In this document: one piece after another, positions 1-64,000 of the stretch
Numbering within the stretch: the first letter of the stretch is position 1
How the letters are laid out: each line of letters opens with the position of its first letter
Origin: an uncultured delta proteobacterium
Lineage (GTDB): Bacteria > Myxococcota_A > Polyangia > Polyangiales > Houyiibacteriaceae
Assembly: GCA_963699755.1 (NCBI GenBank)
Contig: CAVOVB010000001.1
Location: 480,001-544,000, forward strand
Reading direction: 5' to 3'
Length of the DNA: 64,000 nt
The notes under the pieces: model-generated
Databases searched by the model: none
What the model saw: only the letters and a program-made list of their open reading frames with translations
What the model was told of the DNA's origin: nothing
Made by a program: the position numbers and the translations under genes

Positions 1-390
1 GTTGCGATTCACGGACGGAGCCTGGGCGGTGGCGTGGCCGTGCAGCTCGCTGCGAAGGTGAACCCGGGCGCGCTCGTGATGGAGTCGACCTTCACCTCGC
101 TTGTCGACCTCGCCAAGGAGCACTATCCTTGGCTTCCAACCCGGAGCCTGCTCCGTCATCGCTTCATGACGCGCGACTTCGCCGGGAAGCTGTCATGTGC
201 CGTCCTGGTCGCGCATGGCCGCGCGGATTCCACGGTCGATGTGCATCACGGCAAGGAGCTCGCGATGCTTTTTCGAGCGGACGAGTACATCGAAGTCCCT
301 CGCATGGACCACAACGACGTGCTCTTCGTAGGCACCATTGCGGCACGTTACCTTCAATTCCTCGAAGGCGCGGTGCCCGGCGCTCAGTAG
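1..390 (+). CDS. Alpha/beta hydrolase, 5'-truncated by window edge
   Basis: Frame is open from base 1 (VAIHGRSLGGGVA: GxSxG nucleophile elbow); HGRAD and DHND motifs downstream. Confidence 0.85.
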   Translation, partial: VAIHGRSLGGGVAVQLAAKVNPGALVMESTFTSLVDLAKEHYPWLPTRSLLRHRFMTRDFAGKLSCAVLVAHGRADSTVDVHHGKELAMLFRADEYIEVPRMDHNDVLFVGTIAARYLQFLEGAVPGAQ

Positions 391-463
391 CAGAGCTGAC
401 CCAGCGGCCGTATTCGGTGATGGGCACGCGCTCCCGGCCATCATCGGCTATGGTACCACCCAG

Positions 464-1030
464 ATGCGAATCGCCTCCACTGCCGTCCTCGTTGTTCTCT
501 GCGTTTCTCTCGCGCTCGGTTGCCAACGCGGCAAGGAACAAGCCGTGTTCATCCAGCCGAATATGGTCCAAACGCGAAGCGATGCAGCCCCGGCCGATCC
601 CTTCGGCTCGGCGAGCGACGCGTACGCAGCCTTGCGCGACGCCACGGACGCTGCGCTCGCGCTGCACTGGAGCGGAGCGCTCGAAGACTTCGCGCCATGG
701 CTCGAAGCGCAAACCGTCGCGGTCGAACGGGCGCTCGCCTTGCTCAAGGCGCTTCGGCTGGGGCCGCTCGACGTGTACGCGGTCGCCAACGGACGGATCG
801 CCATGGTGTACGACGGGATCGCGACCTCGCTGACCCAAGCTTCGAAAGAGGCCGAGCGGGCCGGTTTCGATGCCGACTGGAAGGACCAAGAAGAGCGCGT
901 CTGGGAGCAGGCCAATGCATTCTGGGCCCGCTGTTCTCGCGGCTGCAGCGCGAGCGGAACCCACCTGGACGCCTGGGAATTGCGATGCCGCGCGGGACTG
1001 GCCAATAGCCAAGTAAAATCGACCCCTTAG
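464..1030 (+). CDS. Hypothetical helical lipoprotein
   Basis: Signal peptide with lipobox (LALGC); resembles 5638..6306. Confidence 0.7.
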   Translation: MRIASTAVLVVLCVSLALGCQRGKEQAVFIQPNMVQTRSDAAPADPFGSASDAYAALRDATDAALALHWSGALEDFAPWLEAQTVAVERALALLKALRLGPLDVYAVANGRIAMVYDGIATSLTQASKEAERAGFDADWKDQEERVWEQANAFWARCSRGCSASGTHLDAWELRCRAGLANSQVKSTP

Positions 1031-1084
1031 CCCAAAATCAAATCGCCTCGACAGCCCAAGTGAAACATGTTCTATTTCTTCCCT

Positions 1085-3010
1085 ATGGCGAAAAGGAAGA
1101 AAACACTGGCCCCGAAACCGGCTGATCCACCGCTCGTGCTCACCAGGAGCGAGCGCGAACGCTGGGACGATGAGGCCGACGTCGTCGTCGTCGGCTTTGG
1201 TGGTGCGGGGGCCTGCGCGGCACTCGAGGCGAACGCCGAAGGCGCCCGGGTGCTCGTCCTCGACCGCTTCCACGGAGGCGGCGCAACTGCGATTAGCGGC
1301 GGCGTGTTCTATGCCGGCGGCGGGACGCACATCCAAGAGGAAGCGGGCGTCACGGACGATGCCGACGAGATGTTTCGCTACCTTTCGCTCGAGGTGAAGG
1401 GCGTGGTGTCCGCAGAGACACTCCGCGACTTCTGCGACAAGAGCGTCGCCAACCTAGGCTGGCTCGAAGGGCACGGCGTGCCGTTCGAAGCCTCGCTCTG
1501 TCCACATAAGACGAGCTACCCGACCGATGACTACTATCTCTACTACTCGGGCAACGAGGGGTTCTCCCCTTACAAAGACGCGGCCAAGCCCGCACCACGC
1601 GGTCATCGCGCCAAGGGTGCCGGACTCCCGGGCGAAAGCTTCTACGAGCCGCTCCGCCAGTCGGCGCATCGCACAGGCATCAGGGTCGAGTACGAAACCC
1701 GGGTGACGCGGCTCATCGTCGACGGCAGGAACCAGGTCCTCGGTGTCGAGTACCGGCAAATCGAAAAGGGCCTCTGGAGCCAGCTCTACCGGAGGCTGCA
1801 CCAGGCGGGCATTGCCATCGTGAAATACCACCCGAAGACGGCGGCGAGCCTTCGCGAGCGCTGTTACAAAATCGAAGCCGAGCACTCCGTCGTCAGGCGG
1901 GCCCGCGCGGTCAAGGGCGTCGTCTTGGCTGCCGGTGGCTTCATCTACAACCGGCAGATGGTGAAGGAAATCGCCCCGAAATACCGCGCTGGAATGCCTC
2001 TTGGGACCAGCTCCGACAATGGCAGCGGCATCCTGCTCGGCAAGAGCGTCGGCGGGAAGACCGATCTGATGGAGCGGATCTCGGCCTGGCGCTTCATCAA
2101 CCCGCCCGAGGCCTTCGCCAAGGGCATGATCATCAACCAGCGCGGCGAGCGCTACATCAACGAGTTCATGTACGGCGCGGCGGTGGGCGAAGCGATGGTC
2201 GAACGGAACGACGGCGTCGCGCTGCTCATCATCGATGGCGAGCTCAAGAAACTCGCACGGAAGCAGTGCAAGCCAGGCAAGGCCCAATGGTTCCAGCGCG
2301 CGCCGGCGCTGCTGAACTTGTGGTTCAACAGCAAAGAGGCCAAATCGGTCGAAGAGCTCGCGAAGATCACGAAGGTTCCGGTCGAGACGCTTCGTCGGAC
2401 GCTCGACGAATACAACGACGCGGCGGACGGCAAGGTCGCGGACCGTTTCGGCAAAGACCCCGAGAAGATCCACGCCATGCGCAAGGGGCCTTACTTCGTC
2501 ATCGATGCCGGCATCAAGAGCAAGCGCTTCCCCTGCCCGACCCTGACCCTCGGTGGGCTCGTCGTCGACGAGCAAACCGGTCAGGTGAAGAGTGAAAACG
2601 GCGGCGTGATCCCCGGCTTGTACGCTGCCGGACGGAACGCGGTGGGCGTGTGCTCGCGACAGTACGTGAGCGGTCTGTCGATTGCAGACTGCGTATACTC
2701 GGGCCGACGCGCCGGGGGCGCGGCCGCGCGTGGCGAGGTGTACGCGGCCACCAAGAGCCCGGCAACTACCTCGGAATCGTCGCCCATCGAGGCCAAGGCG
2801 GCAGCAGACAATCCGCTCGAGGCTCTGCCGGTGCTCTGTGAGCGTCAGGTCTTCGATCCATCGCCGGAAGCCCATCAAACGCCGGCCCGGCACGCAAGAA
2901 AACATGGCCGCTACCCCCGTGAGGCGCTCAACCGGTCGATTCGCCGCCCCGGCAGCACCACGCGCTCGCCTGGATCGCCGCGCGGTCGTCTTTTGAAGCG
3001 CGCGCCCTGA
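1085..3010 (+). CDS. FAD-binding 3-ketosteroid dehydrogenase-like protein (FAD_binding_2 family)
   Basis: VVVVGFGGAG, GGATAISGG, TLGGL and GLYAAG motifs; low-complexity C-terminal tail. Confidence 0.8.
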   Translation: MAKRKKTLAPKPADPPLVLTRSERERWDDEADVVVVGFGGAGACAALEANAEGARVLVLDRFHGGGATAISGGVFYAGGGTHIQEEAGVTDDADEMFRYLSLEVKGVVSAETLRDFCDKSVANLGWLEGHGVPFEASLCPHKTSYPTDDYYLYYSGNEGFSPYKDAAKPAPRGHRAKGAGLPGESFYEPLRQSAHRTGIRVEYETRVTRLIVDGRNQVLGVEYRQIEKGLWSQLYRRLHQAGIAIVKYHPKTAASLRERCYKIEAEHSVVRRARAVKGVVLAAGGFIYNRQMVKEIAPKYRAGMPLGTSSDNGSGILLGKSVGGKTDLMERISAWRFINPPEAFAKGMIINQRGERYINEFMYGAAVGEAMVERNDGVALLIIDGELKKLARKQCKPGKAQWFQRAPALLNLWFNSKEAKSVEELAKITKVPVETLRRTLDEYNDAADGKVADRFGKDPEKIHAMRKGPYFVIDAGIKSKRFPCPTLTLGGLVVDEQTGQVKSENGGVIPGLYAAGRNAVGVCSRQYVSGLSIADCVYSGRRAGGAAARGEVYAATKSPATTSESSPIEAKAAADNPLEALPVLCERQVFDPSPEAHQTPARHARKHGRYPREALNRSIRRPGSTTRSPGSPRGRLLKRAP

Positions 3011-3095
3011 GCCGCGACGGTGGGAAGGCCGGCGCTAGGTGCGGGCTCGCCTGGCTTGACGGCGACGCAGGCTGGCACAAAGGTGGCGAACTGCG

Positions 3096-3695
3096 ATGAC
3101 GGACAAGCTGAGCGACGAAGAAGCCAGGGAATGCGTTCGAAAGCTCCTCGCCTACATCGGCGATGACCCAGATCGCGAAGGTTTGCTGGACACCCCGAAG
3201 CGGGTGCTCGGCGCGCTCGAGGAGCAGTTTCGCGGTTACCACGAAGACCCAGTGGAACACCTCTCACGGACGTTCACCGAGGTCGAAGGCTACGACGAGC
3301 TCGTGTTGGTGAGCGACATCGAGATCTACAGCCACTGCGAGCATCACGTCGTGCCCTTCGTCGGCAAGGCACACGTGGCCTACATCCCGAACGGCAGGGT
3401 CGTTGGCCTGTCGAAGATCGCCCGTGTCGTCGACACCTTCGCGAAGCGCTTGCAAGTTCAAGAAAAGCTCACCGCGCAGATCGCCAACGCAATGGACGAG
3501 ACCCTCTCCCCCCAGGGCACAGCCGTCATCCTTCAATGCCAGCATTTCTGCATGTGTTACCGCGGCGTCCGCAAACCCGGCTCCTGGACGACCACCAGCC
3601 GCCTGACCGGCTGTTTCCTCAAGGACGAAGCCGCACGCATGGAGCTCCTGACCCTCGTCGGCATGCATCGATCGATCGGCGGCGCGGGCGCCTAG
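3096..3695 (+). CDS. folE: GTP cyclohydrolase I
   Basis: REGLLDTPKR, SHCEHH, GLSKIAR, RLQVQE and HFCMCYRG motifs. Confidence 0.95.
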   Translation: MTDKLSDEEARECVRKLLAYIGDDPDREGLLDTPKRVLGALEEQFRGYHEDPVEHLSRTFTEVEGYDELVLVSDIEIYSHCEHHVVPFVGKAHVAYIPNGRVVGLSKIARVVDTFAKRLQVQEKLTAQIANAMDETLSPQGTAVILQCQHFCMCYRGVRKPGSWTTTSRLTGCFLKDEAARMELLTLVGMHRSIGGAGA

Positions 3696-3762
3696 CCTGC
3701 TATTTGCCGGCGACCTCATCGGTGCTCTCGATCTCCAGGCCCGGCCGGCGTAAGCTAGCTTC

Positions 3763-5406
3763 ATGCATGAGCAGCACTACGACTGGGTGATCATCGGTTC
3801 GGGCTTCGGCGGAAGCGTCTCCGCGTATCGCCTGACACAGAAGGGGTACAGGGTCCTCGTCCTCGAGAAGGGGCGGCGCTTCGAGGACGAAGACTTCCCG
3901 AAGAACAACTGGGATCTGAAGCGCTGGATGTGGAACCCTTCGCTCGGCCTGAAGGGAATCTTCCAAATGTCTTTCATGAAGCACATGACCGTGCTTCACG
4001 GCGTGGGCGTCGGCGGCGGTTCGCTGGTGTATGCCAACACCTTGCCTACGCCGAAGTCGGCGTTCTTTCAGTCGGGGTCCTGGAGCAGTCTCGCCGACTG
4101 GGAATCTGAGCTCGCGCCGCACTACGCGACGGCCAAACGGATGCTCGGGGCTCAGCCGAATCCGGTCGTCACCAAGGGCGACCAAGTCGTGCGGGAGATT
4201 GCGCAGGACATCGGCCGCGAAGAGCACTTTCACCCGACGGAAGTCGCGGTGTACTTCGGGGAGCCCAACAAAAAGGTGCCCGACCCGTTTTTCGACGGCG
4301 AGGGGCCCGACCGCGTAGGCTGCAACTTCTGCGGCGCTTGCATGACCGGCTGCCGAATCGGGGCGAAGAACACGCTGGTCAAGAACTACCTGTACCTGGC
4401 CGAGAAGAACGGCGCCGAGGTGCTCCCCGAAACCCAGGTGACCGCCATTCGGCCGAACGAGGGCGGCGGCTACCGCGTCGAGACCCGGCCCACCTTTGGC
4501 AAGGGCGAGGGCCGCACCTTCACGGCCGACCGAGTCATCCTCTCGGGCGGCGTGATGGGCACGATGCCGCTCCTGCTGCAGATGAAGGAAGACCCGGACG
4601 GACTTCCCATGCTCTCCGACCGCGTCGGTGATTTCGTTCGCTCGAACAACGAGGCGCTCATCGCGGTCGTCTCGCCCAAGAAGGGCACGAACTTTTCGAA
4701 GGGCGTGGCGATTACCTCGATTTTGCACACCGATGAGCACAGCCACTTGGAGCCGGTTCGCTATGGCGCAGGGTCCGGGTTTTTCCGAACCTTGCTGGCG
4801 CCGCACGCGCCGGGGCCGACCGTGCTCTCCCGGATTTGGGGCGGCATCGCGGCCTTCATACGCCAGCCCGTTCGCTGGCTGCGGGCGCTCTTCGTGAGCG
4901 ACCTGGCCAAACATTCGCAGGTGCTGCTCTACATGCGGACGCTCGAAGGCACCCTGCGCATGAAGCTAGGGCGGGAGTGGCGAACCGGGTACCGACGCGC
5001 GCTCGTCACCGAGGTGGACGACCCGAGCCAGGCGCCTTCGGCGTTCATGGAGGAGGCGACCGACCTCGCCGAGCGCTTTGCCGACAAGGTCGAGGGGGTG
5101 ACGACAACGCTCATGACGGAAACGCTCTTGGGCGTGCCGTCGACCGCGCACATTCTCGGCGGCGCCTGCATGGGCGACTCCGTGGAGACGGGCGTCATCA
5201 ACGACAAGCACGAGGTGTTCAACTACCCGGGGCTCTATGTCATCGATGGTTCCGCAATTTCGGCAAACCCGGGCGTGAACCCTTCGCTGACGATCACGAC
5301 GCTTGCGGAACGCGCGATGAGCCTCATCGAGGCGAAGCATCGACCGGCGTCGCTCGAACCGTCGAACGAGAACGTGCGTTCGTCTGAAAACGTCGCACAC
5401 GTGTAA
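3763..5406 (+). CDS. GMC oxidoreductase, cholesterol oxidase (ChoD-like)
   Basis: IIGSGFGGSV, GVGGGSLVYANT, CxxCGxCMTGC, TAHILGG and GVNPSLTI motifs. Confidence 0.85.
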   Translation: MHEQHYDWVIIGSGFGGSVSAYRLTQKGYRVLVLEKGRRFEDEDFPKNNWDLKRWMWNPSLGLKGIFQMSFMKHMTVLHGVGVGGGSLVYANTLPTPKSAFFQSGSWSSLADWESELAPHYATAKRMLGAQPNPVVTKGDQVVREIAQDIGREEHFHPTEVAVYFGEPNKKVPDPFFDGEGPDRVGCNFCGACMTGCRIGAKNTLVKNYLYLAEKNGAEVLPETQVTAIRPNEGGGYRVETRPTFGKGEGRTFTADRVILSGGVMGTMPLLLQMKEDPDGLPMLSDRVGDFVRSNNEALIAVVSPKKGTNFSKGVAITSILHTDEHSHLEPVRYGAGSGFFRTLLAPHAPGPTVLSRIWGGIAAFIRQPVRWLRALFVSDLAKHSQVLLYMRTLEGTLRMKLGREWRTGYRRALVTEVDDPSQAPSAFMEEATDLAERFADKVEGVTTTLMTETLLGVPSTAHILGGACMGDSVETGVINDKHEVFNYPGLYVIDGSAISANPGVNPSLTITTLAERAMSLIEAKHRPASLEPSNENVRSSENVAHV

Positions 5407-5416
5407 GGGTCAGAAC

Positions 5417-5565
5417 CGGCAGGCGGCAGCGCGAGCCCGAAGGGCGAAGCCCGGCGCGAAGCGCCGGCAAGGCAGAGCGAAGCGAATGCCGCTCCAGGGA
5501 GGATTACGGGTGGGGTGGGCGGGCGCTGTAGCTAAACCTGACCAGGCAACCCGCCCAAGACCCGT
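5417..5565. repeat. Intergenic cluster of GAA-loop hairpins (REP-like)
   Basis: gccc-gaa-gggc 5435-5445, gggc-gaa-gccc 5442-5452, ccggcgc-gaa-gcgccgg 5451-5467, gc-gaa-gc 5477-5483; second stem acgggt/gggcggg...cccgccc/acccgt. Confidence 0.55.
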
Positions 5566-5637
5566 CCCCTAACATCCGCGGCAGCACAAGCCGAGCGGCG
5601 ACTCCCCCCAACACCCGCAGCCACAAAGGCGCTGCCT

Positions 5638-6306
5638 CTATCGTCCCGTCACCAACTGCGTCAACGTCGCTTCCGGCTCCACCGGCTCTGGGGGTTCGAG
5701 CTTGAAGGTGTCGACGACTTCGCCGCCGCGTTCGTCGCAGTAGTAGGCCCACTCGCCCCACTGCGGATCGTCTAGCTTGAGGAAGAGCGCCACGCAGGCG
5801 TAATAGGCGCGCGCGGAGAGCTCTGCGAAGGGCGTCAGGTGTTCGGTGAGCGCATTGGTGTAGATCTCGAGCAGCTCTTTGTCCTCTGCGATGTTCTCGG
5901 GGACAGGAGCGCCGCGGATACTGCCCGCCATGTCCTCGTACATGTAGCCGAAGAGCGCCGTTCCGATGCCGCGCTCGAAGAGCGAATGGGTGCGGAGAGC
6001 CTGCGTGGCCGCAAGCGCACGGTCGGTCGCCGCTTGGCGTCGAAGGATCCAATCGCGAAACGCGCCTTCGGCCCAAGTTTGAATGACCTCTTCAGTAGCG
6101 CCGTCCGGGGGCTCAGGCGGACGAACCGCCACCGCTTCTTCGACCCGGCGCCAGAGCTCCTGCAAGTCGGCGCTGAGCTCTTCGCGCGGATAGACAGGCT
6201 GGGGAACCGGTATCGGGCCCACCACGCCTTCCTGCGAGCCATCCGGAGTCTGCCGCCCGGCGCAGCCCATTCCAAAGGCCAAGACGAATAGAAGCCAACG
6301 CCGCAT
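5638..6306 (-). CDS. Hypothetical helical lipoprotein
   Basis: Lipobox (FGMGC); resembles 464..1030. Confidence 0.7.
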   Translation of the reverse strand: MRRWLLFVLAFGMGCAGRQTPDGSQEGVVGPIPVPQPVYPREELSADLQELWRRVEEAVAVRPPEPPDGATEEVIQTWAEGAFRDWILRRQAATDRALAATQALRTHSLFERGIGTALFGYMYEDMAGSIRGAPVPENIAEDKELLEIYTNALTEHLTPFAELSARAYYACVALFLKLDDPQWGEWAYYCDERGGEVVDTFKLEPPEPVEPEATLTQLVTGR

Positions 6307-6396
6307 GCGGCGACGTTAACAGGCGGAGATCGGCCGCGCGAATTTTGGGCGGAATGCCGGTTGACTTCGTCGCCCAGTTCGCAGTTCCATCGGTAA

Positions 6397-7173
6397 ATGG
6401 CCCCGTCACTAGTCGAGCTGACCGACGCCGCCAGCGTCGACCGCGCCGCCCGAGCCCTCTTCGGCAGCCCTCTCGAGGCGAGGCCGGCGGTTTCGCAAAG
6501 CTTTGCCGCCTGGCGCAGCGCCGAAGGGGAGCCTCTGACCTCGATCCTCATCAACGAGCACAGTCCGAAGAGCGAACTCGATCTCCTTGCCCTCCACATC
6601 GCGCGGGCGCGGTCCGATGCGATCGTCATCACGGGAAAGATCCTTCGGGAGGAGCCCATGCTCAGCTTTGACCTCCGCGCCGATCCGCGCTGGGGCGACG
6701 CGTTGGTAGACTGGCGGGAACGCCGCTGGGCGCTCTTCGAACCGCCTTGGCTGCTCATCCTGACGGGCCGCGGCGAGCTCGACTTCGACCACCCGGTCTT
6801 TCACGGATGGGCGAGGCCGCTCATCTTCACGAACGACCGCGCCGCAGCTCGCAAGCTCGCGGCCGCCCCCGTCCCCGTCGTCGCGGACGAAGCGCCCGAC
6901 ATCCGGCGTGCGATCCAGCACCTTCAGGTCACTCGGGGCTGCGAGTGCGTGTCCATCGAGGCGGGCCCTTCGACGGTTCGTGCGCTCTACGAACGTCCCA
7001 TGGCCATCAAAGAGCTGCTGCTGTCGGTCTACCTCGAGCCGACACTCGACGAACGGGCACAGGGAGCTCCGCTCATTTCGCTTTCCGAAGTTCGCGCGCT
7101 GTTCCGCACCGAGACCTGCACCGTCCATCGCGAAGAGGGACAGCATTGGAGCTTTCACAGGCTCCGGCGCTAG
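6397..7173 (+). CDS. RibD C-terminal/dihydrofolate reductase-like protein
   Basis: RARSDAIVITGKILREEP and SIEAGPS motifs. Confidence 0.7.
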   Translation: MAPSLVELTDAASVDRAARALFGSPLEARPAVSQSFAAWRSAEGEPLTSILINEHSPKSELDLLALHIARARSDAIVITGKILREEPMLSFDLRADPRWGDALVDWRERRWALFEPPWLLILTGRGELDFDHPVFHGWARPLIFTNDRAAARKLAAAPVPVVADEAPDIRRAIQHLQVTRGCECVSIEAGPSTVRALYERPMAIKELLLSVYLEPTLDERAQGAPLISLSEVRALFRTETCTVHREEGQHWSFHRLRR

Positions 7174-7212
7174 CGGGGCACGCCTTCGCGCACTAGCCTT
7201 GGCGCCTTCACC

Positions 7213-7890
7213 ATGCCGAACCTCTTCCAGCGAATCCCCCGAAACGCCTTCCTTCTCATCGCACTGTTGGCGCTAGTCGTCATGAGCCCGGCGGTGACGA
7301 AGAGCGGCTCGGCCTGGCTCCTCGAGTTGTTTTTCGATGCGATCCTTTTAACCGGCGTCCACTCGGTGGGCCCGGGGAAGCACCGATGGCCGTTCGTGGT
7401 CTTGACCGTCTTCACGCTCGGCGTTCGCTGGACCGAGCGCCTCTCCGGCGTTGTCGCGCTCGACGTGGGCGCCTTGGCCGTCACCGTGATTTGGCTGGCG
7501 TACGCCGTCTGGATCATCATCGCCCACTTGTTCCAGCGTCGAGACGTGAGCGTGGACACGCTCCTCGGGGCCATGGTGGCCTACCTCTTGGTGGCAGTCG
7601 CATTCACCCTGATGTTCGAAATCATCGAGCTTCGGCACCCAGGTTCGTTTTCCGGGCTTTCGCCGTCCGCTGGCGACGATCGACGAGAGCTGAGCAGCTC
7701 GATGGTGTACTTCAGCCTAGTTTGCATCACGACGATGGGATTCGGCGACATCGCGCCGGTTTCCCATCTTGCCCGCCCGCTCGCCGTACTCGAAGGGGTG
7801 TTCGGCCAGCTCTACCTCGCGGTGATGATTGCCAGGCTGGTCGGCCTGCACATTGCCGGCGGCGACAAGCAGGAGCCTAGGCAACGGTAG
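7213..7890 (+). CDS. Potassium channel family protein (Ion_trans_2)
   Basis: YFSLVCITTMGFGDI pore motif; several TM helices. Confidence 0.85.
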   Translation: MPNLFQRIPRNAFLLIALLALVVMSPAVTKSGSAWLLELFFDAILLTGVHSVGPGKHRWPFVVLTVFTLGVRWTERLSGVVALDVGALAVTVIWLAYAVWIIIAHLFQRRDVSVDTLLGAMVAYLLVAVAFTLMFEIIELRHPGSFSGLSPSAGDDRRELSSSMVYFSLVCITTMGFGDIAPVSHLARPLAVLEGVFGQLYLAVMIARLVGLHIAGGDKQEPRQR

Positions 7891-7916
7891 CCGGGTTGCT
7901 TCGGCGAAGTCGCGTT

Positions 7917-10900
7917 TTACGCGGGCGCAGGCGTCGTAGTTCGGTCGTCGCCCTTCTTTGCCTTGAACAAGATCGCGTAGAACGTGGGCACGACGATCAT
8001 GGTGAGCACGGTCGCCACCAGCAGACCGCCGACGATGGTGACCGCCATGGCGACGTAAAATGCGTCGGTGAAGAGAGGGATCATGCCGAGCACCGTCGTC
8101 GCCGCGGCCATCGCGACCGGGCGCAAACGGCTCACCCCGCTGTCGAGCACGGCGTCATAGGTCGGCTTCCCCTGGCGGACCTGCAGGTCCATTTCGTCGA
8201 CGAGCACGATCGCGTTCTTGATGAGCATCCCCGACAGGCTGAGGAAGCCGAGCAGCGCCATGAAGCCAAAGGGCTGTCGGAAAAGCAGAAGGCCCCCCGT
8301 GACGCCGATCAGCGCAAGCGGCACCGTGAGCCAAATGGCCAAGGGCTGGCGAATCGCGTTGAACAAGCCGACCACGATCAAGACCATGATGCCGAAAAAC
8401 AGGGGGATGGGCGCGAAGAGCGCGGCCTGCGCATCCTGGGTGCTCTCGTACTCGCCGCCCCATTCGACGTGATAACCGGGGGGAAACGGCAGGGCCTCGA
8501 TCTTCGGCGCGAGTCGGCCCCAGAGAGCCGGCGCCGAATCGTGCGTCGGGTCGGTCACCACCGTGAGGGTGCGCTTGCGGTTCCGGCGTTCGACGACCCG
8601 ATCGCTGAACTTCGTTTCGAGGCCGGTCACGACGTTCGCCATGGGAACGTAGCGCTGCGAGACGGGGCTCCAGATCGGGATCTGCGTCAGGTTCGACACG
8701 TCGAGCCGGAGCGGGGCCGGCTGCCGAAACACAACGGGAATGACTTCATCGCGCTCGCGGTAGACACCCACGCGCCGCCCTTCGAAGGTCGATTGAATCG
8801 CCTGAGCAACGGTGCGGGTCGTGATCCCCTGGGCATCGGCCTGCTCTTCGGAGAGCCGCGGGTGAATCACCTTGACGCGCTCGAACCAGCGCCCCCGAGA
8901 GCCCTTGGCATCGCCATCGGCTTCCATGATGGCGAGCGTCTGCTGCTCGAGGTCCCGGAGCACGTCGACGTCCGGGCCCACGAGCCGGGCTTCGATCTTG
9001 CCTGGCTTGCTCGGCCCCAAGTCGAAGGTTCGACCGAACGAGATCGCATCCGGGGCAACGCTTTGAACGTAGTCTTCCGCCCGTTTGATGTCCTCTGCGA
9101 GCGTCTGGTAGTTCTCGATGTCGACCAAAAACTGGGCGAAGCCGCTGTGCTCTTTTTCGGGCGTGAAGGTCAATATGAAGCGCAGTGGACCTTGACCGAT
9201 CGATGAGGCCACGTGAGTCACCCCCTCGAGCTCAGCCAGCCCCTTCTCGATGATGTCTACTCTGCTTTCGGTCACGTCGATGTCCTGATCGACCGGCCAG
9301 AAGACATCCAGCCGGAACTTGGGCGTCGTCGAAGCCGGGAAGAACGACTTGTCGGTGAACTGGAAGCCATAGACCGAGAGCGCGAAGACACCGGCGACCA
9401 CGGCGACGGTGACCCAGCGAAACTGAATACAAAGCGCGAGGAACGTCCGGTACCGCCTGTAGAAGGCGCTCTCCTCTGCGCCCTTGCTGTCGCGCAGCTC
9501 CTTCTCGGTCGGAGGCTTGAGGAACCAGATACCCAAGATCGGCGTGATGGTCATGGCCGTCACCCAGCTAAGCGAAAGCGCGATCCCAATCACGATGAAC
9601 AAGGACTGGCAGAACTCACCGGTGCTGTCGGGGGACAAGCCGATCGCCGCAAAGGCGATGATGGCCACTGCGGTTGCACCGAGCAGCGGCATCGATGTTT
9701 GACCCGCGACCTCGCGGGCTGCCTCCTCGGCGTCCATGCCGTCTTTGATGCGCACCAGCATGCCATCGATGATGACGATGGCGTTATCGACGAGCATCCC
9801 GAGCGCGATGATCAGCGCGCCAAGCGAAATACGCTCGAGGGCCACGCCGGCCGGTCCCATGAAGATGAACGTAGCAGCGATGGTGAGGACCAAGACGAAG
9901 CCGATGATCAAGCCGCTCCGGAGCCCCATGAACAGCAAGAGGACGACGATCACGATCAAGACCGCCTCGACGAGATTGATCAGGAAGGCATCGATCGCCG
10001 TGGTGACCATGTCGGACTGCATGTAGATGACCTCGAGCTCCATCCCGAGGGGGAACCGGCCCTCGAGCTCTTGGAGGCGCTGCTTGATGCCCTCGCCCAT
10101 GCTGACGACGTTCCCGCCCGTCTCGGTCGACACGCCAATGCCGATGGCCTTGTGTCCGTCCATGTGCAGCTTGCTGCGGGCTGGGTCTTTGTACCCACGC
10201 TTGATGTTCGCGATGTCGCGAAGCCGCGTCTGCGACTTGTCCCCTTGGCTGATGAGAATGTCCCCGAGGTCCTGCGAGGAGTGGATCAGCGAGTCGGGTT
10301 GGATGTTCAGGTGCTCTGGGCCAGCCTGCACTTTGCCTGCGTCGACGACAATGCCCTCGGCGACGAGCTGATTGGCAATGACCTCCGGCGAAATCCCGAT
10401 CTGCGAAAGTCGCTCTCGGTCAAACTCGATGTAGATGACTTCGGGGACCACACCAAAGAGCTCGACCTTCGCGACGTCTTTGACGAGGACGAGCTCCTTA
10501 CGCAGCATTTTCGCTACGTCGTAGAGCTCGCGATAGCTGTACTCGTCTCCATGGAGCGCGAAAAACACGCCGTAGACGTCCGAATAGTCGTCGTTCACCA
10601 CGGAGGGCCCGGCGCCGGGCGGCAAGTTGGCCTGGGCATCGCCTACTTTGCGCCGAAGCTCGTCCCAGACCTGAGGCAGCTCTTTACTCTTGACGGTCGA
10701 ACGCATCTCCACGGTGATGGTCGACATGCCCGGGACGTTCCGTGACTCGATTCGCTTGATCTTGCCGAGCTTTTGAATCGCGAGCTCGAGCTCGTCGCTC
10801 ACCTCTTCCTCGACCTCGTACGGCGTTGCGCCGGGGTACGGCGTGATGACCAGCGCCTCCTTGATGGTGAACTCGGGGTCTTCGAGCCGCGGCAGGCTGT

Positions 10901-10988
10901 TGAACGACTTGAAGCCGGCATAGAGCGCACCGAAGGTCAGAACGATGATCAGGGTGCGGTTTCGAAGCGAGAAATCGGTGAGATTCAT
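7917..10988 (-). CDS. RND efflux permease (AcrB/AcrD/AcrF family)
   Basis: 1023 aa; GMLVDNAIV, IKNAIVLVD and SRLRPV motifs. Confidence 0.95.
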   Translation of the reverse strand: MNLTDFSLRNRTLIIVLTFGALYAGFKSFNSLPRLEDPEFTIKEALVITPYPGATPYEVEEEVSDELELAIQKLGKIKRIESRNVPGMSTITVEMRSTVKSKELPQVWDELRRKVGDAQANLPPGAGPSVVNDDYSDVYGVFFALHGDEYSYRELYDVAKMLRKELVLVKDVAKVELFGVVPEVIYIEFDRERLSQIGISPEVIANQLVAEGIVVDAGKVQAGPEHLNIQPDSLIHSSQDLGDILISQGDKSQTRLRDIANIKRGYKDPARSKLHMDGHKAIGIGVSTETGGNVVSMGEGIKQRLQELEGRFPLGMELEVIYMQSDMVTTAIDAFLINLVEAVLIVIVVLLLFMGLRSGLIIGFVLVLTIAATFIFMGPAGVALERISLGALIIALGMLVDNAIVIIDGMLVRIKDGMDAEEAAREVAGQTSMPLLGATAVAIIAFAAIGLSPDSTGEFCQSLFIVIGIALSLSWVTAMTITPILGIWFLKPPTEKELRDSKGAEESAFYRRYRTFLALCIQFRWVTVAVVAGVFALSVYGFQFTDKSFFPASTTPKFRLDVFWPVDQDIDVTESRVDIIEKGLAELEGVTHVASSIGQGPLRFILTFTPEKEHSGFAQFLVDIENYQTLAEDIKRAEDYVQSVAPDAISFGRTFDLGPSKPGKIEARLVGPDVDVLRDLEQQTLAIMEADGDAKGSRGRWFERVKVIHPRLSEEQADAQGITTRTVAQAIQSTFEGRRVGVYRERDEVIPVVFRQPAPLRLDVSNLTQIPIWSPVSQRYVPMANVVTGLETKFSDRVVERRNRKRTLTVVTDPTHDSAPALWGRLAPKIEALPFPPGYHVEWGGEYESTQDAQAALFAPIPLFFGIMVLIVVGLFNAIRQPLAIWLTVPLALIGVTGGLLLFRQPFGFMALLGFLSLSGMLIKNAIVLVDEMDLQVRQGKPTYDAVLDSGVSRLRPVAMAAATTVLGMIPLFTDAFYVAMAVTIVGGLLVATVLTMIVVPTFYAILFKAKKGDDRTTTPAPA

Positions 10989-12094
10989 TTCCGAGTCTCG
11001 TCCGATTCCTCGAGCTCGGTGACGGCCATGCCTTCATCGAGCAAGTGTACGCCCGACATCGCGATGGCCTGGCCTCCTTCGAGGCCTTCTTTGACGACGA
11101 TGCGGCCCCCCGTGATCTCACCCACCTTGACCGGCAGCTTCGACACCGTCATCGATTCCTCGTCGACGAGCCAGACGTAAGGCTTCTCCTCGCTATCGGC
11201 GAGGACGGCTTCCACCGGCAGCAAGAAATCGTCGGCTGCCGTCGTCCGCAAGCCCGTTAGGATGAGCTTCGCGGTCATGCCGGCAAGAACACCGATGCCC
11301 TCCGGCTTCTTCATGCTGAACGTGGCGCGGAAGGTACGGGTGTTCGGATCGGCCGCGGTGGCCAGCTCAGTCAGCGTGACGGGGAACTGGCGCCCGGGCA
11401 GCGCGGAGAGCTCGACCACCGGTTTCGCGGTCGCATTGAACTCTTCGAGTGTGTTTTGACGTCGCCCTCCGGCGAGGTCCCGCTCCGGGACGTCGACGAC
11501 GACTTCCATCACCGACTCGTCTTGCAGAAGCAGCACGGGCTCACGGGCCGCGATATTCCGGAAGTCGCTCACGAGCTTTCGCGCGATCACGCCATCGAAA
11601 ATCGCTCGGAGCTTAGTGTCCTCGAGCGCCTTCTGCTGGATGCGAAGCTCTGCGCGGCTCACGTCGCGCGAGCGGGTGGCCACGTCCAGGTCGCGCTGCG
11701 TGCCGGAGCCGGAGGCGAACAGCTTGCTCTCGCGACGATACTCTGCATCGGCAAGCCGAAGACGCGCACGGGCGGCCTCGACCTGGGCCTGATAGTCGCG
11801 CGGATCGAGCCGCGAGAGGATTTGGCCCTTCTTGACGCGCTGCCCTTCTTCGACGTTCCAGTCGATGATGCGACCATCGACCTCGAACGCCAGCTCGACG
11901 ACTTTGACGGCCTTGATGCGACCCGGATAGTCGGGCCGGGTCGTCCCGAGCTGGCCGTCGAGCCTGTAAATTTTGATCGGCCTCGGCGGGGGCTCGGGTA
12001 CGACGGCCGCCTCTTCATTGCAGGAGAAGAGCATCGCAACCGCGAGCACGAAGGGCGCCGCGAGCAGGCCGCGGAAAAGCGTTCTTGGGGGCAT
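10985..12094 (-). CDS. RND periplasmic adaptor (membrane fusion lipoprotein)
   Basis: Lipobox LFSC; lipoyl half motifs; 4-bp overlap with the permease. Confidence 0.9.
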   Translation of the reverse strand: MPPRTLFRGLLAAPFVLAVAMLFSCNEEAAVVPEPPPRPIKIYRLDGQLGTTRPDYPGRIKAVKVVELAFEVDGRIIDWNVEEGQRVKKGQILSRLDPRDYQAQVEAARARLRLADAEYRRESKLFASGSGTQRDLDVATRSRDVSRAELRIQQKALEDTKLRAIFDGVIARKLVSDFRNIAAREPVLLLQDESVMEVVVDVPERDLAGGRRQNTLEEFNATAKPVVELSALPGRQFPVTLTELATAADPNTRTFRATFSMKKPEGIGVLAGMTAKLILTGLRTTAADDFLLPVEAVLADSEEKPYVWLVDEESMTVSKLPVKVGEITGGRIVVKEGLEGGQAIAMSGVHLLDEGMAVTELEESDETRK

Positions 12095-12275
12095 GGAGGA
12101 TTCCGTCTGCAAGGCGAAACTCGGGGGCGTCCGTGGGACACGTGGCGACGCCGGAGCATAGGCAGGCCAACCCGCGTTGCCAAGGCAAAGTAGCACCGTG
12201 CAAGCACTCCCTGGCGGGGAATTCTCGCAAGACCGCCTAGGGAATCAGAGACTCGTAGACTATGCTGCGGCCCCT

Positions 12276-14648
12276 ATGCGGCTGCGTTGCCTGTCCCTCA
12301 TTGCCCTGCTCATGACGCCCATGCTCGCCGGCGCGCAATCTGAGAAGCCTCAGGTGAAAGTGACCGCGGTGTTCGACGGGCCCTCCCCGGTGTTCGACGC
12401 CGTCATTGAAGACTTGTCGCGCGAAATTAGAACGCAGCTCTCCGATCGCTTCGACGTCGTTCTAGTGCCGCTGAGCTTTGAGGGTGACTGGACGGCCGAC
12501 GGGGTCGAGCGTCAGCTCGATGAGGCCTACTCGGATCCCGAAATCACCGCCGTCTTCGGCTTCGGACACCTTACAGTCCTCGCCGTTGCCGCACGCAAAG
12601 ACCTTCCCAAGCCAACGATTCTCCCCTTCGTCATCGAAGCGCAGCAACAAGGGCTGCCTCGCAGAGGGGACGTCAGTGGAAGACGAAACCTCTGCTACAT
12701 CAGCGAAGAGCTCGACATTCGCGACGAGGCTGCCCGGCTCAAAGAAGTCGCTGGCTCCAAACGGATCGTCCTTCTCGCAGAGGAGTCGCAGCGCGCGATG
12801 CTTTCCTCGATGACGGGTGCCCAGACGGTCACCGTCGCGATCGCAGAGCCGACGGTGGAGGCCTTGCTGGCGGCGATTCCAAGGACGACTGATGGCCTGA
12901 TCCTCGCCGCGATGCGGCAGGTGAGCCTGGAAGATCGCAGTCGGCTGCTCGATCAGATCACCAAGCGCCGTATTCCGAACATCGCGGTAAGTCCTCGTTG
13001 GCTCGACCAGGGCGCGATGATGTCGATCCGGTCACCAAACAACGACGAGCGAAGGGCTCAACGAGCAGCGCTCAACCTCGACCTGATTCTCGAGGGCCGG
13101 CCTGCATCACAGATTCACGTCGATTTCGAGGAACGCGAGGACTTGCAGATCAACGTGCAAGCCGCGCGGGCCGTCGGCGTCCGTCCGACCTTCGAGGTTC
13201 TGCTCGAGGCGGACTTGGTGAACGAAGAAGAGGCCGCCGCGGAGAACCGCCTGCAGATGAGTCGCGCCATGAAGGAAGCGGTCGACAAGAACTTGGATCT
13301 GCTGGTCTCCTCGAAGTTCGTCGAGGCGGGCGAGGAGGGCGTGAAAGTCGATCGAGGTCCTTTGCTTCCCCAGGGCCAGCTGGAAGTTGGCATCGTCAAC
13401 AGGGACCCTGATCGGATCATCGCGGGAGGCCAGCTGGCGCAATGGCAGGCGTCCACCTTCGCGCGCGCGAGTCAAAGCCTTTACTCGGAGCGAGCCTGGA
13501 CCCGCTTCAAGGCGCGCAAGCTTGCGCAAGAAGGACGCGAGTACGGCTACTTCACCGACGTGCTCGACATCATGCTCAGCTCGGGCGTGGCCTATGTGGG
13601 CGTGCTCCGTGCCGAGGCGCAGGAGCGCATCCAGCGCAAGAACATTCAACTCACTCGCGAGTACCTCGAGCTGGCTCGCCTTCGGCTCGAAGTCGGGGTC
13701 GCCAATGCGAGCGAGCTCTACCGTTGGCAGGTGACGCTTGCCGACAACCAGGCTTCGGTCGTCGATGCGCGGGCGCTGGTGAGTCAGAGCAAAATCGAGC
13801 TCAACCGCGTGCTCAACCGTCCCTCGGAGCGACCCGTTGCGCCCATCGACCTGCCGGTCGACGAGTCGGGCCGCACGCAGGCGCCCGAAGATCCGATCGG
13901 CAAGTACATGAACGACCCCTGGTCCTTCGAAAAGCTCAGGGACTTCATGGTTCGCGAAGGGCTTCGCAACTCGCCTGAGGCCCGTCAGGTCGAGGCGCAG
14001 AGAGCCGCGGAACGTCGCATCAACGAAGGCCGGACGCGGGAGCTCTGGTTGCCGGAGTTTTTCGTAGAGGGCGGTGTCCAGCACGATTTCTGGCGGGAGG
14101 GTGAGGGCGCGGTCACGCCACCGAACCTCGAAGCGCTCGGCATTCCGCAGCCCGACAAGTTTGGATGGGACGTCGGGCTCTTTTTGGCCATTCCGCTGTC
14201 TCGCGGCGGCTCGGGCGTCGCGGACATGCGACGGAGCGCGATCTTGGTCGAACGACTGACTGCCGAGCTCGAGCGCGTCGCGCAAAACATCGACACGGGC
14301 GTGCGCACCGAGCTCCACAGCGCGGCGGCGGCGCTGGCCACGGTGGAGCTCACGCGAAAAGCCGCCGTCGCGGCGGCCAACAACCTGGTGCTCGTCACCG
14401 ACCTCTATCGCCGGGGCAAAGTCGACATCATCACGCTAGTCGACGCGCAGACTCAGAGCCTCGTCGCCGACCTCGGCGCGGCGAACGCTGTGTATGACTA
14501 CGTGATCGCTTTGCTCTTCGTCAATCGCGAAACCAGCCACTTCCGAAACCTCGACACGCCCGAAGCGCAGCAAGACTTCGCACGCCGCCTCAACGAGTTC
14601 GTCTTGACGTCTGAAACGGGGTACGCGAACGCAGCTCCAGCCCCATAG
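12276..14648 (+). CDS. TolC-family outer membrane protein with N-terminal ABC substrate-binding-like domain
   Basis: Signal peptide; LQINVQAARAVG closes an ABC_sub_bind-like domain; two OEP repeats (YRRGKVDIITLVDAQ). Confidence 0.8.
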   Translation: MRLRCLSLIALLMTPMLAGAQSEKPQVKVTAVFDGPSPVFDAVIEDLSREIRTQLSDRFDVVLVPLSFEGDWTADGVERQLDEAYSDPEITAVFGFGHLTVLAVAARKDLPKPTILPFVIEAQQQGLPRRGDVSGRRNLCYISEELDIRDEAARLKEVAGSKRIVLLAEESQRAMLSSMTGAQTVTVAIAEPTVEALLAAIPRTTDGLILAAMRQVSLEDRSRLLDQITKRRIPNIAVSPRWLDQGAMMSIRSPNNDERRAQRAALNLDLILEGRPASQIHVDFEEREDLQINVQAARAVGVRPTFEVLLEADLVNEEEAAAENRLQMSRAMKEAVDKNLDLLVSSKFVEAGEEGVKVDRGPLLPQGQLEVGIVNRDPDRIIAGGQLAQWQASTFARASQSLYSERAWTRFKARKLAQEGREYGYFTDVLDIMLSSGVAYVGVLRAEAQERIQRKNIQLTREYLELARLRLEVGVANASELYRWQVTLADNQASVVDARALVSQSKIELNRVLNRPSERPVAPIDLPVDESGRTQAPEDPIGKYMNDPWSFEKLRDFMVREGLRNSPEARQVEAQRAAERRINEGRTRELWLPEFFVEGGVQHDFWREGEGAVTPPNLEALGIPQPDKFGWDVGLFLAIPLSRGGSGVADMRRSAILVERLTAELERVAQNIDTGVRTELHSAAAALATVELTRKAAVAAANNLVLVTDLYRRGKVDIITLVDAQTQSLVADLGAANAVYDYVIALLFVNRETSHFRNLDTPEAQQDFARRLNEFVLTSETGYANAAPAP

Positions 14649-14695
14649 ACGCCGTCTGTTTGGCGTTCTGAACGCTCCCGCCTATCTTCGGCCCC

Positions 14696-16930
14696 GTGTC
14701 ATCTGCAAAAGAGCGTGGGCCGCGCCGACATCTGGACCTCGTCCAGGCAACGGGCGTGGGTTTAGGCGCCATCGTTGGCGGTGGCATTCTCGTTTTGGCG
14801 GGCGCAGCCTTTCGCGAAACAGGCGCGAGCACCATCCTCGCGTTCGCCTTGAACGGCGCCCTCGCAATCATGACCGCCCTGAGCTTCGCCGAGATGGCGT
14901 CGATGTTCCCGGAATCGGGCGGCGCGTACACCTTCGCCAAGAAAGTGCTCACGGTCCGCTCCGCCTTTGGCGTCGGCTGGGTCCTCTGGTTCGCGTACAT
15001 CGTCGCCGGGGTCCTATACGCGCTCGGCTTTGCCGAATACGCGGTCTTGGCCGCGAGTGAGCTCTCCGTCGCCCTTACCGGCTCAGACCCGGCCTGGCTC
15101 CACAGCCGCGCGACGCTCAGTATCCTCGCCGTCCTGGCTACGGGCTCCTACAGCCTCATGCTCCTTCGCAAGACCGAAGGCGGCGGCCAGGTCGAAACCA
15201 TCGGCAAGCTCGTCGTCTTCGGCATCCTCATGCTCGCCGGCGCATGGGCCCTCGGAAGCTCCCCAGGCGGGACCGTCGAGCGCGGCCTCAGCCCCTTTTT
15301 TGAAAACGGAGCTACCGGACTCCTGACGGCCATGGGCTTTACCTTCATCGCGCTTCAAGGCTTCGATCTGATCGCCACCGTCGGGGGTGAAGTCAAAGAG
15401 CCGGAGCGCAACATTCCGCGCGCCATGCTCAGCTCCCTCGGCATCGCCCTTTGCGTGTACATCCCCCTGCTCTTCTTGGTCTCTACCGTCGGGGTGGCGC
15501 CCGGCAGCAGCATCTCCGGGATGAGCGCCGAGAACCCGGCCACGGTCATGGCCGACGCCGCCTACAACTTCGCAGGCGCCATCGGTTACTGGCTCGTGAT
15601 CGTAGCTGCGATTCTGTCCACCCTGTCGGCGCTCTCTGCCAACGTGCTCGCCGCGAGCCGAATCTCGCTTCGCATGGCCGGCGACCGAACTCTCCCGCGC
15701 GTCCTTCAGCAACGTCATCCAAGCCGGGGCACCCCCGTCATGGCGATCTACGCCACCGCTCTCGCCATGGCCTTCATCCTCCTGATGGTCCCGAACGTCA
15801 GCGCGGCGGGCGCGGCGGCCAGCCTCATCTTCCTGATCTCGTTTGCGCTCGTGCACTGGACCAGCCTGCTCGCGCGCCAACGCAGCCGCACCAAGGCGCC
15901 GTTTCAAACACCTTGGTTCCCTGCGATCCCCGTGATCGGAGGTCTGGCCTGTGCCACCCTCGCGATCTACCAGGCGGTCGCCGTCCCCGGCGCCGGCGGC
16001 ATCGTCGCAGTCTGGCTCGGCCTCGGCGTAATTCTCTACTACGCCTTGTTCGCCAACCGTGCCCAAGCCATGGACGCGTTCGCCGAAGCACTCGACCCGC
16101 GCCTCGGCGTCCTCCGGGGCCTGAGCCCGCTCGTGCTCGTACCTGTAGCCAACCCTGGCACCGCCCAACGCCTGGTCCGCCTCGCCAACGCGCTCGCCAT
16201 CCCAGTCGTCGGCCGCGTCCTCCTTCTCACCGTCGTGCGCCGTCCGAGCGACTTCGCAGCGGCCCAAGCCGAAACCGAGAAAGCACTCGCGGACGCGCAA
16301 ACCGTCGTCGGCCAAGCCATGAGCGCTTCCCTGGCGGCGGGCCACGCCCCCGAGGCGCTCATGACCATCGCGATCAACCCTTGGAACGAAATCGTCCGCG
16401 TCGCCCGAGCGCGCTCCTGCGAAAGCCTCCTCGTCGGCTTCTCCTCCCTCGAACACCCCGAGAACGTCCAACACATCGAGAACCTGCTCAACAGAGTCGA
16501 ATGCGACGTCGTCGTCCTTCGGGCTCCGGAAGCCTGGTCCCTGAGCGACGAAACGAGAATCATCGTACCAGTGGGCGGCAGAGGCGGCCACGATGCCCTC
16601 CGCGCCAGGCTCCTCGGTAGCCTGGGCCGCGCCGGCTTCACCAACGTCCGTTTCATCCAAGTCACCGACCAACGCCTCACCGCCTCCGCGAAGGCGCAGC
16701 TAGAGCGCGCGCTCCGAATCTTCGCCGAAGAAGAAACCTACGGCACCCCCGACGCCAAGCTCATCGAATCCGACGACACCCTGGAAGCCCTAGTCAACGA
16801 GGCCGGCCCCCACGACCTCATCATCCTCGGCCTCCAGCACGAACGGTCCAAACGCCTCTTCGGCAAACTAGCACTTCAAGTGGCCAGAAGAACCGAAGCG
16901 GCCACCCTCATGATCAGCCGCCGAACCTAG
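14696..16930 (+). CDS. APC amino acid permease with C-terminal universal stress domains
   Basis: GAIVGGGI and PESGGAY motifs; about 12 TM; VLVPVANP and IIVPVGG USP-like domains. Confidence 0.88.
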   Translation: MSSAKERGPRRHLDLVQATGVGLGAIVGGGILVLAGAAFRETGASTILAFALNGALAIMTALSFAEMASMFPESGGAYTFAKKVLTVRSAFGVGWVLWFAYIVAGVLYALGFAEYAVLAASELSVALTGSDPAWLHSRATLSILAVLATGSYSLMLLRKTEGGGQVETIGKLVVFGILMLAGAWALGSSPGGTVERGLSPFFENGATGLLTAMGFTFIALQGFDLIATVGGEVKEPERNIPRAMLSSLGIALCVYIPLLFLVSTVGVAPGSSISGMSAENPATVMADAAYNFAGAIGYWLVIVAAILSTLSALSANVLAASRISLRMAGDRTLPRVLQQRHPSRGTPVMAIYATALAMAFILLMVPNVSAAGAAASLIFLISFALVHWTSLLARQRSRTKAPFQTPWFPAIPVIGGLACATLAIYQAVAVPGAGGIVAVWLGLGVILYYALFANRAQAMDAFAEALDPRLGVLRGLSPLVLVPVANPGTAQRLVRLANALAIPVVGRVLLLTVVRRPSDFAAAQAETEKALADAQTVVGQAMSASLAAGHAPEALMTIAINPWNEIVRVARARSCESLLVGFSSLEHPENVQHIENLLNRVECDVVVLRAPEAWSLSDETRIIVPVGGRGGHDALRARLLGSLGRAGFTNVRFIQVTDQRLTASAKAQLERALRIFAEEETYGTPDAKLIESDDTLEALVNEAGPHDLIILGLQHERSKRLFGKLALQVARRTEAATLMISRRT

Positions 16931-16934
16931 AAAC

Positions 16935-17011
16935 TGGCGCGCCTGGAGGGACTCGAACCCCCGACCATCGGCTTAGAAGGCCACCGCTCTATCCAGCTGA
17001 GCTACAGGCGC
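16935..17011 (-). tRNA. tRNA-Arg, anticodon TCT
   Basis: Reverse complement GCGCCTGTAGCTCAGCTGGATAGAGCGGTGGCCTTCTAAGCCGATGGTCGGGGGTTCGAGTCCCTCCAGGCGCGCCA folds as a cloverleaf with encoded CCA. Confidence 0.97.
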
Positions 17012-17013
17012 GT
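16971..17013. repeat. Left att site (43-bp direct repeat, tRNA 5' half)
   Basis: gcttagaaggccaccgctctatccagctgagctacaggcgcgt is identical to 30751..30793. Confidence 0.95.
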
Positions 17014-17222
17014 AGGTTTTTCTGCGGTTTCATGGGCCCCCGTGGGACCCGTTTTCAGACTGTAACGTATTTGTCTCAGTCCCGAATTTTTCGCGGCGGT
17101 GCATCGGTGCGCCGCTTGCTCTGTTTAAACGTCGACGGCGGCCACCCTGCTACCGGTGTCCGCCGCCATTCATCGCCTGTTCCGGCCCCTTACCGTGACG
17201 GCGACCCCGAAAGGCCACCGAC

Positions 17223-18434
17223 ATGGTGCCTGCTTCATACATCGCGACACGATCGAGCGCAAGTCCTGAACCCGTAACGACCGAGTATGGTCAAGGCGTC
17301 CTCGACGGCATCGAGGAGGACATCCGCAACATCGACAAGAGCGAGGGAGACCACTACTCCCGACTCTTCGGCCGCATCGCGAAGCTTTGCAAGCACTGCA
17401 ACGGGGGCAGCATTGCGTGGCACGACGCGGAAGCGATGTTGTATGCGGTCGTCGAGGAGACTCGGCTCCGAACCCGGCACGAGCTCAAGAACGACATCCG
17501 AAGCGCCATGCGTCGCGTGGGTGACGAGGCGCTCCACCCGCCCGGAGAGAGCCGCGCCGCAGACAATGCCCCGCGCCTAGCACCGGAGCCTCCCGAGACG
17601 CCCTGGGCGGACCCGGTGGGCGTTCAGGCGCTTTGGGAAAGCACGGTCCCGATTGCGTTCGACGACGATGCTTATGCGTGGTCCACGCTGCGCGGGTTTG
17701 ACCATCGCGAAGCAGAGTTTCAGCGGCTGGCGCGGTTCATTCCTCGCCTCACTTCCGACGATCTGACGCCGGAGCAGGTCGAGGCCGTCAAGCGCGTGCT
17801 TCCCTCAGGGACCAAGCTCTGGGGCGAGTGGGGGCCGCCGCTTCGACTTGGTTATCGTGTCGCGCTCCCGACGTATGATGCCGACGGTGTCCTGCGGTCG
17901 CTTCGACTGCGGCTCGTCAACATCAAGCGCGGCACCGACGGCATTGCGAAGCTCCGCGAGCTCAAGTCGGGTGACAAGAAGTCGCTGAGCCTCCGTGGTC
18001 GCGCCAAGGGCGCCATCCTTGCCAACGCCGGAGCGCTCGAGCTCTTGCGGGGTAACCGACCTCGTGGGGAGTTCGTGGTCATCGTCGCCGAGGGCGAGAT
18101 GGATTTCCTGGTCCTCTCACTCGAGCCAGACGAGATCACGCGCTGCGTGTTCGGGCTTCCGGGCGAGGGCGCGTGGTCGTTCGACATTGCGAAAAAGATT
18201 CCGGGCGACGCCCGCGTTCTCATTGCGACCCATTCCGACAGCGCCGGCGAGGGATATGCGAAAGCGGTCCGAGCCACGCTCCCAGGACAAGGCCGGCTCG
18301 AACGCTGGCGACCGTGGTCGGTGGGCATGGAGGCGCTGAAGCAAGACCTCACGCCATACGCGGACGGTCGAAAACTCAAACATGACGTGGCGGACGTCCA
18401 CGGTCTTCGCGGGGGTGCGAGCAGTGGTTTCTGA
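17223..18434 (+). CDS. Toprim-domain primase-like protein
   Basis: IVAEGEMD and ATHSDSAG Toprim motifs; overlaps the helicase start. Confidence 0.7.
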   Translation: MVPASYIATRSSASPEPVTTEYGQGVLDGIEEDIRNIDKSEGDHYSRLFGRIAKLCKHCNGGSIAWHDAEAMLYAVVEETRLRTRHELKNDIRSAMRRVGDEALHPPGESRAADNAPRLAPEPPETPWADPVGVQALWESTVPIAFDDDAYAWSTLRGFDHREAEFQRLARFIPRLTSDDLTPEQVEAVKRVLPSGTKLWGEWGPPLRLGYRVALPTYDADGVLRSLRLRLVNIKRGTDGIAKLRELKSGDKKSLSLRGRAKGAILANAGALELLRGNRPRGEFVVIVAEGEMDFLVLSLEPDEITRCVFGLPGEGAWSFDIAKKIPGDARVLIATHSDSAGEGYAKAVRATLPGQGRLERWRPWSVGMEALKQDLTPYADGRKLKHDVADVHGLRGGASSGF

Positions 18435-20013
18435 AGAACAGACAAGGCGCGCCGCCGAAGCGCGCAAGCGATTTGAAGAGGACCGGACGCCTGAGAACGA
18501 GCAGGCGTTTCGGGAGGCGGTCGAGGAGCTTCAAGGCAAGGCGCCACGCGTAGTCGACAAGCCGCTCACCGACCTGACCGAGGAGGGCGTGGCCGACTAC
18601 TTCGTCACCATGTTCGAGAACGAGCTCCGGCACGTTCCGAAGTTCGGCTGGTTCCAATGGGCCGACTCGCACTGGAAGCAAGACGAGACCGGCGAGGTCT
18701 ACGGGCACTTTCGAGAGGCCACCGCTCGACTTCGAAGACAGTGGGAGGCGATGCCGAAGAAGACCGACGAGCAGAAGGCCATGGCTAGGTCATTCGGCCA
18801 GTTCGTCTCTCGAATGCGATCTGCTCGGTCACACGACGCAGTGCTCAAGATTGCGTCTCGCGACCCGAGGCTCGTGATTCGTCCCGGTGACCTCGACCAG
18901 CAACCGACGCTACTTCCGTGCCTCAATGGGACGGTCGACCTCACGACCGGCGAGTTCCGCGAAGCAAGGCGCGAGGACTTGCTCAGCCGCGTGGTTCCCG
19001 TCGACTACGACCCGATGGCATCGGCCCCGGTTTTCGAGAAGTTCCTGCGACGCATCCAGCCCGAGCGGGAAATGCGCGACTTTCTCCAGCGTCTTCTCGG
19101 CTATGGTCTCTTCGGCTTCGTCCGAGAGCACGTGTTCCCCATCTTCTACGGCGACGGCGCCAACGGGAAGAGCGTGCTCGCGCAGGTCGTCCAGCACGTC
19201 GTCGGAGAGTACGCGCAGACGGTGCCGCGAACCTTGGTCGTCGAGACCCGAAACGAGCAACACAAGACCCAGATTGCGCGGCTTCATCGCACTCGAATGG
19301 GATTCATCCACGAGACCGAGCGAGACGCGAGGCTCAACGTCGAGGCCGTCAAGATGCTGACCGGAGGCGACGTGCTGACCGGCCACTTCATGCGAAAGGA
19401 CTTCTTCGACTTTGTGCCGAGTCACGCGCTCTATCTGCTCAGCAACTGGAAGCCCCAGGTCGACGCGGCGATGCGAGCGGTATGGCGACGCCTGTTGCTC
19501 GTGCCGTTCGATGTCGAGATTCCCATCGAGGAGCAAGACCTCTCGCTCGCCGACAGGATTATCAAAGAGGAGTCGGCGGGCGTCCTGCGTTGGCTCGTGG
19601 AAGGCGCCGCGTGGTGGTGGGTTTTCTCGCAGGTGCGTGACGGGAGCTCAGGGCTGCTTCCGCCGAAGCGCGTGATCGACGAGACGAAGGATTACCAGCT
19701 CCAAGAGGACATCGTCGGCCGGTTCATCGACGAGTGTTGCGACTTAGGCAATGGCCGAAAGGTTCAGGCCGGGAAGCTCTACACCGCATACAAGAGCTAC
19801 TGCCAGCGCGAGGGCATCGAGAAGCCCGCGACGAGCAACAAGTTTGCCGACGCCGTCCAGCGAGTGAAGGGTGCAGACGGTCGCCGCATCGGCAAGAGCG
19901 AGAAGGACTCAGTCGACGGGCGAAAGTATTACGACGGGGTCGGCCTCCACGCCTCAGCCGAGCGAGACCCTCGAGAGGTGCCCGACGACGACCCGGAGAA
20001 CTGGTCCTTCTAG
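18424..20013 (+). CDS. P4/D5-family SF3 helicase (phage/plasmid primase C-terminal type)
   Basis: D5_N region (LPCLNGTVDLTTGEFR), Walker A GDGANGKS, KMLTGGD, AVWRRL, C-terminal winged helix; start may instead be 18382. Confidence 0.92.
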   Translation: MVSEEQTRRAAEARKRFEEDRTPENEQAFREAVEELQGKAPRVVDKPLTDLTEEGVADYFVTMFENELRHVPKFGWFQWADSHWKQDETGEVYGHFREATARLRRQWEAMPKKTDEQKAMARSFGQFVSRMRSARSHDAVLKIASRDPRLVIRPGDLDQQPTLLPCLNGTVDLTTGEFREARREDLLSRVVPVDYDPMASAPVFEKFLRRIQPEREMRDFLQRLLGYGLFGFVREHVFPIFYGDGANGKSVLAQVVQHVVGEYAQTVPRTLVVETRNEQHKTQIARLHRTRMGFIHETERDARLNVEAVKMLTGGDVLTGHFMRKDFFDFVPSHALYLLSNWKPQVDAAMRAVWRRLLLVPFDVEIPIEEQDLSLADRIIKEESAGVLRWLVEGAAWWWVFSQVRDGSSGLLPPKRVIDETKDYQLQEDIVGRFIDECCDLGNGRKVQAGKLYTAYKSYCQREGIEKPATSNKFADAVQRVKGADGRRIGKSEKDSVDGRKYYDGVGLHASAERDPREVPDDDPENWSF

Positions 20014-20129
20014 AGTTCCGCGCACCCGCCGCGCCCGCACGTCCCGAACCGTTTGTCACAAAACGGGGGTTGACAGAGTCCCTGTTTCAGGTGTGTCCTG
20101 GACATCCCCCGAGAGGAAGGAGTATCGCT

Positions 20130-21245
20130 ATGCGAGCTTTTGGCGCGGCGAGGACGGTCCCGTTGTTTCTTGCGGTTGTTGCTGCACTGACGATCGGTTG
20201 CAGCAGCGACGGCGGAGGCGGCAATGGTGACGGTGGCAGCGGTGGTACGGCTGGTTCTGGAGGTACGGCTGGCTCTGGTGGGAGTGCTGGAACCGGCGGA
20301 ACGGCGGGAACCGGCGGCACTGGAGGCACCGGTGCCACCGGAGGGACCGGTGGCACCGTATCCGGATGGATTTCACAAGATAGCGGCTTCGGGCACGATC
20401 TCCGGGCCGTGTCGTTCACCGATGCAAACACGGGGACGGCCGTGGGTGAATGGAATCTGATTTATCGGACGACCGATGGAGGCACGACGTGGACCACGCA
20501 GCCTAACCCAGCCCCCAATGTTGGCTTCCTCACTGGCGTGTCGTTTACCGATGCAAACACGGGGACGGCTGTGGGTTGGGATGGGCTCATTTTGCGGACG
20601 ACCGATGGGGGCACGACGTGGACCGAGCAAGATAGCGCCACCTTGGACTCGCTCTATGGTGTGTCGTTCACCGATGCGAACAACGGGACGGCCGTCGGTG
20701 CGAACGGGACCGTAGCATTGAGGACGACGGATGGGGGGGCCACGTGGACCATACAAAATCGCGGCGTGGGCGGGTGGGGCGTATCGTTCACTGATGCGAA
20801 CACAGGGACCGCCGTGGGCGTTGCCATTTGGCGGACGACCGACGGGGGGGCGACGTGGACCATGCAAGCCAGCCTCGCCCCCATGGTCGCCACCGGCGTC
20901 TTTCAAATCCCCGACATCCTCTATGGAGTGTCGTTCACCGATGCGAATAACGGAACGGCCGTCGGTGCGAGCGGGACCATAGTGCGGACGACCGATGGCG
21001 GGGCGACATGGACCGAGCAAGGTAGCGGGACCACGAACGACCTCAATGGCGTGTCGTTCACTGATCCGAACACAGGGACCGCCGTGGGCGACAGTGGGAC
21101 GATAGTGCGGACGACCGATGGCGGGGCGACGTGGACCGTGCAAAGCAGTGGCACCACCAACGACCTCTATGGCGTATCCTTCACTGATGCGACCACGGGG
21201 ACGGTAGTGGGCGACTTCGGGACCATCTTGCGGACGACTGACTGA
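20130..21245 (+). CDS. YCF48/BNR-repeat beta-propeller lipoprotein with Gly-rich linker (cargo)
   Basis: RBS ggaagga; lipobox LTIGC; GGTAGSGG linker; seven VSFTDxxxGTAVG...RTTDGG repeats. Confidence 0.85.
   Translation: MRAFGAARTVPLFLAVVAALTIGCSSDGGGGNGDGGSGGTAGSGGTAGSGGSAGTGGTAGTGGTGGTGATGGTGGTVSGWISQDSGFGHDLRAVSFTDANTGTAVGEWNLIYRTTDGGTTWTTQPNPAPNVGFLTGVSFTDANTGTAVGWDGLILRTTDGGTTWTEQDSATLDSLYGVSFTDANNGTAVGANGTVALRTTDGGATWTIQNRGVGGWGVSFTDANTGTAVGVAIWRTTDGGATWTMQASLAPMVATGVFQIPDILYGVSFTDANNGTAVGASGTIVRTTDGGATWTEQGSGTTNDLNGVSFTDPNTGTAVGDSGTIVRTTDGGATWTVQSSGTTNDLYGVSFTDATTGTVVGDFGTILRTTD
20409..21242 (+). repeat. Seven intragenic tandem repeats of about 120-147 bp
   Basis: Units begin at 20409, 20538, 20661, 20781, 20928, 21051 and 21174 (gtgtcgttcaccgatgc-like). 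Confidence 0.9.
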
Positions 21246-21307
21246 CTGCACCATGTGCGACGTCGGCGCGTTTGAGGCGCAGCCGTAGGAGACCAGGGCC
21301 TCCAAGG

Positions 21308-21550
21308 TGTCCGGAGGGTCTCCGGTGAGGTAACTTGCTGGAATAACTTGCTTTTGTACTTGCCACCCAAAGCGCCACCGGAGACTACGGAGACGTTGCG
21401 GGGTTGTAAACTCTACATGGTTTTCTCTCTCGTGCGTGAGTGCTAACTGAGCAAAGGTATCCGTAGTCTCCGGTCAGAACAGAAACTGCTGCGTTTTGCG
21501 CCCTAAAAGTACCGGATACCTTGCCTCCAGGGGTCTCCGTAGGTCTCCGG
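21308..21550. other. Candidate replication origin with direct and inverted iterons
   Basis: At least 8 copies of GT(C/A)TCCG(G/T) in both orientations; perfect 15-bp IR 21377-21391/21460-21474; (ta)acttgc x3; ORF-free and visibly more AT-rich. Confidence 0.7.
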
Positions 21551-22025
21551 GAATTGACCATACATATCCATTACCGCTGTAGAGGTCGCACTAGGAGTGC
21601 ACGGGTAGGTAACACCAACCGTTTTCCACGCCTGGCACCTCTCGCGCTTGGGTAAGGAGGGAGCGACAGTGACCGGCAAGTGGCTCTATAGGCCAACCGT
21701 CACCGTCTCGACGGCGCTGTGATTGCGGATACTTAGCGCTCAGCTTCCGGCATCTTCCCGCCGACTGTCACGCCAGTGTCCCCTCGAGAGCAAAAGTGGC
21801 CATACACGACCCCCACGGTGCCATAGGTAACCCCTGCTCGGAGCGGCCGGCCGAGCCCTCTGCGGTCCGCAAAATTCTCAGTCCTAGATTTCGACTTGGA
21901 ACAATTGCACAGAATTTTGCAGCGCGTAGGCCCAAAGTAAGCTGCATATTCCCAGGGAGTGCTATACTCGAGCCATCGGTGTGGTGGTCACCTCCCCACG
22001 CCCGGGCCCTGGGTCGGTCCGTCAT

Positions 22026-22346
22026 TCAGCCGACCTGGGGCGCCTTTCTATTCGCGCAGTAGCAACTCCGGCAGCGCTGAGACCGGCCCTGGACGATGTC
22101 GTTCAAGTAGCGGGCGTAGACGTTGCCGCAGCTGACGCAGAAGACCTCGATGGTGGTCAGCTTGTCCCAGGCGTTCTTGCGGTAGGGCTCGGAGACGACC
22201 TCCCAGCCCGTGACCCGGCCGTACTTGTCGACGATGCGTTCACCGAAGCGGATGGTTCGCCAGTTGCGAGCTCGGCGCTGATGCTTGCTCGGTGTGCGCT
22301 CTACGCCCTTCCAGAGCCACCGTACGGCCATGCTCGAGCCTACCAT
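22026..22346 (-). CDS. Small zinc-ribbon protein resembling the N-terminal module of phage HNH/AP2 proteins
   Basis: KYGRVTGWEVV...CVSCGN...IVQGRSQRCRSC pattern. Confidence 0.5.
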   Translation of the reverse strand: MVGSSMAVRWLWKGVERTPSKHQRRARNWRTIRFGERIVDKYGRVTGWEVVSEPYRKNAWDKLTTIEVFCVSCGNVYARYLNDIVQGRSQRCRSCYCANRKAPQVG

Positions 22347-22935
22347 GGCTCCGGCATCATCTCAGCCTTGAAATAGCCTCAAATGGCGCTGTACGGGCTT
22401 GCAGTCCCTGTTATAGTAGCGGCAGGCTGGTTTTGATATCCCTGGCCGAGCTCGAGCCGCTTTGGTTTCATGGGGCGGCTCGAGCGACTGATGACCCCGA
22501 GCAGTGCTTCTCGCTTGTCGCTGCTCGTGGGCCATCGCTAACCCCGACCGATGTGCAGTCACTTCTCGGCTTTCTGGCATCAGACTGAGCTCACGCGGAA
22601 AGAGCAGGAGAACAACCACGGCTCGATTAGCGGGCACTCCAAGGGGCTGAGTGTCATCGGTTCGCCGGGTCCAAAGTTCGTGCGGCTCGAGCGCTATTGG
22701 AAACGCGAACCGAAGGACGCAGGGCCGTGTCCGCATTGCGGCGAACCCGATCGGTGGAAGTGCTGGTCCAAGACGAGGAGACTCGAGCTCTTCGGAATGG
22801 GTCGTCGATGAACGACGGGGACGAGGCAGGTGACGCGCTCCGACTGCTGGCGGTCCTGTTGTGGTGGGCGGCTGCGATTGCGGCAGCGTTCGCGACTGCT
22901 CTGCTCTGGTGAGCTCGAGCGCTGAGCATAAAAAT

Positions 22936-22973
22936 GCCCTCGACGGCTCCCAGGAGAAGCAACCGTCGAGGGC
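22936..22973. terminator. Candidate bidirectional intrinsic terminator
   Basis: 11-bp stem gccctcgacgg/ccgtcgagggc flanked by aaaaa and ttt; lies downstream of the leftward operon. Confidence 0.55.
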
Positions 22974-23182
22974 TTTGCGTTTCGACGCCGTTAGGATCGC
23001 ACAGCGGCGTGCTCAGTCAACCGTCGCGAATGGGGAGCGATGCGCCTACCCGGGGAAAGGAGGCTAACCCTGGCAGGCGGTCGCTCGTAACTGCTGAACG
23101 GAAAAGCGACAACGTGAGCGCACTTCCGGAAAAATTCGTCGCTCGAGGATGCGCTGTAAGGCCCGCAAATGTTTTCCAGGTC

Positions 23183-23413
23183 CTAGGCATCGTCCGAATT
23201 CCGAGGCGCTGAGAACTCGTCGGCCAAACCAATCGCAATCACCGAACCGACGACTTTCCAGCACACGCGACGGTCGCCGACCTCGAGCTCGCAGAGACGC
23301 TTGTCCCCGGACTCGAAGTCGGCGCGCTCCACCACGAGGCGAAACACATCCATCCGGTCGAGTGCGTCGAGCGCCTTGATACCGGGGGAGAGCCGCGCCT
23401 TGATGTCACTCAT
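23183..23413 (-). CDS. Hypothetical protein
   Basis: ATGA overlap with the upstream gene. Confidence 0.55.
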   Translation of the reverse strand: MSDIKARLSPGIKALDALDRMDVFRLVVERADFESGDKRLCELEVGDRRVCWKVVGSVIAIGLADEFSAPRNSDDA

Positions 23414-24453
23414 GGCTGCGCTCGCTGACGCTTCCACTCAAGGAACTCGGCCTGCTCGCGTTGCCATTCGCGGTAGAGGTCCCATCCGACGCGGTTTTCG
23501 TGCATGGACTGAAGCGCGGCGGTGCCGCTCTCGGCCGTGGCGCAGGAATAAAGGTGGTACGGGCCATCCGTTTCGAGTCGGGGGTCATCGAGCCAAACCA
23601 AGACGAGCGGCTCGTCTCGCCCGTATGCGTCCCTGTTGCGCACCTCGATCTGTTTCAGCGTGGCGACCCTGCCGTTGGCGTAAGAGCGTCCGTAGTCCGG
23701 CACAACGGCGCCGACGCGAAGTTCCGCAGCGCTGAACCTGTAGCTGATGTCGTTCGGCAGCCCGTGGACCAGTAACCCTTCCGCGATGACACTGTGTCCA
23801 CGCCAGTTGCCGAGCGGCATAGAGGCGATGCGGCGCTCCATGTCTGGGTCCATCGACGGCGGGTCGTTGAGACCCGTGCCCCACTGGGTGTAGACCGCAT
23901 CGAGGTTCGCTCGGCGGTATTGGTGGCAATCCTTCCTGCGCGGGTTCGGGTAGTGCTCGACTCTCGTCTGGTTCCAGTGGGCAATCGTGACCTCGATAGG
24001 CGGCTCGTCCTCGTACTGCCCCGGGAGCGGTCGCCAGTAGGCATAGAACCCGCCACACGGCTTTCTCGTTCCGAGCAACTCGGACTTGACCGCGTGTGCT
24101 TCGTAGACCGGGCTGTGCCGGATCTTGCGCCCCTTCACACGTTCGCCAATCTCGAGGAAGTGCGGGTGCTTCTGCGTGCCACCCGAGTCGATGTGGACAC
24201 CGCCCGTCTGCGTGCGCGGCTTCGCTCTTGGGTAGAAGCTGCTCGCCGCGACCACGTCACCCGGCTTGATTGGATCTTCATCCTCGGCAAGCCAGCCAAG
24301 CTCGCGACAGGCGCTCTCCCAGTTCCCGAACTCATCTCGGCCGACCTTGCCGAGAACCCGAGTTTCCCACTCGTCATCCGCATCGTGCTGTATCTTTTGA
24401 ACCACCTGCCCGGTCGGGTTCAGCACGCAGACGTAATGTCGTTGCATTACCAT
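23410..24453 (-). CDS. Hypothetical protein
   Basis: Long ORF in a tightly coupled operon; no recognised domain. Confidence 0.65.
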   Translation of the reverse strand: MVMQRHYVCVLNPTGQVVQKIQHDADDEWETRVLGKVGRDEFGNWESACRELGWLAEDEDPIKPGDVVAASSFYPRAKPRTQTGGVHIDSGGTQKHPHFLEIGERVKGRKIRHSPVYEAHAVKSELLGTRKPCGGFYAYWRPLPGQYEDEPPIEVTIAHWNQTRVEHYPNPRRKDCHQYRRANLDAVYTQWGTGLNDPPSMDPDMERRIASMPLGNWRGHSVIAEGLLVHGLPNDISYRFSAAELRVGAVVPDYGRSYANGRVATLKQIEVRNRDAYGRDEPLVLVWLDDPRLETDGPYHLYSCATAESGTAALQSMHENRVGWDLYREWQREQAEFLEWKRQRAQP

Positions 24454-24455
24454 CT

Positions 24456-24665
24456 TCAAATACCTTTCCGGGCCGCCGGCGTGCGCACGTAGGTGGGGTC
24501 CCACTTGCCTACCACCAACGAACCTTCGTAGTCGCCGTCCTCGGTGCCAAACCAGACTTCATGCACGCCGTCTTGAATTGGGTCTATGTGGGTGACGACC
24601 ACTAGGCCGCCCTGTTCATGGAAGAAAACATCGTCTTCCTTCAACTCGTACAGCTTCTTTTCCAT
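24456..24665 (-). CDS. Small acidic hypothetical protein
   Basis: Strong RBS AAAGGAG; 2 bp from the next gene. Confidence 0.7.
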   Translation of the reverse strand: MEKKLYELKEDDVFFHEQGGLVVVTHIDPIQDGVHEVWFGTEDGDYEGSLVVGKWDPTYVRTPAARKGI

Positions 24666-24733
24666 TTTCACTCCTTTCCGAACCCGGCCGCCGCAGAGGC
24701 ACCATTGCCTCCACGACGGCGAGCTCTGTTACA

Positions 24734-25129
24734 TCAAAACGGAATGCTGTCCTCGTCGGCGAGAACGTGCGCTCCGGCCGGTGCCGGCTTCGGCGCCCGG
24801 CTCCGCACCCTAATGGCGCTCTTGAGCTCACTGCCCACTGCCACCTCGGCCTTGAAGAGCGCGACGCTTTGGCCCTTCCACGCCTCCGGCTCACCTGAGC
24901 CGATGAGCGCCTTGATGGTCCTCACGTTGGTCTTATTCAGAACCCAGCGGGTCGGGCCGCCCGGCACCAACGGCGCCGCCAACTTCACGACCGGCTTCTT
25001 CTGAGAAGTCCCGTCCCGTTGGTCGAGCATCTCGACGCCGACCGACTCGATGACTGCGACGACGTCGCCGGAGTCCGGCAAGTCGACCGAGCTGATGAAT
25101 TTTCGTTCGAATGTGCTTTCAATGTCCAT
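24734..25129 (-). CDS. Phage-type SSB-like protein
   Basis: Beta-rich core with LNKTN motif and acidic C-terminal DEDSIPF tail. Confidence 0.65.
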   Translation of the reverse strand: MDIESTFERKFISSVDLPDSGDVVAVIESVGVEMLDQRDGTSQKKPVVKLAAPLVPGGPTRWVLNKTNVRTIKALIGSGEPEAWKGQSVALFKAEVAVGSELKSAIRVRSRAPKPAPAGAHVLADEDSIPF

Positions 25130-25160
25130 TTTCAGTTTCCCTGTCAGTTGAGTTTCAATT

Positions 25161-25376
25161 TCAGCCGGATGATTCCGGCAGAGTCTTGACGCGGCTCACG
25201 AGGTCGACCTCGACGCTCGAATCGAACGTGCGAGACCGGACCTCGCGGCCGTCTTCGTAAATGACCTCGACGTCTCCCGCGTCGGTGACGACGGCGTCCA
25301 TCGCCGCGCAGCACTCGACGAGCTCGTAATCGAAGACGAACCGGTCGCCGGTGCGGAGCCGGGCAATCATCATCAC
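25161..25376 (-). CDS. Small hypothetical protein
   Basis: 4-bp overlap with the upstream Toprim gene. Confidence 0.6.
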   Translation of the reverse strand: MMMIARLRTGDRFVFDYELVECCAAMDAVVTDAGDVEVIYEDGREVRSRTFDSSVEVDLVSRVKTLPESSG

Positions 25377-26404
25377 TCGATCTCCTCTTGAAGCTGGTCG
25401 ATGAGTTCGCTCACGCGCTGCATCGGCTCTTCGATGTCGTCCTGGCGCTCTGCCCAGATGTCAGCGTCGATGTGCTCTGCGATGGCAGCTCGGATGATGT
25501 CGCGCAGAGCAATCTCATTGGTGGCAGTGAGCGCATTCAACTCCACCATGTCTGGTCCGTACCGGTCGATGTACTCTTGAATTTTGCTGTTCTGCCCCTT
25601 CTGCTGCGCGCTGAGGCTGCGTCCGGTGTGCATCTTGTCGTAAGCGCTTTCCATCGGGAGGTTGCGCTCCCTGGCTTGCTCCAGCGTGATGGCGACTCTG
25701 GTCACCGAGTCGACCTCGGCAACGTCGCGCACCCACCGGGCATCCATCCCAACGCCCTGCATGTCGTGGTCGCCCGCATAGAGGACGACGGGCTCCTGAC
25801 CCCCGTCACGCACCCGACGACACCAGTGCCCCACGTTCAGCTTCTGCCGGATGGACGCGTCACCCCCGGTGCAGAGAAAGTCGGTGCGCGTGCGGCCGCA
25901 GGCGTTTTCAACGATGCTGCGCAAGCCCAGCTTCTCGCAAAGGACGAGGGCTCGCACGGCCTGCCCTTCCCAGGGGTCCAGTCTCAGTTGCGGGATGCTG
26001 TGCGCCCAGTCGTCCACATCGTCGTGGAAGCTCCACCCCCGGATATCGTGGTCGCCGTCATCGTCGAGCAGGTCTGGGTCGAAGGCGTCGGGTCCACGGT
26101 CTCCAGCAAGCCACTTTTTCCGAGCTGTGATGAGAGTGTTTACAACCCATGTGCCCCAGAGCACCTGTTTCTTCGTGCCGTCCGGGTTCTCGGTTTTGTA
26201 GTCCGGCTCGATGAAGCTCCAGGGTTTGTCGCGGAGGTAGTAGTAGCAGTCGCGCACGCCGGGCGGCCCCAGAACGCGAGCTTCGCTGTAGTCTCTCACC
26301 CACTGGAGAAACTGCCGCCGCTCCTCGTCGGTGACTTGGATGACGAGTTTGCCTTTCTGGATAACCAGAATTTCGTCCTGCGGACGTGGCGTGACGGGGG
26401 TCAT
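25373..26404 (-). CDS. TopoVI-A/Spo11/JetD-like Toprim protein
   Basis: VRDCYYY near the N-terminus, VLCEK, GGDAS, LYAGDHDMQG, RVAITLEQ and VELNAL motifs. Confidence 0.7.
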   Translation of the reverse strand: MTPVTPRPQDEILVIQKGKLVIQVTDEERRQFLQWVRDYSEARVLGPPGVRDCYYYLRDKPWSFIEPDYKTENPDGTKKQVLWGTWVVNTLITARKKWLAGDRGPDAFDPDLLDDDGDHDIRGWSFHDDVDDWAHSIPQLRLDPWEGQAVRALVLCEKLGLRSIVENACGRTRTDFLCTGGDASIRQKLNVGHWCRRVRDGGQEPVVLYAGDHDMQGVGMDARWVRDVAEVDSVTRVAITLEQARERNLPMESAYDKMHTGRSLSAQQKGQNSKIQEYIDRYGPDMVELNALTATNEIALRDIIRAAIAEHIDADIWAERQDDIEEPMQRVSELIDQLQEEIE

Positions 26405-26925
26405 GACAGCACCTCGCCTCGAATTCGTTCCCGGACTCGCGCCGTTGCGCCGGGGGCGAGTTTCCACATGGGCGGCACTGCGACCGGGCTCGGGTCGTAG
26501 AAAATGGCCGTGTCGCCCTCGGCCCACGAGAGCCCTCGGCACATCAGTCCCGGCGGCACAACGATGCCGCGCTGCGGTCGACTCATCTGTCCCGAGGAGC
26601 AGTCAATCGTCCAGCCCTTGCTGCGAACCACAAGATGACCGTGGAGCCCCGGCGACTGGTCCGGCATGTCGTGGCGAACAGCAACGGTCCACGCATCGTC
26701 CGGCATCGGGTCGACGGGCTCGGGGGACGTCTGCACCCACTCGCACCACGCACGATTCGCGGCGGTGCAATCCATGACCGCGAGCGAGGCTGGGATTCCG
26801 TGTTCGCGCAGCACCTCGAAGGCGTGGTAGCTGGCCGGAATGCAAACATCCTGTTGTGCGTATTCCTCGACCACGATTCCGGGAAGCCGCTCAACGATTC
26901 GGCTGTACAGCTCGCTGCGCCTCAT
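26401..26925 (-). CDS. Putative papain/transglutaminase-like Cys-His-Asp protein
   Basis: DVCIPAS...GHLVV...TIDCSSGQ triad pattern; ATGA overlaps on both sides. Confidence 0.55.
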   Translation of the reverse strand: MRRSELYSRIVERLPGIVVEEYAQQDVCIPASYHAFEVLREHGIPASLAVMDCTAANRAWCEWVQTSPEPVDPMPDDAWTVAVRHDMPDQSPGLHGHLVVRSKGWTIDCSSGQMSRPQRGIVVPPGLMCRGLSWAEGDTAIFYDPSPVAVPPMWKLAPGATARVRERIRGEVLS

Positions 26926-27272
26926 GACAGCCGCCCCATCCACTCCGCCCATTCGGACATCCGGCTCGCGAGTATCTCCAGATGCAAGGCCATGAGTCCT
27001 CGCATCGAGCCCGGTCGCTGACCTTCTTCGTCCCACGGCAGAATCCGCTCGAAGAAATCCGCGAGCTGTCGTTCGTTCTCTTCCGTCTGATCGCGAACCA
27101 GCGTGCTCCACTTGTCGCAGAACTGTTCAATGCGCTCTGGCCGTGAGAGCCACGCCAAGCGAGCGGCGCACCGCGGGCAGTGTTCGTTGAACGGCATCTC
27201 CCATGCCCGGCGACGGCCCTCGACAGAGCAGCGCTCGCAGCCAGGCAGCTCCCTCGGATACCGGCGACTCAT
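26922..27272 (-). CDS. Hypothetical zinc-binding protein
   Basis: CERC...CPRC motifs; ATGA coupling. Confidence 0.6.
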   Translation of the reverse strand: MSRRYPRELPGCERCSVEGRRRAWEMPFNEHCPRCAARLAWLSRPERIEQFCDKWSTLVRDQTEENERQLADFFERILPWDEEGQRPGSMRGLMALHLEILASRMSEWAEWMGRLS

Positions 27273-27484
27273 GACGCCCGCCTCAGCTGAGCGCGGACCC
27301 ATCGGCCAGCGAACCGGAGCTCGAACTCGACCCATTCGCCGAGACCAGCGACCCGCCTGCGGGCCTCGAAGAACCTCTCGGCGTCCTCGCGATACCGGAA
27401 CGGCCGGACCGCCATCGTGCCGTGAATCGGATTGTGGACGACCACTCGCCACGGCGCCTCGCTCGCAACCCCTTGCTTTCTCAT
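27269..27484 (-). CDS. Small hypothetical protein, first gene of leftward operon
   Basis: RBS AAGGAGG directly upstream. Confidence 0.7.
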   Translation of the reverse strand: MRKQGVASEAPWRVVVHNPIHGTMAVRPFRYREDAERFFEARRRVAGLGEWVEFELRFAGRWVRAQLRRAS

Positions 27485-27531
27485 GCCTCCTTGCCTTTCT
27501 GCGCCCTGGCCCGGGGCCTCAGCGCAATCCC

Positions 27532-27559
27532 AGAATAGACCCATGTCCTCCTTTGTCAA
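27532..27559 (-). promoter_or_regulatory. Sigma70-type promoter for the leftward operon
   Basis: TTGACA (27559-27554), 16-nt spacer, TATTCT (27537-27532) on the minus strand. Confidence 0.7.
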
Positions 27560-27635
27560 CCTAACGGGTGGACAAGTACGGCGGTGCGCGCTACGGTGTT
27601 GGCTATGGACGGCGAATTGCGCGACACTGGGGCCC

Positions 27636-28052
27636 ATGGCGGGGAAGAAGACCTCCATCTATCTGACCGACGAGGACTCGGCGCGGCTGGATGCGGTGCA
27701 CGAGGCGATGCGGACGGCTCCGAACCTCCGGCAGTTCGATCTGAAGTGGAGCGACACGCTTCGACTTCTCTTGCGCCAAGCGCTCCAAGTGGCCGAGCTC
27801 GAGTACCTGCACAAAATTCCCGAGGACGCCGACGCAGAGGAGTGGCTCGATGCGCTCAAGGAAGAGCATCGGAAGCAGTCCGCGATTTTGCGAGCCCTTG
27901 TCGACGAGGGCTGGGCGGAATCGAAGCTGACGACGGGTGGACGGCGCTGGCTTTCGAAGGACGGCCGGGTCTCATTGGAGCCGCAGCCGGAGGCGCTCCC
28001 AAAGAAGCGCCGCTCAACAAAGAAGGATCCGAAGAAGAACGACCGGGAGTGA
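27636..28052 (+). CDS. Ribbon-helix-helix regulator
   Basis: KKTSIYLTDEDSARLD...WSDTLRLLLRQAL: strand followed by two helices. Confidence 0.65.
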   Translation: MAGKKTSIYLTDEDSARLDAVHEAMRTAPNLRQFDLKWSDTLRLLLRQALQVAELEYLHKIPEDADAEEWLDALKEEHRKQSAILRALVDEGWAESKLTTGGRRWLSKDGRVSLEPQPEALPKKRRSTKKDPKKNDRE

Positions 28053-28080
28053 CGGCGTCGCTCCTTGATAGGAGCAACGT

Positions 28081-28314
28081 ATGAACGGACACGAAACGAA
28101 CCCCCAGGTCGCCTTCCGGGCACCGCGCACGCTGATCAGGCGGCTCGACCGTCTCAGCAAGGCGCTTCAGAAGAGCGAGGGAATTCCCGCAAGGCGAAGC
28201 GTCGTCATTCGACGTGCCGTGCTGGCAGGTCTGCCGCACCTCGAGGACGAAGCGCTCAGTCTGCTCACCGACGAGCTCGGCCGTCACCCCGACGTTGACG
28301 AGGTGTCGCCGTGA
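28081..28314 (+). CDS. Ribbon-helix-helix (CopG-like) regulator
   Basis: QVAFRAPRTLIRRLD...RSVVIRRAVLAGL; RBS aggag. Confidence 0.7.
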   Translation: MNGHETNPQVAFRAPRTLIRRLDRLSKALQKSEGIPARRSVVIRRAVLAGLPHLEDEALSLLTDELGRHPDVDEVSP

Positions 28315-28715
28315 TCAAGCTAACCAAGTGCGAGCCACGCACCACCCGAGACGGATTCGCGCCCACCAACCGCGAGGCGCCCAGCAACAAAACTTACGAA
28401 AGAAAAAGTATGACCATCGAACAACGGCGAGACGCCGACATCGTGCGCCAATGCGGGGAAACCACCGCCATCAAGAAACAGTACATGGACGCGCAAGAGC
28501 AACGCACGATCGACGCAGCAGTAGGAAAAGTCCGGGCTGCTATCAAGAGCCTGGAGGCGAGGATCGACGCCCTCGAAGCACGGCAGGCGAAAGCACGGCA
28601 GGACGCACGCCTCGGACCACTCAGGGCTTACTTCAGCCGACCCGTGAAAGCCTACGAGCTCGACGAAACAGCGAGCCTACTCCGCCGTTACCCCATTTTT
28701 GGAGATCGACCATGA
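28311..28715 (+). CDS. Hypothetical coiled-coil protein
   Basis: GTGA/ATGA coupling; alternative start at 28410. Confidence 0.55.
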   Translation: MIKLTKCEPRTTRDGFAPTNREAPSNKTYERKSMTIEQRRDADIVRQCGETTAIKKQYMDAQEQRTIDAAVGKVRAAIKSLEARIDALEARQAKARQDARLGPLRAYFSRPVKAYELDETASLLRRYPIFGDRP

Positions 28716-29410
28716 GCCATTTGTATACACAGCCGCGAACGCCCGAAGAGGACATGGAGCTCCGGCTCCGTGATCTCGAGGAACACGACTACGCACTGCT
28801 TCGAGCGGCCAAAGCGGCGGGTGCCCGCGTCGTGACCCGGGCTGGCATGTACGTGATTCTCAACCCCGAGGTGATGGGTCTCGAAGCTCCCGCCCCGGAC
28901 GACGAGCAACCCACGTTCCGGCTGCCCCAGATCCATAGGCGCGACGTGTACCTTCCCCTGGAAGACCGAACGCTGACCGCGAGGGCCTTCACCGATCCAT
29001 GCCGCAAGACGCCGAAGAAAGCGATCGAGTTCATGGCCAAGTGCACGCGGACTCCGGTCCTGCCGAGATTCACCGCGGTGCGGACGAACGATCATCTCGC
29101 CGTTGGCGCGACCGAGCCCCTGGCACTCGACGCGCTGGGTGCAACTCCAGGCGACACGGTTCAAGCGCTGCTCATCGACTGCGACAGCGAGCGGCTCGCG
29201 ATGCAGATCGCCGAAGAGCAACGCGACGGCCTCCCGTGGTCAGGGGACCTCGAGATCGGTTCGACGGGCCGCTTGCCGTTCGGATGGCACGGACAGCGAT
29301 TGACCCCCGAAGAGATGAGCGCACGCGACCATCAGGTCCGGGTGGACCGCGCTGCCAAGCGGGCACGACGCGACAAAGTCATCCGTCAAATGCAGAGGGA
29401 GCCGCTGTGA
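28712..29410 (+). CDS. Hypothetical protein
   Basis: RBS ggag; coupled to both neighbours. Confidence 0.65.
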   Translation: MSHLYTQPRTPEEDMELRLRDLEEHDYALLRAAKAAGARVVTRAGMYVILNPEVMGLEAPAPDDEQPTFRLPQIHRRDVYLPLEDRTLTARAFTDPCRKTPKKAIEFMAKCTRTPVLPRFTAVRTNDHLAVGATEPLALDALGATPGDTVQALLIDCDSERLAMQIAEEQRDGLPWSGDLEIGSTGRLPFGWHGQRLTPEEMSARDHQVRVDRAAKRARRDKVIRQMQREPL

Positions 29411-29733
29411 CTGACGAGCGGCGATACGGAGGATGGAAGGACGTGGCCAACTACTTCGGCATCGGCCGAGAGTCCGCCTACGACCTGTGCAGGGCCCATT
29501 CCTGGGCGGAGAAGCACGCCGGTAAGTGGCTGGTGAATCTCGCTCGGATGCGCGAGTGGGGCGATTTTGGAAGGCATGGAGTGTGGCAAAACGAGTCTAC
29601 AAGCGGGGAAGTGTCTGGTGGGGCGACTTCCGTGCTCTCGGCGGGAAGCAAGAGTCGCTTGGCGTCACGAGCAAGGCGTCGGCCCTCGTCAGATACAATG
29701 AGCGCGAGCTGGCGCTCAGTGAACGCCGACTAG
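29407..29733 (+). CDS. Excisionase-like HTH protein
   Basis: WKDVANYFGIGRESAYDLC HTH plus wing (GKWLV); overlaps the integrase start. Confidence 0.7.
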   Translation: MTDERRYGGWKDVANYFGIGRESAYDLCRAHSWAEKHAGKWLVNLARMREWGDFGRHGVWQNESTSGEVSGGATSVLSAGSKSRLASRARRRPSSDTMSASWRSVNAD

Positions 29734-30701
29734 GACCGCTTCCCCTCGGGATGGTGCTGACGTTTGCGCTCGAGGCGAAGAAGCGTCGGGCCAAGGCCCA
29801 CGGTCGCGATGTCGAGAAGACACTCAGGACCGGCCGCCAGCATTGCGAAGTGCTCGAGCGTCACCTCGGAGACCTCGGTCTCGACTTCAACGACCCGCAC
29901 CTTTCGCTCGAGGGCGTGGGCGAGGACTTCCTCGACAAGCGCACCGCCGACGAGACCAACAAGGGAACGACGGTGACGCCGCACACGGCGCTCAAGAACC
30001 TCAAGACGCTGTCCCAGGGACTTCGTGAGGCGCGCAAGCGCAAGTGCTTCGAGGGCGAACCGAGCGAGGTCATCCCGGAGTTCCTGACCGATGGTGCCGT
30101 CTACACTCCATCGGACCGCTGGCTCACGGCGGACGAGTTCGACGCGATGTTCAGCAAAGCGCCCGAGCAGCGCCGCAAAGACTTCGTGTTGGGCGTCGAG
30201 ACGGGCGCAGACCACGGCGAGCTCGAGAAGGTGGACAAGGCTCTCCATGTCGACCTCTCGACCGTGCGAGGCCCCCAAGGTGCCATACGACTGCCGGCGA
30301 CCAAGACCGAAGAGCGCGACCGCTGGATTCCGTTGAGCGTCGCAGCGCGCAAGGCCGTCGACGAGTGTCTCGCCGAAGAGGGCGATTACCTCGTGACGCC
30401 GTGGGCCAACTTCAAGCGCGACATGGCGAACCCATGCAAGCGCGCCGGCGTCGTGCCCTTCATCTGGAAAGACATTCGCCGCACGTTCGCGAGCCGTTGC
30501 GCGCAAGCGGGCGTGCCCGAGTTCTGGACGGTGAAGCTCATGGGCCACCGCGACAGCAAGATGATTCGTCGCGTCTATGCGCGTCTTTCGCCGGGAACCT
30601 ACACCGAGGCCATCAAGCGACTCGAGACGATTCCGTATGTCACGCCAGTGTCTCGTGGCGACATCGTCGAGCTCAGCAACTACAGGGAAAACCCTGCATG
30701 A
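29583..30701 (+). CDS. int: Tyrosine recombinase/integrase
   Basis: N-terminal VYKRGSVWW arm-binding-like segment; TKT, DIRRTFAS, LMGH and VYARL motifs; ends about 50 bp from the att repeat. Confidence 0.9.
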   Translation: MAKRVYKRGSVWWGDFRALGGKQESLGVTSKASALVRYNERELALSERRLGPLPLGMVLTFALEAKKRRAKAHGRDVEKTLRTGRQHCEVLERHLGDLGLDFNDPHLSLEGVGEDFLDKRTADETNKGTTVTPHTALKNLKTLSQGLREARKRKCFEGEPSEVIPEFLTDGAVYTPSDRWLTADEFDAMFSKAPEQRRKDFVLGVETGADHGELEKVDKALHVDLSTVRGPQGAIRLPATKTEERDRWIPLSVAARKAVDECLAEEGDYLVTPWANFKRDMANPCKRAGVVPFIWKDIRRTFASRCAQAGVPEFWTVKLMGHRDSKMIRRVYARLSPGTYTEAIKRLETIPYVTPVSRGDIVELSNYRENPA

Positions 30702-30750
30702 CTCAGGAAGCCATGGTGCAGAAACCCCTTATTCAAAACGACGCTGTATT

Positions 30751-30793
30751 GCTTAGAAGGCCACCGCTCTATCCAGCTGAGCTACAGGCGCGT
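30751..30793. repeat. Right att site, orphan 5' half of tRNA-Arg
   Basis: Exact copy of 16971..17013; lacks the T-arm and 3' acceptor strand. Confidence 0.95.
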
Positions 30794-30898
30794 CTCGGCG
30801 CTGTTTAGCACGATAAGCATTGAGGTGTACGTCGACGGCCATCGGACAGCGGCATTCCCCCCAAACCGCGCCACACAAACCCTCGCGGTCGCAGGCCG

Positions 30899-31336
30899 CT
30901 AGGCGGCCGACCCAGCAAGTCCGAGCGCGACCCGTATATCTCGCAACACGCTCTTCTCGACTGACTTGATGCGTCCGTCCGCAGAGGCTGCGATCTCGGC
31001 GGCACCCATGACGAGCTCCGCGTGTTTCGCAACGCCCTTGGCGCGGGCCACACAGCTCAGCGCAAGGCGCGTTCCGTCTTCGGGATCGGAGAGCATGACT
31101 TCAGACAAGTCACCGAAGGCTTGGGAGAGCTCGTCGAAATCGATTCTGGGGAAGACATCGGCCTTGGAAGCCAAGGTCTCGAGAAAACGATCTGCCTCTG
31201 CTTTGGTGAGCTCGCCGTCCGAGGCGGCCACCAACACAAACGCACCGGCCACCGCTCGCAGCAGGCCCGGCGGAACATGATCGTCAAAACGCTGCCATGC
31301 TGCGAGCGCGTAGGCGACTGACTCTTCTGGGATCAT
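30899..31336 (-). CDS. TerB-family protein
   Basis: LVAASDGELTKAE and IASADGRIKSVEK motifs. Confidence 0.8.
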   Translation of the reverse strand: MIPEESVAYALAAWQRFDDHVPPGLLRAVAGAFVLVAASDGELTKAEADRFLETLASKADVFPRIDFDELSQAFGDLSEVMLSDPEDGTRLALSCVARAKGVAKHAELVMGAAEIAASADGRIKSVEKSVLRDIRVALGLAGSAA

Positions 31337-31489
31337 CAATGGCTCTCCAATGAAATCAAGCGTAGCCCGATGTCCGGCCTCGGCCAGCGCGGATTCGTCC
31401 CGTGAAGCCAATCTAGTGAAATCAAGGCGCTTCTTTGGCACAGCGAGCACCCAGCCACGGAACGCGCCTGGGGGTCGAGTCCTACCAGT

Positions 31490-33115
31490 TCACGCCATCA
31501 GGTTTCCAAGAATCAGATCCGCAGCCCGCTCCGCCACCGCAACCGTGGGGGCGTGCGTATTGCCTGAGGGCAGCAAGGGGAAAATCGACGCGTCCGCGAT
31601 CCGCAACCCCTCGATCCCGTGCACCCTGAGCTCGTTGTCGACCACGGCCGTCGGATCCTCTACCGAGCCCATCTTCGAGGAGCCAACCGGATGATAGACG
31701 CTCATCCCCTCGGTCCTCCAGAACTCCAAAATCTCTTCGTCGCTCTGCACCGAGTCGCCGGGCAATATTTCGTAAGTGGCGTGCGGCTTGAACGCCTCTG
31801 ACTGGTAGATCTTTCGCTGCAGCTTGAATCCCTCGATGGCTAGCTCACGGTCGTGATCGGTCGACAAGTAGTTGTGGATGATCTTCGGGAAGGCGGTTGG
31901 ATCGGTGCTGCGCGCATGCACGCTCCCACGTGAAGTCGGTCGAATGATGCAGACCGTCGAGTTCACCCCGGGATCGGGCGTCGCCACCATCTTGCCGTCG
32001 GCATCCATCCCGCCCGCGCCAGGTGTGAAGTGGATCTGAAAAATCGGACGTTCCGCGCCCTCGTTCGGCACGAAGCCACCCACGTTGCAAGCCGGCATCG
32101 TGAGCGGTCCCTTCTTCATGAACATGTACTTCAGCACGGCGAGGACGACTCGGGGGAATTTCCCGTCCTCCGAAAGGCAGTGCTTGGTCTTCACTCCTTG
32201 CTGAACCCAGATCTGAAAATGATCTTGAAGGTTCTCGCCAACGCCGCGAAGCTCATGCTTCAGCTCGATGCCGAGCTTGGAAAGCACTTCCGGGTTGCCA
32301 ATCCCGGACTGCTCGAGCAGCGGCGGCGAGTTGTAGGTGCCAGCAGAGAGCACGACTTCGCGATGGGCGTTAACCCGGTGCACCTTGCCCTTCGCGTCCT
32401 TGTACTCGATGCCAATGGCCTTCTTCCCTTCGAGCAAAATGCGCTGTGCGACGGCCTTGATCACAATAGTGAGGTTCGGTCGCTTCTTGACGTCCGCGCT
32501 TAGAAACGCGTCGGCCGAGCTCCAGCGTTGACCGCCTTTCATATTCACCTGGACGTAGCCGATGCCCTCTTGCTTCTCGCCGTTGATGTCGTCGTTGCGG
32601 GGAATGCCAACGCTTACGGCCGCCTCGATGTACGCGTCGCTGATGTCGTATTTCATCTGGACGTGCGTGACGTTCAGCTCCCCACCCTTGGCGTGATACT
32701 CGTTGGCCGGGCCGGGCTCGAAGTTCTCCGAGCGCTTGAAGTAGGGAAGCATGTTCTTGTACGACCAGCCCTGGCATCCTGGGAGCGCGCCCCAGTCGTC
32801 ATAGTCCTGTCGCTGACCGCGCATGTAGACCATTCCGTTGATCGAGCTGCAGCCACCAAGAACCCGGCCGCGCACCACGCTCATTTCGCGGTTGTTGAGG
32901 TGCGGCTCGGGCTCGGTCTTGTAGAGGTTCGTCGTCTTCGCGTCGTACATCAGCTGGGTGAAGCCGATGGGCATCTTGATCAGTGGGCTACTGTCCTTGC
33001 CGCCAGCCTCCAACAACAAAACCCGGTTCCCCGGATCTGCAGATAGGCGATTGGCAAGACAGCAGCCTGCTGACCCTGCCCCGACCACGATGAAATCAAA
33101 AGCGTCTTCAGGCAT
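31490..33115 (-). CDS. GMC oxidoreductase (choline dehydrogenase-like)
   Basis: VGAGSAG, GGCSSINGMVYMRG, YHPVG and GNTHAP motifs. Confidence 0.9.
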   Translation of the reverse strand: MPEDAFDFIVVGAGSAGCCLANRLSADPGNRVLLLEAGGKDSSPLIKMPIGFTQLMYDAKTTNLYKTEPEPHLNNREMSVVRGRVLGGCSSINGMVYMRGQRQDYDDWGALPGCQGWSYKNMLPYFKRSENFEPGPANEYHAKGGELNVTHVQMKYDISDAYIEAAVSVGIPRNDDINGEKQEGIGYVQVNMKGGQRWSSADAFLSADVKKRPNLTIVIKAVAQRILLEGKKAIGIEYKDAKGKVHRVNAHREVVLSAGTYNSPPLLEQSGIGNPEVLSKLGIELKHELRGVGENLQDHFQIWVQQGVKTKHCLSEDGKFPRVVLAVLKYMFMKKGPLTMPACNVGGFVPNEGAERPIFQIHFTPGAGGMDADGKMVATPDPGVNSTVCIIRPTSRGSVHARSTDPTAFPKIIHNYLSTDHDRELAIEGFKLQRKIYQSEAFKPHATYEILPGDSVQSDEEILEFWRTEGMSVYHPVGSSKMGSVEDPTAVVDNELRVHGIEGLRIADASIFPLLPSGNTHAPTVAVAERAADLILGNLMA

Positions 33116-33261
33116 TTCGTCTCACAGCCTTCGAGTCGCAAACCACCGTGGTTTTCTATCACAGGACGAGGCGGGGACAACCTCGAGGGTTTTTTGGCGC
33201 GACGCGCGCGCTCAACTATGATTCGCCGAATTCAGCAGATTGCCCGCATTGGGAGGTTGGG

Positions 33262-34194
33262 ATGAAGGGAATGTGTGTACCGTCAAGGCTCATCAGACCG
33301 CGCCCCGTGCTCGTCGTAATGGCGTTCGCGACGTGGGGAAGCAGCGCATCGGCGCAGAAGGAGGAGATTCCGGATAGCGTCGCGGCCGACGTCAGCGCGG
33401 GTAAGACCGAAGCGGCCGGCGATGCAACCTTCTTGGCGGCTCCCGAAGCCGATGCCGCCGAAGAGGTTCCGGAAGCAGAGCCGGAGCTCGAAGTCGATTG
33501 GACCCTCAACGCCGGTGGCGCGATCAACACCGGCAACACCCGTTCGTGGAATGTCAATGCCGGCTCCGATGTCATCCTCGCGAAGACGGACCATCGGCTG
33601 ACCTTGGGGGCGCTCTTCAACTTCGGCCGGGCGGCCGTTGCACTACCGGACCCTTACACGACCGTAGCGCGGCAGTTCTTTTTCGCCTCCCGGTACGACT
33701 ACTTCTTCACCGAGAAGGACGCTGTCTGGGCCGGGCTTTCCTATCGCTGGGATCCGCTCGCCGGCTTCCGCGCCCAGCTGCTGGCCAACGCCGGTTACCT
33801 CCGGGCGTTCATCAAAACCGACAAGCACTACTTCGCCGGGCGCATCGGCTACAGCTATACGTTTGAGAACTACCAACCGCCTTCGGACCTCACCAGCAAC
33901 TCGAACATTCAGGGCCTCTTGGCGGCGCTCGACTACGAGAATAGGCTCAACGAGCACGTCGAATTCCTCGCGAGCATCGTGACCATCTACAACCTCAACA
34001 AGGTCGAGGTTCAAAACGCGCTGCCATTCCAGGACATCCGCATTTATCTGACCGCCGCGCTGCTCTCGAAGCTGACCGACAAGCTAGCCTTCGAAGCCCG
34101 TTTCCTGATGCTCTACGATCGCCTCCCGCCAGGCCCAGCTCTCGTCAAGGTCGACACCACCACCTTGTTCAGCTTGGTCTACACGTTCATGTAG
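33262..34194 (+). CDS. DUF481-family outer membrane beta-barrel
   Basis: Signal peptide, NTGNT motif, alternating beta strands, terminal LVYTF. Confidence 0.75.
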   Translation: MKGMCVPSRLIRPRPVLVVMAFATWGSSASAQKEEIPDSVAADVSAGKTEAAGDATFLAAPEADAAEEVPEAEPELEVDWTLNAGGAINTGNTRSWNVNAGSDVILAKTDHRLTLGALFNFGRAAVALPDPYTTVARQFFFASRYDYFFTEKDAVWAGLSYRWDPLAGFRAQLLANAGYLRAFIKTDKHYFAGRIGYSYTFENYQPPSDLTSNSNIQGLLAALDYENRLNEHVEFLASIVTIYNLNKVEVQNALPFQDIRIYLTAALLSKLTDKLAFEARFLMLYDRLPPGPALVKVDTTTLFSLVYTFM

Positions 34195-34195
34195 C

Positions 34196-34240
34196 GGGGC
34201 AGCGGGTGCCCTCGACGAGATCGAGGGAACCCAGCGCCCC
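34196..34240. terminator. Long GC hairpin between convergent genes
   Basis: ggggc..gggt.ccctcga / tcgaggg.accc..gcccc; no U tract. Confidence 0.4.
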
Positions 34241-34257
34241 GTCCATGTTTCGCGCGG

Positions 34258-34677
34258 CTACTGCTTGGCGAGTAGGTCGCGAATCTCTTCGAGAAGCACT
34301 TCCTCTTTGGGCGGTGGCGGAGGAGCTGCCTCTTGGGCGGCCTCTTCCTTCTTTCGAAGCGAGTTCATGCCCTTGATCATCATGAAGATCACGAACGCGA
34401 TGATCACGAAGTCGAAGACCGACATCAGGAAGGACCCGTACTTGAGCACCGCGGCGCCTGCTTCTTGAGCGGCCGCAAGCGATTCGTAGCTTCCATCCCC
34501 GAGCAGGATGTAACTCTGGCTTACGTCGAAGCCCCCAGTGAACAGGCTGATCACTGGCATCAGCACGTCACCGACCAGCGAAGCAATGATCTTCCCGAAG
34601 GCCGCGCCAATGATGATGCCCACGGCCATGTCCATCACGTTGCCCTTGAGGGCGAACTCTTTGAACTCTTTCAACAT
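34258..34677 (-). CDS. mscL: Large-conductance mechanosensitive channel
   Basis: [24 protein letters not shown] and LLEEIRDLL. Confidence 0.97.
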
Positions 34678-34807
34678 CGATTATCCTCTTTCATTCCAGC
34701 ACCTCGACACCGAGGCGGGGTCTGTATGCCCGCATTCGTACGTGGCCGCAACGGGGCCTATTCACTTCACCCGTTTGGACGACGTGTTCGAGGCTCGCCG
34801 AGCGACC

Positions 34808-35950
34808 TTACCGCGCGACGAAGGTCACATCACGCTCATTTTCCTCGGCGTATTCCGCTGACAAAAACTCGTCGTAGCCGACCTGGTCGAGCAGAAAACG
34901 CTTGAAGTGGGCGACCATGTACAGGTTCTGAAGCCGTTGCGCCTCGGCGATCGAGAACACCTCGTCGGTACAGGTGTCGTTGTAGGGCTGAATCAGCGCG
35001 GCAGCGCCGAGGCCTGACCAGGAATCCTGAGCGAGCATCAGGACGTCCAGGAGGAAATCCCCGATCTCGCAGACATTGGCAAAGTGGGTGTGATTTGCAC
35101 CGATGACTTCGACCTTGAAGAGCGCTTCGGCATTGGGCATCCGATCGAACACATAGTCGTGGTTCTCGAGCGCGCCCGGGTCCAAGGTGCCGACGAGGAG
35201 AATGGTAGGTTCGGTCACCGTCGCGAGGGCTTCTTCGCCGAAGTTGTTGGCGCCGACGCCGCCGGCGATGACACCGATGGCCTTGACTCGCGGGTCCGGG
35301 TCGGCGCCAGCCCAGCCAGCTACGGTGCCAAGGGCCGTGCTTCCACCAAACGAGTGCCCAAGGACGCCGACCTTGGACTCGTCGATGCGGCCTTCGAACG
35401 CATCTCCACTGGTCTTGGAGCGCTCGAACATCTCGTCGATCAGCGCAGAGACATCGAGCACACGCTTTTCTGCGGGGGCTGGATCACTTTGGTCGAGCGC
35501 GGTGTTTCCGGTGTGCTCTGGCGAAGCGACGATGAAGCCGTGACTGGCCAAGGTTTCCATCAGCGGGGTGGACTGCGTGTTGATCCCGCCAAAGCCGTGC
35601 GAGAAAACCAAGAACGCCAAGGGTCCATCGGCCGACGACACGGGAAGGTCGTCCACCGCCAGATCCGAAGGGAGCGATATGCCGCCCTGGAGCGGGTACC
35701 TGGTCACCGGTTCGGCTGCCGCATCGGCCTCATCGACCGGATACCAAACATCGACGATCAGCTCACGACCGTCACGCGCATCGTCGACCAGCGTGAACGC
35801 CGTATGCCCAATTGCATACGCCCCTAGCGCGTCCGGCGCGCTGACCTCTTCGGTGGTGCTGGCACCACTTTCCCCGCCGCACGAGGCGAGCACGGAAGCC
35901 AAAACGACCCATACGAGGAAGGAACCACGCTGCGTCTGCTGTACTTTCAT
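34808..35950 (-). CDS. Alpha/beta hydrolase lipoprotein (PAF-AH/dienelactone-like)
   Basis: Lipobox LASC; FSHGFGG, GHSFGG and ANHTHF motifs. Confidence 0.8.
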   Translation of the reverse strand: MKVQQTQRGSFLVWVVLASVLASCGGESGASTTEEVSAPDALGAYAIGHTAFTLVDDARDGRELIVDVWYPVDEADAAAEPVTRYPLQGGISLPSDLAVDDLPVSSADGPLAFLVFSHGFGGINTQSTPLMETLASHGFIVASPEHTGNTALDQSDPAPAEKRVLDVSALIDEMFERSKTSGDAFEGRIDESKVGVLGHSFGGSTALGTVAGWAGADPDPRVKAIGVIAGGVGANNFGEEALATVTEPTILLVGTLDPGALENHDYVFDRMPNAEALFKVEVIGANHTHFANVCEIGDFLLDVLMLAQDSWSGLGAAALIQPYNDTCTDEVFSIAEAQRLQNLYMVAHFKRFLLDQVGYDEFLSAEYAEENERDVTFVAR

Positions 35951-36123
35951 TGCCCTCTAGTCCTCATCGTTCCGCCTGCCCCGCGCGCCCGAAGTGTAAG
36001 TCCACAGACCCGCGGATGAAAGCCAAATGCTGCGACAGCATAGGACCTAGATCAAGTCCCGAAGCTCGAAAGCTGCCCCGAGGTTGGCGGCGAGTCCCCG
36101 CCCGCGCTACCCCGAGCAAAACG

Positions 36124-37347
36124 ATGTCGGACAAGATCACCCCGAGCCAGGCCGCATGGAACCGTTTCGCCGATCAGCTCAAGGAAGTCGGAGAGAAAAT
36201 CGTTGGCCCCATCGGCGCTAGAAGCCCTCGCGAGCGAGCGGATGGCTTTCGCTACCTGGCCTCGTTGATCGCCGCTGGGCAGGAGCTCGAGATGGAGGCA
36301 GACCGCGCGCATCCGGTGCTCGCGCGCGCCTTCACGCCGCTCCGGAGCTTCGTCGGTGACGGGCCCGACACCCTATACCACGACGCCAAGCTCGACGAGT
36401 CGCTATCGTACGAGCTCACGGTCCGACGCGGTGACGACATCTTCTTCTCAATCGTCGTCTACGCGAGCGACGACGAGGGCATGCGCTCCATGGTGAGCTT
36501 CTTGATCGACAAGGACATCGCCTTCGAAGAAGACGGAGGCGATCAGCTGGCAACGATCCACATCAGTCGGGAGCGTCCGGAGGGCGCGAAGAACTGGTTG
36601 AAGCTCGAGGGCCAGCAGCCCTTCATCATGACGCGACAGTATTTCCCCGAGTGCGTGATCAACGTCGACCGGGGCAAGTACCGCCCCGCCATCATGAACA
36701 TTCGATGCACCGACGAGATGCCGCCCCCCGCCGAGTACTCCGTTGTCGATCTCTCCGCCGGGCTCGACCGCCTCGTCGCGTTCATGCACGACACGGTCGA
36801 CGCTGGCTTGGGCGTCTCGGCCATCGTGGGCATGAGCATGATTGAGTACGAGGGCAACGCGCACTCGAGACCGACGCGAATCGGAGCAGACGGCCAGCTC
36901 GCCGTGGAAGAAGGAGAGCACGAAGAGTACACGCCCGACGAGGTCTTCGAGATGATCGACCCGAAGGTGGTCGCGAACAATCTCCCCGGTCCAGGCATCG
37001 GCTACTCGGGGGTTTCGTTCAAGCTGGCCGATGACGAAGTGATCGTCATCGAAGGCAAAGACGTCCCGTGCCGGTACTGGTCATGCCAGGTCTTCGACCA
37101 TTACCTCCAATCGGGCGACTACCGGCATCATCCAGTGGCGCTCAACAATCGCCAGACCGTGTACGACGACGACGGATCCTTTCGGATCTACGCCTGCGGC
37201 GAGAACCCCGGCGTGAAGAACTGGATCAGCACGGAGGGCCGGCGACGTGGCCAGATCGTCCTCCGAACCCTGCTTGCCGAAACCGACCTCCTCCCCGAAA
37301 TGCGGGTCATCAAGATCGCCGATATTCCGAAGCGCGACCGCGTCTAG
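36124..37347 (+). CDS. DUF1214-domain protein
   Basis: RADGFRYL, GPDTLY, CRYWS and NWISTEG motifs. Confidence 0.7.
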   Translation: MSDKITPSQAAWNRFADQLKEVGEKIVGPIGARSPRERADGFRYLASLIAAGQELEMEADRAHPVLARAFTPLRSFVGDGPDTLYHDAKLDESLSYELTVRRGDDIFFSIVVYASDDEGMRSMVSFLIDKDIAFEEDGGDQLATIHISRERPEGAKNWLKLEGQQPFIMTRQYFPECVINVDRGKYRPAIMNIRCTDEMPPPAEYSVVDLSAGLDRLVAFMHDTVDAGLGVSAIVGMSMIEYEGNAHSRPTRIGADGQLAVEEGEHEEYTPDEVFEMIDPKVVANNLPGPGIGYSGVSFKLADDEVIVIEGKDVPCRYWSCQVFDHYLQSGDYRHHPVALNNRQTVYDDDGSFRIYACGENPGVKNWISTEGRRRGQIVLRTLLAETDLLPEMRVIKIADIPKRDRV

Positions 37348-37417
37348 CGAACAAGCCCTAGGCAGCGGCACGACTTCTCGGTGGCCTCCCAGCAGGCGCA
37401 GAAGTACTATCGGACCG

Positions 37418-37744
37418 ATGCCGGATCAGCCGGAGATGGGAGTTCTCTTTGCTGCACGGGATTGGAAGGCAGCCGGTCACGGCGTCGCGCTCGCGACCGT
37501 GGTGAGAACCTGGGGGTCTTCACCAAGGCCCGCTGGGAGCCACCTGGCCGTCCGTGATGATGGCGCCTTTCTAGGGTCGGTGTCGGGCGGCTGCGTAGAA
37601 GGCGCCGTGGTTGGGGAGGCACTCGAGGTGATGAAGACCGGCGTCTCGAGGGTCCTCGAGTTCGGCGTCACCAACGAGCGCGCTTGGGAAGTGGGCCTCG
37701 CCTGTGGCGGCACCATTCGCGTCTTGTTGGAGCCGCTCCTGTGA
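37418..37744 (+). CDS. XdhC/CoxI N-terminal-type protein
   Basis: TWGSSPRPAG, GSVSGGCVE and GLACGG motifs. Confidence 0.9.
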   Translation: MPDQPEMGVLFAARDWKAAGHGVALATVVRTWGSSPRPAGSHLAVRDDGAFLGSVSGGCVEGAVVGEALEVMKTGVSRVLEFGVTNERAWEVGLACGGTIRVLLEPLL

Positions 37745-38808
37745 AATCGCAAACCCTGACGGCGTTACTCGCAGACATCGAACGGAACACCCCCGTCGTT
37801 CTCGCGACGAACCTCGACTCGGGCGACCAACGTCTACTGCGCCGAGGCGACGGTATGACAGCGATCGAACGAGCCGATGTCGAGCTTGCTCTGAGATTGG
37901 ACGCCTGCGTGACGACCGACGCCGAAGCCTCAGAAGCCATCTTCTACGAACCGTTCAACCCACCGCTTCGCATGATCCTGGTCGGCGCTGTCCACATCGC
38001 CCAGCCCTTGTCCGCGATGGCGACGCTCAGCGGCTACGACGTGACGATCGTCGATCCTAGGGAATCGTTTGCGGCGTTGGACCGTTTCCCTGGCGTCACG
38101 CTCCACCTCGACTGGCCGGATGCAGCCCTCGAGTCTCTTGGCCTCGATGCGCGCTGCGCCGTCGTCACCTTGACCCACGATCCGAAGCTCGACGACCCCG
38201 CCCTCCAGGTGGCTCTTCGAAGCGAAGCGTTCTTCATCGGCTGTCTTGGAAGCAAGAAGACCCATGCGTCTCGCCTGTGCAGGTTCCGCAAGGCAGGGTT
38301 TGGGGAGACGGACCTCGAACGCCTCAAGGGGCCGGTCGGCTTGCCGATCGGCTCCAGCTCGCCCGCCGAAATCGCGGTATCGGTCCTCGCCCAAGTCACC
38401 CAGACCCTCCGAAACCCATCACCCAAGGTCTCGCAAAAGGGGATAGTCCCCTTTTTCAGTCGTGGCAGCTCGAAGACCTTGGATTTTTTGCGCAACCAGG
38501 AGTTCTTCGAGATGGACTTAGACGAGCAAACCCGGATGGAAATCGAGTCAGCGGCGTTCCGACGGCTGGTCACTCACCTGCGCGAGCGGACCGATGTCCA
38601 GAACATCGCGATCATGGAGCTCGCGGGGTTCTGCAGAAACTGCCTGGCGCGCTGGTACCAGGAAGCCGCCGAAGAAAAGGGGCTCGGCATCGATCAGGAA
38701 ACCGCCCGCGCGTTGATCTACGGCATGCCCTACTCCGAGTGGAAAGAGAAGTACCAGAGCGAAGCGAGCCCGGAGCAGAAGGCCGCGTTTGATCAGCATC
38801 ACGAGTAG
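37741..38808 (+). CDS. XdhC C-terminal-type protein reading in frame into a DUF1244 domain (own start likely 38512)
   Basis: GAVHIA, THDPKLD, PAEIAVS; then AAFRRLV...LAGFCRNCLARWY. Confidence 0.8.
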   Translation: MKSQTLTALLADIERNTPVVLATNLDSGDQRLLRRGDGMTAIERADVELALRLDACVTTDAEASEAIFYEPFNPPLRMILVGAVHIAQPLSAMATLSGYDVTIVDPRESFAALDRFPGVTLHLDWPDAALESLGLDARCAVVTLTHDPKLDDPALQVALRSEAFFIGCLGSKKTHASRLCRFRKAGFGETDLERLKGPVGLPIGSSSPAEIAVSVLAQVTQTLRNPSPKVSQKGIVPFFSRGSSKTLDFLRNQEFFEMDLDEQTRMEIESAAFRRLVTHLRERTDVQNIAIMELAGFCRNCLARWYQEAAEEKGLGIDQETARALIYGMPYSEWKEKYQSEASPEQKAAFDQHHE

Positions 38809-38817
38809 GGTCAGGCC

Positions 38818-39237
38818 ATGGAGTTTGGCGCGGTCGACATCGACGCTACCGGCTTCGGAAGGTCGATTCTCGCCCATACACTACGGCTCCGCGACGGCGC
38901 TGAGGCTATCCAGAAGTGATCGATCCTACGGCAAAGGACATCGGTCGCCTCCGGGAGACCGCCTACGCGCGAATCGTGGCCGCGCAGTTGGAAAAAGGCG
39001 ACGTACACGAAGACGATGCGGCGCAGAAACTAGCTTCGTTCTTCAAGCATCCTTCGATCAGCGCATCGGCGATTGTAGACCGCGGCGACGTCATCCCTTC
39101 GGGGCTGATTGACGCCGGCGGCGAGGTTACGCATTTGGGCATGCCCGGCGATCCGGGGAATCCCTTGATGCTTGGAACGCTGGGCGACAGGACGGCTTGG
39201 CGTCGGTGACCTCTTGAAGGAGATTCCAGGACGACCC
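38818..39237 (+). pseudogene. Degenerate N-terminal molybdopterin-binding region of a MocA-type fusion
   Basis: MEFG..ILAH stops at 38919; GDVHEDDAA and MPGDPGNPLMLG in a second frame; LGVGDLLKEIPGRP in a third frame. Confidence 0.6.
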
Positions 39238-39885
39238 ATGCCCCGAAACCTCACGAATCCGCGTCGATCGAACAAGCATATCGCCGCCGTGGTGCTTGCG
39301 GCGGGGGAGTCGCGAAGAATGGGCGACGCAAACAAGCTCGCGATGATGGTGGATGGGACCCCGATGGTGGCAAGGGTCGTCGATGAGCTTATGGGGAGCC
39401 GTGTGGATCGGGTCATCGTCGTCACGGGACATGAACGCGAGCGCATCGAGGACGCCTTATCGGGTCGCGAGGTGGAGATCGTGCACAATCCGGACTACGA
39501 AGAGGGGATCGCTGCCTCGGTTCGAACCGGCATCGCGACGCTTGGAAACGACGTGCATGGGGCGCTGGTGGCGCTTGGTGATATGCCGTGGGTGAGCACC
39601 GAGGTCATCGATCGACTGGTGGATGCGTTTGCGTCGGACGGAGAGCTCAGTATTTTCATTCCGACATTTGGGAGGAAACGCGGCAACCCGGTTCTGTGGG
39701 GTTCGCAGCACTTCCCCGAGCTTCTCGCACTCTCAGGCGACGTCGGGGGCAAAGCACTCTTTCACCGGCATGCCGCTGCGATCTGCTATGTCGACGTCGA
39801 AAGTCCTGGCGTGAACATCGACGTGGACACGCCCAACGCCTCGCGGGAAGGGGAATCCAGGCCCCGCCGATCGGGGGTTCACTGA
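39238..39885 (+). CDS. Molybdenum cofactor nucleotidyltransferase (MocA-like)
   Basis: LAAGESRRMG, NKL, LGDMP, RGNPV and DVDTP motifs. Confidence 0.85.
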   Translation: MPRNLTNPRRSNKHIAAVVLAAGESRRMGDANKLAMMVDGTPMVARVVDELMGSRVDRVIVVTGHERERIEDALSGREVEIVHNPDYEEGIAASVRTGIATLGNDVHGALVALGDMPWVSTEVIDRLVDAFASDGELSIFIPTFGRKRGNPVLWGSQHFPELLALSGDVGGKALFHRHAAAICYVDVESPGVNIDVDTPNASREGESRPRRSGVH

Positions 39886-40859
39886 GCGGCGATAATCACG
39901 CTGACCTTGCCGAGCCCTTGGCCGCGCACCGTCACTTCATCGCCGACTGCAAGGAAACGCGACCTTTCTCCGTCGAGCTTGGACGCGAGCTTGCGAAAGC
40001 GGCTCAGTCTCACGAGCTTGCTCAAGCGTACCAACCAGCGAGACGTGCGCATGGCGACGCCCCCCGGAGTGCCCGTGAGGACGATCGTGCCCTTCGAGAG
40101 TGGCGCCTCGGGAAACTCGGCGTGAACGAAGCGCAGCATCTGGAGCGGCGTGTAGATCAGATCCGCCGTCGACTGGTGCTGACGAACTTCACCGTTCACC
40201 AGGCTTTCGATCTCGACACAGGGAATACCGTTGGGCATGGGCTTCTCAGGCACCCAGGCCTTGTCCGCGACGGGCATGAAGCCGGGGAAGCTCTTCGATA
40301 GGCCCCAATACGCATGACGGTTCGGTCGTCCCTCGCCGAGAATGCCGACCGATCTCGCGGAAAGGTCGTTGGCGATGAAGAACCCGAGCCGCGGCGCGAA
40401 GCTCGGGTCGTCCAGCCGCGACGGGTCGACGTCCTCGAGCAAGACGAACCCCATCTCGACCTCGTAGTCGAGCAAGGGTGCCAAATCCGGGAAGTCGCTG
40501 CGAAGGGTCTCCCCCAGCCCGAGCTCGAGCGAATCGGCGCTCTCGATGAGCACCTCCGGAGTGGGAAACGGCACCTGAGCGCCCGTCCGCACGACGCTAC
40601 TGCGGCTCTTCACGAACACAGGAGGCGACGCGTCTCGATCGAACGACGAAGCGGTCTCTTCAATGTGGCCCGCATACGAGAGGCCGATCCCGAAGGCCTG
40701 GTTGGGCGCGTCGAGAGGCACGTACGCCCCCTGCCCCAGGTCGTAGCATTGGAACTCTGCCGGCACCGGCACGTCCGACAGCGGCCGAAAAAGGAAATAG
40801 CCGAGCGCCACGATGGAGAGCAAGACCGCGGCCGCGACCCCAAAAAAGATTCGTTTCAT
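39879..40859 (-). CDS. Fumarylacetoacetate hydrolase family protein with N-terminal TM anchor
   Basis: DYEVE, ANDLSAR, SKSF and LTGTPGGV motifs. Confidence 0.85.
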   Translation of the reverse strand: MKRIFFGVAAAVLLSIVALGYFLFRPLSDVPVPAEFQCYDLGQGAYVPLDAPNQAFGIGLSYAGHIEETASSFDRDASPPVFVKSRSSVVRTGAQVPFPTPEVLIESADSLELGLGETLRSDFPDLAPLLDYEVEMGFVLLEDVDPSRLDDPSFAPRLGFFIANDLSARSVGILGEGRPNRHAYWGLSKSFPGFMPVADKAWVPEKPMPNGIPCVEIESLVNGEVRQHQSTADLIYTPLQMLRFVHAEFPEAPLSKGTIVLTGTPGGVAMRTSRWLVRLSKLVRLSRFRKLASKLDGERSRFLAVGDEVTVRGQGLGKVSVIIAAQ

Positions 40860-42658
40860 CGCAAGTAGCACCTTTCGAAAGCGCGCCGCAGCGCATGTTC
40901 TGGATCACTCGGCTGCGTCGGTTCACGCCAGGCCACGTGTCCATCGGGTCGAATCAGCAGCGCCCCATCATGCCCGATTCCACAAAGCTCTTCGAGCGCG
41001 CGCTGAGCCTCGCTTGTATCGCAAAGCGAAACTAGGTCCCGCACCTGAAGCTTTGACCGCAGCGAACCCAGCACCAGGTTCGCTGCGTCGCGCCATGCGT
41101 CACCCCCGTCTCCCAACAAGAGCGTAAAGCGGACGGGGTCCAAAAGGTCGTGGGTCGACCGGCTATTCTCGGGCGGATTCAGCCAGAGATGGGGAAACCT
41201 TGCCCCGGGCCTCGTCGATGGTCGGTACTCCCTAACCAGGTCGGCTGCCTGCTCTGGCTCGGAGCGGTCGGGCACGGTTGCGCCCTCCTCGTAGACGTAG
41301 CCAAGATCGAGTCCGATGCGGTCGAAGTGCGGCGTTTGGTCCGCGATGCTGTCGAGGACCCGTCGTTTCACCGTCGGTTCCTGGTCGAAGCGCGCAAAGG
41401 CGTGAAAGGCGCGCCGGTTGAGGAGCCCGATGATGGTGTCGCGCCAGCGTGCAGGCAGCCACTTGAAAGGAACACTGTTCCTTACGCGGGCCAGCATCTC
41501 CATCCCGTTGCGAGGAAGCCCAAGCGCTTCGACTACTTCGAAAATCTTGTCGAAGTTGGCCTTGCTCTCCGCGCAGTTACGAATGGCGACAGGACGTCGC
41601 TCGGTTTGGTACGTGTGGAGCAACGCTTCCTGTGCCTCTCCTTTGAGAACCGCGGCAAGCTTCCAGCAGAGGTTGTGCGCATCTGCGATTCCCGTGTTCA
41701 TTCCGAGGCCGCCTGTCGGCGGAAACCTGTGCGCCGCATCTCCGACCAAGAAAACTCTGCCACGGCGGAATGCCTGGGCCACCTGAGCCGTCATGCGCCA
41801 GAAGCTGATCGATTCGATCTGAATCGACTCGCCCGAGATTCCCACAGCTCTCGCGATGCGGGCTCGAAAGACTTCTGGGGTGTAGTCTTCGGCGCGTTCG
41901 TACGGTGCGTAGATCGGTACGTGATACACCCAGCGCCTCTCGATGTGGTGCGCGATCAGGGTGCCAACCGTCTCGGGGTGCAGGATCCAGTAGAGCTTTG
42001 CAGGCGTCGTCACGTGCTCCCGGAGATTGAGCTCGAAGTAGGCATTGACGAAGTCCTGGAGCTTCTCCGGGCCGTCCATCTCGATTCCAAGGGCGCGCCG
42101 CGCTCGGCTCGAAGCGCCGTCGGCGGCGATGACGTACCTGCTGTAAATTCGAAGCGTCGAGCCGTCCGAGCCTCGATGAATGATGCTGGTTACGCCACCG
42201 CCGTCTTCTTCGAAGGCTTCCCATTGATGGTCAAACAGCAGCCGGACCTCCGGCCTCTGCTCGACGTGTGAGAGCATCCTCTTCTCGAGCTCGGTCTGGG
42301 AGAGGTTCAGGTAGGGCTGCTTGGAGCGAAGGTGCCGCCGGTATTTCTCCGCATTCTCGGGCTGCTCGAGCAGATCGATCCGCCCGAGCTCCTCGTTGAT
42401 CGTCTTGCAGAACACGATTCGCGCTGCATCGGCAGGCGGCGATGCCTCGGCTTTCAGCTCCTCCTCCGTGAACCCGAGTCCATTTAGGATCTCAATCGAT
42501 CGGCCGTTGACCTCATGGGCCTTCGGGTGCTTCGAGAGACCCGGCGCGCGTTCCACTACGATGGTCCGAATCCCCGCCTGCGCCAGACAAAGGGCGCTGA
42601 CCATCCCTGAAGGGCCCGCGCCGATGATCAGGACGTCGGTTTCGAGGTCGAGGGTCAC
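40856..42658 (-). CDS. FAD-dependent aromatic monooxygenase (PheA/TfdB family)
   Basis: GAGPSG, ADGASS, GDAAHRFPPTGGLGMNTG and RPDGHVAWR motifs. Confidence 0.9.
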   Translation of the reverse strand: MTLDLETDVLIIGAGPSGMVSALCLAQAGIRTIVVERAPGLSKHPKAHEVNGRSIEILNGLGFTEEELKAEASPPADAARIVFCKTINEELGRIDLLEQPENAEKYRRHLRSKQPYLNLSQTELEKRMLSHVEQRPEVRLLFDHQWEAFEEDGGGVTSIIHRGSDGSTLRIYSRYVIAADGASSRARRALGIEMDGPEKLQDFVNAYFELNLREHVTTPAKLYWILHPETVGTLIAHHIERRWVYHVPIYAPYERAEDYTPEVFRARIARAVGISGESIQIESISFWRMTAQVAQAFRRGRVFLVGDAAHRFPPTGGLGMNTGIADAHNLCWKLAAVLKGEAQEALLHTYQTERRPVAIRNCAESKANFDKIFEVVEALGLPRNGMEMLARVRNSVPFKWLPARWRDTIIGLLNRRAFHAFARFDQEPTVKRRVLDSIADQTPHFDRIGLDLGYVYEEGATVPDRSEPEQAADLVREYRPSTRPGARFPHLWLNPPENSRSTHDLLDPVRFTLLLGDGGDAWRDAANLVLGSLRSKLQVRDLVSLCDTSEAQRALEELCGIGHDGALLIRPDGHVAWREPTQPSDPEHALRRAFERCYLR

Positions 42659-43119
42659 GATGGCGTCGAGCTCTGCACGGCTAGGGACGGCTCGAGGAAC
42701 TTCTTGAGGTAGACGAGACTGACGAGCAAAATCGTCGTGATACTCGCGAACGCGAAGACGTTTTCGTTCAAGCCGAGGATGGTGAGGTGGAACTCGGGGT
42801 CGACGATCGAGCCGCCGTACGCGCTCTCGAGCACAGCAGCTCCCCAGAAGCCGAAAATGTTACAGGCCTGCCAAGCCCAGGAGATGTACAGGCTCGAGAT
42901 CTGATGAGGACGTCTGAACCAAATCAAGTAGAGGTTACAGATGCCCGAGAGCCCCATGAACACCAGTGTCCAGGCCAAGTGGAAGCGCGCATGCCCGACC
43001 CAGCTCGGGTTCAGGAGGTGTGTCACGCTTAAGTCTCGCACGATGGGGCCGAAGAACTCGAGCACGCCGATCGTGAGCAACACCTGGGCGACTCGATAAC
43101 GTCTGCTGATAGTGGCCAT
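42655..43119 (-). CDS. Small 4-TM membrane protein
   Basis: THLLNPSWVGHARFH motif and hydrophobic helices. Confidence 0.7.
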   Translation of the reverse strand: MATISRRYRVAQVLLTIGVLEFFGPIVRDLSVTHLLNPSWVGHARFHLAWTLVFMGLSGICNLYLIWFRRPHQISSLYISWAWQACNIFGFWGAAVLESAYGGSIVDPEFHLTILGLNENVFAFASITTILLVSLVYLKKFLEPSLAVQSSTPS

Positions 43120-43271
43120 GGGTTCTCCTCGAGGTCATCGCATGCATACCTTAAACGAGAGTGAGCGTGATAGCGGATGCGTTCATCGGCGTCTTCCTCG
43201 ACAAACTCCGCGCACCCCCAGATTGAGGGCCGGGGCTTGTCGCACCCCCAGGCCCGGACTAGGGTCGCCCG

Positions 43272-44288
43272 GTGCGTTTCGATCAGGTCTCCATTTGCAG
43301 CGTCGCCCATGTCGATGGTGCCGACCGCGTCACGTCCGAGGAGCTCGAAACGAAGCTTGCGGAGCCCATGCGGCGCCTCGGCCTCCAGCCCGGGTTTCTC
43401 GAGGGGGTCACCGGAATCCGAGCCCGCCGCATGTGGGGCGTCGAGTTCCAGCCCTCGCAGGCGGCGACGGCGGCAGCAGAGCTCGCGATCGAGCAAGCCG
43501 GTATCGACCGCGGTCGTTTGGGGATCGTCATCAACACCTCGGTGTGCCGTGACTACATCGAGCCGTCGACGTCCTGCATCGTCCACAGCAACCTCGGGCT
43601 CGGTCCAGACTGCATGAACTTCGACCTCGGCAACGCATGCCTCGGCTTTCTCAATGCGATGGACATCGTCGGGAACATGATCGAGCGCGGCCAAATCGAG
43701 TACGGGCTGGTGGTCGACGGCGAAAACAGCCGCTTCGTGGTGGAGAGCACCCTCGCCCGACTCAATGAGCCGGATCTCGATGAAGCGACCTTTCGCGACA
43801 ACTTTGCCACGCTCACCCTCGGGTCGGGTGGCGCAGCGATGGTGCTCGGCCGGAGGGATCAGGTAGCCAACGGTCACCGCTACGTCGGTGGCGTGACGTC
43901 GGCGGCAACCGAGCACCATCAGCTCTGCCGCGGGCAGGTCGACCAGATGCAGACCAAGAGCAAAGAGCTGCTCGTTGCGGGAGTCACACTCGCCAAGAAG
44001 ACTCATGAAATGGCAAAGCGCGAGCTCGGTTGGAACCCTGACGTGGTGGCCGAGTACATCCTGCATCAGGTGAGTCGGGCGAACACCGAGAAGCTCGCCG
44101 AGGCGCTCGAGCTTCCGACCGACAAGTTCATGCATGCCTATGTCGAGCTTGGCAATGTTGGACCTGCGGCCGTTCCGATGGTGCTTTCTAAGGCGGCGGA
44201 GGCAGGGCGCATTCAGCAGGGCGACCGTGTGGCGCTGATGGGCATCGGCTCCGGGCTCAACTGCAGCATGTCGGAAATCATCTGGTAA
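43272..44288 (+). CDS. oleA: OleA thiolase/FabH-like acyl condensing enzyme
   Basis: EPST, NACLGF, TLTLGSG, LHQVS, GNVGPA and GIGSGLNC motifs; cluster context. Confidence 0.88.
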   Translation: MRFDQVSICSVAHVDGADRVTSEELETKLAEPMRRLGLQPGFLEGVTGIRARRMWGVEFQPSQAATAAAELAIEQAGIDRGRLGIVINTSVCRDYIEPSTSCIVHSNLGLGPDCMNFDLGNACLGFLNAMDIVGNMIERGQIEYGLVVDGENSRFVVESTLARLNEPDLDEATFRDNFATLTLGSGGAAMVLGRRDQVANGHRYVGGVTSAATEHHQLCRGQVDQMQTKSKELLVAGVTLAKKTHEMAKRELGWNPDVVAEYILHQVSRANTEKLAEALELPTDKFMHAYVELGNVGPAAVPMVLSKAAEAGRIQQGDRVALMGIGSGLNCSMSEIIW

Positions 44289-44295
44289 GCCGCCC

Positions 44296-45186
44296 GTGAA
44301 GGTCTCCGACGAGCTCTATCCCTTTGAGCCTCACTGGCTCGCTCTCCCATCAGGGCATCGGATGCACTACGTCGACGAGGGCCCTCGCGGCGCGCCGGCG
44401 GTCCTGATGCTGCACGGAAACCCGACCTGGTCGTTCTACTGGCGACGATTGATCTCGGCGCTGCGCCCCGGCCATCGCGTCATCGCGCCCGATCACATCG
44501 GCTGCGGGAAGTCCGACAAGCCAGGCGACGACAGATACTCTTACCGGCTCGTGCAGCGGGTCGATGACATCGAAGCTTTAGTCGAGAAGCTGGGCCTCCA
44601 AGACATCACGCTCGCCGTTCATGACTGGGGCGGTATGATCGGCATGGGCTGGGCGCATCGGCACCCCGACTTGGTCGCCCGCCTCGTCGTCTTGAACACG
44701 GCGGCGTTTCCGATGCCATCGACCAAGCGCCTGCCCGCTTCGCTCTGGTTGGCGCGTGACACCAAGGCGGGAGCTCTTCTGGTGCGCGGTTTCAATGCGT
44801 TTGCCAGGGGTGCGACGCGGTTTGCCGTCACCCGTGCCAAGCTTCCCAAAGAGGTGCGTGACGGCCTCTGTGCGCCCTACGACAGCTGGAATCACCGCCG
44901 CGCCGTGCTCCGCTTCGTGCAGGACATCCCTCTACGAGAGAGCGACCCGAGCTTTTCCTTGGTTCGCGAGGTGGGCGAGCAGCTCCATCAGTTCAACGAC
45001 CGGCCAGTGCTGATCTGCTGGGGCGACCGTGACTTCGTCTTTGATGACCATTTCCTGAGGGTGTGGAAGAGCGCGCTTCCCGATGCAGAGGTCCACCAGT
45101 TCCCCGACTGCGGTCACTATGTCCTCGAAGACGCGCCCGAGGAGATCGAGCAGCTCGTGCGCAGGTTCTTGGGAGTCGCGGTATGA
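44296..45186 (+). CDS. oleB: OleB beta-lactone decarboxylase (haloalkane dehalogenase-like)
   Basis: HGNPTWSF, HDWGG and GHYVLED motifs; context. Confidence 0.85.
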   Translation: MKVSDELYPFEPHWLALPSGHRMHYVDEGPRGAPAVLMLHGNPTWSFYWRRLISALRPGHRVIAPDHIGCGKSDKPGDDRYSYRLVQRVDDIEALVEKLGLQDITLAVHDWGGMIGMGWAHRHPDLVARLVVLNTAAFPMPSTKRLPASLWLARDTKAGALLVRGFNAFARGATRFAVTRAKLPKEVRDGLCAPYDSWNHRRAVLRFVQDIPLRESDPSFSLVREVGEQLHQFNDRPVLICWGDRDFVFDDHFLRVWKSALPDAEVHQFPDCGHYVLEDAPEEIEQLVRRFLGVAV

Positions 45187-46838
45187 CGCCCGAGCTTTCG
45201 ACGGTCGCTGACGTGCTGCCGCAAATGGCCGCGACGCAGCCCAATACGACTGCCATTTGCTTTCCGACCAAGCGACGCGATGCCGCTGGCGACGTCATCT
45301 ACAACAAGGTCTCCTACCGCGAGCTCGACGAGCGCAGCAGCCGAATCGCCACCGGGCTCCATGCCGTTGGAATCGAGCGCGGTCATCGCGCCGCGCTGAT
45401 GGTGCGGCCGAGCCCCGAGCTCTTCGCCCTCACCTTCGGTATGTTCAAGGCGGGCGTGGTTCCGGTGATGATCGACCCGGGTCTGGGCATCAAAGGCCTG
45501 AGCAAGTGCCTGGCGCGCGCGCAGCCCAGTGCGTTCATCGGGATTCCAGTCGCGCACGCGGCGCGCATCGCTCTCGGCTGGGGCCGGGCGACGGTGAAGC
45601 GGACGATCACCGTAGGCGGCTGGGGTCTCGGAAAGCATACGCTCGGGCAGGTCGAAGCGCTCGGCGCAAAACGGCTTGCCGCAGGCGAGAGGCCCGTGCC
45701 CACCGGTGGCGACGAAGTGGCGGCAATACTGTTCACGTCGGGGAGCACCGGACCGCCCAAGGGCGTCGTCTACCGGCATCGCCACTTTCTCGCCCAGGTG
45801 AAAGCGATTCGCGAGATGTTTTCGATCGAGCCGGGTGAGATCGATCTGCCTACGTTTCCGCTCTTCGCGCTCTTCGACCCCGCGCTCGGCATGACGACGG
45901 TCATCCCGGACATGGATCCGAGCCGGCCGGCCAGCGTGGAGCCGCAGAACATCATCGAGCCCATTCAACGTTTCGGGGTGACGACCATGTTCGGCTCACC
46001 CGCGCTTCTCAATACGGTCGGTCGATACGGTGAGCAGCACGGCATCAAGCTGCCGAGCTTGCGCCGTGTGATCGCCGCCGGTGCACCGATGCCCGGGCAA
46101 ACGCTCGCCCGTTGGCATGCGATGTTGCCCGCCGAGGGCGATGTGTTTCCTCCGTACGGCGCGACCGAGTCGCTTCCGGTGGCCTGTCTACCAGGACGCG
46201 AGATCGTCGCGAAGACCTGGGCCGAGACCGAAAAGGGAGCCGGCGTCTGCGTGGGCCTCCCCGTCCCCGACATCGAGGTGAAGGTGATTCGCATCAGCGA
46301 CGACGCCATCGACACCTTTTCAAGCGAGCTCGAGCTCGAAGACGGCGAGATTGGTGAGATTGCGGTCAGGGGCCCGATGGTGACCGAGGCCTACTTCGGA
46401 GACGAACGCAATACGGCCCTCTCCAAGATCAGAGACGGCGATCGCGGCTGGCATCGGATGGGCGACGTCGGTTGGCGCGATCGGGAAGGACGCCTTTGGT
46501 TCTGCGGACGCAAGAGTCATCGCGTCCTCGTCGACGGCGAGACCATGTTCACCGTCCCCTGCGAGAAGATCTTCGATGCACATCCGGCGGTCTACCGCTC
46601 CGCGCTCGTCGCTTGTCGGGGGCAACCGACGCTCTGCGTCGAGCTCGAGCCTGGGCACGACCCCGGCGACTGGCCAGAGGTCGAGCAGCAGCTCCGCCAG
46701 ATCGCGCAGGCTCATCCGCGAGCGAATCGCATATCCCGCTTCGTCCGGCATCCGAGCTTCCCGGTCGACATCCGGCACAACGCAAAAATCGGGAGGGAGA
46801 AGCTCGCAAAGTGGGTCGAGGCCCAAGGTCCATCGTGA
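45183..46838 (+). CDS. oleC: OleC beta-lactone synthetase (AMP-ligase)
   Basis: FTSGSTGPPKG, YGATE, HRMGD and FPVDIRHNAKIGRE motifs. Confidence 0.9.
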   Translation: MTPELSTVADVLPQMAATQPNTTAICFPTKRRDAAGDVIYNKVSYRELDERSSRIATGLHAVGIERGHRAALMVRPSPELFALTFGMFKAGVVPVMIDPGLGIKGLSKCLARAQPSAFIGIPVAHAARIALGWGRATVKRTITVGGWGLGKHTLGQVEALGAKRLAAGERPVPTGGDEVAAILFTSGSTGPPKGVVYRHRHFLAQVKAIREMFSIEPGEIDLPTFPLFALFDPALGMTTVIPDMDPSRPASVEPQNIIEPIQRFGVTTMFGSPALLNTVGRYGEQHGIKLPSLRRVIAAGAPMPGQTLARWHAMLPAEGDVFPPYGATESLPVACLPGREIVAKTWAETEKGAGVCVGLPVPDIEVKVIRISDDAIDTFSSELELEDGEIGEIAVRGPMVTEAYFGDERNTALSKIRDGDRGWHRMGDVGWRDREGRLWFCGRKSHRVLVDGETMFTVPCEKIFDAHPAVYRSALVACRGQPTLCVELEPGHDPGDWPEVEQQLRQIAQAHPRANRISRFVRHPSFPVDIRHNAKIGREKLAKWVEAQGPS

Positions 46839-47827
46839 CGGTCCTCGTCACCGGTGGCGGAGGCTTCATCGGCCGCTCGATCGTCCGGGCCTTGCTCGAT
46901 CGGGGTGAACGGGTCCGAGTCCTGTGTCGCGGCGACTATCCCTTTCTTCACGACTGGGGCGTGGAGCTTCAACGCGGGGATATTCGCGACCTCGATGTCG
47001 TGGACGGGGCCGTCGACGGCTGCGACGCCGTCTTTCATACAGCGGCGCACATCGACCTCTGGGGTCCCTACGAAACCTTCTTCGGAGTGAACACGCTCGG
47101 CACTCGCCACGTGATCGAGGCGTGCAAGAAGCATTGCGTGAAAAAGCTCGTCTATACGAGCACGCCAAGCGTCGTGCACTCAGGAGACGCCGTGTCAGGT
47201 GTCGATGAATCCGCGCCCTATCCCTCCCACTTCCAGGCGCACTACCCGGCCACCAAGGCGCTTGCCGAGCAAGAGGTCTTGGCCGCCAACACCGATACGC
47301 TGCACACCGTGGCGATTCGACCCCATCTGGTTTGGGGTCCAGGGGACAGCTCAGCGCTTCCACGGCTGGTCGCTCGCGCCAAAGCCGGACGCCTAACGAT
47401 GGTCGGGCGGCCGCAGCTGATCGACACGACCTACATCGACAACGCGGTCGCTGCCCATCTCTTGGCGCACGATCGACTCGCACCGGGTTCTCGGGTAGCG
47501 GGCAGGGCCTACTTCATCACGCAAGGCGAGCCGCTCGAAGGCCCGACGTTCATCAACGACATGCTTGACGCGGCTGGCTTGCCGCCCGTCACGCGAACCA
47601 TTCCAGCCCCGTTCGCCCGCTCGGCTGCCGCGCTGGCCGAGGCTGTGTGGAGCGCCTTGAAATTGCAGTCCGAGCCTCCGGTGACCCGTTTTCTGGTGAG
47701 CCAACTCTCGACCGCGCACTGGTACGATATCTCCGCGGCCCGCCGAGACCTCGGTTACGAACCGGCGGTCAGCTACCGAGAGGGAATGGTACGGCTCGCG
47801 GCATGGGCCGGGAGCCAGACCTGGTAG
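46835..47827 (+). CDS. oleD: OleD 2-alkyl-3-oxoalkanoate reductase (3-beta-HSD-like SDR)
   Basis: TGGGGFIG, YTSTPSV, YPATK and RPHLVWGPGD motifs. Confidence 0.88.
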   Translation: MTVLVTGGGGFIGRSIVRALLDRGERVRVLCRGDYPFLHDWGVELQRGDIRDLDVVDGAVDGCDAVFHTAAHIDLWGPYETFFGVNTLGTRHVIEACKKHCVKKLVYTSTPSVVHSGDAVSGVDESAPYPSHFQAHYPATKALAEQEVLAANTDTLHTVAIRPHLVWGPGDSSALPRLVARAKAGRLTMVGRPQLIDTTYIDNAVAAHLLAHDRLAPGSRVAGRAYFITQGEPLEGPTFINDMLDAAGLPPVTRTIPAPFARSAAALAEAVWSALKLQSEPPVTRFLVSQLSTAHWYDISAARRDLGYEPAVSYREGMVRLAAWAGSQTW

Positions 47828-47839
47828 CGGGTCTCCGAG

Positions 47840-48907
47840 CTAGCGCCCGAGCAGCTCCGCAATGTCGAAGCTCTGCGAGAGCGTGTGAACGATGCTCCGA
47901 GGTTCGACAGACTCGATGAAGGGCAACTGAAGCTGGGGCAGGCCAGGGTATCGTCTGGAGAAGGCCTCCGTGGTGCGGGAAGCAGCATGGTTGCGTGTTG
48001 CCCGTTCATCGTTGAGCGCGATGAGAACATCATCGATGGCCGGGGTCGTCTCGTCCGAAGCCTCGAGCACCTGAACCCAGTCGTGCTCTGGCACGTAGGC
48101 GGAATTAAGGATCAATGCCCGCGGAGTGATTTCGAGCTTTCCAAGCTTCTTGATCAGATAGTCGACATCGTCTCTTGCAGCAGCCGTCGGAGAAGCGACC
48201 GGGTAGTAGCGTGTCTCGGGTCGAAGCAGTAGATTACTCGTATGCTCGTTGAGGAGGATGAAGCGCTCGCGAACGCGCGCCATCTCGGAAAACAATCCTG
48301 CGACGTCCCGTGCCACGGGACCCAGGGCGCGCACGAGTAGTTGTTCGACCCGACCCATCTTGTCGTCTTGCGGCGCAACGCTCGTTCGCTTGCCGATGGC
48401 AGCCATCCAACCGACCGCGCGGCCGCCGAGAAGCTTTGCCAAGCGCTTCGGGTAGGTGATGAAGTCGATGGCGTTGCGAGACGGCGCGGTGTCGATCACC
48501 ACCGCATCTACCTCATGCTCGATGATGGCTCGCCAGGTCAGGCTGATCGCTGCGACCTCGTGGATCCCGGGGACCGCGGCCTCGAGGACACGGTAGAGGC
48601 GGTTCTCGAGCAGCCGCGCGAGCGCCTCGGGCTCCTCCTCGAACAAGAACTCGACGAAGGTGCGCATGGCATCCTCCGGGTCGGGCATGAGCCCAAAGAG
48701 CTGGCTGCTCCCGGAATCGAGCGAAAGCTCACGCGCCTGCGTTCCGAGCTCGACACCCATTGCATCGGCAAGCCGGCGCGCCGGGTCGATGCTGACGATC
48801 AAGGCCCGGTATCCGCTCTTGGCGAGGGCCAGCGCAAATGCCGCCGACACGGTCGTCTTGCCGACGCCTCCACCTCCGGCGCAGACGATGACCACCGGTT
48901 GCTTCAT
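47840..48907 (-). CDS. ArsA/Get3-like ATPase
   Basis: GGGGVGKTT, IDPARRLAD and IDTAP motifs. Confidence 0.85.
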   Translation of the reverse strand: MKQPVVIVCAGGGGVGKTTVSAAFALALAKSGYRALIVSIDPARRLADAMGVELGTQARELSLDSGSSQLFGLMPDPEDAMRTFVEFLFEEEPEALARLLENRLYRVLEAAVPGIHEVAAISLTWRAIIEHEVDAVVIDTAPSRNAIDFITYPKRLAKLLGGRAVGWMAAIGKRTSVAPQDDKMGRVEQLLVRALGPVARDVAGLFSEMARVRERFILLNEHTSNLLLRPETRYYPVASPTAAARDDVDYLIKKLGKLEITPRALILNSAYVPEHDWVQVLEASDETTPAIDDVLIALNDERATRNHAASRTTEAFSRRYPGLPQLQLPFIESVEPRSIVHTLSQSFDIAELLGR

Positions 48908-49827
48908 GCAGCACCTGCGCTCCGCAACCACTCGGCCACGGTTCCCGCGGTCGGATCGGTGGGTGCAAACGGAAGCAAGGTCAGCCCGCTGTCACCGCCC
49001 TTCTCTTCGCCATAGCGGTGCACCGTTTCGTCCAAGGCTTGCATGACTTGCTTTCGCACCACGTCGCGGATCGAGAGAAACGCTGCAAGCTTCTTCGCTG
49101 CCTCGCCAAGCGCGCCTTCAGCTTTCGACATAGCTAGCGCATCGGCGAGCGCGTTCTCGGGAGGCGCGTCCGGCACGCGATTGACGACGAGCCGATCGAC
49201 GGAAAGCCCGACCTCTCTTTCGACCGTCTCGCAGAGCGTCAAGGTTTCCCAGAGCACGAGGCGCTCGGGGAGCGTCACGACGACGATGGAAGCGCGCCCT
49301 GGTGAAATCAGCTCGGCCTCGAGCTTCGCGCAGAGGTCATGAACGGGCCCACGGCCGGTGAGCTCTCGACCTTGCCGGGCGACTTTGAGCCACGCCACGC
49401 TGTGCCCAGTCGCGGGCATGTCGAAGACGACGCGCTTGCCCGGATGCTCTGCGACGACCTGGCGCGCGAGCTCCAAAACGCCGAGCTCGCGAACCGCGGG
49501 GGCGGCGCCGATCAAGGGGCGCATCGCGAAGTTGTCGAGCGCAAGCTTCGCGAGCGTGGCCGACCCGAACACCGGAGCGGCGGCTTTGGCCACGGCCCGG
49601 CTCGGGTCGAGAACGACGTGCTCTAGGCCCCTTGGCCGATCGCGGAGCACCCGCCTTGCTCCGGCACCGTCCCCGAACTCCACGTAAACCGCTTCGCCTT
49701 CCGCTTCCGCGGCCGCGAGCGCAAGCCCGGCTGCCACAGTGGTCTTGCCTACGCCCCCCTTTCCAGTGACGAACACTGCGGGAGCGAGCGGAACGTGTGT
49801 CCCGGTTGTTGCAACGCTAGTCGGCAA
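48904..49827 (-). CDS. ArsA/Get3-like ATPase
   Basis: TGKGGVGKTT, DMPATGH and VTLPE motifs. Confidence 0.85.
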   Translation of the reverse strand: MPTSVATTGTHVPLAPAVFVTGKGGVGKTTVAAGLALAAAEAEGEAVYVEFGDGAGARRVLRDRPRGLEHVVLDPSRAVAKAAAPVFGSATLAKLALDNFAMRPLIGAAPAVRELGVLELARQVVAEHPGKRVVFDMPATGHSVAWLKVARQGRELTGRGPVHDLCAKLEAELISPGRASIVVVTLPERLVLWETLTLCETVEREVGLSVDRLVVNRVPDAPPENALADALAMSKAEGALGEAAKKLAAFLSIRDVVRKQVMQALDETVHRYGEEKGGDSGLTLLPFAPTDPTAGTVAEWLRSAGAA

Positions 49828-50881
49828 GGCCGGACGCCATCCCTTCGAGAACCTCAGCGAGCATCAGAACATACGCTTCGCGGATGAACCCAACGTAGTG
49901 CGGTGCAGTATGCCCACCGGCGCGGGTGAGCGCCTCGATGCCGCGCACGGTTTCGTGCCAAGTCCGGCAGATGTCTTCGTACCTCCATTGGCCGGAGATG
50001 ACGGGAGTCAATCGCCCGTCTTCGACGTCGGTCTCGATGTCGAGATAGTCGTCCATCATCTGCACGAAGAGCGAGACCTCATACATCCAGGGCCGGGCCC
50101 CCTCGCCCGCGTATTGGTGCACCGGAAACAGCAGGCCGTCGATCGTTCCTTGAATGCCCGCCAATCGATGGCCGAGCCCGGTCGCGTCGCTGACGCCAGT
50201 CATCCCGGCCACTTCGGAATCGACCCAGTCCTTGAGTCGTCCGACCGCATGCTCAAACGGCACTCGCTCAGTAGGGGTCAAACCTCGTTCCATCTCCACC
50301 TGTAGGGCGCGCGTCAGTCGGAGCTCGGGGGTGTCCGGTTCCCAATCGCCATCGAGGAGTGCGTGGAGCTTGCGGCCTCGTTCCTCGGGCCGGTCCTCCA
50401 TGCAGTGGTCGAAGGCATGATCGATCATCGCGATGAACGCCGCGATGAGAATGATGCGACGGTGCTGGTCGGCCAGCGCCACGCGGCCGAGCACGTTGAG
50501 CGCCGCACGCGCCGCAAGACCGAGCACTTGGTTCGGCAAGGCCAGTCGATTCCCAATCTCGGTGATGAGAGCCACCGAAGCTGGCCTCTTCGGCGCACAG
50601 AAGAGCACCGTGTACGGTGCCGACGCGTACAGATCGCAAGCAGCCAGGCGCATTTTGACGGCAAACGGATCTCGGAGCATCGCCGGCCAGTGCTGGCGAA
50701 TCAGCGGCATGACGAACTGATCGTAGTGGCGGGAAGTGACCTCTCGGATCCCGACGGTGAGCTGTGCGACCGAGGGATCGGCTTTTCCGATGAGGGCGCG
50801 GAGCTGCTCGATGCGCTCGTCGCGCGAAAGCTCAGATGCTGGGATCACGGTTTGCGAAGTCTGGGAACTGGGGTTGAACAT
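49817..50881 (-). CDS. Class I isoprenoid-synthase-fold protein
   Basis: All-helical; IDHAFD and QMMDDYLDIETDVEDG aspartate-rich motifs. Confidence 0.6.
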   Translation of the reverse strand: MFNPSSQTSQTVIPASELSRDERIEQLRALIGKADPSVAQLTVGIREVTSRHYDQFVMPLIRQHWPAMLRDPFAVKMRLAACDLYASAPYTVLFCAPKRPASVALITEIGNRLALPNQVLGLAARAALNVLGRVALADQHRRIILIAAFIAMIDHAFDHCMEDRPEERGRKLHALLDGDWEPDTPELRLTRALQVEMERGLTPTERVPFEHAVGRLKDWVDSEVAGMTGVSDATGLGHRLAGIQGTIDGLLFPVHQYAGEGARPWMYEVSLFVQMMDDYLDIETDVEDGRLTPVISGQWRYEDICRTWHETVRGIEALTRAGGHTAPHYVGFIREAYVLMLAEVLEGMASGLAD

Positions 50882-50939
50882 GAGTCGATGCGAGCGTAGC
50901 AGCAGAATTTTCCGAGGGCTGCCCTCGGTGGCGATTGGG

Positions 50940-51569
50940 TCACAGGTGTAGAAGCTCTTCCGGGCTCTCGATGAAGCGGCTTGGACCTGCGGCTTCCAAG
51001 GTCTCTCGCGCGAAAGGGCCCCAGCTTACCGCTGCGGTCTCGACACCTGCCCGCCGACCGGCCTCGATGTCGTGATGGGAGTCGCCAATGAAGATCGCCT
51101 CCGCCGGTGACGCATCGAGAGCCGCCAGGGCCTTGAGCACAGGTTCGGGGTGCGGCTTGCCTCGGACGACGTCATCTGCGCAGATGCGAACCGAAAACTC
51201 CTCCTCGAGGCCGAGCAGTCGCAACCCTCGATTTGCGCCCCGGCTGAGCTTACTAGTCACCAAAGCGAGCCGTGCCTCGCTGCGGTGGAGCGTTTTCACG
51301 ACCTCGATGACGCCGGGGTATGGCTTTGCCATTTCATCATGATGCTCGAGGTTATAGTCGCGGTAGGACTCGAGCATCGCGTCGAGCTCCTCTTCAGAGC
51401 TCGCGAGCTCGCTGAGCTGGACGCGAAGCGGCGTACCAACGCCCGCAAGCCATCGGGCGTCCGACCGCTCGGGGCAACCGTGGACGCGCGCGGTGTGATG
51501 GAACGACTTCAAAATGAGCTCGATCGAGTCGAGCAGGGTTCCATCGAGATCGAAGAGGTAGGTTTTCAT
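50940..51569 (-). CDS. HAD phosphatase (PpaX-like)
   Basis: FDLDGTLLDS, VTSK, KPHPEP and IGDS motifs. Confidence 0.9.
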   Translation of the reverse strand: MKTYLFDLDGTLLDSIELILKSFHHTARVHGCPERSDARWLAGVGTPLRVQLSELASSEEELDAMLESYRDYNLEHHDEMAKPYPGVIEVVKTLHRSEARLALVTSKLSRGANRGLRLLGLEEEFSVRICADDVVRGKPHPEPVLKALAALDASPAEAIFIGDSHHDIEAGRRAGVETAAVSWGPFARETLEAAGPSRFIESPEELLHL

Positions 51570-51597
51570 ATCGATGACCGATCTGGGCAGGGCCTGC

Positions 51598-52146
51598 TCA
51601 CCAAGCGCCTGTCCCAGGCTCTCCCTTGAAAGGCCCGACCACGTCCGGTGTGACCCAACCTCCGTAGAAGCCCCCCGGCTGTGGAGCGACGCGGTGCTCC
51701 GCGACATAGCACTTGAGCTTGCTCGGGTAGAAGCTCAGATACCCGCGGATAGCAGCGAAGTCTACAAACGGTTCTTCGTAGCTCCAGGCTGCGTTCTGGC
51801 TCTCATGTCCTTCGAGCCGCAGTGACCAGTACGTCGCCAGCCCCTTCCACTCGCAGAGCGAGGCTCCCCGGGCTCGTGAAAGGAGCTCGGTCCGAACGTC
51901 CTGCGGCGGGACGTAGAAGGTGGGTGGGCTCGCCGTCTCGAGAACGCGGATCGCTTGGCGCGACTCTGCGATGACCGTGCTTGCGTGCACGACCCGAACG
52001 AGACGGGTGTCGGGTTCGAGCCGCGGCGGGCGCGGGTAGTCCCAAACCGATTCCTGACCCGGTGCTGGTCGAACGGCCCAGTCCGGCCGTCCCGCGCCAC
52101 GATGGCTCCACTGAGCGCGCGCTTGCATGAGATCGTCTTCGTTCAT
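51598..52146 (-). CDS. DUF427-domain protein
   Basis: ESVWDYPRPP, CEWKG and FYGGW motifs. Confidence 0.85.
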   Translation of the reverse strand: MNEDDLMQARAQWSHRGAGRPDWAVRPAPGQESVWDYPRPPRLEPDTRLVRVVHASTVIAESRQAIRVLETASPPTFYVPPQDVRTELLSRARGASLCEWKGLATYWSLRLEGHESQNAAWSYEEPFVDFAAIRGYLSFYPSKLKCYVAEHRVAPQPGGFYGGWVTPDVVGPFKGEPGTGAW

Positions 52147-52192
52147 GCAACGACGATAGGGCCGGCAAGGCTCATCCGGGAGTGACCTTGCG

Positions 52193-52636
52193 CTACTCGC
52201 ACGCTTCTCGCGTGACTTGATGTCGGAAGTCGAACATGCGTTCGAGATTTCGGCGCGCAAAGCCGCCTCCAAAGGCGCGGCCGAGGATGCCCAGCGGGAG
52301 CTCGTATTCGATGTCATCGGTCAACAGGCACTGATTTTCGCCACGGGGTGTGACGATGTGCTTGTGCAACCAGCTCGCAAAGGGGCCCTTCACCATGCGG
52401 TCTGCAAACATCCGCCCAGGCTCGTAGGCAACGTGCTCGGCGACGATGGTTTGCCACAGCGGCCCCACCTTGACCTGCAAGATGACCTGCGTCCCGACCT
52501 CGAGTGAAGTCGGTGGTTGGACGATCCTAGTCGTCTGCCACGGCGGCTGCAGCCTTTCGAACGCATCAGGCGCTTCATGAAACGCGAACACCTTTTGAGC
52601 GCTCGCATCGATCAGGCTCTCTTTGACGAATCGCAT
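52193..52636 (-). CDS. SRPBCC/cyclase-family protein
   Basis: VFAFHE, FADRMVKGPFASWLHKH and MFDFRH motifs. Confidence 0.8.
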   Translation of the reverse strand: MRFVKESLIDASAQKVFAFHEAPDAFERLQPPWQTTRIVQPPTSLEVGTQVILQVKVGPLWQTIVAEHVAYEPGRMFADRMVKGPFASWLHKHIVTPRGENQCLLTDDIEYELPLGILGRAFGGGFARRNLERMFDFRHQVTREACE

Positions 52637-52801
52637 GTCTTTCCCCTGCTGGAGCCCTAGCACGCGTTCGCGCTGCCCACGATGGGATCTTCGCGCCCGC
52701 TTGCTCGATCCCACGTCAGTGGTACCGTCCGGCTCACAGAGGTCGAGGCGTCGCTGAGCGGATAACCCGCACTCGGTCGTGCCTGTGTCGAGAGGCGCGG
52801 A

Positions 52802-53761
52802 GTGTCCCAGGCTGGACGAAAACGAGCAGGACGATGGACTGCGGTCCTTGTCGGGTCGCTCGCGGCGCACCTCCTCGCGCTTTGGGCCTTGGGCCGTCTC
52901 CCACGTTACTCGGCCACATGGACACCGAACGTGATCGACGTCGCGTTCACCATTGCAGACCCTCAGCCAGCCGCGGCGACCGCTAGGAGGGAGCCCATCG
53001 AGCTTTCGGATCCCGAAATCGCTTTGCCGATAGCGGTGACGCAGCCCAGGCGGCCCAGCAACAGAGCCGATCGAAGCGTCGATCCAAAGCCCATCGCGAC
53101 CCCGCGGCCGCCCTCGGAAGCCGAGGTGCTCGTCGCGCTCGACCCGAGCAGCGTCGCGCGCGCTTTCCTCATCACTCAAGAAGCCAGCGCAAGCGACCCG
53201 TCAGAAGAAGCGCAGAACGGTTCGCGGCCGGCCGAAGCGGAGGCTGGGCCAAGGAACTACTTCGAAGGCGTCGGCGCCAAGCAGCACCTCTCCGTCCGTG
53301 ACCCTCCGAAGCTCCGCCGGCACCGGGATGGGACCCATCACTACCAGGGCCATGCGTTTAAAGCGATCGTCGAGAAGGACGGCTCGGTCACCTTCGACGA
53401 TGGCTACGGCCAGGGGGTCACCGTCCGATTCGACATCAGCGAGCTCATGATGAGAAGGCGCGGCGAAGACCCGTACCGAGTCGAGAAGAACTGGTTCCTC
53501 GAGGGCACCTCGGAGTTTCGCCAAGAGCTCTTCGAACGCTGGAAGGCCAAACAGACTCTCGTCGCCCTCCGCAAGCTCCGCATCAGCCTTCTCCGTATCT
53601 CGGAAGACGAAGCCCTCACCGGCGGACAGAAGGCCGACCGGGTGATCGCGATGTTCCAAGATACCGCAGAGGACGAAGCGGGCGCCTCCGCGCGCGAGGC
53701 GATTGCCGAGTTCGTGGCGGAGCGAATGCCAGAGGTCGAGCTGCCGCGCGACGCTCAGTGA
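52802..53761 (+). CDS. Hypothetical membrane-anchored protein with Pro-rich linker
   Basis: N-terminal SLAAH TM segment (TonB-like anchor), Pro-rich region, helical C-terminus. Confidence 0.6.
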   Translation: MSQAGRKRAGRWTAVLVGSLAAHLLALWALGRLPRYSATWTPNVIDVAFTIADPQPAAATARREPIELSDPEIALPIAVTQPRRPSNRADRSVDPKPIATPRPPSEAEVLVALDPSSVARAFLITQEASASDPSEEAQNGSRPAEAEAGPRNYFEGVGAKQHLSVRDPPKLRRHRDGTHHYQGHAFKAIVEKDGSVTFDDGYGQGVTVRFDISELMMRRRGEDPYRVEKNWFLEGTSEFRQELFERWKAKQTLVALRKLRISLLRISEDEALTGGQKADRVIAMFQDTAEDEAGASAREAIAEFVAERMPEVELPRDAQ

Positions 53762-53835
53762 TCCTGAGCGCCGCCCCGCGAACCCGATCCGCGCTTCTGC
53801 ACTTTACGCCCGCGCGCGCAGCGCCCAGTCCTCAC

Positions 53836-56415
53836 TCAGTTGTCAGCGGTCGAGATGACGGTCTCGGAGATCTTTGCGGCTTCGACGTCCGCGGGGCAGT
53901 AGGGCATGTCGTTCCAACCCTTGCCCGACATCAGCTCCGTCCAATCGGAGTAGTGCGGCGACGTCGGGTCGGTCGACTGCGAGTAGGTGAGCACCGCAAA
54001 GGCATCCGGGCATTCTGATTCGTCCCAGGTCACCGTTTGGATGTAGCTGTTGCCGGCGCGGATGTCGCTATAGCCCTCGCCGTCGACGTAGTTGGCGCTG
54101 ATGACGCTCCACATGAAGCCCCCCGATCCGCCGTGTACGGGAATCTGGGCACTGCGATCGCCATTCCAACGGAATTGAATCGAGCCCCAGTCCGCGTCGA
54201 GCGCCGTGCCTCGGCTGACCATGGTGTCCACGCCTGCGCCAATTCCACACCGAATCGCTTCGACCACGGCTGCGTCGGCCATGTTGACCGTGCGCGGCGT
54301 GTTGACGGCGTCGTTCGGATCGAAGGGCACGACCCAGAACGACTCCCCGCGCGCAATGCGAGGCCAGACTTCATTCCAGAGCCCGGCGCCAACGCTGTCG
54401 ATGTTGAAGAGACGGTCCCAGTCGGCGAGAATCGCGCAGGCGCCTTGGGCCACCGCCGGGTTGGCGCTATACGGATTTCCGCCACAGTCTCCCGCCGACC
54501 AATCCGCAACGCCGTTGCAGGCAGTCAGGACGTCGTCGAGGGTGAGCTCTGCCGCGATGTTGCGACTGCCGAACATCACGTCCCGGAGATTGGCGATGGT
54601 GAAGCCCGGGGCGCCGAGCCCATCGGTGCCCGCGATGCGCTCCTCGGCTTGGACGAACCCTTGCCGCGTGCGGAGCGACTGCTGAATGCGCTCCGGCGGC
54701 TCGAAACCGTTTCGCCCCATCAGCGGCGAGTAGTCCTCGAGCAGCATGTTCGGGCTGCTGAGCCAGTAGCTGTCATTCGAATTCGAGACGTAGGGGACGG
54801 TCTCGCTCGTCCGAATCTTCGGGAGGTTGCCGAATCCGAGCAGCCCTTCGGGGCCGTCGGGATCGGTGCCCCACTCGCACTCGCTCCGCGACCCGTCGAG
54901 CGTCGCAATGCCCTGGCCGGTGATGGCCAGCCCGAAGAGGTTGTTCCCGCAGTCGTCGAGCTTTGCCTTGCTGACATTCGGCACGGTCGAGACGTCGGCG
55001 TAGTACCCGGTGCCCGCACGATCAGCAGCGATCGTGTTGACCCAGGGGAGCGCGATGTCTTTGAGCGCGTCCTCGAGCTCGTCGATCGAGCGCGACTGAC
55101 CCATCTTGGTGAATTGATCGAGGATTCTGGTGTTGTCGATGTTCGCATCTCGAACGGCAAATGCGTTACCCCCAATCGCCGTCGGCCAGCCTGCAGCCAA
55201 GCTGCTCAGCGCGCCCAGGTCCAAGATCGGGCCGTAGTGCGTCATGTAGATGTTCTTGGTTCGCTCCTCGATGGTGCCGTCTGGGAGCTTGACCTCGATC
55301 GTGACCGGATTGGTTTCGATGTCGCGAATCTCGTCGTCGTAGTGATACTGGTACGGGTTGTCGTCGACCAGATCCAGCACATAGAGGCCGAAGCGCTGCG
55401 CCGTCGACACCGTGTGCGACCAGGCCAGGTCGCCGTTGAAGCCGATGTTGACCACTGGCACGCCCTGAAGCGACGCGCCCATCACGTCGTACTGCCCCGG
55501 GACCGTCAGGTGCTGGACATACCAGCGCTCCGGGCCCTGCCAGGGGAAATGGGGGTTTCCGAGGAGGAGCCCGCTCGCGCTCTGCGAGCCCTCGGCGCCG
55601 ATGCCGTATGCATTGCTGCCCATTTGCGTTGGCTCGGGCAGGCCGAGCGCGGAGAAGTCGACCGGCTCGCTTTGGATCAAACCCCTGTCCAAGCTCGCCA
55701 ATGATTGAGTCGGCGCCGAGTCGTTGGCTGCGATGATCAGGTTGGTAAGCTGCGAGATACCCGCACGGAGGATTAGCTTGCGGTAGACCTTGGCGAGGTC
55801 GACGTCGGTGATTGGGCGAACCCATTCAGCATCGCGACAGCCCTCGGGGCCTTCCGGCAAATTCTCCACCCCTGTCTCCTCCAGGTACCGGCTGAACCCG
55901 GCCGCATAGCCAAGCGCGAGGTGCTGAAGATTCCGGCTGGCCGCGGGCAGAAACACGTTCGCGACGTACTCGTCGCTAGCGAAGAAGCGGTAAATGTAGT
56001 CTCGGTTCTGGTTGCTGTTGCTGTCTCCTAAGTATCGCGCGCTTTCTCCGTTGGCGACGACGATCTCGCGCATCAAGACACAGAAGTTGTCCTGCGCGTA
56101 GGCATAGCCCGCGCCGTATCCGAGGCCGCCGAAGTTGTCGGCGGTGACGTGTGGAATGCCGTAGGTCGTCCGGACGATCGTCGCGCTGAAGTCTTCCGAG
56201 AGCGCGCCACCAATGCCGCCCATGCCGCTTTCACCGCCGAGGCCGCCCGCTCCACCGGCGCCGCCGCCACCTGTCGCGCCGCCGGTACCCGACATGCCGC
56301 CGCTGCCCGCCGTGCCGCTGTCGCCACCGGAGCCTGTCTGCGCAGTGTCACTGGAGCCGCAACCCACCGAAAGGGCAAGCACCGCAAGCCCAAGCCAAGC
56401 CAAAGATCGAATCAT
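53836..56415 (-). CDS. Penicillin/AHL acylase-family Ntn hydrolase lipoprotein (PvdQ-like)
   Basis: Lipobox SVGC; RTTYGIPHV; GSNAY beta-chain Ser; LLGNPHFPW. Confidence 0.9.
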   Translation of the reverse strand: MIRSLAWLGLAVLALSVGCGSSDTAQTGSGGDSGTAGSGGMSGTGGATGGGGAGGAGGLGGESGMGGIGGALSEDFSATIVRTTYGIPHVTADNFGGLGYGAGYAYAQDNFCVLMREIVVANGESARYLGDSNSNQNRDYIYRFFASDEYVANVFLPAASRNLQHLALGYAAGFSRYLEETGVENLPEGPEGCRDAEWVRPITDVDLAKVYRKLILRAGISQLTNLIIAANDSAPTQSLASLDRGLIQSEPVDFSALGLPEPTQMGSNAYGIGAEGSQSASGLLLGNPHFPWQGPERWYVQHLTVPGQYDVMGASLQGVPVVNIGFNGDLAWSHTVSTAQRFGLYVLDLVDDNPYQYHYDDEIRDIETNPVTIEVKLPDGTIEERTKNIYMTHYGPILDLGALSSLAAGWPTAIGGNAFAVRDANIDNTRILDQFTKMGQSRSIDELEDALKDIALPWVNTIAADRAGTGYYADVSTVPNVSKAKLDDCGNNLFGLAITGQGIATLDGSRSECEWGTDPDGPEGLLGFGNLPKIRTSETVPYVSNSNDSYWLSSPNMLLEDYSPLMGRNGFEPPERIQQSLRTRQGFVQAEERIAGTDGLGAPGFTIANLRDVMFGSRNIAAELTLDDVLTACNGVADWSAGDCGGNPYSANPAVAQGACAILADWDRLFNIDSVGAGLWNEVWPRIARGESFWVVPFDPNDAVNTPRTVNMADAAVVEAIRCGIGAGVDTMVSRGTALDADWGSIQFRWNGDRSAQIPVHGGSGGFMWSVISANYVDGEGYSDIRAGNSYIQTVTWDESECPDAFAVLTYSQSTDPTSPHYSDWTELMSGKGWNDMPYCPADVEAAKISETVISTADN

Positions 56416-56644
56416 CGAGAACCTCCTACCGAGCCAGCCGGGCTCGGAACCGCCGTGGGAGGCTATCCTGGACCACCGGCAGCTGTCTACCTCGACATCC
56501 AGAGCGCGCAATTGCAACGCAACCCGCCACCACAAACCTCGAGGCAACCCTATTCGGTCGACTCGACTCGGGGCGCAGGCTGGGTTCAGGGGTCACAGCC
56601 GATGGTGCTTGTGAGTCCTCGGTCCTGTGATAAAAGCATCAGCC

Positions 56645-58447
56645 ATGCGACATGAATGCTTGAAGTTGGCGATTTGCGCCGCGATCTCTGGTACAGCAAT
56701 TTTCGGGTGCGATTCCAGCAGCGGAGCAACGACGCCTTCCACGAGCTGCGCGGACGCAGCGGCCGATGCAACGCAGACCTGCCTCAGCGAAGTCAACGCG
56801 GCCTGGGAGGCCTGCTACGAGAACGGCGACACGGCCTGCGGCGCGGATGACCCGGCGGTCGCCGCAGCACTCGACGCGCTCGAGTCGACCGTGACCGCCA
56901 GCTGCACCGATGGCGAGCTCAAGTCGCTCGACGTGACGGCGCTGGTCGGACGGCTTCAAACCTCGTGTGCCTCCGAAGCCATGTCGCTCGCATCTCGTTC
57001 CTATGGCGGTCCGCAGGGAGCGGTCTGGGCGGACGGCGACGTGGACAACCAGGCTTGTATTCAGGCCGCGCACCTCAGCGCGTCGAATCTAATCGACGCC
57101 GTGGTCGCAGGCGGAAACGACTGTCTCGCGTCCGAAGTCTGCGACGAAGCCACCTTCGATGCCGACGTCGTCGCACTCGCGGCATCGGCAACGGAAGAGA
57201 TCGCGCAATCCTGCGATGCGCTCGAGAGCCTGATTGCGCTCACGCCTGCACAATACGTCGAACGAGCGGTGCACCAGTCAAACTGCGTCATCGCCACGGT
57301 CAATGCGGACACGGCTCCGCTCACGCTCTCGTGCGGGCCTGAACGTGCCGGCGAGACCCCGGCGCGCGGCGAATACGTCCAGGTCGTGCTCGACGGCGAG
57401 GAGTGGGGCACCCTCTGCGGCGACGGGAGCCCGTTTGCCTTCCAACTTCGACTTGCGCCCGAAGGCGAGCCGCTCGACCGCGTGCTGATCGGCATGGAGG
57501 GCGGAGGCGTCTGCGTCTTCGAGGCGGACTGCTCGAACATCGTTGACAACGCCCCTGACTTGCTCGAAGCGCTCAGCGATGAAGCGCCGACCAGCGGAAT
57601 TATGAGCAACGATCCGGAAGCCAACCCGTTCGCAAACTGGACCAAGGTGTTCCTGCCGTACTGCAATCAGGACGTCTACACCGGGGGAGGCGTCGAACAG
57701 CCCTTCACCGACTTCACCATTCAGCGATACGGCGCCCTCAACGTTCGGGCCGCCGTCGAGTACGTTCGCAACCTGCTCTGGCGCATGCTCGACGAAGAGG
57801 GGGGCGACGGGTACCGACCCGATCAGATCACAGCCGCGCTAGGAGGTTGGTCTGCCGGCGGGTTCGGCACGCTCTACAACTACCACTGGGTGCTCGACGA
57901 TCTCCAATGGCCGCAGACCAGCGGCTTCCCCGACGCTTCGCTCGCGCTCGACAGCGGGGGTTTCCCCAGCATCAGCGCGCTGGGCGTCCTCCTGGTCGCC
58001 CAATGGGCGGCCTTGCCCAACTTCCCGCCATACTGCTTTGCGGGTGACTGCGCCGTCGGTCCCACGCTCTATGCCGCAACCACGCCTCGTCTGAAGGCCG
58101 TGCCGAATCAGCAGCTCTTGATCCTGACCAATCAGAACGACAGTACGCAGGTGGGGACGACGTTCTTCCCGAGCACCGAGGCCTGGATCAACGCGGAGCG
58201 CGCATCGGTATGCGACACGCGCGACCTCGATGGCATCCAGTACTATCTGACCAGCGACACCGAAAGCGTGCACGTCGTGTCGCTTGGACCTCTCTATGAA
58301 GGCTCGGTCGACGGCGAGGTCATGTCTGACTGGCTTTGGAACGGCGTCGTCGCGGATCCCGAGAACGTGGTCGACCGGATGGAGGAAGGCGACTTCCAGA
58401 ACGCGATCGAGGGCGTAAACGCTTTCCCCTGCGCGGTGGCGCCGTAA
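56645..58447 (+). CDS. Pectin acetylesterase-family lipoprotein with Cys-rich N-terminal domain
   Basis: Lipobox IFGC; CGDGS, EGGGVC, LPYC and GWSAGG motifs. Confidence 0.75.
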   Translation: MRHECLKLAICAAISGTAIFGCDSSSGATTPSTSCADAAADATQTCLSEVNAAWEACYENGDTACGADDPAVAAALDALESTVTASCTDGELKSLDVTALVGRLQTSCASEAMSLASRSYGGPQGAVWADGDVDNQACIQAAHLSASNLIDAVVAGGNDCLASEVCDEATFDADVVALAASATEEIAQSCDALESLIALTPAQYVERAVHQSNCVIATVNADTAPLTLSCGPERAGETPARGEYVQVVLDGEEWGTLCGDGSPFAFQLRLAPEGEPLDRVLIGMEGGGVCVFEADCSNIVDNAPDLLEALSDEAPTSGIMSNDPEANPFANWTKVFLPYCNQDVYTGGGVEQPFTDFTIQRYGALNVRAAVEYVRNLLWRMLDEEGGDGYRPDQITAALGGWSAGGFGTLYNYHWVLDDLQWPQTSGFPDASLALDSGGFPSISALGVLLVAQWAALPNFPPYCFAGDCAVGPTLYAATTPRLKAVPNQQLLILTNQNDSTQVGTTFFPSTEAWINAERASVCDTRDLDGIQYYLTSDTESVHVVSLGPLYEGSVDGEVMSDWLWNGVVADPENVVDRMEEGDFQNAIEGVNAFPCAVAP

Positions 58448-58597
58448 AGGTCCTGCCGCACCAACGGCGCAAAACCGGCCGGTTCCCCCGGCGAGAACGC
58501 CAGTCATCAAATGCCGCTTGCCGAGGGGATCGGGGGGCGCGTAAGGTCATGATTCCACCGACCCGTATTCGCGGTGGGTCTGCCGGAGGAACGGCCA

Positions 58598-61500
58598 ATG
58601 AATAGATGCATCTTCGCTCGATGCTGGGTGAGCTTGTTGCTCGCTGCGGCTATGATTGTTGCAATCACCCCGTGGAGGAGCGCATCGGCTCAGCCCGGGT
58701 TCACCGCCTTCGAGACAGGGCCGGTCCGGCCGCTTGCCAAGTGGAACAATGTCTTCGTTGCCGTCAACACGCCGGACAACCGGCTCGAGGTCTTTCAGGC
58801 GCTGAGCGGGGGTCTCGATCCCAGAAGAGGCGCTCAAGTAGGCTTGGAGCCATGCGCCGTCGCCATCACCAGTGACGGCAGTCAAGCCTGGGTGGTCAAT
58901 CACCTCTCCGACAGCGTGAGCATCGTGGATCTATCGCTCGCCCGCGTGGTTCGGACGCTGCTCGTCGGCGATGAGCCCCGCGATATCGTCATGGCCGACC
59001 CCGATGGTGAAGGTCCCCTTGCGGAACGCGCCTTCATCACGACCGCTCACCGAGGGCAGCACCGCACCGATCCGTCGATCATCGGCGTGCCCGGTGCTGG
59101 TGATCCGGAGCTGACGGCGCCCAGCGTGCCACGCGCCGATGTCTGGGTCTTCGATACCGAGAACCCGGGCGCCGGCGTAGGTGGCGTGCCACTCGAGATC
59201 GTCGAGCTGTTCAGTGACACGCCCCGCGCGCTTGCAGTGAGCTCCGATGGCAGCAGCGTCTACGCGGCCGCCTTCCATTCCGGCAATCAGACCGCCGTCG
59301 TCAACGAAGGTCCGGTCTGCAATGGCTTCGGGACGAGCCCCTGCAGCGGCGATGGGATCATCTCGCCCAACGGGCTCAGCGGGGGTCAGCTGCCGGGTGG
59401 CAATCCGGGGCCCTCCCAGAATGCAGCCGGGGACAATGCGCCCGAAACGGGCTTGGTCGTCAAGTTCCACCAGCCCTCCGGCCAGTGGCGAGACGAGGGC
59501 GGCCGTAACTGGAGCAACGGGATTCGCTTCTTCCTGCCCGACTTCGACGTCTTCGAGATCGATTCGACGACGCTCGATGAAACGACCGCCTTTTCCGGGG
59601 TGGGCACGGTCAACTTCAACATGGTCGTCAATCCGGTCAACGGAAACGTCTATGTGTCGAACACCGACGCGCAGAACCTTACCCGTTTCGAGGGCCCCGG
59701 CATCTTCGGCGGCAGCACGGTTCAAGGCAATCTGCATCAGGCGCGCATCACTGTCCTCGAGGGCAGCAGCGTGTCCCCGGTGCACTTGAACAATCACATC
59801 AACTACAACATCCTTCCCGCGCCGCCGGGCACCAAGGCCCACAGCCTCGCGACCCCTCTGGAGATGGTCGTCTCGTCGGATGGCGCGACCCTGTACGTCG
59901 CCGCGTTCGGTTCCAGCAAAGTCGGCGTGATTCCCACCGCCGCCCTCGACAACGGCACCTTTGATCCGACCACCGAAAGCGGCAACTACATCCCCGTCAG
60001 CGGTGGTGGCCCGAGCGGGCTCGTTCTGGATGAAACCTACGAGCTGCTCTACGTGCTCACGCGCTTCGACAACTCGATTTCGGTGATCGACCTACTCACC
60101 GACACCGAAGTGAACCACTTCCCGCTCCACAATCCAGAGCCGCCCTCCGTCGTCGAGGGGCGTCCCTTGTTGTATGACTCGAACCTGACCTCGAGCAACG
60201 GCGAAGCCAGCTGTTCGAGCTGCCACGTCTTCGGTGACTTCGACAGCTTGGCCTGGGATCTCGGCAACCCCGATGACATCGTTACGACCAATCCGCTCGT
60301 CGTCAATCTCGGTGCCTTTGTGAGCTTCTTTCCGGGCGGGCTGGGTGCAACGATCAACGGCACCGGCAACGTTCAAGATTTTCACCCGATGAAGGGTCCG
60401 ATGACGACCCAGACGCTCCGCGGCCTCGCTACGAGCGGCGCCATGCATTGGCGCGGCGACCGCTCGAATGGGTTCTTCGGAATCAGCACCAACGATGAAG
60501 ACTTGGCCTTTAGAAACTTCATCGGCGCCTTCAACGGCCTGGTTGGCGATACAGTGCCGCCAAACGATCCGACGCGACAGGCTGACATGCAGCGCTTTGC
60601 CGATTTCATGCTGCAAGTCCGGCTTCCGCCGAACCCGATTCGCAACCTCGACAACTCGCTGACGAGCGCTCAGCAGCGCGGTCTCGACTTCTTCGATGGA
60701 AGCACCGGGCAGCTTTCCGACGGCTCGTCGGTCTCACCCGGCGTGACCGGATTCACCTGCGAGGGCTGCCACCGGCTCGACCCGTCTCAAGGGTTCTTTG
60801 GCACCGGCACCTTCGCCAGCTTCGAAAACGAGCCGCAGATCATGAAGATCCCGCACCTCCGCAATCTCTATCAGAAGGTCGGAATGTTCGGGATGCCCAA
60901 CGTGGACTTCAACCTTCCCGGCGACGGCAGCCATCGCGGCGAGCAGGTGCGCGGCACGGGCTTCTTGCACGACGGCAGTACCGACACGGTTTTCCGTTTC
61001 TTGACAGCAGACGTGTTTCGGAATCCGGGGCTCGTGTTCAACGATCCCAATGTCGGTTTCGATGGGGGCAACCCACAGCGTCGTGATGTCGAGGCCTTGA
61101 TGCTCGCATTTGACTCCGACCTGGCGCCCATCGTCGGGCAGCAAGTCACGCTGACCAGCAGCAACCTGGCGGATGTGATCAATCGCATCACGCTGCTCGA
61201 GCAACGCGCCGGAACTGCGTTCACCTCGGCCGTGCTTGGCGGGACAGTCACAGAGTGCGACCTGGTCGTGCATGGCTACGTTGCAGGGCTTCCCCGGAGC
61301 TTCCTCTACGACCCGGGCTCCAATACGTACGAATGGGACTCGGCGGCTCAGGCGCCCATCACGCCAGCGGCTCTCCGTGCCTTTGCCAACACGGCGAAGC
61401 AGGAGCTCACGTACACCTGCGCGCCGCCAGGGTCTGGCGTCCGCATGGCGTTGGACCGTGACGGAGACGGGGTGTTCAACCGAGATGAAGTGCTCGCGGC

Positions 61501-61831
61501 CACCGATGCCGCGAATCCCGGTTCGGTCTCCGGCGCTTGCAGCGACGGCATCGACAACGACGGCGATGGTGCCATCGACCTTGCTGACAATGGCTGCGCC
61601 ACTGCGGCACAGAACATCGAGAACCCACAATGCGAGGATGGCTACGACAACGACGGCGACGGCCTGGCGGATTTCGGCAGCGACACCGACTGCGACAGTT
61701 TCGATGACAACATCGAGCGCGCTTGCAGCATCATCGCGGCGGGTGTCGGCGGCTCCCAGAACGGCATGGCCTGGCTGTTCGTGCCAGCACTGCTCCTATG
61801 GCGGCGCCGGCGTCGCCAACGAGTGGCCTGA
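58598..61831 (+). CDS. Secreted YVTN beta-propeller/di-haem cytochrome c protein with Ca-binding repeats and C-terminal sorting signal
   Basis: VVNHLSD and YVSNT blades; CSSCH and CEGCH; DxDGDG repeats; Cys-TM-RRRRR tail. Confidence 0.8.
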   Translation: MNRCIFARCWVSLLLAAAMIVAITPWRSASAQPGFTAFETGPVRPLAKWNNVFVAVNTPDNRLEVFQALSGGLDPRRGAQVGLEPCAVAITSDGSQAWVVNHLSDSVSIVDLSLARVVRTLLVGDEPRDIVMADPDGEGPLAERAFITTAHRGQHRTDPSIIGVPGAGDPELTAPSVPRADVWVFDTENPGAGVGGVPLEIVELFSDTPRALAVSSDGSSVYAAAFHSGNQTAVVNEGPVCNGFGTSPCSGDGIISPNGLSGGQLPGGNPGPSQNAAGDNAPETGLVVKFHQPSGQWRDEGGRNWSNGIRFFLPDFDVFEIDSTTLDETTAFSGVGTVNFNMVVNPVNGNVYVSNTDAQNLTRFEGPGIFGGSTVQGNLHQARITVLEGSSVSPVHLNNHINYNILPAPPGTKAHSLATPLEMVVSSDGATLYVAAFGSSKVGVIPTAALDNGTFDPTTESGNYIPVSGGGPSGLVLDETYELLYVLTRFDNSISVIDLLTDTEVNHFPLHNPEPPSVVEGRPLLYDSNLTSSNGEASCSSCHVFGDFDSLAWDLGNPDDIVTTNPLVVNLGAFVSFFPGGLGATINGTGNVQDFHPMKGPMTTQTLRGLATSGAMHWRGDRSNGFFGISTNDEDLAFRNFIGAFNGLVGDTVPPNDPTRQADMQRFADFMLQVRLPPNPIRNLDNSLTSAQQRGLDFFDGSTGQLSDGSSVSPGVTGFTCEGCHRLDPSQGFFGTGTFASFENEPQIMKIPHLRNLYQKVGMFGMPNVDFNLPGDGSHRGEQVRGTGFLHDGSTDTVFRFLTADVFRNPGLVFNDPNVGFDGGNPQRRDVEALMLAFDSDLAPIVGQQVTLTSSNLADVINRITLLEQRAGTAFTSAVLGGTVTECDLVVHGYVAGLPRSFLYDPGSNTYEWDSAAQAPITPAALRAFANTAKQELTYTCAPPGSGVRMALDRDGDGVFNRDEVLAATDAANPGSVSGACSDGIDNDGDGAIDLADNGCATAAQNIENPQCEDGYDNDGDGLADFGSDTDCDSFDDNIERACSIIAAGVGGSQNGMAWLFVPALLLWRRRRRQRVA

Positions 61832-61919
61832 GCAAGCTCCCGGTCACTCTTTCGTCCTGTGTATTCGGATGCATGAAGCCATGGGGGCCGAAGGTTGACG
61901 AGCTTGCCGCGCACTGCGC

Positions 61920-63389
61920 TCAAGTGCCACAGAAAGTAGTGTACCGACCGAACGACGCCGGAGCGGGTTGCGCAAACGCGCTGTGCTCCGGTCTTTCGAC
62001 GAAGGGATCCGAGAGCACGTCGAGCAGCGTGTTGAACGGCTTCAGGTTGCCCCCAATCGCAGCGGCGAGTGCTGCTTCGACTTTGTGGTTTCGCGGAATG
62101 TAGACGGGGTTGATCCGGTCCATCTCAGCCGCGATGTCGATGCTCGTGCCTGCTTCCAACTTCATGCGCGCAAGCCACCGCTGCACCCATTCGCGCGCGT
62201 CGTCGTGATCGGCGAAAAGAGACATCGTGACCAGATCGCTGCCCCGGACCAGGTCCGAGAGCCGTCGAAAAAGAGTCGTGAAGTCTACCGCGTGCCTTTG
62301 TGCCAATGCGAGCAGAGAGCGAATCAGCTCCTCATCACCGGCTCGACTGCGCTGGAGGCCGATCTTCCGGCCCATTCCCCTGACCCATCGTGTTTGGAGC
62401 TCCTCCTCGTACTGCGCGAGCACGGTCTGGCAAAGCGCGACCGCTTCGTCTGGATCCTCGGAGATCAATGGCAGCAGGGACTCTGCGAAACGCGCGAGGT
62501 TCCATTTTCCGATGGCGGGTTGATTGCCGTACGCATAGCGGCCGTGGTGATCGATCGAGCTGAAAACTGTATCGGGATCATATGCTTCCATGAACGCGCA
62601 GGGCCCGTAATCGATGGTTTCGCCGGAAATGCTGACATTGTCCGTGTTCATCACACCGTGCACGAACCCTATGAGCATCCATTTGGCCACGAGCCTCGCT
62701 TGCGCGATGGCAACTTCCCACAGGAGCCGCAGAGCCGGGCTCTGCGCATCCAGGTGCTGCGGGTAATGCCGCGCGATGGTGTACTCGGTGAGTCTCAGAA
62801 GCTTTGCCATGTCGCCACGAACTGCGAAGAACTGAAAGGTGCCGATCCGGATATGGCTTGCCGCCACTCGGGTAAGAACCGCTCCAGGCAAGCTGGCATC
62901 TCGCACGACCGTCTCCCCCGTCCTGACAGCTGCAAGCGCGCGTGTGGTCTCGACGCCGAGGTGATGCATCGCTTCGCCCATCAGATACTCGCGGAGCACA
63001 GGACCAAGCGTCGCTCGTCCGTCGCCTCCCCGCGAGAACGGGGTGCGGCCGGCTCCCTTCAGCTGAATGTCTCGTCGATCTCCAACGGAGTCCAAGACCT
63101 CTCCGAGCAACAGGGCCCGGCCGTCTCCCAGCTGCGGAGAGAGTTGGCCGAACTGATGACCCGCGTACGCCTGGGCCAAGGGCATCGCGCCCGGCGGAAC
63201 GACGGTTCCGGAAAACACAGAGGCCGCCAAGTGCCGTACGCGATCGACGTCGAGCGCGAGCTCCTGCGCAAGGGCCTCATTGAAGACGAGGAGCTCCGCA
63301 TCCGGGAAACCCGCGGGTTCTACAGGCACGTAGAGTCCATCGAGCCGGTCGGCGTAGCTGTTGTCAAAGTCGAACAGAGCAGCGGTCAC
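61920..63389 (-). CDS. selO: Protein adenylyltransferase SelO (YdiU)
   Basis: YAGHQFG, LGDGRA, QLKGAG, HGVMNTDN and terminal TFCGT motifs. Confidence 0.95.
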   Translation of the reverse strand: MTAALFDFDNSYADRLDGLYVPVEPAGFPDAELLVFNEALAQELALDVDRVRHLAASVFSGTVVPPGAMPLAQAYAGHQFGQLSPQLGDGRALLLGEVLDSVGDRRDIQLKGAGRTPFSRGGDGRATLGPVLREYLMGEAMHHLGVETTRALAAVRTGETVVRDASLPGAVLTRVAASHIRIGTFQFFAVRGDMAKLLRLTEYTIARHYPQHLDAQSPALRLLWEVAIAQARLVAKWMLIGFVHGVMNTDNVSISGETIDYGPCAFMEAYDPDTVFSSIDHHGRYAYGNQPAIGKWNLARFAESLLPLISEDPDEAVALCQTVLAQYEEELQTRWVRGMGRKIGLQRSRAGDEELIRSLLALAQRHAVDFTTLFRRLSDLVRGSDLVTMSLFADHDDAREWVQRWLARMKLEAGTSIDIAAEMDRINPVYIPRNHKVEAALAAAIGGNLKPFNTLLDVLSDPFVERPEHSAFAQPAPASFGRYTTFCGT

Positions 63390-63857
63390 GAGCTCTTCCT
63401 GCTTTTCGACCCGCCCGCTCGCGAAGGCGGCTGCTTCAGTGCGTTCGAAGAGACTCTTGCATCTCGGACCGACCGTCTGCGATCGCGCGACATGTACCGA
63501 CCTCCGTTGGATTGTTCGACGAAAGCAGTATGCTCGCGGAGAGACGAATGCGCGACCGGGTCCCCGATCTCTTGTATGTGCTGAACCTGTCGCTGCTCAC
63601 GACGCATCAGGTCGATGCCGCGTTTTGGCACGTATCGGACCTGTTTGGGGTATCGGGGGGCTTCCATTCTTTGGCGTAAGCGCGTTGACGGTGATCATTC
63701 ACGCGGCGTTCTTGTTCGTGGACCAAGTGGCGTTCTGGGCTCCTGTGTTTATCGCGATCTTCACCGCGCTCGCGGGAAGCAGACAACGACCCAAAGCCGC
63801 ACTTCCACCCGAATCAATCGCCGTGGCAGTGCCGGCGAGGGTTTGAGGGATGTTGCC

Positions 63858-64000
63858 TCAGAGACGCTCCTGCTTGCGGCCGTCCTTGTGAAGGACGGCG
63901 TACAAATCCTTGCGCCGATCCGGCCAGGGTCGCACGGCACCGGTGCCTTCGGTGCGTCGAAGAAGCGCGAGGTCGAGGTCGTGAATGATCATCGTCTCGG
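63858..64000 (-). CDS. C-terminus of a carbon-nitrogen hydrolase family protein (partial)
   Basis: ETMIIHDLDLALLRR...DRRKDLY then stop; matches a nitrilase-family C-terminal pattern. Confidence 0.65.
   Translation of the reverse strand, partial: ETMIIHDLDLALLRRTEGTGAVRPWPDRRKDLYAVLHKDGRKQERL

Follow-up and report, generated by a model that had tools for sequence, protein, structure and literature searches.

What kind of mobile element is a 13.8 kb segment that carries an integrase and replication genes and no recognizable capsid or transfer gene, and what does its insertion do to the host gene that receives it? The segment lies at 16971..30793 of the window, the whole 64,000-nucleotide stretch of DNA that was analysed, and is bounded by exact 43 bp direct repeats (16971–17013 and 30751–30793). 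A sequence-only reading had described these repeats together with an integrase, an excisionase, two RHH genes, a primase, an SF3 helicase, iterons and about a dozen coupled small ORFs, and had reported the absence of capsid, terminase, tail, relaxase and T4SS genes. Each of these features was recovered here, with the qualifications given below.

Insertion Site and Rebuilt tRNA Gene

Both att sites are exact, and relatives possess the same site without the element. The sequence-only reading overlooked that the repeat corresponds to the 5′ half of tRNA-Arg(UCU), the sole AGA-reading tRNA gene; AGA is present in 1068 of the 1846 long host ORFs. The intact tRNA-Arg(TCT) gene (16935..17011, minus strand), single copy in the assembly, overlaps the repeat at the primase end (16971..17013), which comprises tRNA positions 1–41 plus two upstream bases. 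Element DNA without the host promoter motif lies upstream of this gene. The repeat at the integrase end (30751..30793) is a 5′ tRNA stub, now preceded by the native host tRNA promoter motif TATCGTGCTAAAC (30794..30825, minus strand). This motif was found before 31 of 37 other full tRNA copies and before the G000 stub, and is absent before the intact G000 gene. The six other full copies are likewise without the motif, and the leader was seen in just two of them (G013 and G002). Since the 5′ half of tRNA-Arg(UCU) is part of attP, integration leaves the host promoter before a 41-nt stub, and the intact tRNA is rebuilt behind the primase-side arm.

This arm and its leader (17014..17222) contain an arm-type doublet at position 17061 and hairpins. 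The leader is homologous to those of G013 and of the G093 element, located at a topoisomerase site (0 of 300 shuffles in each case). We propose that the primase-side arm drives the rebuilt tRNA outward and that excision would return its own promoter to tRNA-Arg. The outward promoter was not located, because no sigma70 consensus was found between 17014 and 17222. No second tRNA was found in the element by a tRNA scan, nor any Rfam family besides tRNA-Arg.

In G013 and G002, arm-like scars precede the tRNA and no element is present. Three tRNA 5′-half copies in G074, considered as possible stubs, proved to be full genes with a promoter. A 21 kb island with a tRNA-Leu 5′ fragment was rejected as a parallel case, as the promoter motif is kept at both copies. 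The attP joint was absent from four sets of assembled metagenome contigs, a material uninformative on rare circles. A piece from a different study, of 95% identity, continues from the integrase end across 30 bases of the repeat, one base under the bridging threshold for the att repeat. No RNA dataset containing the element was listed among the sequencing runs, and a search of a viral contig collection with the repeat gave no close relative.

Other elements insert at gene 5′ ends. SXT inserts at the 5′ end of prfC and provides a replacement 5′ end and promoter. In the available part of the Islander study (PMC4383910), 159 of 3919 islands are described with a 5′ tDNA fragment. The present element shows the arrangement of the Islander 5′ type, with the 5′ fragment upstream and in the same orientation, the integrase inside, and a size between 2 and 200 kb. 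As in these islands and in archaeal elements of the pTN3 type (PMC8371274, available part), the 5′ half is duplicated and the rebuilt tRNA is severed from its promoter. In pTN3, as outlined there, a split integrase gene provides the promoter from which the tRNA is expressed, whereas here the integrase gene is whole and located at the stub end; therefore, the tRNA has to receive its promoter from the primase-side arm. The dusA-associated integrase islands, in the accessible portion of their description (PMC4482086), also insert at the 5′ end of a gene and supply a substitute for it as well as a promoter, as do the topoisomerase sisters presented below. They differ in integrase family and in targets, the present clade using both the start of a protein gene and the 5′ half of a tRNA. 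In phages with tRNA-dependent lysogeny, an essential single-copy tRNA is similarly endangered and the element must compensate; according to the portion available (PMC10865867), they do so with a separate full tRNA and the host gene is not rebuilt, whereas the present element rebuilds it and has no additional copy.

An Integrase with Asp at the First Catalytic Arg Position

The tyrosine integrase (29583..30701, plus strand) matched phrog_1 with an E value of 2.6e-24, and an arm-type doublet lies at position 30638 inside the 3′ end of its gene. Neither lambda Int nor Cre functions without the first catalytic Arg. Here, this position falls on Asp210 in 17 of 17 alignment rows, and the solved integrases 4A8E and 5C6K have Arg in the same column. 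The other catalytic residues are kept (Lys241, Arg299, His322 and Tyr332), and the His of the HxxR motif is replaced by Lys. The integrases with Asp form a clade of 12 rows (support 100/99), whose genes are full length and under purifying selection (dN/dS of 0.10 and 0.14 in two close pairs). Three targets are used by this clade: the tRNA-Arg 5′ half, a tRNA-Glu 3′ half and a topoisomerase junction. The enzyme probably acts through a rearranged active site, and Arg245, common to the whole clade, is a candidate substitute for the missing Arg. No close relative of the integrase was found in the viral contig collection; more distant integrases (27–31% identity) are located on viral contigs of 27–47 kb with lysis, baseplate, TerS or DNA polymerase genes.

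The excisionase gene (29407..29733, plus strand) encodes a Xis-like protein with an HTH in its first ~55 aa, and its frame overlaps the integrase start, likewise in two relatives. The HTH_17 match (E 1.9e-4 for the first 60 aa) scored 22 bits versus a Pfam cut-off of 27.

Sister integrases target the B-subunit gene of a type II topoisomerase at its start, with the same geometry as at the tRNA site. The target is the junction between the A-subunit stop and the B-subunit start, where a 19 bp site is present twice in G093, flanking a 6.8 kb element with a primase homolog and the homologous leader. This element has lost its integrase. The 19 bp site is single in 43 of the 44 genomes possessing it, and three metagenome integrases, 46–53% identical, end at it.

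Replication Genes, Iterons and Cargo

The primase (17223..18434, plus strand) is of the Toprim type. Its direct match is weak (Toprim_4, E 0.02) and gains support from a helicase-fused homolog (32% identity) that scores above the Toprim_2 cut-off. The primase had no match among 72,556 plasmids, was not found in the viral contig collection and gave nothing significant against the PDB sequences. The D5/P4-family SF3 helicase follows (18424..20013, plus strand; TIGR01613, E 3.5e-78); it is 91% identical over 346 aa to its G074 counterpart, with a dN/dS of 0.09. The next gene, overlooked in the sequence-only reading, is cargo: a YCF48/BNR-repeat lipoprotein of host type (20130..21245, plus strand), replaced by another gene in G074. 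A 3′ remnant of an earlier cargo gene (21247..21288, plus strand; CDVGAFEAQP*) resembles choice-of-anchor Q ends.

Beyond the cargo, the segment 21318..21549 contains eight GT(C/A)TCCG iterons in both orientations and is the genome's only 250 bp stretch with at least five of them; its six GTCTCCG copies were reached in 0 of 500 shuffles. The region is 82% conserved in G074, though the cargo differs. This cluster is likely the replication origin. In the 4.2 kb G074 contig, the helicase-cargo-origin arrangement is kept, surrounded by lipoprotein genes and, by inspection, no structural genes.

The RHH-ORF101-ORF232 Cassette

Two RHH regulators (27636..28052, with a C-terminal extension, and 28081..28314, both plus strand) precede ORF101 (28410..28715, plus strand), a helical coiled-coil protein, and ORF232 (28712..29410, plus strand), the family hallmark protein, which has no known domain. 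The RHH genes had no Pfam match, and a profile of seven homologs gave as best PDB match the RHH/CopG structure 6xrw (E 0.042). ORF101 was tried as a capsid scaffold and set aside, the evidence being a single coiled-coil match (E 0.004). ORF232 had no usable match in the ESM Atlas, was not found in the viral contig collection, and its profile gave nothing significant against the PDB sequences; its equation with a 217-aa ORF of a tRNA-Ser island was rejected (match probability 0.2%).

The cassette marks small islands in 10 of the 55 genomes of the genus. ORF232 is present in 9 of the 54 other genomes of the genus versus 0 of 33 from other genera. Five replicon types occur among these islands, whose lipoprotein cargo is interchangeable; one of them, the complete G011 island, is 12.2 kb long and capsid-less with a similar circular gene order. 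ORF232 is frameshifted in three siblings, and replication genes are missing from several. Scans of a genome contig collection found nothing. Homologs come from organisms named Polyangiales or Deltaproteobacteria bacterium. As far as the sequences indicate, the family appears confined so far to one Polyangiales-like genus. A search, mostly in literature outside subscription, for work on the family, on an integrase with this Asp or on an island at a parE site found nothing relevant. The proposal of an undescribed satellite or integrative-plasmid family in a myxobacterium-like host thus gained support from the homolog names and the recurrence of the cassette.

The Leftward Operon

Nine coupled leftward ORFs and a few small ones were found. 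A sigma70-type promoter in the divergent switch region (27532..27559, minus strand; TTGACA-16-TATTCT) precedes the operon; two such sites were found versus 1.8 expected by chance, and this one is supported by its position, not by the count. All nine ORFs are on the minus strand, beginning with a 71-aa ORF (27269..27484) and a 116-aa ORF with two CxxC pairs (26922..27272). The following 174-aa ORF (26401..26925) has no database match and a Cys...His...Asp pattern that we take to resemble papain/transglutaminase. The next is a Topo VI-A/DUF2399-type Toprim protein (25373..26404) with conserved Tyr, Glu and DxD, a probable nuclease; the protein and its profile gave nothing significant against the PDB sequences, and its close family was not found in the viral contig collection. 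An unknown 71-aa ORF (25161..25376) separates it from a 131-aa phage-type protein (24734..25129), which may be SSB-like and has an acidic tail ending in DSIPF. The last three are unknown ORFs of 71 aa (24456..24671), 347 aa (23410..24453) and 76 aa (23183..23413). The 347-aa ORF is a mosaic, one homolog covering residues 237–345 only, and the ESM Atlas gave just 0.76 leads for it. Proteins of the operon match phage proteins. No match to PADLOC defence families better than E 0.003 was obtained in 16 element ORFs.

To the left of the operon lie an 86-aa Zn-ribbon ORF recurrent in related islands (22551..22811, plus strand) and another Zn-ribbon ORF (22026..22346, minus strand), like the front part of phage HNH proteins (phrog_559, E 0.002) and with no recognised nuclease domain. 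A conserved non-coding block (21960..22050, plus strand) shows an extended -10 motif, TGCTATACT, then a strong hairpin (z -4.2), and is a candidate small RNA or left-operon terminator; a clear match was present in one of 54 other genomes. The region 21600–23180 is patchy, and a third arm-like doublet is located at 21766.

Packaging Genes and Known Satellites

Head, terminase, tail, relaxase and T4SS genes gave no significant match in the 20–22 ORFs of the element (Pfam, PHROGs and NCBIfam), the sole head-protein match being a coiled coil (E 0.004), and 82 ORFs from nine sibling loci had no head, tail or terminase match. No TerS was found among the 22 element ORFs with PHROGs, a library that detects TerS in G020 and G013, and no capsid-remodelling or other packaging gene was identified in the element. 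The assembly has no large terminase or portal family, so that no resident helper is seen, and no VirB4 family. Relaxase and coupling protein are absent from the element; a relaxase was detected in another island of the same genome. Capsid-encoding islands of related layout exist in the genus and in this genome. In one sibling a head-maturation protease adjoins ORF232, and in G013 a distance of 2 kb separates the tRNA-Arg leader from a TerS-like ORF.

The sequence-only reading had held the absence of capsid and packaging genes to be unusual, which did not stand. PICMIs (PMC10803314) and marine VEIMEs (PMC9618062), in the available parts of these sources, also lack them, so the capsid-less satellite state as such is known; what is unusual is the 5′-half geometry and the integrase active site. 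The PICMIs of Vibrionaceae, as presented there, share with the element an integrase, an HTH regulator/excisionase, a primase-helicase, variable cargo, the lack of a capsid-remodelling gene and no need for a resident helper. The element is about twice their size, has as target the tRNA-Arg(TCT) 5′ half and not fis, encodes its Toprim primase and D5 helicase separately where PICMIs have DUF3987, and has RHH regulators and a phage-like leftward operon. Searched with the PICMI gene set, it showed an int gene, matches to HTH_17 and DUF5906 that both fall under the cut-off, and no DUF3987. VEIMEs are similarly integrase-bearing, with many genes without homologs. PICMIs are packaged as concatemers in helper virions and VEIMEs are defined by their presence in virions, a mode of carriage that is presumed for the present element.

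Gram-negative PICIs, in the accessible text of two sources (PMC10085698, PMC10111431), resemble it in tRNA target, size (10–15 kb), integrase, HTH_17, D5-type replication gene and an origin downstream of the primase. The element differs by having no TerS, capsid gene or AlpA/Stl/MerR match above cut-off, and by int and pri being separated by the att site. Among the components of the SatelliteFinder PICI core, integrase and primase-replicase are present, small terminase and capsid morphogenesis gene had no match, and the element is a three-component (Type C) match at best; for the AlpA/MerR/Stl regulator there is just the subthreshold HTH_17 (22 bits versus 27), the regulators being RHH. The cf-PICI set (capsid, portal and large terminase) is absent. 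P4-like satellites have Psu, Sid and Delta as their core set. None of these families was found in the element with Pfam and PHROGs. In its available part, the SatelliteFinder text (PMC10085698) mentions neither 'Myxococc' nor 'Deltaproteobacteria'.

Model and Competing Explanations

We consider it somewhat probable that the element is a self-replicating, helper-dependent, integrative and satellite-like one, nearest to the PICMI/VEIME type. In this model, RHH proteins would keep the divergent switch closed. On induction the element would excise, and excision would join the RHH-ORF101-ORF232-xis-int operon to the primase-helicase genes across attP. The excised element would replicate and then travel inside particles made by an incoming phage, most probably in the form of concatemers of full size, and the leftward operon, with its SSB-like and Toprim nuclease-like proteins, may serve replication or interference.

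It appears unlikely that the element is instead integrative and plasmid-like, replicating after excision and spreading without phage particles, by DNA uptake after lysis, in vesicles, or by helper conjugation on an unrecognised oriT. No packaging gene was found in the element or the 82 sibling ORFs, no resident helper terminase or portal is in the assembly, and the RHH regulators and interchangeable replicons are plasmid-like; relaxase-bearing islands exist in the same genome, and S. thermophilus satellites are described, in the part of the source available, as moving by natural competence. Against this stand the lack of a relaxase in the element and of VirB4 in the assembly, a primase unmatched among plasmids, the phage matches of the left operon, and the TerS or head protease genes in siblings. 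The divergent promoter region and leftward operon resemble a phage early region, distant integrases lie on viral contigs with phage genes, and the patchy region has a third arm-like doublet, all of which would suit the early region of a temperate phage with deleted structural genes. We regard such an origin as quite improbable: the element has exact att sites at its two ends, a similar gene order recurs in the complete 12.2 kb G011 island, lipoprotein and not structural genes flank the helicase-cargo-origin segment of the 4.2 kb G074 contig (by inspection), and scans of viral contigs found neither ORF232 nor the primase nor the close Toprim family.

A catalytically dead integrase, kept as a DNA-binding or accessory protein in an element that is stuck or uses a recombinase in trans, is very unlikely given the conservation of Lys241, Arg299, His322 and Tyr332 and the full-length genes, under purifying selection, of a clade with ends at three different targets. 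In this case, dependence of the host tRNA on the arm would be the reason for keeping the arm. The replacement of an Arg conserved in 4A8E and 5C6K, the G013 and G002 scars without an element and the loss of the integrase in G093 point in that direction. Returning to the satellite reading, a broader proposal is possible and still doubtful: a clade of integrases with a rewired active site, in which Asp stands at the first catalytic Arg position and a nearby Arg steps in, would insert at the starts of needed host genes, namely tRNA-Arg(UCU) and the topoisomerase B-subunit gene, and put them under the primase-side arm, in an undescribed satellite family whose RHH-ORF101-ORF232 would be a new helper-exploitation or stability module.

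Myxobacterial satellites are hardly described, and this element offers one with exact boundaries, together with a gene that marks its whole family. A textbook rule of catalysis would need revision if an integrase lacking the first catalytic Arg proved active. Through 5′-end capture, a mobile element gains control of an essential tRNA or of a topoisomerase subunit, and such capture could explain the persistence of element arms as scars.

Target Gene and Element Boundaries

The 13.8 kb element is delimited by an exact 43 bp direct repeat (16971–17013 and 30751–30793), as the sequence-only reading had set its ends. In two relatives of the same genus, G010 and G007, the permease, tRNA-Arg and GMC-oxidoreductase genes adjoin each other, indicating that the 13.8 kb are an insertion. 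The repeat corresponded to positions 1–41, the 5' half, of tRNA-Arg(TCT) (16935–17011, minus strand), the single TCT tRNA of the assembly; the AGA codon was present in 1068 of 1846 long ORFs. Such a geometry has been described before but is rare: Islander counts 159 of 3919 islands with a 5' fragment (PMC4383910), and a review calls it seldom seen in bacteria and describes it for archaeal pTN3 (PMC8371274).

A promoter-like motif, RTGYTA, was located at most 30 nt ahead of 31 of the 37 other full tRNA-Arg(TCT) copies examined in the genus. In the present assembly (G000) it lies ahead of the 5' tRNA copy, or stub, at 30793 and is absent ahead of the intact tRNA. The host promoter therefore now reads the stub and is directed, in antisense orientation, into the integrase gene. 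For its transcription, the intact tRNA-Arg(TCT) probably relies on element DNA. No sigma70 consensus was found in the primase-side leader (17014–17222), and the replacement tRNA promoter was not located there.

The stretch separating the stub from the GMC gene, which varies among relatives, holds a TerB-like gene (30899–31339). The arm-type doublet seen at 17061 and 30638 has a third copy at 21761–21789, which shares 79% identity with the 3' end of the integrase gene and may be a scar left by a further att arm. In G013 (L098:8479-10896), the GMC gene and tRNA-Arg(TCT) have the opposite relative orientation, and the arm motif of G000 recurs ahead of the tRNA at an equal distance, 63 nt; a TerS-like ORF lies 2 kb upstream, and no stub was found in the 20 kb examined. 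A 14 kb 3'-type tRNA-Arg(TCT) island in G003 (L028, contig C28) carries two integrases and tape-measure-like and tail-fibre-like genes. G003 also has, 130 bp ahead of the full gene, a 55 nt duplicate of the tRNA 5' part that possesses a promoter motif of its own. At tRNA-Arg(CCG), an arm-like A-tract replaces the usual promoter motif in G000 (C10:156704+), G092 (L095:4300-4381) and G077 (L115:9620-9721), with short direct repeats farther upstream in the latter two. Three full tRNA-Arg(TCT)-GMC loci in G074 (C206, C306 and C696) suggest mixed strains in that bin.

Gene-Start Capture and the Integrase Active Site

Three metagenome integrases (L050, L052 and L055), 46–53% identical to that of the element, all end at one 19 bp sequence, in which the stop codon of the gene for a type II topoisomerase A subunit meets the opening codons of the gene for the B subunit, the two genes being coupled in G000. 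The site was present once in 43 of the 44 site-bearing genomes and twice in G093, where the copies flank a 6.8 kb element devoid of integrase that has kept a primase homolog. The intact B gene of G093 sits behind a primase-side leader that aligns with the element leader (score 120 versus 83.5 ± 7.1 for shuffled sequences; 0/300 shuffles). The element leader also matched the DNA ahead of tRNA-Arg in G013 (0/300 shuffles) and, weakly, G002 (9/300); an empty-site control gave 29/300. Gene-start capture is accordingly habitual in the close integrase clade. It appears to work as in dusA islands, where the 5' end and promoter of the target are replaced (PMC4482086). Integrases farther off (30–45%) insert at the usual 3' halves of tRNA-Phe, -Glu and -Arg; at that depth, the habit does not extend across the whole clade. 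The integrase of G073, which belongs to the Asp clade described below, adjoins a tRNA-Glu 3' half.

The integrase (29583–30701; phrog_1, E 2.6e-24) and all 17 of its close homologs showed an Asp at position 210, a column holding the first catalytic Arg in the solved integrases 4A8E and 5C6K. In a tree of 23 rows, the 12 Asp rows formed one clade (support 100/99), outside which were ten Arg rows and one Trp row. The element protein retains Lys241, Arg299, His322 and Tyr332, and a Lys replaces the His of HxxR. Arg245 was present in 12/12 Asp rows and in the Trp row and in 0/10 Arg rows, the rows being kin and Lys common at this position. Our literature search found no report of an integrase clade with Asp at the first catalytic Arg.

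Gene Content and the ORF232 Island Family

The D5/P4-family helicase was a firm call (TIGR01613, E 3.5e-78). The primase was weak taken alone (Toprim_4, E 0.02); it is backed by G093, where a primase-helicase fusion has a Toprim_2-positive front half 32% identical to it. The proposed xis matched an Xis-like HTH, but under the Pfam cut-off, and the two RHH assignments come from a seven-sequence profile whose best PDB match was an RHH/CopG protein (E 0.042). Eight GT(C/A)TCCG iterons were confirmed at 21318–21549, with no other such cluster in the 5.35 Mb assembly; this stretch is 82% conserved in G074, though the gene ahead of it differs there. Capsid, terminase, tail, relaxase and secretion genes, already missing from the sequence-only reading, gave no significant match in the sequence family scans (20–22 ORFs per library), and the same libraries did detect genes of these kinds in other islands within the genus.

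Among 54 other genomes in the genus, 9 encode homologs of the hallmark protein ORF232 (28712–29410), against 0 of 33 from the family's other genera. An integrase was found within about 11 kb in 7/10 loci; the coiled-coil ORF101 (28410–28715) directly precedes ORF232 in 7/12, the element and L050 among them, and in 5 there is an RHH gene a short way upstream. The replicons vary: Toprim and D5 in the element, Prim-Pol and D5 in G011, DNA polymerase A in G093, a replication initiator in G023 and DUF3987 in G094; several siblings have no replication genes. The G093 polymerase, of family A, is the replication gene of the ORF232-family island at L114:4779-6626. The complete G011 island (12.2 kb, at a tRNA-Glu 3' half) reads as a circle RHH, ORF101, ORF232, att/int/xis, primase, helicase, lipoprotein cargo and an 86 aa ORF, an order similar to that of the element. 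Three siblings, G011, G092 and G093, have a frameshift in ORF232. Among ORFs chosen by codon bias in nine of these ten loci, 0 of 82 matched a head, tail or terminase family at E 1e-4. The cargo consists of host-type lipoproteins, in an exchange slot between helicase and origin where the element keeps a leftover gene end (21247–21288). At 21960–22050, a hairpin (z -4.2) comes after an extended -10 motif; the block recurs conserved in G074, lacks an Rfam match and may mark a small regulatory RNA. As to the host, homologs carry the names Polyangiales bacterium and Deltaproteobacteria bacterium, and identical pieces occurred in two runs from a single study of sediment metagenomes, possibly the source.

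Phage Ties and Neighboring Islands

In L050, a head-maturation protease gene lies directly ahead of ORF232. Among the products of the element's leftward operon are a Topo VI-A/DUF2399-type protein that has kept its Tyr, Glu and DxD and is 25–29% identical to proteins in 39 phage records, and an SSB-like protein akin to Vibrio phage proteins. The element helicase is 38% identical to that of a PICI-like island with TerS and capsid-protease genes in G020 (L042, contig C1); this 10 kb island, at tRNA-Asp, also carries an integrase, an excisionase and a ParB-methyltransferase, its helicase being of D5 type. A 10.8 kb island at tRNA-Ser(TGA) in G000 (L156, C1:125695-136531) encodes a capsid-protease fusion, a VapE-type helicase, a related RHH protein, an HTH protein and an integrase in a circular order like that of the element; it also carries lipoprotein cargo and is a candidate capsid-encoding satellite. 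A 71 bp stretch of it is 81% identical to positions 23144–23214.

At least seven tRNA-fragment islands were seen in G000 (Ser, Lys, Arg, Gly, Leu twice, Thr, Cys). At tRNA-Leu(TAG) (C1:1560241-1588836, L157 in part), a 7 kb 3'-fragment and a 21 kb 5'-fragment island each carry MobC and a relaxase; the promoter motif is kept at both 5' copies, and the integrase frame extends into the tRNA. Related-integrase islands at tRNA-Phe in G045 (L066) and G101 (L072) have repeats including the tRNA terminator and, judged from their sequences, apparent type I restriction-modification genes.

Proposed Cycle and Classification

We propose that in the integrated state the RHH proteins would repress a divergent switch (27485–27635), whose leftward promoter is a consensus match. 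Upon induction, Xis and Int would excise the 13.8 kb circle, returning the host tRNA to its own promoter; replication by primase and helicase would start at the iterons. The DNA may then exit in helper particles, without capsid remodelling, and upon reintegration the primase-side arm, with a putative outward promoter, would take over the tRNA. Large terminase, portal and VirB4 families were not found across the G000 assembly, so that an incoming phage would serve as helper, as it does for PICMIs.

A satellite-like nature is the reading towards which we lean, with some reserve. An integrative plasmid independent of phages appears unlikely beside the phage-akin proteins of the leftward operon. 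That the element is what is left of a prophage is rather doubtful. A dead integrase seems improbable. Lambda Int and Cre require the first catalytic Arg; two close Asp-clade pairs gave dN/dS of 0.10 and 0.14, and pairs including the integrase of the element gave 0.39–0.43, being too distant to be informative.

The satellite-like element, suggested earlier to represent an undescribed satellite or integrative-plasmid family, falls outside the known classes by its genes: PICI, having neither TerS nor capsid gene (PMC10085698, PMC10111431), cf-PICI and P4, PICMI, its target not being fis (PMC10803314), and ICE/IME. Its working mode would nevertheless resemble that of PICMI/VEIME-type elements (PMC10803314, PMC9618062). 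The ORF232 island family was not found in the literature searched, main texts in open access. The distinctive points of the element are its target geometry and its integrase, rather than the absence of a capsid.

Follow-up and report, generated by a model that had tools for sequence, protein, structure and literature searches.

The locus described here raises the question of what becomes of a tRNA gene when the mobile element that enters it carries the 5' half of the gene, not the 3' half. It lies in a window of 64,000 nucleotides, the whole stretch analyzed, from an uncultured member of the Polyangiales. Our favored reading, which we regard as probable, is that a satellite-like element sits in the sole tRNA-Arg(TCT) gene, with the tRNA 5' half on its far arm, a palindromic core, and an integrase that works by means of Arg245. 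On this reading, an element of 13.8 kb that resembles a satellite and encodes a tyrosine integrase entered a single-copy tRNA gene.

Insertion site and repeats

A 13.8-kb mobile element occupies the only tRNA-Arg(TCT) gene found in the genome, in the less common orientation. The intact gene (16935–17011, minus strand; ARAGORN; Rfam tRNA, 64.1 bits) is 100% identical over 78 nt to that of relative G015. Repeat comparison identified a direct repeat (16971–17013 and 30751–30793, 43/43 identical, spacing 13,780 bp) that consists of tRNA positions 1–41 and 2 upstream bases, exactly as the original prediction had it, and that ends 2 nt beyond the 7-nt anticodon loop. An exact 43-mer search of the 5.35-Mb genome returned only these two occurrences, both at the element ends. 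The second copy is an orphan tRNA 5' half (30791–30751, minus strand), antisense to the end of int, whose ORF stops at 30701, 50 bp before the repeat. The intact tRNA was also correctly predicted to be preceded by element DNA, with its 5' half supplied by the element and the orphan half at the far end. The gene would be a hybrid to which the element contributed the 5' part and the host the 3' part.

The site is empty in relatives: a permease gene directly adjoins the tRNA in G020, G022 and G023, and a GMC oxidoreductase gene lies upstream in many relatives. Comparison with the empty locus places the host upstream region with the orphan half. A scan for a second Arg(TCT) gene found a single one among the 55 tRNA genes called on the 11 contigs of the assembly, which is rated 100% complete and 9% contaminated. 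One full copy is likewise present in 34 of the 35 matching relatives, and 19 of 55 genus assemblies have no tRNA-Arg(TCT) match. AGA codons make up 13 of 3492 in the element compared with 2.3 per 1000, without clear enrichment.

The tRNA layout itself is already known. An intact tRNA preceded by a co-oriented fragment of its 5' end, a tyrosine integrase within the interval (here 13.8 kb, in a permitted range of 2–200 kb), and an empty site in relatives with the host upstream region beside the fragment place it among the islands that Islander catalogues. In the accessible portion of that record, 159 of 3919 islands, about 4%, carry a 5' tRNA fragment, and the rarity implied by the original prediction was overstated. 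These islands (Islander; Zhao and Williams), as far as the available text describes them, likewise have a tyrosine integrase, a displaced 5' fragment, an anticodon-centered crossover and a rebuilt gene with element DNA upstream. Unlike them, the integrase here lacks Arg-I, and its relatives use the core both ways, including at a protein gene.

Misassembly or a strain chimera at the 43-bp repeat is exceedingly unlikely. Although the bin is 9% contaminated, the locus lies inside a 1.95-Mb contig, its flanks agree with the gene order of relatives, the junction carries the core and arm motif of its clade (see below) in the same place as other records, and G167 has the same reversed layout with a related integrase.

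Transcription of the rebuilt tRNA

With the tRNA 5' half on the far arm, the rebuilt tRNA would likely be transcribed from a putative element promoter. Among 35 genus relatives, TG(C/T)TA lies 17–20 nt ahead of 31 of the 37 full Arg(TCT) copies. Here the motif precedes the orphan half and is absent before the intact tRNA, supporting the claim that the host upstream region (30794–30835, minus strand; z up to 9.7 to empty-site relatives) remains with the orphan; its genus-conserved TGCTA (30810–30806) is likely an extended -10 element of the host promoter. Because this motif stayed with the orphan half, the element end likely drives the intact tRNA. If the assembly is right, it must do so, because the tRNA is single-copy and AGA is present in 1226 of 1959 long ORFs.

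The distal element arm (17014–17222, minus strand), now upstream of the intact tRNA, and the sequence preceding the tRNA in G013 have in common a motif (17066–17074 here) and the final 12 nt, which are A-rich (z 5.0, 0/300 shuffles); in G013, a homologous arm precedes the only tRNA-Arg(TCT) copy. A DNA search with the arm across 55 genus genomes gave five short matches outside its own genome (E 0.001–0.01). A hairpin common to the arm and G002 was set aside, as it also occurs elsewhere.

The original prediction that the element must supply a promoter is favored by the host motif beside the orphan and by the single-copy tRNA, but no candidate on the arm stands out. The hexamer TACAGT is present at 17064–17059 as predicted; as a promoter, it falls outside the five best sites of a host-trained model, and the single homologous end that was found, in G013, does not conserve it. 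A sigma-70 scan detected no promoter on the element side or the host side, and the model, trained on 16 host tRNA promoters, was uninformative, because 65% of random windows reach the best score on the element arm and 76% that on the host side. It also misses the host promoter, and the evidence against TACAGT is therefore weak. Folding was not significant for the leader (z -1.6) or the orphan transcript (z -0.4), and an Rfam search returned tRNA only.

The intact tRNA might instead be silent or barely expressed, with AGA codons decoded by another gene that the assembly lacks. The lack of a promoter found on the element arm, an assembly in 11 contigs and the 19 genus assemblies without a match would fit this. 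We nevertheless judge it very unlikely, given the rated completeness with 55 tRNAs, the one full copy in nearly all matching relatives, and G013, in which the homologous arm stands before the only copy.

Two known systems resemble this predicted arrangement, as the available parts of the reports present them. In archaeal pTN3-like integrases (PMC8371274), a tRNA 5' half is also the attachment site, and a promoter in the element expresses the rebuilt tRNA, as predicted here. There the site splits int and the int promoter drives the tRNA, whereas here int is uninterrupted and runs toward the orphan half from the opposite end of the element; ending 50 bp before the repeat, it is not a suicidal integrase of the pTN3/SSV type. 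In tRNA-dependent lysogeny (PMC10865867), the host depends on the element for an essential tRNA, as it would here, but the phage brings a whole tRNA copy, whereas here the gene is rebuilt at the junction.

The likely host promoter, which stayed intact beside the orphan half, is directed toward the 3' end of int at a distance of about 110 bp, and it had been proposed that antisense RNA from it dampens int. The evidence makes such regulation quite improbable. A weak terminator-like site at the int stop (30692–30708, minus strand; 1 found, shuffle mean 0.2, sd 0.4) faces the promoter on that strand, and the overlap would involve the 3' end of int, some 1.1 kb away from the int start. Moreover, the layout seen most often in the integrase family (12/27 loci) has an intact tRNA directed toward the end of int; since this is ordinary, the reversed layout adds nothing special for antisense.

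Core sequence and targets of related elements

The anticodon loop is surrounded by a palindromic core, GGC-N7-GCC (16970–16982), whose 7-nt loop (16973–16979) is the predicted crossover, judging from the end of repeat identity and the cores of relatives. The integrase would likely bind this palindrome, readable on the anticodon arm either way, with strand exchange likely across the loop. GC-N7-GCC occurs 19–52 bp past the int stop in 5/5 close-clade loci with a recognizable junction (background 0.003 per position), the core having been recognized post hoc, after inspection of the same junctions; loci L033 and L035 end before the core. A motif resembling TAAGT(C/A)AAAGCG lies on the arm at 30729–30740 (plus strand), and in four relatives this string precedes the core by 11 nt. 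The arm-plus-core pattern had 10 matches in viral contigs, none with an integrase or tRNA.

Integrases with Asp at the Arg-I position (Asp-type) were found at three different targets with one common core. Close relatives use it on tRNA-Glu in the usual orientation. L034, L036 and L039 are inserted, in reversed orientation, within codons 1–5 of a parE/gyrB-like gene, and the insertion leaves the start of that gene with the upstream gene. Host target sites are palindromic GGC-N7-GCC, which is present at 21 of 30 parE-like starts; all 30 parE-like starts examined in the genus are empty. An Asp-type int in G117 has an intact tRNA-Val right behind it, with no orphan half within 55 kb.

Because no more than 19–52 bp separate the int stop from the core in this clade, the far arm is the only place for a copy of the target gene. 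A target running with int, such as tRNA-Glu, would leave a 3' half there, the usual case, and one running against int (tRNA-Arg, or the parE/gyrB-like gene of the three relatives) would require the far arm to hold a 5' end and a promoter. The palindromic core likely allows members of the clade to enter targets in either orientation, which would be a simple account of the origin of reversed islands and leads one to expect elements in control of the expression of a topoisomerase subunit that is essential.

Such a flip is not the sole route to the reversed layout, because L038 and L045 carry the 3' half on the int side. An ancestor could have lost a 3' half between int and the core and gained the 5' half with upstream DNA by imprecise excision. 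L038/L044 and L045 (distant relatives, with canonical Arg in L038 and L045) face tRNA-Arg in the same direction, and their tRNA-Arg(TCT/CCT) 3' halves at that place have the same or a similar loop. We find this history doubtful, since these integrases are 27–29% identical to ours and fall outside the well-supported Asp clade, the known targets of sister members of that clade are reversed (parE-like) with the next branch forward (tRNA-Glu), and in none of these does part of a gene separate int from the core.

In the literature searched, the use of one core on tRNA-Glu forward and on a parE/gyrB-like gene and tRNA-Arg reversed is not described, and no element with a type II topoisomerase B subunit as its target was found. 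Elements entering the 5' end of protein genes are known, as the accessible descriptions relate, from SXT in prfC, dusA-associated islands (PMC4482086) and SpyCI in mutL (PMC3430984). The three parE/gyrB-like insertions are alike in this respect and differ in their target; their rebuilt 5' end is predicted.

Integrase active site

The tyrosine integrase (29583–30701, plus strand; 372 aa, start inferred) matches PF00589 and phrog_1 (E 2.6e-24), and its fold matches the Tn1549 and lambda integrases. Compared with the canonical R-K-H-R-H/W-Y set, it retains the Lys (K241), Arg-II (R299), His-III (H322) and Tyr (Y332), with Lys (K296) at the His-II position, and lacks Arg-I. That position, which aligns with Arg-I of archaeal XerA, is Asp210 (30210–30212), invariant in 17/17 close homologues.

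A candidate replacement is Arg245 (30315–30317), which lies four residues past the catalytic Lys and 35 past Asp210, just before the strand that follows the Lys. Among 176 family sequences, Arg occupies this position in all 68 without Arg-I and is absent from 105 of the 108 with it. A further 27/27 genome copies fit the either-or pattern, and no sequence in the two sets (176 + 27) lacks both arginines. On a tree built with both columns masked, the arginine state requires 20 changes against a shuffled mean of 63, and a single origin was rejected for 28 hand-picked sequences (AU p 5e-71). Arg229 was considered as a replacement and rejected, since 12 of 37 Asp-type sequences do not have it, nor do most of the others without Arg-I.

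This pattern suggests that Arg245 likely takes over phosphate stabilization from Arg-I, and because of this the integrase is likely active despite its Asp. Alternatively, it might be dead, with the element frozen or dependent on a different recombinase for movement and with Arg245 serving only in DNA binding. In Cre, Lys and His are the only substitutes tolerated for Arg173, and the available text of the same study, which finds Arg-I in only 91% of tyrosine recombinases, does not decide between inactivity and an alternative geometry for the remainder (Gibb et al., 2010; PMC2943603). Nor did the contig pieces listed for four runs over 14500–33500 include an empty-site or circle joint, although none bridges a junction and they are uninformative either way. 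We hold a dead integrase to be improbable in view of the lack of any family sequence without both arginines, the retention of K, Arg-II, His-III and Tyr in nearly all family sequences, the perfectly identical repeats and the three targets that share a core.

Arginine replacement has parallels in the CTnDOT-type integrases and IntDes (PMC8138268; 10.1101/542381), where, by the accessible accounts, Arg-I is absent, another conserved arginine is thought to replace it, and both states occur in one subgroup. The CTnDOT arginine is at the end of the first beta-strand, whereas the covarying Arg here follows the catalytic Lys, and the exclusion here is strict and was switched many times. The Arm-DNA-bind_5/SAM5 N-terminus of IntCTnDOT is also absent, only PF00589 matching at E ≤ 0.01. 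A search for this swap in literature mostly outside the subscription journals returned only the CTnDOT, IntDes and Cre reports, and the either-or swap between Arg-I and the Arg245 position is not described there.

We lean, at slightly better than even, toward a broader proposal in which Arg-I moved repeatedly between two sites, and the Asp clade reads its 13-bp core both ways, capturing the promoters and 5' ends of essential genes. If true, a large integrase family common in Polyangiales would have a second working active-site geometry, and the genes whose promoter and 5' end the clade takes over would be as different as the sole tRNA that reads AGA and a topoisomerase B subunit. The strict alternation and many independent switches would make the question of Gibb et al. 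(2010) directly testable.

Gene content

The element has an integrase, a primase-helicase, a small size and no virion genes, as expected of a satellite; no capsid, terminase or conjugation match was found among the 21 ORFs scanned in Pfam, PHROGs and NCBIfam. Like P4-like satellites and PICI-like islands, it is about 14 kb and encodes an integrase, an HTH_17 protein and a P4-family primase-helicase, a likeness in gene content; unlike in them, most of its ORFs have no family. The P4/D5-type primase-helicase C-terminal protein (18382–20013, plus strand) matches PF08706 (E 3.6e-30), TIGR01613 (over cut-off) and phrog_2478. The 403-aa ORF before it (17223–18434, plus strand) has no Pfam, PHROG or NCBIfam match and may be Toprim/primase-like, a lead only (Atlas 0.94 to a cluster of which 18% of the members have Toprim_2). 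Homologue searches in genome contigs, and for the primase-helicase in viral contigs, found none.

A YCF48/BNR-repeat protein (20130–21245, plus strand; PF14870, E 2.8e-27; repeats D1–D6) is a cargo gene. The repeat at 21248–21289 was rejected as a cassette site; it reads as a protein-coding motif and occurs in 9 other places in the genome. A 389-aa ORF (25373–26542, minus strand) has a topoisomerase-like domain (phrog_6247, E 9.7e-24). Overlapping the int start is an HTH_17 protein (29407–29628, plus strand; PF12728, E 3e-4, below cut-off) that is likely excisionase-like, and a homologue of it also precedes int in relative L035.

Element structure and attachment repeat

The 13.8-kb element is inserted in tRNA-Arg(TCT), which tRNA gene calling placed at 16935-17011 on the minus strand. 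It is bounded by a perfect 43-bp repeat whose copies, at 16971-17013 and 30751-30793, are identical; these coordinates agree with the original prediction. The repeat consists of tRNA positions 1-41 plus two bases upstream, and no further copies were found in a whole-genome search. The copy at 30751-30793 is a displaced 5' half, hereafter the orphan half. A check for a second Arg(TCT) gene returned none: this is the single such gene among 55 tRNA genes called in the assembly (11 contigs; 100% complete, 9% contaminated). AGA, which under standard wobble rules is read by this tRNA alone, is present in 1226 of 1959 long ORFs. Two tRNA groups occur twice in the genome with partly differing upstream sequences, a Thr-Tyr-Gly-Thr-Trp cluster (contig C1, 1660610-1662514; C7, 339345-341392) and a Lys-Glu pair at the ends of C8 and C10, in line with the contamination figure or with contig overlap.

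Between the repeats lie a P4/D5 primase-helicase and a topoisomerase-like ORF (both family matches), a Toprim-like ORF (lead only), an HTH_17 gene, a BNR-repeat cargo gene, many orphan ORFs, and a tyrosine integrase whose stop is 50 bp short of the orphan half. The 21 ORFs scanned had no match to virion families, and the element looks like a satellite-type island. An integrase homologue with 83% identity is source-labelled Deltaproteobacteria bacterium. Behind the cargo gene, non-coding positions 21283-21560 contain several short GGAGAC/GTCTCC-type inverted repeats and could be a replication origin for the primase-helicase. Positions 21761-21789, mid-element, and 30633-30661, in the int tail, share a 15-nt identical core, perhaps an arm-type binding site or old element end. 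A TerB-like gene (30899-31450) between the host tRNA promoter and a GMC oxidoreductase had no homologue in any of the loci retrieved from relatives.

Probable promoter exchange at the tRNA gene

TG(C/T)TA lies 17-20 nt upstream of 31 of the 37 full Arg(TCT) copies present in 35 relatives from the genus, and this position and conservation mark the motif as a putative promoter. The orphan half has the motif at -19, and its 70 upstream nucleotides resemble the empty sites of relatives (z up to 9.7), as expected if it keeps the host upstream region; the intact tRNA in the window lacks the motif. A permease gene adjoins the tRNA in three relatives (G020, G022, G023). Because motif, upstream likeness and permease neighbour together place the host side, the probable host promoter remained with the orphan half, leaving the intact tRNA reliant on element DNA. 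The main proposal of the original prediction, that the element side must drive tRNA expression and supply a promoter, thus probably holds, given the host motif at the orphan and the single Arg(TCT) gene called.

No substitute promoter was found on the element side. The proposed -10 hexamer, TACAGT, did not rank in the top five sites predicted by a model trained on 16 host tRNA promoters; the same model misses this tRNA's host promoter too. In the relative G013, the tRNA upstream region resembles the element's far arm, 17014-17222 (z 5.0, 0/300 shuffles; the highest of 38 comparisons). The conserved features are a 9-nt motif and the A-rich final 12 nt; TACAGT is not conserved there. The value for G063 was z 2.6 (3/300 shuffles). 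Since Arg(TCT) is single-copy in G013, which has no close integrase, this one case suggests that an element-type arm may serve the tRNA alone. At this locus (L078, 8482-10896, contig C77), the tRNA lies in inverted orientation with respect to the genes that usually flank it and lacks the host motif, and its upstream region is possibly a domesticated element end.

Antisense damping of int by the host promoter, also proposed, is doubtful and found no support. Where int stops, the strand that carries the host promoter has a weak terminator-like site. A sample of 401 genomes from the order gave 27 loci of the wider family (of 53 matches listed, 30 gave loci, 3 of them already known). An intact tRNA faces the int end in 12 of these, so a host tRNA promoter aimed at int is ordinary in the family; one more is interrupted by a contig end. 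A sense 3' orphan is present in four, an antisense 3' piece in three, and a 3' piece upstream of int, an antisense 5' orphan and an intact sense tRNA in one each; no tRNA or tRNA piece was found in four.

The reversed layout is real, a minority and already known. Islander records a 5' fragment in 159 of 3919 islands (PMC4383910), and archaeal pTN3-like cases are described in a review that terms the situation seldom in bacteria (PMC8371274). In the genome carrying the window, another 5' fragment occurs at tRNA-Leu(TAG), versus seven 3' fragments (11 rows). G167 carries a reversed element of 20 kb at tRNA-Lys; its integrase is canonical. The tRNA-Leu(TAG) island (21 kb; C1, 1567453-1588836, outside the window) encodes an integrase whose ORF continues into the intact tRNA and whose tail has a TGCTA motif; the sequence preceding its orphan resembles the tail of another such integrase. 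At L079 (G003, contig C28, 1640-1940), the host motif precedes tRNA-Arg(TCT) positions 1-55; 133 bp follow, ending with a second, different TGCTA motif, and the full tRNA comes next. This arrangement may be a 188-bp scar left by a 5'-type insertion. An ordinary 3'-type island of 14 kb, whose integrase is canonical, occupies this tRNA as well.

A shared palindromic core

GC-N7-GCC is found 19-52 bp past the int stop in 5/5 close-clade loci with a recognisable junction (background 0.003 per position); outside this count are L033 and L035, which end too early, and L037, a more distant relative with Asp at the first catalytic arginine and no recognisable junction. The target is tRNA-Arg(TCT) here (antisense, 5' orphan), tRNA-Glu(CTC) in G043 (sense, 3' orphan, positions 31-75), and the first five codons of a parE/gyrB-like gene, antisense, in three metagenome records (L034, L036, L039) with integrases 46-53% identical to this one. 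In these records the orphan gene start is still joined to a parC/gyrA-like gene, the insertion splitting the two. Host target sites are GGC-N7-GCC palindromes, present in 21/30 genus parE-like starts.

We propose that the integrase would bind a symmetric core, with the 7-nt overlap fixing insertion orientation. As the space next to int is too small, the target-gene copy would sit on the far arm, which would hold the 3' half of a sense target, or the promoter and 5' end of an antisense one, as predicted for parE-type elements. A swap of halves is also a possible origin of the reversed layout, since tRNA-Arg 3' halves lie on the int side in two distant relatives, L038 and L045. An intact tRNA-Val(TAC) lies immediately behind the integrase stop, on the same strand, in L107/L131 (3476-3550; G117) and L040 (1555-1627); no orphan tRNA-Val half was found in 55 kb of G117.

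Integrase active site

Asp210 aligned with the first catalytic arginine (Arg-I) of archaeal XerA and is invariant in 17/17 close homologues. The predicted structure (pLDDT 82) matches Tn1549 and lambda integrases. In an alignment of 176 sequences (best 150 library hits, top 18 of 28 homologue hits and 12 loci; one sequence excluded because of a gap), column 245 is Arg in 68/68 sequences without Arg-I and is not Arg in 105 of the 108 having it; none lacks both (0/176). Kin are not independent in these counts, hence no p-value is given. The 149 cluster representatives alone comprise 46 with Arg245 only, 100 with Arg-I only and 3 with both; the 27 further genome copies have Arg-I only (16) or Arg245 only (11). 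On a 203-sequence FastTree with both columns masked, 20 changes are needed (shuffles: mean 63, minimum 53), or roughly at least 15 with weak branches collapsed. Well-supported branches force 6 changes in a 28-sequence subset, hand-picked to include mixed pairs, in which a single origin is also rejected (AU p 5e-71). From this residue pattern, Arg245 would reach the scissile phosphate.

In Cre, Arg173 is replaceable by Lys and His only, and its authors raised the question of whether the 9% of recombinases that lack Arg-I are inactive or rely on a different geometry (PMC2943603). CTnDOT integrase has an alternative arginine, which published descriptions place where the first beta-strand ends (PMC8138268, 10.1101/542381), whereas Arg245 lies four residues after the catalytic lysine; the part of the literature searched held no description of an arginine there. 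This family adds a catalytic arginine that was likely relocated, with repeated switching, along with the use of one palindromic core in either direction, on tRNA and protein genes. Lys at His-II accompanies Asp at 210 in 36/37 sequences.
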